Shown here one piece after another: positions 1 through 64,000 of a stretch of DNA of 64,000 nt. A program made the translations under genes and the position numbers. The notes beneath the pieces were generated by a model. That model had not been told where the DNA came from, did no database searches, and saw nothing but the letters and a program-made list of their open reading frames with translations. The stretch spans positions 99,262,001 to 99,326,000 of the forward strand of contig OX597819.1 in NCBI GenBank assembly GCA_951406725.2, written 5' to 3'. The number at the start of each line of letters is the position of its first letter. The first letter of the stretch is position 1. The stretch comes from Octopus vulgaris (Eukaryota).

Positions 1-12
1 AGAGAGAGAGAA

Positions 13-57
<45 letters not shown>

Positions 58-764
58 AGTGTACAGCACAAACATTTTATGGTTATAAAAAAATCATTAT
101 TGTAGATTGTTCAGTCAAAAATTGCAGAACCGTCTTTCACGGACTACAAGAGACTACTACCATATGCTATTGTTGCCACCTTTGATGTTGCCTTTGTTTT
201 TGCTGTTGCTGTTGTTTTTGTCGATGTCATTGATGGTCGTGGGTTTGTTGCTGTCGTTGTCTGTAGTACCTGTCGATGTTTCTGTTGGCAAGTTCAGAAT
301 CAGCCTAAATCAAGTAGACCCGGGTTTAAAGGAACTCCAGCCTTGACCATATTACTCGTCTTACATATCCTGCGCTACATTACCCAGCATGTCTTTTTTC
401 TCTTACTTAAAGACGTTGTGACTCAGGGTGATTGTTGGTTGCAATTACTAGCAAGTCGAACGACCATGAGTTTTCCCTCATTCACTCATCTTCATATTAT
501 ATATTTAAGTATATATAATTGATTGTGTATATACGTGTATGTTGTTGTTTGGCCCGTGTTCAGTTCCTCATTCCAGTAAAGCAACGATTAAAAACATCTT
601 AATAGGGAGCACCTTCTTTTTATTCCTGATATAACGTATCTAGCTTGGTATTATCTTACTTGATCTGCCAGATTTTTAAAGAAAGCGATAATGTATAGTT
701 TTGGGGTGATATGGAGCCTGCTTGTGAGTGAATTTGGTAGGCATAAACTGGGCGAAAGCTCATT

Positions 765-815
<51 letters not shown>

Positions 816-816
<1 letters not shown>

Positions 817-1000
817 TTCGAAACGCAGAGTAGATGAAACAGGGACAACTGAAGAAGGGGGCTATTTCTTGTGCTGTATGTCTTGTTTCTCTGTTTTTTC
901 GTTGTTTGAAAAAAGTTCCTTTCTATGTTTTTGTTTTATGTTTTCATTTCTCATTGTGTTCAACGTTTTTTTTATGTCCTGTACCCATATATGCATGTAT
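816..1000 (+). repeat. Dispersed (TA)n-associated repeat; reverse copy at ~52750-52925
   Basis: GAAACAGGG.CA.CTGAAGAAGGGG followed by a GT-rich tract is shared by both copies. Confidence 0.75.
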
Positions 1001-1043
1001 ATATATATATACATATATGTGTGTGTGTATGTATTTATATATG

Positions 1044-1143
<100 letters not shown>

Positions 1144-1160
1144 TAAATACATAGACACAC

Positions 1161-1211
<51 letters not shown>

Positions 1212-3275
1212 TATAAATATTTGGTAAAGAAAAGATTCGCAGTTACTTTTGAGTTTTGGTTGCATAGCTTTAATCGGACTGTAAATTACTTTGGTTTACC
1301 AAAACTTATACATCGTTATCCGGCTGCAAGGTAGGTGTGATATAACAGTATATTTTGTGGTATATAAAAATCCGTCTTTATGGATGGTTTGATTGGTTGT
1401 GCGGAAAATATGAGTTTTAAATTGAAAAATGAGGAAGAGAAAGCGCTAATGATAAGAGCAAGATAACGAACACTTAAAACGTGAGAGATAAAAGGAAGGA
1501 CTAGTATGGAAACTATTTTTGTTACGAAAGGGATTATTGATTCTTTATATGTTAATGTATATATAGATATACCGTAGTTACTTGATATTTGATTTGTATA
1601 GGAGTGCCTGTCACAGACGGACCACAGGCAAGCTTCATTCAGTGATTTGTGTTAAGGTGCTTTGTTTAGTCTCATAATGTGGTTAACAATAATAAATCTA
1701 ATAATAACATGTAAACAATAAATAACACCTTTTTTGTCAGTCAGATAGTTTCTATATAGGTTTAGTTGTAATACCAGGAAAAGTGCTTCTAGTATCCCTT
1801 CCTTTTTACCTGTACACTTTAAGTGCTTGATTTCTTCCTCTCTTTCCTCTTTCCTTCCTCTACAACTCCTTATTCTAAAAGTCTCTGAAACCCTTATTCC
1901 CCTCTACACTATTGTATTATTCATTAAGACTTATTTATATAGCACAAAAATATACTGTGGTACTTTACAGTGAAATCGTTTCAGACCCACAAATGGCATT
2001 CCAACCCATTAAAATAAAAAACAAAAAGCAAACATACCCGTCAACGCAAGCGAGTGTTGTGGGGGCATGTACCATGCTCTTGGTTGCTGTTTTAGGTACC
2101 TGTGTGGTCACGAGCACACATAGGCACTGACCCAGCAGAGCATCGAACATGTGACAGCTGGAGGGTAGCACTAGAACTAAGCTGGTACTCAGCTGGTTCT
2201 CATTTTGAACCAAGGAACTGGAGCAAAGTGAAATGATGTACCCTACTCAAGGATTCTGACTAAGAATGTAAAAAGTAGTTACTAGATACCACAATGCGCT
2301 TTATCCGATGATTCGACTCATCGTATGTGTACGTATCTGTATGTGTGAGTGTGCGGATGCGTTTATGTGTGTGTTGGTACCGATTCTTTTATTCCTTTTA
2401 CTTTAACTCCTGGGTTAATCTGTTATTAACACTAATTGATGGAATTACTTTTGATCTTTGGATGTCAGGTATTCCTTTGTTCTTATCTTCATTTCATATG
2501 AACTCTTTGGTTCCGCGGTTGTGGGCTATTATATCTTTGACACATTTACATCTTTCATTCCTTCCTTTCTCAAAACGTTCGAAACCACATTACTAAACCA
2601 CGTTTCCAACAGCATATATCTTTTCATCGCTTCTTTAATCAATGATTTCAACCCATTTTCCAAAATTTTGGAGAAGATGTTCACTTAATTTATCGACAGC
2701 ATTTTCTAATTTACAGCGAACTCTCAAAGTCTAACGCCTAACAAGACATTGATGCATAGCTGTTATGCTTGTTCAACAGCTTTCAAGAAGTACTGGCAAT
2801 CAAGCGACCCTTGTCTAAGAGGTTCTAAAACACTTCCAATTCAACAATGCACGATTCAACAACATCACTGTCAGGTAAGGGAAGCATTTTTTAAAATCCG
2901 ATCTTGTAGTAATTACATTCTTTTTGAGATTTTTCCTGAAATGAAATAAATACCAGACATGCTTTGTTCGAGGCAGAAATTGCAGCTGGTAATTTAAGTT
3001 GTTGCAAGCTCTGTCTTTTTCTGATACCTCATACAATCGAATTGTTAGGAATTCTTCTGTGTCTTCAGGATTATAAGCATTTCTTCTGTTAGCTTGTGTG
3101 TATAATCCGAGTGTGGCAGCGACGACCGAAGCAATCTTCGCCTGTTTTCTCGTTGTTTCCTAAGCTCCCTTGTCTATACTCCCTCTCTCCCTCTCTCTTT
3201 CCCCACTTTTTTCTAAGCTCTTTTTCCTTTTGGACAAAGGTCAATCGGTATTCGATTCACTAAGGTCTTTAAGTA

Positions 3276-3365
<90 letters not shown>

Positions 3366-4050
3366 GTCGGCCTATCTCCCTGTCTCCCTGTCTGTCTTTC
3401 TTTTCTATCTATTTATTTCACATACACACATATATAAATACGTGCATTTATACATATATGTATGCATACATACATATATGCATGCATGCATGCATACATA
3501 CATACATACACACGTGCACACACACACACACATATATATAGTCAACAGATGAGATCGAGAGAATCTCAATATCAAAAACACTTAGTAGAACCAATGATTT
3601 GAACTTACACTCCAATATCTTTACCGAGGATCATATCAGGAGAGAAGGGAGTAGCTATATGGAGAATCTAAGTGAGTAAATATAGAGACAATGAATCAAA
3701 TAAACAGATAAAATCTTGGGCTAAAATATTCAAAATGTATATACAAGTATACATGTAAAGAGAGAAGGCAAACATAAAATTTCCAGATGTATATATATAT
3801 GTATATATATGGTGGTTATCTACTCCTTATGCAGAGTTTGACCACCTTCTGTACCTACACCTTAAAAGCATCAGGGCATCTGATGAGTGGCTTTTTAAAC
3901 CGGACAATGTTTTGAAATGACACCCACATAGATCGCATATCCGATTTGGACCACCAAGAGCTGCAGATAAGTTCTAATCATTGTGGATCTTAAAATGGCC
4001 TCCGTTAGATTTACAACCCTTCTGGCTTACATTGCACTGAAAGGTGTGCA

Positions 4051-5343
<1,293 letters not shown>

Positions 5344-5750
5344 TATACATACATACATACATACATACATACATACATACATACATACATACATACTGTA
5401 CATACATACATACATACATACTTACATACATACAAGATTGCGAAAGAAATAGCAGCTAATCAAGTGCTTTTTAGCACTAAGATCGAAATCATGATACCAG
5501 GTTAACTGCCATTCCTTTTGCAATCTTGCAGAGGTAAGAGACAATTCTTATTCATTTAGATTTTTTTCCCAATGCCTGTAAAAATTGAGTGATAATTTCT
5601 GTGGCTTCGGAGTTTCTATGACCCCTATTTTTAGCAAAGCTGGTGCTTCTTAGAACCCAAATTATATATATTTTCATATATATTTATTAATTTTCCTATA
5701 TGGTTTTTATGCTTGCGGCCACTAATACAGTAATATTATTATTTCTTATA

Positions 5751-5871
<121 letters not shown>

Positions 5872-6241
5872 TATAGCAAACTTTCTCAGATTACATAGAT
5901 TCAAAGAATTAGAGGGTAGAATGCGTTACAAGTCTGATAGCTGTTTCTGAGTGCTCGAAGTTACTTCATAATGTTGGCAGATTTAATTTATTAAAAATTT
6001 TCAGCCAGTAATGGAATCAAATAAACATTGGTAAATTTGTTCAATTTTCGGTTCTCCTGTACAATAATAATATTGGCCACCCTCTTCCTTAAATTTAACA
6101 CACCTTGATACAGTAAACACGCGTGCATAAAATCGCTACCTTGTGCAGTCTGAGCAATTCTCACACCCTACTCTACAACAATAATAATCTTTTCAAGTAA
6201 TGTGTGTTCACAACACATTCGATTCATTGTTGTAAGGGACA

Positions 6242-6840
6242 TTTGAGACACCGGTGTTTTGACTTTGTTGTCTCTTCAATCAAAAGACACGATAACTATT
6301 CATTTATGGGATAATGAAGCAATAGATTTTTATGATTTAATAAATTATCACGTGCACAGAGAAGAGCGAGAATCAAAACGATGACTTACACTTTCATTCT
6401 TAATACGTTCCGGCAGATTTGAACGTGAATGGTTAATCGCTGATGTATTAGTCTTCGGTAAACATCTCCTTTTAGACAATGCGCGTTGACAACACACTTG
6501 ATTTATTGGTACAAGGGATATTAGTGTTTCGACCTAGTTCTGTCACTCCAGTCAATACTATCATCGAATCAAAGAAACTAAACAAGAATGGTAGCTCTTG
6601 TTTATAGAGTTCAGCAAACAAATTAATTTTGATGCGTACTGATGTCTGTCAAACAAATAATAAATTGCCATGTGCACAGAAAAAAACGAGATTCAAAATG
6701 CTGTCATGTATATATTGATTCTTAATACATTAATACAAATTTAAAAGTGAATATAATTAACCCCTGTTGTTTTGACTTATTTGTGACTCTTCAGTCAAAG
6801 CTACCGACAGATCAATGAAACGAAACAAGAATGATGACAC
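6242..6840 (-). repeat. Old diverged tandem repeat with three degenerate minimal hammerheads (6242-6284, 6515-6555, 6761-6799)
   Basis: First copy reads UUUGA-[U]UGAAGA-GAC-AACAAA-GUC-[A]AAAC-ACCGGU-GUC-UCAAA. Blocks TAAATT..GTGCACAGA (~6341, ~6661) and GAAAC.AAACAAGAATG are repeated. Confidence 0.65.
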
Positions 6841-7007
6841 TTTTATATTAAAACGTTATTCAAATATTTGAAATGTTAGTCAACACGAATATTATAATAA
6901 ATTCTATTCTGTTTCCAATATTGAGTCATCCCATGAATAAATGTTCCGTTCTTTGTCTCAAAGTAACTTTAAGATAATAACATCAGTTAAATATATAACT
7001 ATATATA

Positions 7008-7222
7008 AGGGCGTCGATCTGTCAGAATCGTTAACACGCCGGGCAAAATGCTTAGCGGCATTTCGTCCGTCTTTAAATTCTGAGTTGAAATTCCACTGTG
7101 GTCGACTTTGCCTTAAATCTATTCGCTGTCAATAAAATAAGTACCAGTTGAGCTCTGGGGTCGATGTAATCGACCTACCCGCTCCTCCGAAATTGTTGTT
7201 CATGTGCCAAAATTTCAAGTCA
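7008..7222 (+). mobile_element. SINE with GGTCGACTTTGCC...AAGTACCAG central domain
   Basis: Same family occurs at 14827-15240 (+), 49495-49650 (+), and on - at ~10400-10610, 10770-10985, 12590-13000, 55730-55935, 59325-59495 and 60205-60450. Confidence 0.75.
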
Positions 7223-7529
7223 ATATATAACTATATATTACATGCTAGATAAACTCTATAATGTGTCCTAGATACTCACTATGTTATAAAGAGGTTATAT
7301 ATACGATTGTGTATGCATATGCGTGTGTGAGTCGTTTGTCACCAAGTAGTCGCTAATTGTCTTTGGAAGTGAAGATAATGTCAATAAATCCCAAATTTAT
7401 CATGTACGGTGTTTATTATACTTGTATTTGCCTTTATGTTTAACTGTACATGCCAACGGCCGTTCTGAGTAGTTTCTTTCAGCTCATTTTCTTACAACAA
7501 TATAAACATAAACTGTACGTGATTGTAGG

Positions 7530-7715
7530 AACAGCGTGAAATAGAAGCTAAATCTCTCCTACATCACAACCCACCGTTTTTAACAGATAAGAGATGTTAG
7601 ATAATGTATCTTAGATACTCAAGTCTGAAAAATGATTAGAATACAACGGATGGAATGTTGTTTATCTAACGTTCACTGCACAAGAGTATGAGGTCTGCCT
7701 TGGAGCTAACACAAC
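7530..7715 (+). repeat. Ancient dispersed repeat family (also ~48420-48600, 48930-49100, 57515-57650; reverse ~560-720, 56440-56640, 63660-63900)
   Basis: Shared GAAATAGCAGCTAAAT...CAC..TAC..T.TTAAAA...GATAATGT...TAGATA skeleton, recognised by eye. Confidence 0.5.
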
Positions 7716-7857
7716 GCACAACCACCACCACCACCACCAGCACCCCCACTACTACTACTGCTACTACTGCTACTACTACCACCACAACCACCACCACCAG
7801 CACCACCACTACTACTGCAACTACTACAACCCCATGTTCACAACCATCACAACCACG

Positions 7858-7891
<34 letters not shown>

Positions 7892-8230
7892 ATACTACTA
7901 CTACTACTAACAACAACAACAACAGCAACAGCAACAACAATTTAACAACAATTGCAATAACGGTAGCAACAACAATAACCACAACAACAGCAGTAGCAGC
8001 AGCAGCAGTGACATTCTTTATCATCTTAGTGACAGATAATCAAGCTTTTGTAAAGTTTTTGTGGCTTCAGACAAAATTGAAGAAAACATTTGACACTTTC
8101 AAAATTCTGTTTTTGTCGTTGTTGTGGTGTTTGTTACCATCGTTATCACTGTCCAAAATCACTGTTGTTTCGATCCAGTTCAGCTTTCATTGAACACAAC
8201 AATGGTATTTTGTTAAAGTTATTTCTATAG

Positions 8231-8310
8231 GTCTATAGAACTTATAGTCTGCACTTTTCATATCGACACATCAGATGTAAACGGACAATGTGACCGCGGA
8301 AAAAAACTGG
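8231..8310 (+). CDS. Probable internal exon of the Ly6-like gene (SIELIVCTFHIDTSDVNGQCDRGKKL)
   Basis: TTTCTATAG| acceptor and G|GTAATG donor (phase 1). Phase-compatible with 8486-8514. Confidence 0.5.
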
Positions 8311-8485
8311 GTAATGAGTGTGTACGCCATATTTCGAAAGTTGTTGCCCTTTTTTCAGCACTCCTCTAACCCACTGTTGCATCCTACAATTCTTTAATGT
8401 TTACATGTCAGCCCTAGGAATGCGTCTAATATGTAAATTGGTATGTCCATTAACTTAGCACTGCTGTATGCTGTGGCTATTTAAG

Positions 8486-8514
8486 CAATGTGTTCGGAGG
8501 CAATAGTGTGTCAG
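8486..8514 (+). CDS. Probable 29-nt micro-exon of the Ly6-like gene ([10 protein letters not shown])
   Basis: TTTAAG| acceptor and CAG|GTCAGT donor. Phase 1 in, phase 0 out; joins in frame to VKTSS at 14190 and restores the C...C-x-x-K spacing. Confidence 0.55.
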
Positions 8515-8613
8515 GTCAGTGCTTGAAGCACTCGATTTTTTTTCTTGCTTTTTACCCAATATTTAGATGTAGCTTCAACTGCTTCAAAATTTGCCGTTAC
8601 CAAAAAGAATCAC

Positions 8614-8724
<111 letters not shown>

Positions 8725-9220
8725 ACAAGATAAGGGCAAAAGAAAAATTCTAATGCCAAATATGCCGAAAAAAAGACAAAAATTGTCAATAACCATTATA
8801 ATTTATGCGTCGCGAAACAAACCGATACAAATTTCTTAAAAAATCCGTTATTATCGTATTGGTCCCAATTTCGGGGTTAATTCATAAGAATTTTTCCCTC
8901 TTCAGCGATAAATACGTGAGATATAAGTGAAATACTTACTCATACGCATGGAAAAAGCAAGCACTAAATCCTGAGCACCCCAAATATATCCAAAATAGAA
9001 AATCTTCGGCACATCTCGAGACACGTGTGATTCGAACTAGAAACTTTCACAGAGTGAGAGAATCCGGAAGTGAACACTATTCAATTTATAACTAATGTAG
9101 GATAAAATTTTTTTCGGGAAAAAATTCTTTTTTTTCCCGAAAAATTTTTTATCCTACATTAGTTATATATATATATATAACTAATGTAGGATAAAATTTT
9201 TTTCGGGAAAATTTTTTTAC

Positions 9221-9280
<60 letters not shown>

Positions 9281-9306
9281 GTGCGTGTGTATGTGTGTGT
9301 GTGTGT

Positions 9307-9548
9307 GGAGGCGCGTGGCTTAGTGGATAGGGTGTCAGTACCATGATCGTAAGATTGTGGTTTCGATTCCTGGACCGGGCGACGCGTTGTGTTCTTGAGC
9401 AAAACATTTCATTTCACGTTGCTCCAGTCCACTCAGCTGCAAAAATGAGTAACGCTGCGATGGACTGGCGTCCCGTCCAACTGGAGAACACATACGCCAT
9501 AGAAACCGGGAAACCGGACCCATGAGCCTGGCTAGGCTTTAAAAGGGC
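9307..9548 (+). mobile_element. tRNA-derived SINE
   Basis: A box TGGCTTAGTGG, B box GTTTCGATTCC, and a V-domain-like GCGATGGACTGGCGTCCCGTCCA. Confidence 0.85.
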
Positions 9549-9614
9549 TCCTTTGTTTATTATATATATATATATATATATACATACATATATGTGTGTG
9601 TGTATGTATATATT

Positions 9615-9660
<46 letters not shown>

Positions 9661-9820
9661 CACACACGCACACAGCATTTTTTTTGTGTGTACATCTTTT
9701 TGTGTGTAAGCAGGGATATGTTAGTGTGTATGTGTTAGCATACGTGTGAATGTGAGTGAAAATAGTTTTCTTAAACTTGGAATTCGGACTGTCTCTTCCA
9801 TTATTCTAATATTCTCTAGT

Positions 9821-10141
9821 GAGGGCGCGTGGCTTAGTGGTTAGGGCATTCGGCTCATGATCGTAAGGTTGTGAGTTCGATTCCCGGCGACGCGTTGTGT
9901 CGTTGAGCAAGACACTTTATTTCACGTTGCTCCAGTCTACTCAGCTGGCAAAAATGAGTTGTACTTGTATTTCAAAGGGTCAGCCTTGTCACTCTCTGTG
10001 TCACGCTGATTATCCCCGAGAACTACGTTAAGGGTACACGTGTCTGTGGAATGCTCAGCCATTTGCACGTTAATTTCACGAGCAAGCTGTTCCGTTGATC
10101 GTATCAGCTGGGACCCTCGTCGTCGTAACCGGCGGAGTCTT
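9821..10141 (+). mobile_element. tRNA-derived SINE
   Basis: A and B boxes present; 3' half is shared with 16776-16955 (reverse). Confidence 0.85.
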
Positions 10142-10645
10142 TTAAAGTCTTTAAATATTCTCTAACATTCTATCTCCCTTTCGTTATTTGCTTTTCTTTC
10201 TTTATTTTCCTTCCTGATTTTTCTCCCTCTTTTACTCCTCCCTCATTTTTGTTCGCCTATCAATTTTCATTCCATCTCACCTTAACATCTTATGTTTCCA
10301 TTCTCCTCATCATCTCTGAAGCTACTTATTTCTACCTTCTGTCTTCCTTCTACCTACGATTACACTATAACAGAATAGAAATGAAATAAGGTATTATAAC
10401 TGATAGGTTCTAATTTAGACACAACGTCAGCAGATGTGAGAGGAGGTAATGACCGATTATATTGACCGAATACATGACTTTTAATTTGTGTTATCGAATC
10501 GGGAAAAATGAAAAGCAAAGTCGACCTCGACATAATTTGAACAAAGTAAAGTATCGTAACTAAGTACCACAAGTCTTATTCTCTGACGCTCTAAAAATTT
10601 TACCAATCCACACTGCAAAATAGCAAAAACAGTTACAGCAGCAGC

Positions 10646-10678
<33 letters not shown>

Positions 10679-10987
10679 AAGAAGAAGAAGAAGAAGAAGA
10701 AGAAGAAGAAGAAGAACAACAACAACAACAACAACAACAACGTCATCATCAACATCAACAATTGTAATAATTCCTTCTGCTGTAGGTACAAGACTTCTTG
10801 GAATTTTTTGGGAAGTTTTTATAGCTTACATCAACACCAGTGCTTAACTGGTGCTTATTTTATTGGCCCCGAAAGGATTAAAGGTAAATCAACCTCGGCG
10901 GAATTTCAACTTAGAAGTCATAGGCAGAAAAAATGTCGCTAAGCATTTTGTCCGACATGTTAACGGTTCTGCCAGCTCGTCACTTTG

Positions 10988-11038
<51 letters not shown>

Positions 11039-11039
11039 T

Positions 11040-12526
<1,487 letters not shown>

Positions 12527-13178
12527 GAAGAAGAAGAAGAAGAAGAAGAAGAACAACAACAACAACAACAAAGACGTAATGATCTGACTCAGATACAAGG
12601 CCAGTAATTTTAACGGGAAAAAGTTAGTCGATACCATCAACAGAGCATTTGATTACCACATGTTATATCAACCGCGGAAGGATGAACGGCAAAGCGGAGC
12701 TCGACAGTACTTGAATAGAATATAAAGAACCCGGACAGATACCCCAAGGCGTTTCTTCCGACGCTCTAATAATTCTGACAGCTCGTCGCCTTTAAAGGCT
12801 TCTGATTTAGGCACATGGTCAGCAATTTTAATGGGAAGGTGTTAGTCGATATCATCGACCTCAGTACTGATCTGGAACTTTATTTTATCGACCCGAAAAG
12901 AAGGAAACGCAAAGTTGATCCTGGTGGGATTTGAACTAAATACTGCAGAGCATATTTTTCCCTGACGTTCAACCAATTTGACCAACTGATTGCCTTTGTT
13001 AATAATCATAATAATATATAAAATGTTTAAGCAATCAATTTCACGTGGAATACTTTGTACTGGATCTTACCTTTGCTGAAGTGAAATCAAAAATACTAAA
13101 TAATTAATCATAATTTGATCTATATTGCTTAGAACGTTTAACACCGGCTAATAACTATTGAATGCTATCGATTAGACT

Positions 13179-13179
<1 letters not shown>

Positions 13180-13219
<40 letters not shown>

Positions 13220-13299
13220 TGATGATGATGATGATGATGATAATAATGATAATAATAATAATGATAATAATAATAATAATAATGATAATAATGATGATG

Positions 13300-13363
<64 letters not shown>

Positions 13364-13567
13364 TAATAATAATAAATAGCAATAATGATAATAATAATTT
13401 CTAACTTAGGCATTATGCTAGCAATTTTAAGGGGAGGAGGTTAATCGCTGCTATCGACTCTAGTACTTGTTTAATTTTATCGACTCTTCTGAGGTTAACT
13501 TGTAGTCGATTCAATCAAATATAGCTGCTCTTTTTTAAATATTAAATTCTGATTCAGCGAAACTAGA

Positions 13568-13659
<92 letters not shown>

Positions 13660-13696
13660 TAATAATATTAATAATAATAATAATAATGATAATAAT

Positions 13697-13746
<50 letters not shown>

Positions 13747-13826
13747 TGATGATGATGATGATGATGATAATAATGATAATAATAATAATGATAATAATAA
13801 TAATAATAATGATAATAATGATGATG

Positions 13827-13881
<55 letters not shown>

Positions 13882-14004
13882 TAATAATAATAAATAGCAA
13901 TAATGATAATAATAATTTCTAACTTAGGCATTATGCTAGCAATTTTAAGGGGAGGGGAGGTTAATCGCTGCTATCGACTCTAGTACTTGTTTAATTTTAT
14001 CGAC
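13180..14004. repeat. Tandem duplication of (AAT/GAT)n plus a SINE fragment
   Basis: 13180-13485 is repeated at ~13700-14004 with the same GAT pattern. Confidence 0.85.
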
Positions 14005-14189
14005 CTCGGAGCGATAAAAAGCATAGTGACTCAGAGCGTAAAAATTCGAAACAACCAACGTATTTTGAATAAATAAATTAATGGTTACTTTTTCAGTTAA
14101 TAAAAGTTTCTTGGTCATTGCTCTTATTTTTATTTAAGTTTTTTTAATTAACTTTAAAAAAAAATTAAATTGCATAAACTATATTTCAG

Positions 14190-14429
14190 GTGAAGACGAG
14201 CAGTATGTTTAAGAGGATTACGAAAATAACTCGTGAATGTATCGACAGCTGTATACCTGGATGTAAAAGGTACCTCTTTGGTGTATTAAAAGTGGACTGT
14301 ACCATGTGCTGTAACGCAACTAACTGTAATTATGGAAACAATGGGGAGAGACTCAGGATTCCTGTGACACACATTTTATGTGTCGTTATAGTTTCAATGG
14401 TAACAAACTATCGAATGTTGAGGACTTAA
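14190..14429 (+). CDS. Terminal exon of a Ly6/uPAR three-finger (quiver/sleepless-like) GPI-anchored protein
   Basis: Acceptor TATTTCAG|GTG. Peptide ITRECIDSCIPGC...CTMCCNATNCN followed by a hydrophobic tail and stop; AATAAA at ~14500 and ~14566. Confidence 0.85.
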   Translation: MKTSSMFKRITKITRECIDSCIPGCKRYLFGVLKVDCTMCCNATNCNYGNNGERLRIPVTHILCVVIVSMVTNYRMLRT

Positions 14430-14826
14430 AATTAATATATATATTTATATATATAAATACTATAAAATTAATGTAATTGCAGACATTGATTTGATGATGA
14501 ATAAATTGTTTTCTAACTTAATATTATGATTGGAATTAATAATTGTGGAATACAAGAAGTGTCAAATAAATACCACATGATATTTAGATTGCACTCTAAA
14601 TTTAATATTCAAATCTGGTCAAGTTTTATTTACTTGTCATTCTAGCAGTTATAGACTGAAATAACACCTAGTCATTCATATTTGTTGGGTGTGGTTATTT
14701 TAGCAAGCTGATCCGTCCACACATCCGGCTCGGCAATGACACGCCGGTCCCCCGCCATTCTGGGTCTACCGGTCACTCTTTGCAACACCTGTCCATGAAA
14801 AATGAAACTAAACACACACGCATATA

Positions 14827-15240
14827 AGGCGGCGAGCTGGCAGAAACGTTAGCGTACCGGGCGAAATGCTTATCGGTATTTCGTCTGCCGTTACGTACTG
14901 AGTTCAAATTCCGCCGAGGTCGACTTTGCCTTTCATCATTTCGGGGTCGATAAATTCAGTACCAGTTAGGCACTGGGGTCGATGTAATCGACTTAATACC
15001 TATGTCTGTCCTTGTTTGTCCCCTATATGTTTAGCCCCTTGTGGGTAATAAAGAAATAGGTATTTCATCTGTCGTTACGTTCTGAGTTCAAATTCCGCCG
15101 AGGTCGACTTTGCCTTTCATCCTTTCGGGGTCGATAAATAAAGTACCAGTTTCGCACTGGGCTCGATGTAATCGACTTAATCCTTTTGTCTGTCCTTGTT
15201 TGTCCCCTCTATATTTAGCCCCTTGTGGGCAGTAAAGAAA
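14827..15240 (+). mobile_element. SINE with internal tandem duplication
   Basis: ~14876-15058 is repeated at ~15059-15240. Confidence 0.85.
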
Positions 15241-15299
15241 TATATATATATATATATATATATGTAGAAGGTATATACATACATACACACGTACACACA

Positions 15300-15384
<85 letters not shown>

Positions 15385-15386
<2 letters not shown>

Positions 15387-15693
15387 AGGCACAATGGCCC
15401 AGTGGTTAGGGCAGCGGACTCGCGGTCGTAGGTTCGCGGTTTCGATTCCCAGACCGGGCGTTATGAGTGTTTATTGAGCGAAAACACCTAAAGCTCCACG
15501 ATGTTCCGGCAGGGGTGGTGGCGATCCCTGATGTACTCTTTCGCCACAACTTTCTCTCATTCTTTCTTCTGTTGGCCTGCTCGCTTAGCCAGCGGGGTGG
15601 CGTCATTTGAAGGCTAAAACAATGCGAAGTGCATTGTGACCAGCGATGTGTAGCAACATCTGATAGCCTGGTCGGTCACGGTGATCACGGTGA
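15385..15693 (+). mobile_element. tRNA-derived SINE
   Basis: TGGCCCAGTGG and GTTTCGATTCC boxes; reverse copy at 20803-21092. Confidence 0.85.
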
Positions 15694-15715
15694 TATTTAT
15701 ATATATGTATTTAGA

Positions 15716-15746
<31 letters not shown>

Positions 15747-15762
15747 ATGTATGTATATATGT

Positions 15763-16380
15763 ATATCAGAAACAAGTTTAAAATAATGGTCATTACATAT
15801 GATTCCATTATATGAGCAAATTTGGCTTACAACTGTTTCCAGTAGTCATTATAGGCACACTACTGGTAGATTCATGCAACTGGTCTATAGATAAACTGAG
15901 GCAAATTGAACGACCTAGGAAGATTAAGGCTACTTTCGTCAGAGCTATTTCTGGATATAGCAAGCAGAGTACTTTCTCCAATGCTCTGCTTGTATAGCCA
16001 GAAATGGCTCTGACGAAAGTAGCCTTAATATTCTTAGGTCATTCAATATGTCTCAATTGATCAATAAACCGATTAAGTAAAGCTATCAATAATGTACTTA
16101 TAATGACTACTGGAAACAGCTGTAAGCCAAATTTGCTCAAATAAAGGAATTATATGTGATGACCATTATTTTTAACTTGTTTCTTATATATCATTCTGTT
16201 TAAAAACTAGTTTCGCTGGAGCCCATCCATGGATTTACAACATAGAATTGTGATGAACCATAACCTGGGACCCTACCGAAGATTACTTGGTATTTTTCTC
16301 TAGTCTAACCAATATTGTTACCCTGGTGTGCCAACAGAGGGCTTATGAAATATTTTGCCCGATTTAATAAGCCCTCACTA
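15763..16380. mobile_element. Family C fold-back element (inverted arms ~15763-15970 and ~15984-16192, with a right-hand extension)
   Basis: Arms are imperfect reverse complements around the central hairpin CAAGCAGAG...CTCTGCTTG. Flanked by TA/TG microsatellite. Confidence 0.85.
16005..16129 (+). ncRNA. Type I hammerhead ribozyme with a ~96-nt stem II region, family C (mirror copy 15823-15947 on -)
   Basis: UGGCU-CUGACGA-AAGUAG...CUACUG-GAAAC-AGCU-GUA^-AGCCA. Stem I UGGCU/AGCCA, stem II AGUAG/CUACU, palindromic stem III. Confidence 0.75.
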
Positions 16381-16384
16381 TATA

Positions 16385-16760
16385 TTTATATATAAAAGTG
16401 AGGTTGTGTGCTGTCTGTCTCCTACGATTTAGATTCCTAACTACTCCCACATTTTGTGGTGCAGTTTAACCAAAACCGGACATCTTATAGTCGTGATTCA
16501 TATCAAGCCCTACGATGAGTCTACGATTTTAAAAATAATTTACCATCAATTTTTCCCATTTTTAATGCATTTTTGGCATATATAAGGGAAGTAACTCTCT
16601 AAAAATTTATTATTAAATCTCAGAACGTAAAAAGCTACAGTAACACCCCCCCTCCTTTGTGGTTAGCTATATTGAGATGGCTATTATACTTTACATCTCT
16701 AAAAATGCTTATATAGTTATTTCCCTTACAAACCCGAGCAACACCGGGCGATACTGCTAG
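16385..16760 (+). mobile_element. Non-autonomous Helitron-like element
   Basis: Starts T(T)TATATATAAAAG followed by GTCTGTCT; ends with hairpin CCCGAGCAACACCGGG ~8 nt before CTAG-T. Confidence 0.7.
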
Positions 16761-16775
16761 TATATATATATTAAC

Positions 16776-17155
16776 GTGGCGCTCCGTTGGTTACGACGAC
16801 GAGGGTTCCAGTTGATCCGATCAACGCAACAGGCTGCTCGTGAAATTAACGTGCAAGGGGCTGAGCACGCCACAGACACGTATACCCATAACGTAGTTCT
16901 CGGGGAGATTCAGCGTGACACAAAGTGTGACAAGGCTGGTTCTTTGAAATACAGGTACCACAGAAGCAGGAAGAAAGACTGAGAGAAAGTTGTGGTGAAA
17001 GAGTACAGCAAGGTTCGCCATTAACTCCTGCCGGTGCCTCGTGGAGATTTGGGTGTTTTCGCTCAATAAATATTCACAACGCCCGGTCTGGGAATCGAAG
17101 CAGAGATCCTACGACCGCGAGTCCACTGCCATAACCATTGAGACATTGCGCCTCC
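16776..17155 (-). mobile_element. Chimeric tRNA-derived SINE
   Basis: Head matches the 15385 family; tail matches the 9821 family. Confidence 0.8.
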
Positions 17156-17195
17156 ATACAAGCACAACACACAAACACACACACACACACACAGA

Positions 17196-17226
<31 letters not shown>

Positions 17227-17444
17227 GCGCAGACACGCGCACACGTACACATAATTATTAGCGACAGAAGCTTTACTAATACCAAGCAGTAATCTTTATA
17301 TCTAACCTAACATAGATGTTTTGTTAAAACACCGAATATTGAGGTACACATCTTGAGATGCTCACTCATATAGACACATGATGCATTAAAGCAAACATAT
17401 GTATACCGTTCGCAGACGAGAGTCGTCTGGCAACGGTGCTGAAA

Positions 17445-17490
17445 CTGCCAGATCGTGTGATTTCGACGTACTGCTTCTCTTCAGGAACAG
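17445..17490 (-). ncRNA. Partly degenerate minimal hammerhead motif
   Basis: CUGUUC-CUGAAGA-GAAGCAGUACGUC-GAAAU-CACACG-AUC^-UGGCAG. Core intact; one mismatch each in stems I and II. Confidence 0.5.
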
Positions 17491-17854
17491 GCGCCCTCAC
17501 GCCGATTACCAGTCAAATCTCACCGCCAACGATATATAAAGTTATAGTGAGTTTTCAAGTACCGAAATTTTAAGTAGCTGACAAGGTTGTTAAAAATAAT
17601 TACTAACAACAGAAGCAGTATTTATATGAAAAGACAGTCTTTATAACCAACTTAACGTGGTTAGAACACAGAAAACTGCGATATTTGTCTTGGGAGATCC
17701 TCTCATATAACCGCATGTGACCTGGCTGGTTTCGGTGCCCATAGCACCGATTTATGTAGTATATTTATGCACTATGCTTCTATATGAGTGGGCTTCTCAA
17801 GGTATATACTGCAATACCACAGTATTCGGCGTTGTAACAAAATATCCAATTAGG

Positions 17855-17912
<58 letters not shown>

Positions 17913-18185
17913 GAAGGCGCATGGCGTAGTGGTTAGAGTGTCCCGCTCACGATTGTGAGATCTTGCGTTCGATTCTCAGACCATGCGTTGCGTTGTGGTC
18001 TTGAAGAAAGCACTTCATTTCACGTCGATCTGCAATCCTTTCGTCATCTGACATGTGGCACATGGTACACCTGTACAGGTAATGTCGATTTGATAGAGGG
18101 AGTTGGTTTATGTTTACACAACCATTTGATCGCTATAAATATTAAACCTGTGTGAAGCTTCATACGCCGTCTAACGACGGGAGAG
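17913..18185 (+). mobile_element. tRNA-derived SINE
   Basis: TGGCGTAGTGG and GTTCGATTC boxes. Confidence 0.75.
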
Positions 18186-18191
18186 TTCTTG

Positions 18192-18260
<69 letters not shown>

Positions 18261-18261
<1 letters not shown>

Positions 18262-18734
18262 TTGAAGTATTAATTTATAAAAATATGGTAAAGTAAAAAA
18301 ATTCACTTTACCACACACCGAACTTTTCAGAAATAGCAGCCAAAAGTTTGGCTATTTCTTCAACTGCAAATAAAAGTCTCCAGACAATGCATACTCAGAA
18401 AATAACTCACATAGGTATAAGGGAAAAACAATGAAAGATCACATCATATCGTATATGGATGTGATCTTTCATTGTTTTTCCCTTATACCTATGTGAGTTA
18501 TTTTCTGAGTATGCATTGTCTGGAGACTTTTATTTGCAGTTGAAGAAATAGCCAAACTTTTGGCTGCTATTTCTGAAAAGTTCGGTGTGTGGTAAAGTGA
18601 ATTTTTTACTTTACCATATTTTTATAAATTAATACTTCAAATATACCGTAAATGGTCTTTACATACCGAATACTGCTTGGTCGAATTTATTAACAATTAA
18701 TTAATTCTACCCCTTTTTTGATAACAATATAATG

Positions 18735-18735
<1 letters not shown>
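18261..18735. repeat. Near-perfect ~385-bp palindrome (18261-18645) plus tail; diverged relative of family B
   Basis: Arms of ~185 bp are reverse complements around ~18446-18457. Sequence aligns by eye to family B 25570-25725 (AGGGTA.AATTAATTAATT...ACCAAG...GAAATAGCAGC). Confidence 0.85.
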
Positions 18736-18775
<40 letters not shown>

Positions 18776-19291
18776 TGTACAAGTGAGGATATATATATAT
18801 ACCTCAGAGGGATAAAAATATCCAAGATTAGATTGGCTGAATATCTATAAAATATTGGCGCACACATATATATATTTTATTATAAAAACCAAGAGAGAAG
18901 TTCGGGATAAGATCAATAAAAATTTATTTATAAAAATTTATTAATACATTCACAAGACCTGCAATTGTTCAAATTCTTGACGGAATTCTAGGTCTTACCA
19001 GTGTATTAATAAATTTTTATTAATCTTATTTCCATCTCTGTATACGTATGTATGTATATATATATATACACAATGGCATCCCGGTCTCGCGCCATTTCCG
19101 CTCTACCGGTCACTCTTTGCGACACCTGTCCGTGTTTGGATAGTACTTGCATTTAGAATTTGATGCATTTAGAATTTATACTTATTCATATTTAGATATA
19201 TTTTTATACATATTTATATTTTTAATACAACAATTATTTTAGAAACGTATATATTTTTCTGAAGAATTTGCTAATATTGATTTCCTGATAT

Positions 19292-19327
<36 letters not shown>

Positions 19328-19469
19328 TGGTATATTCTGTTAAGTTCATAGTAGAATACAGTACAAAGTTCGCCCACCTCCAGATATCACCCTGTGCTAC
19401 CCAGTAGTAGTATTATACATACATGTAGGTCTGCGTTTGTGTTTCTGTCGTGTGTGAATAGATAACTGA

Positions 19470-19673
19470 AAAAAAAAATTGGAGTCCACAACAAGTAGTA
19501 CGGCTGGACACATATTTCATTCACTACACTTGTTTCTACGCAACGTAGTTCTCCAGGCGTGCAGGTACTTGATTATGCAACCGCTTCCGCACTCCCTCTT
19601 GTTGACTCTAAAATTTTTCAATTATATATACATACATACATACATGTTGACTCTAAAAATTTTCAATTATATA

Positions 19674-19709
<36 letters not shown>

Positions 19710-19721
19710 TATACATATATA

Positions 19722-19754
<33 letters not shown>

Positions 19755-19912
19755 ATATAATTGAAAAATTTTAGAGTCAACAAGAGGGAGTGCGGAAGCG
19801 GTTGCATAATCAAGTACCTGCACGCCTGGAGAACTACGTTGCGTAGAAACAATTGTAGTGAATGAAATATGTGTCCAGCCGTACTACTTGTTGTGGATTC
19901 CAATTTTTTTAT
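19470..19912. repeat. Inverted repeat (~160-bp arms around a microsatellite) with a degenerate hammerhead in each arm (19821-19860 +, 19522-19561 -)
   Basis: The same spurious ORF appears on both strands. Motif CGC-CUG[G]AGA-ACUACGUUGCGUA-GAAAC-AAUU-GUA-GUG. Confidence 0.75.
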
Positions 19913-19968
<56 letters not shown>

Positions 19969-20061
19969 GGAGAATTTACGAAAAAAACAAAAGACGAAGA
20001 CATGTGGTGTACAAAACAAACAGATGTATTAGTATAACGCTCAGGAATAGAAAATGTCTTT

Positions 20062-20125
<64 letters not shown>

Positions 20126-20267
20126 GCATGCATGCATGTATGTATGTATGTATGTATGTATGTATGTATGTATGTATGTATGTATGTATGTATGTATGTA
20201 TGCATGTATGCATGTATGTATGTAGATATATGTATGTATATATGTATGTATGCATATATATATAATA

Positions 20268-20785
<518 letters not shown>

Positions 20786-20802
20786 GTATGTATGTATATA
20801 TC

Positions 20803-21092
20803 ATCGTGATCACCGTGAGCGACCAAGCTATCAGATGTTGCTACACATCGCTGGTCACAACGCACTTCGCATTGTTTTAGCCTTAGCTGGCTAAGCGAGC
20901 AGACCAACAGAAGAAAGAGGGAGAGAAAGTTGTGGCGAAAGAGTACAGCAGGGATCGCCACCACCCACTGCCGGAGCCTCGTGGAGCTTTAGGTGTCTTC
21001 GCTCAATAAACACTCACAACGCCCGGTCTGGGAATCGAAACTGCGATCCTACAACTGCGAGTCCGCTGTCCTAACCACTGGGCCATTGCGAC
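20803..21092 (-). mobile_element. tRNA-derived SINE (15385 family)
   Basis: Reverse complement of 15385-15693 with a deletion. Confidence 0.85.
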
Positions 21093-21116
21093 TCTCTCTC
21101 TCTCTCTCTCTCTCTC

Positions 21117-21170
<54 letters not shown>

Positions 21171-21857
21171 TATATATATACACACACATGTATGTATGTA
21201 TATGTGTATGTATGATGTATGTTTGTGTGTACGACTGCTGTATAACATGTGTATGAAAATGTCTTTGGGAAATAGAGTGTCGTTTGACATCATCTTGACA
21301 TTAACACCATGATTTGTCTGAATAAAAAAAAACGTGATATTTATAAATCTGCTGAATTTGAGTTGCCCAACCCAAGCAACAACAAATACTAGCAGTACCA
21401 CGTACGCACACACGTACACTCACACACACACACATACATACACACACATACACACACACACTCTTTCACACGCACACACATACACATATTAACTCATGCC
21501 CTTCATGCTATCCACACGAAATCAGACACTCCCTGTGTTATACGATACGACGGGAACCAACCATCCCCACAAAAGATATGACTTGCCCACCGAATGAAGC
21601 ACATGCATTATACGACTAATAAATGGACTGCACGCTCTTAGACATGTGCACGGTATTTTCCATGATAATGGCTACACCCTTGACCCTATTTTACGCCTAA
21701 TTATCTAGCTACAGAAGGAAATATTTGAAGTAATCTTTAAATCCGTATTGCAGAGTCGACCTAAGTGAATGCCACACGTTAAATACATTTGTTAAAATTT
21801 TGCACTTCCGTGTTGTCTTTTTTTTCTGTTCGGCGCCACGTTGATTTCTAAATGTAT

Positions 21858-22009
21858 GTAGACGTAGCTGTCAGGTAAGAAACTTGCTTTCCAACAACAT
21901 GATTCTGGGTTCAGTCCCACTGTCACCTTGGGCAAGTATCATTTTCTATAGCCTCGGACCGACCAGTCTTGTGAGTAGATTTGGTAGACGGAAACTGAAA
22001 GAAACTCGT

Positions 22010-22011
<2 letters not shown>
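21858..22011 (+). mobile_element. SINE 5' half
   Basis: Matches the reverse complement of 58245-58410 (GGATTTGGTAGACGGAAACTGAAAGAA). Confidence 0.75.
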
Positions 22012-22045
<34 letters not shown>

Positions 22046-22171
22046 TCAAAAGTTCGTTATAGGTATGTATAAGATAAAATCTTATATAAAACGCTATAAA
22101 CAATTATAAAAATGGAGATGTCTAAAGTTCAAAATATAATTTAATATCCACATACAATAGCGGCAAATTAT

Positions 22172-22242
<71 letters not shown>

Positions 22243-22246
<4 letters not shown>

Positions 22247-22932
22247 AAGAGAAGGAGAAAGAGCGGCTAAAGCCAAACACCAACGAGTTGAATGGCCGTT
22301 GCTTTTTAAAATAAAAATATAATAAAGATAAACGGACATTTCTTCTTGGTATGAAAATGATGTAAGGCGGGCGGAATAAATGAAGTCAATATAAAACTTG
22401 TTTCACGATTAATGTACAAAATCAATTCTTAAAAATTAAAAAAATTTCCTATCTTCAGTTGTATATACCATATTTAAAAAATATATAATAACTATAAAAT
22501 ACATTTACTTTCATTTATCCACATCAATTCGTAACCTAAGGTATTTAGTATATTGAAAAAAGTAAGAGAGGGAGAAGAAACATACTTTTTCATCTAGATT
22601 CACACACGCTTTCTAATAATTTACTTAATAGGCCGATAGAAGCAAATTATGTATATGGTATATACAACTGAAGATCGGAAAACGTGCTTCTAAATTAAAT
22701 TAATTATTTTTCTAAATTGATTTATTTAGTTTGTACATTAATTGTAAAACTTGTTTTGTATTGAGCATGGTAACTAATAAAATAGACTTCATTTATTCCA
22801 CCCGCCTTACATAATTTTCGTACCAAGGAGAAAAGTCCCTTTGTTTTTATTTTATGTTTAATTTAAAAGACAACGGCCATTCAACACGTTGGAGTTTCGC
22901 TTTAACTGCTCTTTCGCCCTCTCTTTGTCTAC
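22243..22932. repeat. Diverged inverted repeat with hammerhead-like relics (22387-22461 -, 22665-22763 +)
   Basis: Arms 22243-22475 and 22652-22932 are imperfect reverse complements. Motif CAA-CUGAAGA-long AU stem-(G/A)AAAC..(A/G)UA-UUG. Confidence 0.65.
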
Positions 22933-23129
22933 ACACATACACACATACACATACACATACATACACACACACACACATATATATATATATACATACATAT
23001 ATATACATGGGGTGGGGTGGGGTGGGGTGGGGGTGTATTTTTACTAGCCACTTGTTAATATTTTCACATTTGTATCCCATTTCTAATAATTTTTTATGAT
23101 ATTTTACCTCTAACTATTTCTTTGTATAA

Positions 23130-23990
23130 TAGTGCTCACTTGCTTAGTAAATATTGGTTTCATTATTTTATCACAGTCATAACTCTCTTTTTTAAACAAA
23201 CATCAAGGTAGTCTAACTACGTTTAGTGTGCACAAAAAAGATAGCAGCGATCACATAGGGATATTTTAATACCTATAGCATATCAAATAGGCATACCAAC
23301 AAATTCACTTGATAATTTTTAGATACCGACGGAAAGGAAAGAAGTCACATAAGTTCAAAATTTCAGGAAGTTTCGATAAGTTGTCCAATTTAATTTTTTT
23401 CAGTATATATAAACAATAAACTTAAGGCATTTACATAGCGATTTTAAGTCAACAAAATACCTGATTTCCTCACCTGAAATAACGAAATAAAACTTGAAAT
23501 GAAAAAATTGCAATGAATATATATTAAGTAAATTATTATTAATGAAAACAATTAGAGGTGGGAGAGAGAACATTGCAAACAATGAATGAAATAAACATGA
23601 AATGAAAAAATAGTATAAATAAAAGCTCGTTCAAAACAATCTTGTACCGAATATTTAAATTTGTGAACTTGAAATATTCAATAATAAAAAGGAAGTTCAG
23701 AGAGTAAATTTTCCTGAAAACATCAATTTATAAAAAAAAAGGCTCAATTGCTTAGTAAATATTTTTTTAGTAATTTATCGAAGTTGTAATATATCTCTAA
23801 TTTAAACAAACTTCAAGGTAACCCAACTACGTTTAGTGTGCTAGAAATAGCAGTGATCACGTAGTTTTTATTGAAAGGGTTATAGCGTTTCAAACAGCCA
23901 TACCAACCAAATTACTTCAATAATCTTCAGAAGTCAAAACTACAGGAAATTTCTTGGAACATGAGTTTATAAAAAAATTTCAAGACGGTC
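23130..23990. repeat. Diverged direct duplication (23140-23400 vs 23748-23990)
   Basis: TTGCTTAGTAAATATT...AACTACGTTTAGTGTGC...CATACCAAC occurs twice. Confidence 0.75.
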
Positions 23991-24115
23991 AATCCTTAAA
24001 TAATTACTTTCTTTTAGTAACTGTTACATACTTAATTAATAAGCAGCTTTTCCCATTATAATATAGATATACATATGTGTATGTATATATGTATGTATAT
24101 ATGCATATATATATG

Positions 24116-24588
<473 letters not shown>

Positions 24589-24603
24589 TATATATGTTAT
24601 ATA

Positions 24604-25115
24604 TAACAAAAATATAGATTATTTTTGGGACAATTGTTTCGCTATCAATGAATTAAATGTAATATTACTTACAAAAAAAATCCATTTGTAGCTCGTCAGC
24701 CAAGACTATCTGGATGAAATCCACTCCAATCACACGCCAGATTTTACCATAACGATAAATACGCGTGTGGTTCAATTGATTACATCCGACGTTATAATTC
24801 AAATGCCCCAACCAACAGCGCGCCAAACTCTCACGGAAAACAAATACAGCATTTAGAAATAAATGCAGCATAATTATAATTAATTAATAAGGGTGAGAGA
24901 ATTAGATACTAATTTAATAGTATATGCTTTATTCAACACCAAGTGGCCTAGTGCTACGAGAAAACCTGGATTATTATAATATTTTATAACATATTATAAT
25001 ATTTTTACAAAATAAATATAAGAGAGTGGTCACTATAATGCTCACTCTAGCACCAGTTAATCCAAAAGGTTTTTAACCACGAAAATACATGTTTCCCATG
25101 AAAGTCAGCATCATA
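24604..25115 (-). mobile_element. Solitary diverged copy of the family A unit, with hammerhead at 24625-24703
   Basis: Colinear with the array unit and flanked by long (TA)n. HHR reads UUGG-CUGACGA-GCUA...UAGC-GAAAC-AAUU-GUC-CCAA. Confidence 0.9.
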
Positions 25116-25118
25116 TAA

Positions 25119-25419
<301 letters not shown>

Positions 25420-25420
25420 A

Positions 25421-29069
<3,649 letters not shown>

Positions 29070-29158
29070 TGATTGATTGATTGATTGATTCTAGTTTCAG
29101 CTTATGAGCTGTGGCCATGCTGGGGCACCGCCATTTGGTGTTGCTACTTGGTTTCACT

Positions 29159-32100
29159 TCATGGAGGCTTTCTAGCAACTGCTATTTGGTGCATGAGAGA
29201 GTTCGATGCAGCTGCCCTCATCTGCCCCTCCTGCCGTGAAGTTGGTTCATCTGGGACACCTGACAGGAAGAGATCCAGCTTCATTTTAAAGACATCTGTA
29301 TCCACCCCATGCAGGTCTCTCAGGTTCTTCGGGAGGATATTGAATAGCTGTGGGCCTCGGAAGCCCAGGCTATCACAGAATCTTGTCCTACATCTTGATG
29401 GCAGGTTTGGAGTCCTAGGCACCACGCAGTGGCGCCCAGTTCTGGCATTTGCGTAACTCTCGATGCCAAAGTTCAGGACACTTCCCTCCAGGATCTTCCA
29501 GATGTATATTATGGCATATCTTTCCCGCCTACGCTCCAGGGAATATAATTTTAATCTCTGAGTCTTTCCCAGTAGCTTACATTCTGCATAGAGGCTATCT
29601 TCTTTGTGTAGCTTCGTTGGATCGCCTCAAGTTCTGTGATCAACTTGACACTGGATGGTGACCATAGCTGAGAGCAATAGTCAAAGTGGCTTAGGACAAG
29701 TGTCTTCCAGAGGACCATCATGGTTTCTTGTTCTCTTGTTCTAAAGGTTCTAAGAATCCATCCAGCCAGCCGTCTACATTTCATTGTCAGTTTAGCAACA
29801 TGTACATGAAAGGTCGCGTCATCACTCATGTGAATACCCAGGTCACGCACTGATTGTGCCTCTGGGATTGCAATCCCTCCGGGTCCAGTGTATTCATTGG
29901 GTATTGCATTCAGTTTTGCATGCTGATAGTATAAAGCTTGAAACTTTCCAGCATTGAACTGCATGCTATTCTTTTCAGCCCACTTGTATATTTCGTCCAG
30001 CTCACATTGCAGGTGTTTAGTGTCCTCAGGGTTCTGTATTGCCTGTGAAACTTTTGTATCATCTGCATAACTTGTGATCGTGGCTCTCTGCGTGGCTGAG
30101 GGCATGTCTGAGAGGGCCATTATGAACAGTAGTGGTCCCAGAACAGTGCCCTGCGGAACACCGCTCACTATTTGTGTGTTAATGGAGGTGGCCCCATTGG
30201 CTACTACCACCTGACTTCTATCCTTCAGAAAGTCATGAAGCCATTCTCCCAGTTTTCCAACTATGTTGAGATCACGCAGTTTGTGACATATCATTCCATG
30301 ATCGACTTTATCAAAGGCCTTTGCAAAGTCGAGATATATCACTTCCACATTTGAGTGGTTGAGCAGCCGTTTCAGCACCCAGTCATAGTGTTGTAGGAGC
30401 TGAGTTAAACAGCTTCTCCCTGGTCGGAAACCATGTTGGGTGTCGGGCAGCAAGTCATTCTCTTCAAGGAAGGTGATCAGCTTCCTTCTGACTATTCGTT
30501 CCATGACCTTGCTGATGTGTGAGGTCAGAGAGATAGGTCTATAGTTCTTGGCTTCCGCTCTGCTACCTCCTTTATGAATGGGGCATATTTTACCTTCCTT
30601 CAGTTTTCCTGGAAGTTTGCCAGCTGCAAGGAAGCTCTGAAAGAGGAACTGCAGTGGTCTTGCTAGGACTCTCTTACATGCTTTTAGGAGGATTGCCGGG
30701 AATCCATCGGGGCCAGTAGCTGAGTCTGTTTTCATTTCATCTATAGCCTTGGTTACATCGTCTTCCTTTATATCGATGTAATCTATCGTCGCCGCCTCTG
30801 ATTTTATATCTGCAGTGGTAAAAAAGTCAGTTGGATTGGTGATTTGGAGATGCCCAAGGGGTGGAGTGAAAACACTCTTGAATTGCTCATTCAGTATTTC
30901 ACTTACCCTCATTGGTTTTCCTGTAAGTGTGCCATCCTTTTCGAGGAGTGGCCCTATTCTACAGTGCACTGTAGCTGTTTCTTTGGCATACCTGTAGAAA
31001 GCTCCTGGGGTTAGATTTTATGTTTTCTATAGCCCAGGCTTCTTTGTCTGCTCTTTCTTTTTCATGGGAGAGTTGCAGACATTTTTCGATTTCCAACAGT
31101 TTTATTTTTGGGCGGGACTTTTCACTGCTTTCAATCTGTTTGTTTAGGCGATTTGAAAATTTCGTACGCCGTCTCATTAAAATTTTCCTCTCTCTGGGGA
31201 TTTTGTTCTGTGTACAGTGGCCTTTCTCTCTGGGACACATTTGTAGCATATGGCTTGCATTACAGACATGAATTGTTGAAGTTTCACGTCGATGTCTGGC
31301 GAGGAGAGACATTTTTTGTTTGAGGATCTCTTTCTCAATTTGTTTCCAGTTTGCCTTATGGTAGTTCAAGCTGGAAAGATTTCGAGGGTTTCTTGTAGGC
31401 TGCATGTCCGTGCTCTCTTTTGGCNNNNNNNNNNNNNNNNNNNNNNNNNNNNNNNNNNNNNNNNNNNNNNNNNNNNNNNNNNNNNNNNNNNNNNNNNNNN
31501 NNNNNNNNNNNNNNNNNNNNNNNNGAGAGTTGCAGACATTTTTCGATTTCCAACAGTTTTATTTTTAGGCGGGACTTTTCACTGCTTTCAATCTGTTTGT
31601 TTAGGCGATTTGAAAATTTCGTACGCCGTCTCATTAAAATTTTCCTCTCTCTGGGGATTTTGTTCTTGTGTACAGTGGCCTTTCTCTCTGGGACACATTT
31701 GTAGCATATGGCTTGCATTACAGACATGAATTGTTGAAGTTTCACGTCGATGTCTGGCGAGGAGAGACATTTCAGGCCAGTTTTGTTTGAGGATCTCTTT
31801 CTCAATTTGTTTCCAGTTTGCCTTATGGTAGTTCAAGCTGGAAAGATTTTGAGGGTTTCTTGTAGGCTGCATGTCCGTGCTCTCTTTTGGCCCGTACATG
31901 GTCAGCTCTATCATGTTGTGATCCGAGAGTAGTGTCGGTGTCACTTTCACATTATGGATGAGATCCATGTCATTTGTGAAGCAGAGATCCAGTGTGTTAC
32001 CTGCCCTGGTTGGTTGGAGTATTACCTGCTCCATGTACAGGGTGTTGATGAGGTTCAGGAGGGACCTCGCCTGTCCTCGTTCACATCTTGTCATTCCTGG

Positions 32101-32721
32101 GAGAGAAAGGCCCTCGGGCCATCTGACATTGGGCAGATTGAAGTCTCCCATAAGAAGCACACCTATGTGTTGTTCTAATGTGGTTAGAATTTCTTCTATT
32201 TTTATAAGGCAGTCTTCAAACTTGCCCACATGGCTTGGGGCATCTGGAGGGCGATATGTAGCACACACAACTACATCAAGTTGCCTAATATGTACAATTA
32301 GTGTGTCACACACCGAGTTTGAGTATGACAAGAGGACCTGGGGTGTGAGGTCCTCACGGATGTACATAGCAACACCTCCATGACTCCTTTCTTTCCTGTC
32401 GGTCCGTAGTACAGCATACTGTGGTATGTGTAACTCCGCATCTGCTATGTCCGGTTTCAGGTGCGTTTCTGTAAGTGCTATGCATAAGGCTTGATTGCAT
32501 GCAACAAAGTCTCTCAGGAACGGGATCTTTGTCCTGTTACTGAGTGTTTGCAGTCCTCTGATGTTCAGTAGGAGTATCGAGGTGAGGTGTACGTTGTTGC
32601 CGGCGGTGTCCATCCTGTGTCTGTTTGCTGTGGTGGTCTGGTATATAGTGGGTAGTCCCACCTGCGGGCTTGGGTTTGATGAAGCCAGGTCAGCTGCTGT
32701 ACAATCTTTTGTGCCATGCAC
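29159..32721 (-). CDS. LINE ORF2 (AP endonuclease plus reverse transcriptase), broken by 1-bp indels and a gap
   Basis: Endonuclease motifs [28 protein letters not shown]; RT motifs [37 protein letters not shown]. Confidence 0.93.
31425..31524. other. 100-N assembly gap with overlapping flanks
   Basis: 31068-31424 is repeated at 31525-31892, differing mainly by small indels. Confidence 0.95.
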
Positions 32722-33476
32722 AAAAAAGATTGTTGCTCAGCAGCTGCTCTTTCGACAACATCATGTTGGCTGTTTGTGGCGCGCACAACATCTGCGTACC
32801 TCCGCTTTGGGGCAGGTGGTGCGTAGTCCATCCCTTTTCTTTGTGTTGATGGTTTGTCCATCTGCCTCGTGTCTCTGTGGCAGGGTCCCCGATGTGCAAA
32901 GCGGCAGCCTGCACCTTCCTTTCCGTGCCAGCAGGAACCTCTCAGGTAGAACATACACACCCGTGTGCGCTGTTTGGTTCCATCCTTTGCGGTTCCACTT
33001 CTACTCCTGGTTGTTTCACTCTTTGGTCCTGCTTGAGCTTTTTCTTTTCCTTTAGCTCTTCCAGTCCTTCTTTTAGTTCTTCTTCCTCCCTCTACCTCTT
33101 CACCGGGTTCTCCGTCTCCATGGCCCTTGCTGCCGGTTGGAGAACTTGCACCTGGGTTCACTTCCCGGGCAGGTTTCTCATTCAAAACCTCCTCCTGGGC
33201 GTCCACCAGGTGGGGGTGACTTCTTTCATCGTCTCCATTCTTGCCATCTTTGCCCCGCTCGTTCTCAAAGATGGCATCAAGTGCGCCAATGTGCGACCGT
33301 ACAAGCGCATATGAGCGCACGAATTCCTGTCTCTTTCGCTCCATCTGAGCCGCTGTCCTCTTGTAGCCTCTGCTCTTCAGCGCAGCCGCAATCACCTCGC
33401 TAGGGCTATCTCCGCCGGCGCACTCCCATGCTCGTACGAATAAATCCAGCTCGTCACGTCTCCATGCTCTGGACAT
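32565..33476 (-). CDS. LINE ORF1 (Myb/SANT-like N-terminus, CCCH zinc finger)
   Basis: 303-aa ORF; WRRDELDLFVRAW...GYKRTAAQMERK and CMFYLRGSCWHGKEGAGCRFAH. Lies directly upstream of, and overlaps, ORF2. Confidence 0.8.
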   Translation of the reverse strand: MSRAWRRDELDLFVRAWECAGGDSPSEVIAAALKSRGYKRTAAQMERKRQEFVRSYALVRSHIGALDAIFENERGKDGKNGDDERSHPHLVDAQEEVLNEKPAREVNPGASSPTGSKGHGDGEPGEEVEGGRRTKRRTGRAKGKEKAQAGPKSETTRSRSGTAKDGTKQRTRVCMFYLRGSCWHGKEGAGCRFAHRGPCHRDTRQMDKPSTQRKGMDYAPPAPKRRYADVVRATNSQHDVVERAAAEQQSFLCMAQKIVQQLTWLHQTQARRWDYPLYTRPPQQTDTGWTPPATTYTSPRYSY

Positions 33477-33529
33477 GCTGGATAATCCGTCTATCCGTTT
33501 ATCTATCTAATTATGTTCGAGAGAAGACA

Positions 33530-34660
33530 GGAAGATATTAAGGCTAATTAGAAGATAGAGTACTTGAAAAAGAAATATTAACAATATTAAAATTTGTGTA
33601 AAAACGTTATTTGGGTAAAAACGTTATTTAATCTTAAGGCTAATTAGGAGATAGAGTATCTGAAAATATATTAGCAATATTAATATTATATTAGAGTGTG
33701 GGTAAAAAAACGTTATTTAATCTTAAGGCTAATTTGGAGATAGAGTATCTGAAAATATATTAGCAATATTAATATTATATTAGAGTGTGGGTAATATTAA
33801 ACGTTATTTAATTTAATCTTAAGGCTAATTAGAAGACAGAGTATCTGAAAAATTATATATACAATATTAAGCAATATTAACCGTTATTTAATTTAATCTT
33901 AAGGCTAATTAGACGTTATTAATATTAAACGTTATTTAATTTAATCTTAAGGCTAATTAGAAGATAGAGTATCTGAAAATATATTAGCAATATTAATATT
34001 ATATTAGAGTGTGGATAAAAACGTTATTTAATCTTAAGGCTAATCAGGAGATAGAGTATCTGAAAATATATTAGCAATGTTAATATTATATTAGAGTGTG
34101 GGTAATATTAAACGTTATTTAATTTAATCTTAAGGCTAATTAGAAGATAGAGTATCTGAAGAAGTATTAACAATATTAAAACAATATTAAACGTTATTTA
34201 ATTTAATCTTAAGGCTAATTAACAATAATTATTAACAATATTAAACAATATTAAACGTTATTTAATTTAATCCTAAGGCTAATTAACAATAATTATTAAC
34301 AATATTAAACAATATTAAACGTTATTTAATTTAATCCTAAGGCTAATTAACAATAATTATTAACAATATTAAACGTTATTTAATTTAATCCTAAGGCTAA
34401 TTAGACGTTATTAATATTAAACGTTATTTAATTTAATCTTAAGGCTAATTAGAAGATAGAGTATCTGAAAAATTATTAAAACAATATTAAACGTTATTTA
34501 ATTTAATCTTAAGGCTAATTAACAATAATTATTAACAATATTAAACTATATTAAACGTTATTTAATTTAATCCTAAGGCTAATTTGACGGTATCAATATT
34601 AAACGTTATTTAATTTAATCTTAAGGCTAATTAGAAGATAGAGTATCTGGAAAATTATTA
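33530..34660. repeat. AT-rich compound minisatellite in the putative LINE 5' UTR
   Basis: Core AACGTTATTTAA(TTTAA)TC(T/C)TAAGGCTAATT repeated many times with variable spacers. Confidence 0.9.
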
Positions 34661-35293
34661 TATCGAGAACAGTTATTGAAAATGTAAACAAACCAAATGA
34701 CGATCGCAACTTTAACTAAGATGTGGGCCTAAGTGAAAGATAAAATAGAATAATAAATAAAATATGAAATAGATGAAATTGATACTTAATCCAACAATGT
34801 GGTCTGGATAATTTTTTTGGTTTACGGGATTTTTTCGGGAGAGATGCTTCTTTTTTCTTTCTTGCAGGAGATAACTTGATTCAGTTATTTTTGCACCATG
34901 TGCGTTTCGGCGAAAACTATATTAAACGTTATTTAATTTAATCCTAAGGCTAATTTGACGGTATCAATATTAAACGTTATTTAATTTAATCTTAAGGCTA
35001 ATTAGAAGATAGAGTATCTGGAAAATTATTATATCGAGAACAGTTATTGAAAATGTAAACAAACCAAATGACGATCGCAACTTTAACTAAGATGTGGGCC
35101 TAAGTGAAAGATAAAATAGAATAATAAATAAAATATGAAATAGATGAAATTGATACTTAATCCAACAATGTGGTCTGGATAATTTTTTTTTTTTTGGTTT
35201 ACGGGATTTTTTTCGGGAGAGATGCTTCTTTTTTCTTTCTTGCAGGAGATAACTTGATTCAGTTATTTTTGCACCATGTGCGTTTCGGCGAAA
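34545..35293. repeat. ~370-bp direct duplication within the LINE 5' region
   Basis: 34545-34913 is nearly identical to 34914-35293. Confidence 0.9.
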
Positions 35294-35517
35294 ATGAAAA
35301 TTACTGTGTATATGTATATATTTATATATATATTTTTTTAAATATTTTTAACCAGAGTGTTCTAGTGATCTCTATGACTTAGAGTTTTACGTTTTGCAAC
35401 TACAGTGGGTTATTTCGCCGTTCAATGCAGACTTTTTCACAGAGCAAAGGCAATCACGTCTTTCTCTGCTGAAAACGGAACCATATATATATATATGCAT
35501 ATATATATATATATATA

Positions 35518-35575
<58 letters not shown>

Positions 35576-35696
35576 TATATATGCATATATATATATATAT
35601 ATGAATATATATGCATATATATATATATATATATGCATATATATATATATATGCATATATATGCATATATATATATATATATATTCATATATATGC

Positions 35697-35735
<39 letters not shown>

Positions 35736-35747
35736 TATATATATGCA

Positions 35748-35781
<34 letters not shown>

Positions 35782-35787
35782 CATATA

Positions 35788-35847
<60 letters not shown>

Positions 35848-35880
35848 TATATATAAATATATATGCATATATATATATGC

Positions 35881-35912
<32 letters not shown>

Positions 35913-35950
35913 GTATATATATATATATATATGCATATATATATATATGC

Positions 35951-36047
<97 letters not shown>

Positions 36048-36071
36048 TATATATATATACGCATATATATA

Positions 36072-36149
<78 letters not shown>

Positions 36150-36183
36150 TATATATATATATATATGCATATATATATATATA

Positions 36184-36293
<110 letters not shown>

Positions 36294-36302
36294 TATATAT
36301 AT

Positions 36303-36688
36303 ATAAATAAATATATAAGAGAGTGTTCACTATATTGATCACTCTAGCACCAGTTAATCCAAGAGGTTTCAACCACGTATAATATATATGTTTCCCATGA
36401 AAGCCGGTACGACTGTTAGTTCACACGGACAGGGCAAATATAAAAATAACAAAATATACAGATATATCTTGGGACATATATATATATATATACATGATAT
36501 ATATAATGTACATATATATATACATAATCCATTTGTATCCAAGGCTATCTATGATGAATATCCACTCATATCACACGCCAGATATATATAATAACGATAT
36601 ATATATATATCATATATGATATACATCGGACGTATATATATACATATATGCCCCAACCATACAGCGCCATATATATACGGATATATAT

Positions 36689-36761
<73 letters not shown>

Positions 36762-36801
36762 TACTATATATATAATAGTATATATATATATCCACACCAA
36801 G

Positions 36802-36858
<57 letters not shown>

Positions 36859-39800
36859 TTCACAAAATAATATATATATACATGTTCATATATATATATA
36901 TAGCACCAGTTATATATATATATATACACGATATATATATATATGTTTCCCATGAAAGCCGGTACGACTGTTAGTTCACACGGACAGGGCAAATAAAAAA
37001 TAACAAAAATACAGATTATCTTGGGACAATTGTTTCGCTATTAATGAATTAAATGTAATATTACTTACAGTAATCCATTTGTAGCTCTTCAGCCAAGGCT
37101 ATCTTGATGAAATCCACTCAATCACACGCCAGATTTTACCATAACGATAATTACGCGTGCGGTTCAATTGATTACATCGGACGTTATAATTCAAATGCCC
37201 CAACCAACAGCGCGCCAAACTCACGGAAAAAAACAAATACAGCATTTAGAAATAAATGCAGCATAATTATAATTAATTAATAAGGGTGAGAGAATTAGAT
37301 ACTAATTTAATAGTATATTTATTCCACACCAAGTGGCCTAGTGCTACGAGAAAACCTGGATTATTATAATATTTTATAACATATTATAATATTTTCACAA
37401 AATAAATATAAGAGAGTGTTCACTATATTGATCACTCTAGCACCAGTTAATCCAAGAGGTTTCAACCACGAAAAATATATGTTTCCCATGAAAGCCGGTA
37501 CGACTGTTAGTTCACACGGACAGGGCAAATAAAAAATAACAAAAATACAGATTATCTTGGGACAATTGTTTCGCTATTAATGAATTAAATGTAATATTAC
37601 TTACAGTAATCCATTTGTAGCTCTTCAGCCAAGGCTATCTTGATGAAATCCACTCAATCACACGCCAGATTTTACCATAACGATAATTACGCGTGCGGTT
37701 CAATTGATTACATCGGACGTTATAATTCAAATGCCCCAACCAACAGCGCGCCAAACTCTCACGGAAAAACAAATACAGCATTTAGAAATAAATGCAGCAT
37801 AATTATAATTAATTAATAAGGGTGAGAGAATTAGATACTAATTTAATAGTATATTTATTCCACACCAAGTGGCCTAGTGCTACGAGAAACCTGGATTATT
37901 ATAATATTTTATAACATATTATAATATTTTCACAAAATAAATATAAGAGAGTGTTCACTATATTGATCACTCTAGCACCAGTTAATCCAAGAGGTTTCAA
38001 CCACGAAAAATATATGTTTCCCATGAAAGCCGGTACGACTGTTAGTTCACACGGACAGGGCAAATAAAAAATAACAAAAATACAGATTATCTTGGGACAA
38101 TTGTTTCGCTATTAATGAATTAAATGTAATATTACTTACAGTAATCCATTTGTAGCTCTTCAGCCAAGGCTATCTTGATGAAATCCACTCAATCACACGC
38201 CAGATTTTACCATAACGATAATTACGCGTGCGGTTCAATTGATTACATCGGACGTTATAATTCAAATGCCCCAACCAACAGCGCGCCAAACTCTCACGGA
38301 AAAACAAATACAGCATTTAGAAATAAATGCAGCATAATTATAATTAATTAATAAGGGTGAGAGAATTAGATACTAATTTAATAGTATATTTATTCCACAC
38401 CAAGTGGCCTAGTGCTACGAGAAACCTGGATTATTATAATATTTTATAACATATTATAATATTTTCACAAAATAAATATAAGAGAGTGTTCACTATATTG
38501 ATCACTCTAGCACCAGTTAATCCAAGAGGTTTCAACCACGAAAAATATATGTTTCCCATGAAAGCCGGTACGACTGTTAGTTCACACGGACAGGGCAAAT
38601 AAAAAATAACAAAAATACAGATTATCTTGGGACAATTGTTTCGCTATTAATGAATTAAATGTAATATTACTTACAGTAATCCATTTGTAGCTCTTCAGCC
38701 AAGGCTATCTTGATGAAATCCACTCAATCACACGCCAGATTTTACCATAACGATAATTACGCGTGCGGTTCAATTGATTACATCGGACGTTATAATTCAA
38801 ATGCCCCAACCAACAGCGCGCCAAACTCTCACGGAAAAACAAATACAGCATTTAGAAATAAATGCAGCATAATTATAATTAATTAATAAGGGTGAGAGAA
38901 TTAGATACTAATTTAATAGTATATTTATTCCACACCAAGTGGCCTAGTGCTACGAGAAACCTGGATTATTATAATATTTTATAACATATTATAATATTTT
39001 CACAAAATAAATATAAGAGAGTGTTCACTATATTGATCACTCTAGCACCAGTTAATCCAAGAGGTTTCAACCACGAAAAATATATGTTTCCCATGAAAGC
39101 CGGTACGACTGTTAGTTCACACGGACAGGGCAAATAAAAAATAACAAAAATACAGATTATCTTGGGACAATTGTTTCGCTATTAATGAATTAAATGTAAT
39201 ATTACTTACAGTAATCCATTTGTAGCTCTTCAGCCAAGGCTATCTTGATGAAATCCACTCAATCACACGCCAGATTTTACCATAACGATAATTACGCGTG
39301 CGGTTCAATTGATTACATCGGACGTTATAATTCAAATGCCCCAACCAACAGCGCGCCAAACTCTCACGGAAAAACAAATACAGCATTTAGAAATAAATGC
39401 AGCATAATTATAATTAATTAATAAGGGTGAGAGAATTAGATACTAATTTAATAGTATATTTATTCCACACCAAGTGGCCTAGTGCTACGAGAAACCTGGA
39501 TTATTATAATATTTTATAACATATTATAATATTTTCACAAAATAAATATAAGAGAGTGTTCACTATATTGATCACTCTAGCACCAGTTAATCCAAGAGGT
39601 TTCAACCACGAAAATATATGTTTCCATGAAAGCCGGTACGACTGTTAGTTCACACGGACAGGGCAAATATAAAAAATAACAAAAATACAGATTATCTTGG
39701 GACAATTGTTTCGCTATTAATGAATTAAATGTAATATTACTTACAGTAATCCATTTGTAGCTCTTCAGCCAAGGCTATCTTGATGAAATCCACTCAATCA

Positions 39801-41460
39801 CACGCCAGATTTTACCATAACGATAATTACGCGTGCGGTTCAATTGATTACATCGGACGTTATAATTCAAATGCCCCAACCAACAGCGCGCCAAACTCTC
39901 ACGGAAAAACAAATACAGCATTTAGAAATAAATGCAGCATAATTATAATTAATTAATAAGGGTGAGAGAATTAGATACTAATTTAATAGTATATTTATTC
40001 CACACCAAGTGGCCTAGTGCTACGAGAAACCTGATTATTATAATATTTTATAACATATTATAATATTTTCACAAAATAAATATAAGAGAGTGTTCACTAT
40101 ATTGATCACTCTAGCACCAGTTAATCCAAGAGGTTTCAACCACGAAAAATATATGTTTCCCATGAAAGCCGGTACGACTGTTAGTTCACACGGACAGGGC
40201 AAATAAAAAATAACAAAAATACAGATTATCTTGGGACAATTGTTTCGCTATTAATGAATTAAATGTAATATTACTTACAGTAATCCATTTGTAGCTCTTC
40301 AGCCAAGGCTATCTTGATGAAATCCACTCAATCACACGCCAGATTTTACCATAACGATAATTACGCGTGCGGTTCAATTGATTACATCGGACGTTATAAT
40401 TCAAATGCCCCAACCAACAGCGCGCCAAACTCTCACGGAAAAACAAATACAGCATTTAGAAATAAATGCAGCATAATTATAATTAATTAATAAGGGTGAG
40501 AGAATTAGATACTAATTTAATAGTATATTTATTCCACACCAAGTGGCCTAGTGCTACGAGAAACCTGGATTATTATAATATTTTATAACATATTATAATA
40601 TTTTCACAAAATAAATATAAGAGAGTGTTCACTATATTGATCACTCTAGCACCAGTTAATCCAAGAGGTTTCAACCACGAAAAATATATGTTTCCCATGA
40701 AAGCCGGTACGACTGTTAGTTCACACGGACAGGGCAAATAAAAAATAACAAAAATACAGATTATCTTGGGACAATTGTTTCGCTATTAATGAATTAAATG
40801 TAATATTACTTACAGTAATCCATTTGTAGCTCTTCAGCCAAGGCTATCTTGATGAAATCCACCAATCACACGCCAGATTTTACCATAACGATAATTACGC
40901 GTGCGGTTCAATTGATTACATCGGACGTTATAATTCAAATGCCCCAACCAACAGCGCGCCAAACTCTCACGGAAAAACAAATACAGCATTTAGAAATAAA
41001 TGCAGCATAATTATAATTAATTAATAAGGGTGAGAGAATTAGATACTAATTTAATAGTATATTTATTCCACACCAAGTGGCCTAGTGCTATGAGAAACCT
41101 GGATTATTATAATATTTTATAACATATTATAATATTTTCACAAATAAATATAAGAGAGTGTTCACTATATTGATCACTCTAGCACCAGTTAATCCAAGAG
41201 GTTTCAACCACGAAAAATATATGTTTCCCATGAAAAGCCGGTACGACTGTTAGTTCACACGGACAGGGCAAATAAAAAATAACAAAAATACAGATTATCT
41301 TGGGACAATTGTTTCGCTATTAATGAATTAAATGTAATATTACTTACAGTAATCCATTTGTAGCTCTTCAGCCAAGGCTATCTTGATGAAATCCACTCAA
41401 TCACACGCCAGATTTTACCATAACGATAATCACACGCCAGATTTTACCATAACGATAATT
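36303..41460 (-). repeat. Tandem array of ~9.6 copies of a 535-bp non-coding unit, each intact unit carrying a hammerhead ribozyme (retrozyme / Penelope pseudo-LTR-like)
   Basis: Marker GTTTCCCATGAAAGCCGG recurs at ~36390, 36945, 37481, 38016, 38551, 39086, 39620, 40155, 40690, 41223. Units are nearly identical, have no ORF and are flanked by (TA)n. Confidence 0.95.
37020..37097 (-). ncRNA. Type I hammerhead ribozyme, family A (further copies 37556-37633, 38091-38168, 38626-38703, 39161-39238, 39696-39773, 40230-40307, 40765-40842, 41299-41376)
   Basis: Minus strand reads CUUGG-CUGAAGA-GCUA...(49-nt stem II)...UAGC-GAAAC-AAUU-GUC^-CCAAG. Core is complete, stem I is CUUGG/CCAAG, stem II is GCUA/UAGC plus AUGGAUUA/UAAUUCAU plus UGUAA/UUACA, stem III is palindromic and the triplet is GUC. 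Confidence 0.92.
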
Positions 41461-41508
41461 ACACTCTCTTATATTTATTTTGTGAAAATATTATAATATG
41501 TTATAAAA

Positions 41509-41672
<164 letters not shown>

Positions 41673-41673
41673 T

Positions 41674-45285
<3,612 letters not shown>

Positions 45286-45292
45286 CTATATG

Positions 45293-45323
<31 letters not shown>

Positions 45324-45329
45324 GTATAT

Positions 45330-45380
<51 letters not shown>

Positions 45381-45410
45381 TATATGTATATGTATATGTA
45401 TATATATATG

Positions 45411-45514
<104 letters not shown>

Positions 45515-45827
45515 TATGCATATTTATGTATGTATATACACATATATATGCATATATATGTATGTATATACATGCACCCATGCACACATATACATACTTG
45601 CTCATACATACTCACAGATTTTGCATGCTCATTTAAGAAAAATGTTTATATAGTCATTACAGATATTTTAAGCTCAATGGAGATTATAGTATCGAGGTAA
45701 GCATTAAGAGAAATGTAAAAAGTCATAGCAACAAGCTTCGTATGAATTTTCGTCTTATCAAATGTTTCTCATTGATAAATACATACATTCTTGCATGCAT
45801 ACATACATACATACATACATACATACA

Positions 45828-45864
<37 letters not shown>

Positions 45865-46061
45865 ACGTATCTACAAGCTTAACTAGAAATCACAGGACCA
45901 AAAATGTGACAGCTAATGAAGAATTTACAAGTATGAGTCTTTAATGAGTTCTATGAAATATGTAAAACGTTTCAGTGTAGACAGTATTATGCACATATAA
46001 CTAGGAATAGACATACTAGACATACACATATGACAAAGTGTGCTTTTTCTCATTCACAGCG

Positions 46062-46367
46062 TCATGTTTGTTCCTTCTCGAGCCATGCCTGGCTCATAAG
46101 GGCCGGTTTCCCGGTTTCCTTGGCGTATAGGTTCCCCACCTGGACGGGACGCCAGTCTGTCACAGGGGAGCTGCAAGATGCAGGAGGAAAGAGTGAGAGA
46201 AAGTTGTGGCGAAAGAGTCAGCAGAAGTTCGCCATTACCTTCAGCCGGAGCCGCGTGTAGTTTAGGTGTTTCGCTCATAAACACACACATCGCTCGGTCT
46301 GAGATTCGAACCCGCGATACCTCAACCACGAGTTCGCTGCTTTAACTACTAGGCCATGTGCCTCCAC
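46062..46367 (-). mobile_element. tRNA-derived SINE
   Basis: Head resembles the 15385 family; tail resembles the 9307 family. Confidence 0.8.
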
Positions 46368-47062
46368 AGCGTCACGTACACACACATACACACGCATACA
46401 TAGATGAATGTAATACAAAGGTACGCGAATACACATGTATGTACATACGCATACATGCATATATGCATTCATATATACATGCATATCCATCAAAATGTCT
46501 ATCATTTACAAGCATAGCAGACTTGAAATAGTTATGTAGGTCAGAAAATAAACGTTATGTACTGTAATAGAGATTAGTCGCCTTGTATATGTGAATATCT
46601 CTTTCCAAAATTAGTGAGAAGGAGAATATTTATGGACAACTACTTTGAAACCATTACTCTGATTATAACTATATTTCGTACGAGTTATCATTGGTGCACT
46701 TGGTAATATTATTAAATGTCTTAGCGATAACCTTGGAGGGGATATCATTTTCAGGCAAATACGAATTTTAGACATACAGTCTTGAAAATTAAAAATATGC
46801 AAAACTCTTTAATGTTTGATATGTAAAATTATGGCGGTTGTTATCCAGACTTCAGTGACGGGATTTCTGCTTCTTTGTTAGAAACCATCTTCTTCCTTCT
46901 AATAAGAATTCTAATAAACACACACACACACACACAAATTTATAAATTGAACAAGCTATGCATATGCTGTAGTTTTGATAGTGATGGTATGTCTCGTATT
47001 TCATCGTACTGTTTAGGTCACATCAGGAAACCGAATCTTTTTACAGTTTGCCTAGAAGTAAA

Positions 47063-47430
47063 GGGTAGAAGGAAAAGACCCCCTTCAGTCATGAATAACC
47101 ATGGCATTGCACTTAGAAAGTTATTCTCCGAGGCACTAGTCCAGGAAAGGTTGTTTATGGAAGACCAGCTGTCGCCCATGCATAGCGGTCTTTCCTCTCC
47201 ACTCCACTCCACTGATGTTATGCAAGAGAAAGGCAAAAGCCGATACAGCTTGGCACCACTGACATCGCAACTCGTTTCTACAGCTGAGTGAACTGAGCAA
47301 CATGAAATAAAGTATCATGCTCAAGAATACAACACACAGCCCAGCCCGGTCCGGGAATCGAACTCACTATCTGTGGTTAGAGCGTCGAGATTGTGAACTC
47401 GACGCTCTAGCCACTGAACCATGCGCCTTC
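47063..47430 (-). mobile_element. tRNA-derived SINE
   Basis: Minus strand TGGTTCAGTGG...GTTCGATTCCC head. Confidence 0.7.
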
Positions 47431-47629
47431 ATTAGGGCAAGTAAGTCAGGGGAAATTCTTATATAACTCTCAGAAATAAAATAGTTTAAGGATCTAAAGT
47501 GAAGAGAACGGCCTTATGAAACATAAGGGAACCAAAGGATTTAGTTTCATCCCTCTAAATTTCAAACTAGAATATATTTGGTGTCGATTTTATATTCCAC
47601 TTCTCTGTGTTGTATAAGATATCTGCCAG

Positions 47630-47835
47630 AAATATACGAAGGAGTGGTGAAAATATCCTGGTTTTGGGTAAACAGTCAATTATGATTTTATTCAACATAT
47701 TCCCCTCTCAAATTCACACACATATTGCAGTGGTCCTTCAGTTTTTCTAAGACCTATGAAAGAACTCGGAAGGTTGGGCCTCCAGCCAGGCCTTTCGCGA
47801 CACCCTTAAAGCCAGGAACTATTCATCACCCCCTC
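47630..47835. mobile_element. Possible mariner-derived MITE fragment
   Basis: Begins TATACGAAGG...TGAAAA, resembling a mariner TIR. Family recognition only. Confidence 0.35.
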
Positions 47836-50197
47836 ATACTAAGGAGAACGTTTATTGCCGAGTTCGATATGTATTACACAGACATGTTTATGTGGTTAAG
47901 AAATTCACCTCTTAACTAAGTGGCTCCTAGTTCAGATCCATTGCACAACATATAGGGGAAGTATCTTCTACTATATCCCCGGCTGACATAAGATTCTTGT
48001 AGGATATTTTGTGAGTAAAACTGTGTGGAAGACCGACGATAGAACCGTTACATTTCTCAGGTGGAACACTTAATAGGTTGCTTGTTTTAACATCACCACC
48101 TGGATCACAGGTGCCATTACTCAATTACATGCATTCGGGCCACAACCTCGGTTTGAAGATAACTTCCACCTCACTCTTATCAGTTTTATATGCATTAAAA
48201 CGATAATGGGTACAGGTTTCCATCTTCTCAGTCATATAAACTTAAAGTAAGAAATTAGCTGTTCAAGTTCCGTCAACATCTGAATCATTGACCCATAACG
48301 GCTTAATTTCAACTAGTCAGTGGTCAGTACCATCTGATGGTAAGGAAAGAAAGAAATGTAGAACTGCTGCCTGTGTGCAACCTCGCCATCAACAACTTAC
48401 GGAAACCAAAGAAGGACCTGTTGGAAATAGCAGCTAAATTCTTAATAAACCACACTTTACCATTAAAAATAAGTACACATTGGATATTGTAGCTCTAGGT
48501 ATACTATGTCCAAAATTTCTTTGACATGGATATATTATGTCAAAGGAACGCGTTTGACCATGAGTTGGCTTTTTAGAATGAAGTTAACAGCAACAGCATA
48601 ACCAACATCATCAACGACAACAAAAGCAACAACACTCTGTGCTGGACGATCCAATTATCCCAAACCTTCACCGCAACACGAATTAAGTTTGTACCGGCAA
48701 AAAAGAAATGGATACTTTTATCATATGAAGCACATTTTTTTAATAATTACGGCCAATTGTTATTGATTTTATGGAATTGGCAATAAAGAGTTCAGATTTT
48801 GTTGGATTTTGTAAAGGTAACGTTCATATAAGCAAAGCAAGGAGTATATTCAAGTGCGATTTATCCAGACACTGCGTTCCACTCACTGGGGCCTATATGA
48901 TCCTAGTCTATGAGGCATCTTCACTCGGTCGCTCGATCTGTTAAAATAGCTGTCAAATTACCCTTAAACTACACACTACCGTCTCAAAAAGAGAAGGATA
49001 CATTGCTCAATGTGGTCCTACCTGGATATCATGTCTAAATAAAAGGTCTTTAGTCATAGGTCTATTCATCTTTGACTGACCTGAAGATAAATAGCAACCT
49101 TTATTAAAACAACTAACACGATTAATTTCAGTTGCGGTTGCTGTTTAATTTAAGGCATCCCTTCCGTGACAGTCTCATCTTTTCCCTATGTAATGGGAAC
49201 CCTAGACAATATTATGAACGTGTACTTTTCTTTGGTAGCGAGGGGGTATTTGAGAGGGATTTAGATGTTATTTCTGGCAGGCCTAGAGACTATGTAGAAG
49301 CTTCTTCGTTGGTTCGTTGAATTTACATTAAAAACTAAACATTGGATATTATATACACCAGTTTATAGGAAAAATAAAAGAAATGCCGGCGCACTACAAG
49401 GACTTGAACCATCAATCTATTATCTGCAAGGGCAGTCTAAATTACTGACGCCAATATAGAAGGCCTGACCATTTCATGGTTATTAGATACTGGGCAAAGG
49501 CAGCGAACTGGCAGAATTGTTAGCATCCGACTTTACGTTCTAAGTTCAAATCCCGCAGAGGTCAACTTTGCCTTTCGGGGTAAATAATACTTGTCAAGCA
49601 TTGGAGTCGATGTTATCGATTATCTCCTATCCCGAAATTTCAGGCCTTAGATACTAAGCTCTATCTTTTCTGCTATTTATTTTAGCTGTATTATTAACAG
49701 AGTCGTTAGAGAGTCGAATAGAATGCCTTACGGCATTAGCTTTGACTCACTTCCCTTTCGGAGTACAAATACTGTAGAGGCCAATTTTGCTTTTCATTCT
49801 TTCGAGGTCAATAAATAAAGTACAAATCTAGAGAAGTACTAGGAACTGTATCTGTAGTATCTAATTATAGTTGTGATACTATTAACATCACAGACTATAA
49901 AGTTGTACGTAATGTAAATTACTGATCGCTCCAATGCACAATCAATTTTCTAACAATTCAAGTAATTGCGGCTCTATTTTTCTACTAAACTATAATTGTT
50001 TGACTCAGATCATCCTTGACCAAGCAGACCAAGCGTCCCAGTCGGGAGAATAATAGTATTTTATTGAAACTAAGAAAATATATTGTGAAGTGAAGGAGAA
50101 CTTTGAGCAAATTAAGTGATCACATAGAGATTACCTCTTTGGCAGTCTCTACACGTGTTTTAGAAATATTCCAAAAATGAAAAATCAGTTATCTTAC

Positions 50198-50621
50198 CAC
50201 TGAAGTCGAAGAGTAATTGTCTCTGAAGTAGTGCTGGGTAGACCCAATTGGCAGCGGTATTAGTGGGTGCCATCTGAGGCACGGACCAGGCTGGTAGACA
50301 GGGACCATAGATTGATTTCATTGTGTGCCTTGGTGGAAATTCTGCACCGAATGGAGATACGTCGGGAAGGCTCGAACTTAAAACATTTGAAGCTTCATGT
50401 GGAAAAGAACTAGAACAAAGACCTTTCGAGTTTGTGCAAAGAGTTTTATCTGGTGAAGGAGTAAATCGTTTTTCATCTCGAAGAATATCCTCAATAGAAA
50501 GAACACGTATTGTGTGTTGCATCTGTTGCTGTCCTACTTTACCGTTCTGTTGTTGGGAGCATTTCGTTTCTTCACAAAGTTCTGGGTTCTTTAGATTATT
50601 GTCGTCGTACATATTTCTCGC
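50198..50621 (-). CDS. Coding exon with eh1-like Groucho-binding motif; probable N-terminal exon of a transcription factor (possibly homeobox)
   Basis: Acceptor TTTTTTTCTCTTAAAATCAG| and donor AGTG|GTAAGA; open frame, LSIEDIL motif, S/P/Q-rich. No homeodomain exon seen in this window. Confidence 0.6.
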
Positions 50622-51571
50622 CTGATTTTAAGAGAAAAAAAACAATCGAATGTCAATCATTATACACTTGTATGTATAGACACATAGACATATAGACGCA
50701 CACATGTACATACACAGTAAAGTCAGTAGATCAGACATCAGGTGGATAGTCTAGTTCGTGTTGCAATATATACTCATTCGGGCCACCTGATATTAGATAT
50801 CCTTCTCTCACCGTATGTAAAACGTTTAGGTGTGAAGATGGCAGTGGTATGGAGAAAAGATTAGAGACTCCTGCGGGGAAATTCTCTCTCTTCATCTACA
50901 GGACTTTTACTTGAGAAAAAAACTCATATCCCCAAATCACTCCTATTTCTCTAATGCATCAACATTTCAAAAATAAGTTCGGTTGCTTACACGCAGGAAA
51001 GTGTGGTAAGATATGTAAAAGCATGAAGAAAACCGAACGACTGTAGTATACAGCTATTGCTTGAGATTACAAAACAGATTGCGGGCGCATGCGAAATGTA
51101 CTACAAGGAACATTAACAATCTGGTATTGCTTGCTCTCATATCCTAAAGGCACACTGACACACATACACAGTCGTACATATATATATATGCATATACATA
51201 TATGCATGCGTGTGTATATATATATATATATATATATGACACCTGTTGTTATGTCCTGTTATTATTATTTTTATTGTATTTTGTATTTGTATTTGTGTAA
51301 CATCGTCTGTTTTTCCGTCCTTGTTTTCGTATACATTCGATGCTTTCTTCCAAGGAATCTAATGCTCTTAGCTTAGTTTTTCCTTGGGGCTGGCCAGATT
51401 GGAGCAATCTCAAGATTAATCAGCCGAAATTGCGAGGATCATACGGTTCTCGACTGAGGATAGAAAGCTTCGAATGACACGTCCTTGTTTTTTTGTATCG
51501 TCTATCTGGATGTTTTGTTGTCCCTTTTTGTATCATCTAGTTGTCCGAATGTTTTGCGTTCTTGTCCCATT

Positions 51572-51602
<31 letters not shown>

Positions 51603-51648
51603 CATACACAAATGCATATATATATATATATATATATCCATACACAAA

Positions 51649-51697
<49 letters not shown>

Positions 51698-51702
51698 GCA
51701 TT

Positions 51703-51745
<43 letters not shown>

Positions 51746-51773
51746 GCATTTGTGTATAGATATATATATATAT

Positions 51774-51918
<145 letters not shown>

Positions 51919-52024
51919 CATGACGGTGTCGAGCCTTTCTGGTGACGTCGATGTTCATATATATATATACATATATATATACATATATATATATATACAT
52001 ATATATATACATATATATATATAC

Positions 52025-52071
<47 letters not shown>

Positions 52072-52088
52072 CATATATATATATACAC

Positions 52089-52119
<31 letters not shown>

Positions 52120-52124
52120 CACAC

Positions 52125-52191
<67 letters not shown>

Positions 52192-52200
52192 TATATATAT

Positions 52201-52241
<41 letters not shown>

Positions 52242-52242
52242 T

Positions 52243-52309
<67 letters not shown>

Positions 52310-53277
52310 TATATTATTTGCATGTCATTGTTTAGTCTTATTTCAAGATTTCTTCCCAAAAGAGAAAGAGCCGGTTTCTAACCTAGATTCAAGGCTACTT
52401 CATTGGAATTTCAACATCAATAACAGGCTATTTTTGTTTGTATGTATTATATGTGCAGATTTGTATGTTTTGCTTAATGTATGTACTCGCATACATATAG
52501 TTGCATATCTAGACATGCTCATATATATTTAACTGATAAACTTCCGGAAAGTTTTAGAGATTTTTACAGTTCCAGTGATGGATTGGATCTGTAATCTTCG
52601 AATATGTATGAATATATGTAAGTATACATATGTATACATATATACCTGTGTGTATGTTTGCGTATGTATATATATAATAACAATTTAATAAATAAAACAT
52701 ATGCATACATACATACATATATGTACATACCTACATCTATATGTATATATACATGCATATATGAGTACACGACACCACAAATAAACGTAGAACACAACGA
52801 GAAACGAAAACATAAAACCAAACAAGGAAACGGACTTTTTTTAACAACGAAAAAACAGAGTACAAAACAAACAACACAAGGAACATTCCCCTTCTTCAGC
52901 TGCCCCTGTTTCGACTCAATGCGTATATACATGTATTTGAAAAAAAATGAATAAAAATAGGCTTTCTGTTAATTTTTACACTTTAATAATTAGACGTTTA
53001 TAAATATCTAATGAATAAAAATGGGTTTTCTCATAAATTTCTACTTTAATAATTAGATGTTCATAAATATATAATTATCAAAGTGGAAAAATTATGAGAA
53101 AAGCCATTTTTATTCATAAAAAAAATAGTACTGTACCAAGGACTTTCTATTTGTTATCCTATTATATATATATATATATATATATATCGTTTTGGGATTT
53201 GGTTTGCAAGATTCTTCACGTGAGTTCGTGTGTAGAAGCATATTCTGTTGTGTCTGGGGAGTCATTTTTTTTGTGCC

Positions 53278-53440
53278 TTATAATTTAACACTCACTGGTT
53301 AAATTTCCACTTATTCCTTATTTTTATTTTCCTAAAGAGAGTCAAGACTACTGAAAAGGGTGCAAGACACAACGAAAATTTTAGGAAAATGAAAATAAGG
53401 AATAAGAAATTTTACCGCTGAGTGTGTTAAATTATAAACC
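53278..53440. repeat. Imperfect inverted repeat
   Basis: TTATAATTTAACAC...TTTTCCTAAA pairs with TTTAGGAAAA...GTGTTAAATTATAA. Confidence 0.75.
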
Positions 53441-53575
53441 ACAAAAAGTACTAAAAAGAGGATTCAAGTAGAATCAGGTACTTGAAAAGATATGCGCACA
53501 GGTAGGGTTAGGGTAATCTCTGTGGTTTCGGACTATGTTATACTGGTCCTCCATTATGTGCACAATGTCTGATGT

Positions 53576-53624
<49 letters not shown>

Positions 53625-54383
53625 TATGGATACCGTCTTGGAGGCTTTAGTCCAAGGAAACGATCCTAGTACTTATTTTTTAATCCAGGTAATTATACCG
53701 TGCGTCCCTTTTACTTTGCCAACACCGGTTGCCAAGCGCGGTCGTGGATGACACGAAAACGCAAAAATAAGCACCATAGATGTATGCATTCATACATATA
53801 TACACAAACACATGCACGCGCGCACTCACGACACACACACACACAAATAAATATAAGCATACATATGTGTGCGTATATATATATAGATATAAGGTATATA
53901 CGTTTATATATTGTATGACACGTCGTAGCCGAGTTCCAGGTTTCAATCTCATGATATGACATCTCACCTTTTGCAATTGCCTTGGGTCAACTCAAATATT
54001 GTAAGTGAATCTAGATGGATAGAAAGCGCGTCGAAGCTCGTTGGGAGGACTGCACTTATAAATAAAAGTCGTACACTATGTCACATCGTTTCCGCTTTAC
54101 AAACGTCAGGGCATTCGGCCAAACTGTGGAACAGTAGAAATATTTTAAATTTTCGACTCTATCGAACGAGAACTAAACGACAATTTTTCTTTTACATGTT
54201 TCGGTCATTAGACTGCGGCCATGCTAGGGCACCGCTTTGAAGAAATTTTAGCCGAATGAACCGACCCCATCATTCTTGTTAAGCCTGGCATTTATTCAAT
54301 CGGTCACCTATTGCCGAACCGCTAAGTTACAGGGGCGTAAACACAGCAACACCGGTTTCTTTTGGCTGCTGCTGCAACTACTA

Positions 54384-54415
<32 letters not shown>

Positions 54416-56204
54416 ACTACTACTACTACTGCTGCTGCTGTTACTACTACTACTGCTGCTGCTGCTATTACTACTACTACCACCACCACCACCACAACCT
54501 CCACCACTTCTACTACTACTACTACTATCATCTCTGCTGTGTTTCGCACTAAACACTTTCTTCCAATCCTTTCTCCTCAGCAATGACAATTCCCTGGCTA
54601 TCCCGTCGCCTTCATTTTCCGTCAATCTTTCGACTTTAGAAATAAACATCAATCGTATTGACCCAACCAGTATAGCTGAAAGTGTTGTAGCTACTGCCCG
54701 ATCTTCTTCGGCTGGCCTGTGAACTTGACATCTGCTCTACTGATGTCACCAGTATAGAAGAACCTGTAAACCTTATACCTTATGTGATAAAATAATCGAA
54801 CTCATAACAATAAAGATTTCTAACAATGATTCAAGGTTACAGATTTTGCAGGAGAATGTAATTGATGGAATCGATCCCAGTACTTAATTGGTACTTTATT
54901 GGATGGATGAAAAGAAAAGCGGATCCCAATAATATTTGAATTCTGACCATAGAGGGACGCGACTTTACTTTGTTATCAGCTAGGTTTATCCACTGATGAT
55001 AAAACCCCCAAATCATCGTTACAGTTTATGTATGCCGGTTATACTTCTAGCCTATCCATAGTAGTTAATTGCTGGTTAAACCGAGTGCCTGGTTGATTAA
55101 CTCCTTGGCAGAATTTGAACATAAAGCCGGAACAATAACCGCAAGGAATCTCGCTCAACTCGTTAATAATGCCGCCAATCCACTACTTTGTGCTGGCATT
55201 TAACTTGTCGACTCTGGGAAAGATCAACAGCTAAGTTGATCTCGGCAGATTTTAATCTTAGACTGGGACGAACAACACAAGAGATTCTATCCGACGCTCG
55301 AACGATTCCTTCGATTCATCAATTCTTTTTAACTACTTATTATCACCAAAATAATAGTTTCTAACTGTGGTAAAATTGCACCCATTTTGGGCGATGGTGG
55401 TGGTGGTGATGGTAGTAGTAGTGGAAGACATGATCGATTGTATCCGTTCCAGAGCTGTAACATTATTTTATCAATCACAGATGATTTAATGGATTTCAAT
55501 ACGAAATTAATATTACTAATACTATTTTTATTTTACTTTAATAAAGTGGACTGGAAGCCTAATCACTGTGGAATATGAAATCAGAAGGTGAAGGGATGTA
55601 AGTAATTGCTACAATGTTGTTAATCCGGCGCTTTACCATATCTGATACATGACCAAAATAATGTTTTCTAACAATTTCACAAAACCTCTAATATTAGTGA
55701 AATATGTAGTCGATAATATCATATTTATAGGCACAAAGCCTGAAATTTGGCGGTGGAGTGGGGTGGGGAACTAATCGATTATATCAATCCTGGTGCTTGA
55801 CTACTACTTATTTAATCGATCCCGAAAGGATGGGAAGCAGAGTCGAACTCGGTGGATTTTGAACTTAGAATGTAAAGACGGACGGAATGCTACTAAGTAT
55901 TACGTCCGGTGTGCTAATAGGTCCGCCAGCTTTAGAGTTTAGGTTGTAGGTCTTATGTATCTAAAGTAAGCAGTAGAGAAGCTGGATAGGGAAGCTGGAA
56001 AACTAGGTCTTAGGTATAATAGAAATAATCTTTTACATTGATACAAAGCCAGAAATTTGGAGGGGAGGAAAAGGCGATTATATCGGTCTTAGGTACTTTA
56101 TTTTATCGATACCGGAAGGATGAAAAGCAAATTTCTGTTTTCCGACATTTGAAAATACAATGTAAAGAAACAGAGCAAATACTGCAAGGAAAAATAAAAA
56201 TAGT

Positions 56205-56290
56205 CGCCTTTAAAGAGACTTGAACCATTAGATACGCTCAATCAACTAATTCGTAAAAGTCTGATGCTTTATCGACTGAGCTATGCAAGT
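56205..56290 (-). pseudogene. tRNA-Lys(UUU) pseudogene with a ~20-nt insert at the canonical intron position
   Basis: Minus strand ATAGCTCAGTCGATAAAGCATCAGACTTTTA-[CGAATTAGTTGATTGAGCGT]-ATCT..GGTTCAAGTC..GGCG, then a T-tract. Variable region deleted. Confidence 0.7.
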
Positions 56291-57986
56291 TGACACAACC
56301 TTCTACTTATTAAAACGTCATTTGATTCATGAAAGAAAAGTGATTAAGATCATTTTGGTGAAATGGTAGACAGTGAAAGTTGTCATAAAAAATACTTTGT
56401 TTAATGAAACTGTCTTGACCAAAAATGGGAATCAACAACTAGTGTTATTACATAGCCCAGTATGAGCAGAAAAGCATTCTAACCCTAACCATCTCTTTTA
56501 ATTTCAGGTACAGTGTCTACAATCACATTATCAAATTTGTCATATATTTGTTAAAAAAAAAAAATAATAAAGCGGGTAATTTGGGAGATGGATGATTCGG
56601 TTGTAATTTTTAGCATGCTAAACGACCACGTAAAAGTTCGGTTCTGCCTTGATGTTGGATAGAATCATTAAGATAATCTCAAAAGAGAATCGCTTGCTTG
56701 GAAGACGAATAAGTGTTAAAAGATAATTCCTGAAATGGTAAAATAGATTCCACTAATGTGAAGAAAATAGGGAGACAAAACAGATAGTTGGATGAAATAC
56801 GGCGACTGTGACATGTTATAAACGTGTTTTGGTATGAATGTAGTAATGCATGCCTGTGGTATAACATGTGGCTATTTAGCTGATACCCTCCTCGTTTGTT
56901 TCTCAGTGTGACGTATTGATGCTTTTCAAATCTTTCTCCTCCTAAACACATTTTATGGTCTATTGCTGGGATTTAGACCAAAAATTCGGACTGTCCGTAT
57001 TTTAAAAAATTGATTAGAAAAAGAAAAATCGAAAAATTTACCAAAAAATTTAAAAAGAAAATTTTTGAAAAACTGTAAAACACTAAAAAAATCTTTTCAT
57101 AGCCGTAAATTCCCGTGTGTAGAATACAAATGTGCATAAGTTTTCTGAAAATTCCAAACAATAAAAAAATTATGAGCGGTTCAATAGCATGTGTAAAAAA
57201 AGAATTCCGTTCAACGAAGAAATTTAAACGGATGTTTAAAGTTTGATGATGGACGAATTAAAAGGAAAAATAATTATTTCTAATTTAGTCACAGGGTCAG
57301 TAACTTTTGAGAAAAGGGTTCTAGTGTCTTATACAACTGAAGCACTTGAATATTACTTATTTTTTATCGAATCCGACAAGACGACAGGGCGAGAGGCAAA
57401 GTAGATTTCGATGGCATTAGAATTAGTACATAAAGAACCAGAGCAAACACTACATGGCATTTTGTCGGTCGATTTCAGCAATGGTTTTTAGCACACACAC
57501 ACACACACACAAATAGAAATGGCAGCCCAATCGCGTCCCCAAGAACACCCTAAGATCATAAAATGAGGAAGGATACATAACCTTATGGTAGTTCTAGATA
57601 ACTTTAAAACTGTGGGGCATTCAGCGGTTGAACATAGGTCTGCCCGATCAACCGCATCCTCCTCGGTTTTCATTATTTCTATCATATACGAAAGGCTAAG
57701 CAGACTACACTACAGCCTGGCTTGCTACAGTGGAAATAGGCACCTCTATGTCAGTGGCTTTCGATTGGCTAAAATTACACGAAATTTGTAAGCTTTAATA
57801 AAACGTATTAATTTATTTAAGGCAAAATGAGTTTCATTTCCATAATTAGCATACCAAACTACATCAATACACCAAGTTTGAAATCAAATGGATTAAAATT
57901 GAAGGAATTGAAGAGAAAGCTAAACAGGAAAGTATATGTAAGTATATATACATAGGTACTTGTACACACACACACACATACATATA

Positions 57987-58410
57987 TTCTTTTACTTTTA
58001 CCCGTTTCAGTCATTTGACTGTGACCATGCTGGAGCACCGCCTTTAGTCGAGCAAATCGACCCCAGGACTTATTCTTTGTAAGCCTAGTACTATTCTATT
58101 GCTCTCTTTTGCCGAACCGCTAAGTTACGGGGACATAAAAATACCAAGCGATTTTGGGGGGACAAACACAGACACACAAACGTATACAAACACATACATA
58201 TATACTACACACACACACACACATACATATATATATAGACATATACGACGGGCTTCTTTCAGTTTCCGTCTACCAAATCCACTCACAAGGCTTTGGTCGG
58301 CCCGAGGCTGTAGTAGAAGACACTTGCCCAAGATGCCACGCAGTGGGACTGAATCCGGAACCATGTGGCTGGTAAGCAAGCTACTTACCGCACAGCAACT
58401 CCTGCGCCTA
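57987..58410 (-). mobile_element. Full SINE whose 3' end matches the LINE 3' end (partial copies at 54190-54360 and 60135-60170)
   Basis: tRNA-like head, internal microsatellite, tail GGCGGTGCTCCAGCATGG..CAGTCAAATGACTGAAAC. Confidence 0.85.
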
Positions 58411-58411
58411 T

Positions 58412-58444
<33 letters not shown>

Positions 58445-58454
58445 AACTGCATAA

Positions 58455-58835
58455 ATAATACGGTTTTTTCAATTGCATCAACAAAAAGTTTGAGGGGACG
58501 GGATAAACTACCTGCATCAACTTGCTATAAAAGCAGGTAGTAATTTTACCTTGTACGCTTAACGTAAGTTTTAAAGAGTGCAGTTCGATTTTAACAGTAA
58601 TTTTTTCAAAGCTATAATGGAAGTGGCATAGGAGCATATATGCAGCATATTCGCCGGACATTGCCCCATCTAATTATCATTTATTCCGCAGTCTTCAAAA
58701 TCATTTGGACGGAAAAAATATGAATTCTATAGACGAGGCCAGAACAGTACTGGAGAAGTATTTTTCGTAACGAAGTGAATTTTGGAAGCGGGACCTTGCA
58801 AGTCTACTAGATAGATGGAAGAGCATTGTAGAAAA
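58455..58835 (+). mobile_element. Internally deleted mariner relic
   Basis: ~58647-58712 translates YSPDIAPSNYHLFRSLQNHLDG, matching the mariner YSPDLAPSDY motif. Confidence 0.75.
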
Positions 58836-61250
58836 AAAAAAGAATATATATATATATATATATATACATATACACACTCACACACAGATACACACACACA
58901 TGAATAAATAGAATATTTATGATTTATGTCCGCGCTTGTTATAAATGAACTAACTATATACTTACATTATATATTACCCTTTCCGTTATTTAATTTAAGA
59001 GTTATCTAAATATCACAAATAAGATACATAGTCGAAGGATGAAAGACAGAGTTAACCTCGACGAGAATTGAACTCAAATAAATCTGATGAAATATTATTT
59101 TGTAAAGATATTCTAACTGCAACAATATTTTGGAGGATGGATGAAAGATTATGTTGAAGATTTTTTGAAATTAGATTGTAAACCCACTGCCCAAATTAAA
59201 TGCATAATATTAAGTAACCAAAATATAAAATACATTTAATTAATCTAAAATAAATTGCAGTTACGTACAAGGAGTGAAAAAAATCATACGTACTCGTATC
59301 TAAATTTTGCTGTCTTATTCTTATATTCTTTTCTACTCTAGGCACAAAGCCTGAAATTTTTGGAGCGGGGGGGGGGCAGTCAATTAGATAGATCCCAGTA
59401 CGCAACTGGTACTTAATTTATCGACCCTGAAAGGATGAAAGGCAAAGTCGACCGCGGCGGAATTTGAACTCAGAACGTACGCCCGGCGTGAAAACACCAA
59501 TATGCTCTCTCTTTTTTCTTTAGTATTCTATTCCTTGGTGTGTTTAGACAGTTGGCACTTCTCTGTTCTACTGCCTTTTCCATGCACAAATACAAGAGAA
59601 ACAAACTGAATTTAAAAGTAGGTCTGGAATAAAGTTATAGAGTAACTACAACCTATTAATTCTGTGGAAGAAACAGTAGGATGTGATAATTTTACAACCG
59701 TGGATTGTAGATCCACATTTTAACCACGACCATCACCTCTTTTTTAAGGTATAATATGTTAAGAACTACCGACCTAATATGTATTTTAAAGACAGTAGTA
59801 TGCGATTTGAGGAGGACTTTTCTAAGGAATTTTAACATAATGACCCTTAAAACACTATTGTGCATCTCCAATTTACTATTTTGGTATGTGTCCCCACCCA
59901 ATCTTATATGAAACTTCAGAGGCCATATAGAGTCCGGTTGAAAATTACTTGTACTTGTGACATAGACGGTGTAAAGTAGTTCCAGTTGTCACAGTTTCGG
60001 AATAATTTACCATTATATGGTGTTATTTGATTCGAAACAAACCCTTCAAATGGTGTTACTTGAATGAAAGCAAAACCACAAAAATTGATTGTGGCAGGGA
60101 CCTGATATGTACTGTTTCATATCTTATGTTGCTCTTGTTTCAGTCAATGGACTGCAGACATGCTGGGGTAGATCATCCCCAGTACTTACTATTTGAAGTT
60201 AGGTACTTATTCTTATTTCTTTACTGCCCACAAGGGGCCATACACAGAGGGGACACACACAAGGACAGACAAACGTATTAAGTCGATTATATCGACCCCA
60301 GTTCGTAACTGGTACTTATTCAATCGACCTCGAAAGGATGAAAGACAAAGTCGACCTCGGCGGAATTTGAACTCAGAACGTAGCGGCAGACGAAATACCG
60401 ATAAGCATTTCGCCCGGTGTGCTAAGGTTTATTCCAGCTCGCCGCCTTGTTCTCTGGTTCTTATTCTATCGGTTTCTTTTGCAGGACCGCTTAGTTACAC
60501 CGATAAACCAACACTGGTTATTAAGCGGCGTGAGAGACAAACGCTTCCACAAAGACACCCCTCCCCATACACATACGCACTTTCACACAGACACGTACAC
60601 ACTTATTTATTTACGCACACACATATGTAAGACGTTGCTCGGAAAGACGTCGAAGGAACATAACGAAAACAGGAATGCACAAAGGACGTGGAAATGCTCT
60701 TCTCTCATCAGCTATCGACACAATTTCCGTCAGCCAAATTCACTCATAAAGCATTGGTTAGCACAAAATTATAGTGGAGGACACTTGCCCAAGGTGTCGC
60801 ACAGGGGTTCATACATCTTTCAAAATTGTTAGTGGCAGAAATAAAGGAAAATAGTACATAATTGAACTATAACATAATCATTGCCGAAACTTAACGTTTC
60901 GTCTATATCAACTTAATCTTAATAAGGATTTTTTTTTTACTGAATTACAAGCTGCGAATTGGTTAGACTAGAAAGTCCTGAGAGATTTAAGTATAACTGT
61001 TACTTTTAGTTTTCAATTGAATTAAACATTTATGTACTGGAAAATTTGAAGAACAAAAGCAAGTATTGAATATACAGAATAGAGATGACAGTTAACAACA
61101 CTCTGCTGTGTGTATGACATAAACATGTTGACATATATATATGTATGTGTATGTGTGTATGCATCTACGTATATTATATATATATATATATATATATGCA
61201 TATATACGCACATATACATATACTCTCACACACATATATAAACACAAAAC

Positions 61251-61292
<42 letters not shown>

Positions 61293-61338
61293 GCACATAT
61301 ACATATACTCTCACACACATATATAAACACAAAACGTG

Positions 61339-61384
<46 letters not shown>

Positions 61385-62984
61385 ACAAGTAGAAATATAA
61401 GTTTTGTGAGTTTGACAAATCAACATCGCAACACATGTTCTGCAATAATTTTTGTGTAGTGTTTACTTGGAATTTTGATGTCTTGATGTGTGAATGTTTA
61501 TTCCGTCATTGTGTTTCTGGAAGACGCTTTATAGAGACAATACACTATGAAAGATGGCTGGTCTTTGAAAATTTTGGCTACATACTTATATCTAGGCGCT
61601 CTGTGAAGTATCTAGAGTCTTTAGCCTATCACGTAATGTCAGAAAAAGAAGAAAGCGTAATTTTAATTATATTTACTCAAATATATTCTCATATAAAACT
61701 TTATCTAACCGACAATAGATATGTGATCAGAGAGAGTTATAGAGCAATTTCAAAAATAAATAGATTATCGTTAACTCTTTGCCCGCCCTGAGTATCATAC
61801 GTTTCCTGGCCGCTATGTAATATCTTTTCCAACCACTAGAATAACTTGACATTAAAAGAACGCTTTCTATTATTTAGAAAGTATAACGCAAAGGTTAGCC
61901 AAAAATAAGCTTATGAAAATGTTTCGTATAGGCAAAAGTTTAACGGATGAGAAATGATAGTGATAAAAAAAAAACGCCTCCAAAACAGACAAGTAATTAC
62001 AAGCAAATGAGAGTCGTAGTGCAATATAAAGTTAATTCCATATGCAACAATTTCCTAGAAAACTAAAGATGAATTTAAAAATACAGATATAAAGCTGTAA
62101 TTTGTCATTGATTTTTAAAGAAAGACTTTTTTCAAATTCATTAAATAACTAATTATTTTACAATAAAATTAAGCCAATTGATATATTTCACTCACAAATT
62201 ACTATTCAATGTGTTCTTAGAAAATTAAATTACCTTAAAAAGAATATTTGAATGAATTATATTGACGTTCTTGTTAAATACAAGATACTATCGAAACCCT
62301 GCACGCATTCAAATCAAATTAACAATCGAATATTTCGACTAACTAGTCTGCAGTTAACAAAAGTAATTACCTGCTAATCAATCAATATAATTACAATACT
62401 TTAAACCATATTAAAATCAAAAGTACATACCTGTAATTTGCAAGATTTTCAATATAGATGATTAATTGGATCTTCAATATAAGATTTTAAGTTCGACAGA
62501 AACTTTTTGAAAATTTCTAGCGTTCTACAGTTCTATAATTCTTAAGATCATTCTATGGTCTCCGCTTCACGATGTCGCGTTGGAAGGTATCAAAATCATT
62601 AGGTGTTTGTCTCCTCACACGAAGAACGTCTCTGAATATTTTCAGATGAATATAGACTGACCGAAAATTGAAATAGCGCACAAAGAAAAGAAAAGAAAAA
62701 AAACACAATAGCAATAACAAGAAGCAAAAGCACCTCGAAGTTAAATGAAGCTGTTCGTCCCAAGCAATGATGGACAACTAAAAACAAAGCAAAAATAAAC
62801 AACAACAACAATAATAATAATAAATCTCAGTATCTTTATCGTCTTCTATATAATTCGATCCATTGACGAGCGGCAGAGTTGAAACGGTCAATTACTTTCA
62901 ATCTTCGCTCTCATTGTCTTCCTATGTTGTTTTAGAGATCCGAATGATTCCCATTTAAACACCCTCTTCATCACACCCTCTATA

Positions 62985-63605
62985 CCACCACAACCACCCC
63001 ACCCCCACCTGCACCTCCACAATACCACTACCACCACCACCGCCGCCATCAATACTGCAATCAAATACAATAATATTAGCATACTATCATTGTAAAACCA
63101 CTCCTACCACGACTACTACCCAAAGAAACAAAACAAAAAAAACCCGAAAAATTACATAAACACCATCATTATCATCGACATAAGCATCACTACCACTACC
63201 ACCACCACCGCACCACCGCCAACACCATCATCGTCACAGTTACACGCGTCACCATCACTACTATGGGCAAGACAAAAGCAATATTCTCTCTCCCACCATC
63301 ATCATTCCTGTTACCCCACTATCATCACTGTAACCATGAACATCACTATCAACTTCCCCATCACTAACCAACTCACCCATCGTCACCGTCATTGTTTCCA
63401 CCACCACCACCACCACCGGCACCACCACCACCACCATACTACCACCACCATACTACCACCACCACCACCATTACCACCACCCACCACCACCGGTACCACA
63501 CCACCACCACCACCACCCACCACCACCACCACCACCACCACAATCACCACCACCATCACCATCACCACCACCACCACCACCACAATCACCACCACCACCA
63601 CCATG
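62985..63605. repeat. (ACC)n low-complexity region (similar trinucleotide tracts at 7720-8010 and 54365-54530)
   Basis: Direct reading. Confidence 0.95.
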
Positions 63606-64000
63606 GACAAGACTAAGACATACCGCCCCCCCCACTCTCACTCTATCTCTAAATGTTGTTAGTGGAATGATTAGTTAATCTGATTGTGTTCGATCTGTTC
63701 CTGCATAATGATCAACAATACTTGGGTAGACATGTCTTATAACTCACATGATATCTTGTCCCCGAGAACTGCTCCTCTACCTTCGCTATTCATACTACGA
63801 TTGACAAACATACTTCTTTAAAAAAACTGATTATGGGGTTCTAAACCATAGCGGAGCACTTGGGTTAAGTGTGAAAAAAAATGTTTTAAATGGGGAAGGC
63901 AGTCATGGTGTAGGTTTTTGCATGTATGTGCGAGAGTATGTACGTGAGAATGAGCGTGCGCACGAGCATGTCTCTATCTATCTATCTATCTATCTATCTA

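Follow-up and report, generated by a model that had tools for sequence, protein, structure and literature searches.

A stretch of Octopus vulgaris DNA holds a tandem array of a hammerhead-bearing repeat (family A) and, about 11 kb from it, a solitary copy whose catalytic core differs from that of the array at a single position, N7. The question is what kind of element this solo copy represents, and whether its otherwise intact core reflects selection on ribozyme function. We addressed it within 64,000 nucleotides of the forward strand of contig OX597819.1 (assembly GCA_951406725.2, positions 99,262,001 to 99,326,000; hereafter the window), which is AT-rich animal DNA full of microsatellites. 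The family A features are as follows.

24604–25113, minus strand: solo family A copy, near unit length and permuted (BLAST, 93.8% over 24604–25104)
24625–24703, minus strand: type I hammerhead motif of the solo copy (descriptor and alignment)
24057–24603: (TA)n tract flanking the solo copy on its 3' side (sequence)
25116–25559: (TA)n tract flanking the solo copy on its 5' side, common to family B (sequence)
36305–41464, minus strand: family A tandem array of 535-bp units with nine intact hammerhead motifs (repeat comparison and descriptor)
41462–41508, plus strand: inverted 47-bp piece of the unit at the array 5' end, running into (TA)n (BLAST)
~36430–36944, minus strand: array unit interleaved with TA repeat (alignment)

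The solo copy and the array are both on the minus strand, 11.2 kb apart, each within (TA)n, and the unit has 33% GC with no ORF of 120 aa or more inside it. The eight full array units compared differ from one another by 0–1 substitution, and the array is therefore counted here as one sequence; the solo copy is 93.2–93.8% identical to these units over about 500 bases by BLAST. It had been described as differing from the array at many sites, and differences are present, but they amount to only 19 substitutions in 491 aligned bases plus eight indel events. The solo copy is missing 30–40 nt of the unit, starting approximately 58–67 nt after the monomer cleavage site and ending 25 nt past the next one, and neither of its ends coincides with those of the array. 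These odd ends could result from copying from a circle, from priming at any AT-rich site, or from erosion in assembly. The array unit at ~36430–36944 is likely an assembly consensus artefact, and because TA repeat has been blended into it, TA-flanked ends elsewhere in the assembly may be unreliable. At the array 5' end, the inverted 47-bp piece extends about 30 nt beyond the array's other end. We also observed that the 5'-most solo bases (25105–25113) differ from the array yet extend the same long helix, and that loose ends in contigs from another run (X2) have a third variant there, marking a possible case of stem covariation beyond the ribozyme.

Read on the minus strand, the solo motif consists of the stem I 5' strand UUGG (24703–24700), the core CUGACGA (24699–24693) with C at N7 (24695), a 52-nt stem II closed by GCU/AGC, GAAA-C (24640–24636) followed by AAUU, G-U-C with C17 at 24629, and the stem I 3' strand CCAA (24628–24625), with the cleavage site predicted between 24629 and 24628. 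Stem III is a palindromic C-AAUU-G of 1–2 bp. The elements of a type I hammerhead (CUGA-N-GA, GAAA, UH, three helices and an open helix I) are thus all present. All nine array motifs read CUGAAGA, which confirms the N7 change, and the reported retention of GAAAC, AAUU, GUC, the stem II base and UUGG/CCAA also stands, as none of the 32 bases of the core, stem I, stem II base and stem III is substituted. The extra A of an A-run following CCAA was placed by the aligner inside CCAA, giving one apparent change, although the four pairs are intact either way. At the fifth position of stem I, where the array has a C-G pair, the solo copy has mismatched C and A, and one stem II pair is lost.

Support for a real ribozyme comes from two further families in the window with which family A has no BLAST similarity beyond 11–16 bp words.

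25560–27409: family B, an unrelated 565-bp unit in an inverted and tandem layout within (TA)n (descriptor and self-comparison)
8720–9220, minus strand: family C, with a single type I hammerhead (core at 8905) and 5' inverted repeats, in (TA)n (descriptor)

Family B contains type I hammerheads (CUGAUGA, C-GUAC-G) at 26612 and 27177 on the plus strand and at 25906 on the minus strand, with U at N7, U-U at the stem II base and a GUAC loop; 10 additional nucleotides are inserted into stem III of the copy at 25906, and the family B monomer folds with z = -4.8. Family C has a stem I of 6–7 bp and a longer stem III, and no second copy of it was found in the window. A relative of family B (71% alike) forms a perfect palindromic insertion in (TA)n at 18263–18737, where it has an 80-bp extension at one end, no hammerhead, and ends near those of family B. 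What the three hammerhead families have in common is CUGA-N-GA, GAAA, UH and a paired stem I, the letters of which differ (UUGG/CCAA in A, UGAG/CUCA in B and UUAUCG/CGAUAA in C), with a palindromic stem III in both A and B. N7 is A in the family A array, C in the solo copy, U in family B and A in family C, and U, A and C at this position are all represented among the natural Penelope-type hammerheads listed in a supplement of PMC4209133. The proposal that N7 is the only free core position does not hold, as H17 also varies (C, U and A) among the hammerheads of the window.

Our hammerhead descriptor matched none of 5000 shuffled family A units and three of 5000 shuffled family B units, none of the three with a palindromic tetraloop. 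Within the window it gave 16 hits, comprising ten in family A, three in family B, one in family C and two further rows, one of which, a loose match at 849, is taken as chance. Rfam hammerhead models gave no match to the motif at the gathering score or at E values up to 10, and the 138 low-scoring Rfam hits are mostly to TA-repeat microRNA models; the 49–52 nt stem II may exceed what the hammerhead models accommodate. An exact 20-nt pattern from outside the core recovered four loci in metagenomes, all chance matches of 20–26 bases, and none in viral contigs. Judged from its sequence, the family A motif is very probably a real hammerhead, and the shuffles together with families B and C, which have only the core and covarying stems in common with it, support this better than does the argument from selection, which is weak.

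The earlier note proposed that there is selection on ribozyme function, and comparison of core conservation with the unit average had been set beforehand as the test; no significant excess was found. At 3.9% divergence between the solo copy and the array, the absence of changes from 32 bases has p = 0.27, and their absence from the 12 core bases p = 0.62. When masks of the same shape were slid along the unit, 187 of 535 were equally unchanged in this pair, and the longest run identical between solo copy and array (85 nt) lies outside the ribozyme. Adding contig variants from X2 and a further run (X3) to those of the pair gives at least 27 variant sites and p = 0.18, or about 0.09 with indels, and 147 of 535 slid masks are clean when scored against this larger set. 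For this count 20 of the 30 listed variant rows were kept, ten rows at 37909–37924 having been dropped beforehand; four of the dropped rows also occur in one X3 contig. Approximately 50 variant sites would be required for zero changes in 32 bases to reach p < 0.05. Selection on ribozyme function is plausible for the family, but the solo/array pair fails to show it, the two copies being too similar (94%).

Comparisons within the ribozyme point in a different direction, with qualifications. The variants listed are denser in the 79-nt ribozyme domain than elsewhere in the unit (9/79 versus 18/456, p = 0.01), and inside the domain they avoid the constrained bases (0/32 versus 9/47, p = 0.007). Both comparisons are post hoc and only suggestive, given that the borders of the domain were set with the data already in view and that the variants are linked; for the solo/array pair alone, the test inside the domain gives p = 0.04. 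The solo copy breaks eight predicted pairs of the array fold, against a random mean of 8.5 (p = 0.48). N7 changes are tolerated in hammerhead assays, and variation at N7 within a retained core is seen in any functional hammerhead family and is statistically uninformative in one pair; it would carry greater weight if copies across the genome showed covariation and circular RNA. We infer that C in place of A at N7 is tolerated and came to the solo copy from its source subfamily.

At least 11 of the 19 solo substitutions, among them that at N7, are also present in contigs from X2 or X3, with C at N7 accounting for a depth of 265 of 1924 in X2, and we therefore regard the solo copy as a member of a different subfamily rather than a decayed piece of the window array. 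Of the four X2 variants in stem II, read by hand, two convert an A-U pair to G-U, one lies in a bulge and one in a loop. Among the sequencing runs listed, 20 of 24 (eight studies, two organism labels) hold part of the family A unit, none of them catalogued as RNA, and four of the runs were mapped to it. Summed contig depth over the unit in X2 is about 1,600–14,000 in 30 of 30 bins, which we do not count as expression because the RNA label of this run is guessed, there is no silent control, and contigs cannot show ends, strand or circularity. In raw DNA data of X22, 11 reads fell within 10 of the 30 bins of the unit, none on the ribozyme. Apparent coverage in raw DNA reads of X21 (21 partial hits) was taken as spurious, all hits being less than 90% alike and confined to a single AT-rich stretch.

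Beyond the TA tracts, the 1-kb outer flanks of the solo copy and the array have no homology. The description of the solo copy as an independent insertion in a separate (TA)n 11 kb away is borne out by these unrelated flanks and by the presence of solo-type variants elsewhere. Segmental duplication spanning the solo copy and the array was considered and rejected, given the unrelated flanks and the 98.6% identity of neighbouring LINE copies compared with 93.8% for the family A copies. Inverted heads are present at the family A array, at families B and C and at 18263–18737, and the array, family B and 18263–18737 each combine a microsatellite target, an inverted 5' copy and one extended end. The solo copy has a TA target but lacks the inverted copy and has ends unlike the array's, with target-site duplications unreadable within TA. 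In one X3 contig, the unit sequence gives way to a terminal TA run at the position of the array's left (shorter) end. The non-homologous flanks, (TA)n targets and inverted ends suggest Penelope-like mobilisation; no Penelope-like ORF (reverse transcriptase and GIY-YIG) was found within the window, where the only reverse transcriptase ORFs are those of an AP-endonuclease LINE, and the mobilising partner is thus a predicted one. The claim that the family is mobile rather than a local satellite is accordingly sound as to mobility, on the evidence of the unrelated flanks, the recurring substitutions and the inverted end, but the alternatives it offers are not exclusive, retrozymes occurring in tandem as well as in dispersed form.

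The family A monomer has a predicted fold with z = -7.1, with none of 100 shuffles as stable; the 535-nt molecule is self-paired between its two ends, and 68% paired as a circle. The solo copy folds with z = -5.0, and in both solo and array copies the hammerhead fold lies 5–6 kcal/mol above the minimum-energy fold. The self-duplex of stem III (the CAAUUG palindrome in context) is predicted at -7.8 kcal/mol. Strong folding is not specific, because one of six control stretches folds as well, a stretch with an inverted repeat reaching z = -7.9. Refolding of the whole unit favoured the changes in the solo copy (4 of 150 random mutants were as stable), but we do not count this result, because it takes the array as ancestral, and solo and array copies may each have diverged from a progenitor that folded better.

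These properties closely resemble those of animal non-LTR retrozymes as described in the available parts of PMC7229834 and bioRxiv 10.64898/2026.07.22.740005, namely a tandem unit that is non-coding, low in GC and carries a single type I hammerhead, a highly self-paired monomer, occurrence both as arrays and as dispersed 'solo' monomers, and a proposed dependence on Penelope-like elements. In family A we find tandem type I hammerhead units (nine motifs at 535-bp spacing in the array), a non-coding sequence with GC below 45%, and a monomer that is highly self-paired by its z-score; the family thus passes every testable criterion for an animal non-LTR retrozyme, with linear and circular monomer RNAs as predicted products. 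The 535-bp unit exceeds the 150–450 bp range given in the accessible text of PMC7229834 and falls inside the 51–972 bp of bioRxiv 10.64898/2026.07.22.740005, molluscan (mussel) examples being 350–390 bp in the accounts available. Relative to the retrozymes described there, stem II is unusually long (49–52 nt) and stem I short. An 'active' locus has at least two consecutive units, each with a complete hammerhead (Li et al. 2026), as the array does; the solo copy has a single motif and is therefore classed as a solo monomer, a class already named and counted in the available portion of bioRxiv 10.64898/2026.07.22.740005.

We therefore favour, with a probability of roughly 0.8, the reading that the solo copy, with its intact type I hammerhead motif, is a dispersed monomer of a non-autonomous non-LTR retrozyme family, for which Penelope-like copying into (TA)n is predicted. 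Following the published model, the family A array would be transcribed into multimeric RNA, in which neighbouring CAAUUG palindromes would pair into a double hammerhead that cuts after GUC. Cutting would release the highly self-paired 535-nt monomer, which should be able to circularise, and a Penelope-like reverse transcriptase and GIY-YIG endonuclease would then copy it into (TA)n, a process expected to yield arrays, inverted ends and truncated monomers. In the available text of PMC4209133, metazoan type I motifs with a helix III of 1–2 bp and a palindromic loop cleave poorly alone and are active as tandem dimers. The newt and axolotl satellite-2 hammerheads (HHR_Amex1), compared by description only, resemble family A in having a single-pair stem III and a palindromic tetraloop, and the HHR_Amex1 monomer cleaves poorly and the dimer efficiently according to the portion of PMC7229834 available; HHR_Amex1 differs in having canonical contacts between loops 1 and 2, none of which were identified in family A. 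In the partial account available for Xenopus, cleavage in vitro was found for only one of nine predicted retrozyme dimers. From its sequence, the solo copy itself probably cuts poorly and cannot release a monomer, and is a probable dead end given its single hammerhead, 1–2 bp stem III and missing 30–40 nt. Any purifying selection would then have acted on its source lineage, and its intact core likely reflects that lineage and the youth of the copy.

A closely related explanation is that the family A unit is the pseudo-LTR of an autonomous Penelope-like element, with the solo copy and the array being 5'-truncated leftovers and local amplifications that go through no separate retrozyme RNA cycle. 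The hammerhead belongs to the type associated with Penelope-like elements, having a stem I of 4–5 bp, an enlarged stem II and a small palindromic stem III that requires a dimer, and truncated elements with single motifs are common among Penelope-like elements (PMC4209133, in the sections available). The TA targets and inverted heads are equally compatible with it, given that Penelope-like elements are marked by partial tandems, an inverted 5' copy, a 30–40 bp extension at one end and a bias to microsatellites including (TA)n (bioRxiv 10.1101/2021.04.23.441226, in the text accessible). However, family A has no attached reverse transcriptase/GIY-YIG ORF in the window and is amplified alone, eight nearly identical units following one another head to tail with no intervening ORF, and the entire 535-nt monomer is self-paired end to end. 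We consider a pseudo-LTR origin without an RNA cycle unlikely, although the two readings overlap, because retrozymes have been proposed to derive from pseudo-LTRs in the literature available.

A further alternative is a satellite spread by DNA-level recombination between TA tracts, in which the hammerhead would be a relic under no current selection and the N7 change a matter of luck. Zero changes in 32 bases would be expected 18–27% of the time, pairs are broken at the random rate, and the solo copy and array have the same orientation 11 kb apart, all as such a satellite would predict. Against this, the chance that a single core hit falls on N7 is only 1 in 13, the listed variants within the ribozyme domain avoid the constrained bases, three unrelated families have intact cores, and inverted heads are a mark of retrotransposition, so that we regard recombination of a relic satellite as most improbable. 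Nor is the solo copy readily explained as a misplaced or error-rich consensus of array reads lying between two TA tracts. The blending of TA repeat into the array unit does make TA-flanked ends unreliable, but the recurrence in other samples of at least 11 of the 19 solo substitutions, most of which create no TA repeat, indicates that an artefact could alter the ends of the solo copy and not its subfamily variants; an assembly origin for the copy is scarcely credible.

Returning to the retrozyme reading, we found no description of a cephalopod or octopus hammerhead retrozyme in the open literature, with supplements partly covered, and family A would extend hammerhead retrozymes to cephalopods. 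Penelope-like elements of Octopus vulgaris are reported in PMC13282606, the main text of which, in the part available, does not mention ribozymes. Three unrelated hammerhead families lie within 33 kb, each located in (TA)n and bearing inverted ends in the Penelope style, and this agrees with a recently made proposal under which animal retrozymes are Penelope-like elements that lack autonomy. A more speculative extension, which we offer tentatively and consider doubtful, is that octopus has several unrelated, active (TA)n-targeted retrozyme families with long-stem-II hammerheads, and that the solo copy, permuted and very nearly of exact unit length, with ends corresponding neither to a cleavage site nor to those of the array, is a cDNA directly recording reverse transcription of the circular RNA. 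If true, these families would offer a natural system in which to test the circle-to-genome step of retrozymes, as yet unproven.

Several other elements are present in the window. Two copies of a LINE with AP-endonuclease and reverse transcriptase (29090–33500 and 41697–44642, minus strand) are 98.6% alike and have a (TGAT)n tail adjoining (TA)n, the first spanning an N gap (31425–31524) with a local duplication. Directly upstream of the first copy, 33530–35295 consists of complex AT-rich tandem repeats (periods of 48–89) and a 371-bp duplication, and no hammerhead was found in this region. Two 98.7% identical copies of about 550 bp lie in tandem at 11190–11740 and 11907–12456, each within (TAA)n, and may represent 3' ends of a TAA-targeting Dong/R4 element or its SINE partners. 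Elements bounded by long terminal inverted repeats are located beside microsatellites at 19472–19910 (repeats of 149 bp at 98.7%) and 22244–22928 (147 bp at 80%), and are either MITE-like elements or inverted Penelope-type insertions. On the minus strand, 50160–50600 is a homeobox gene exon, 96% identical to the ceh-28-like protein of Octopus bimaculoides (one hit among 163 candidates).
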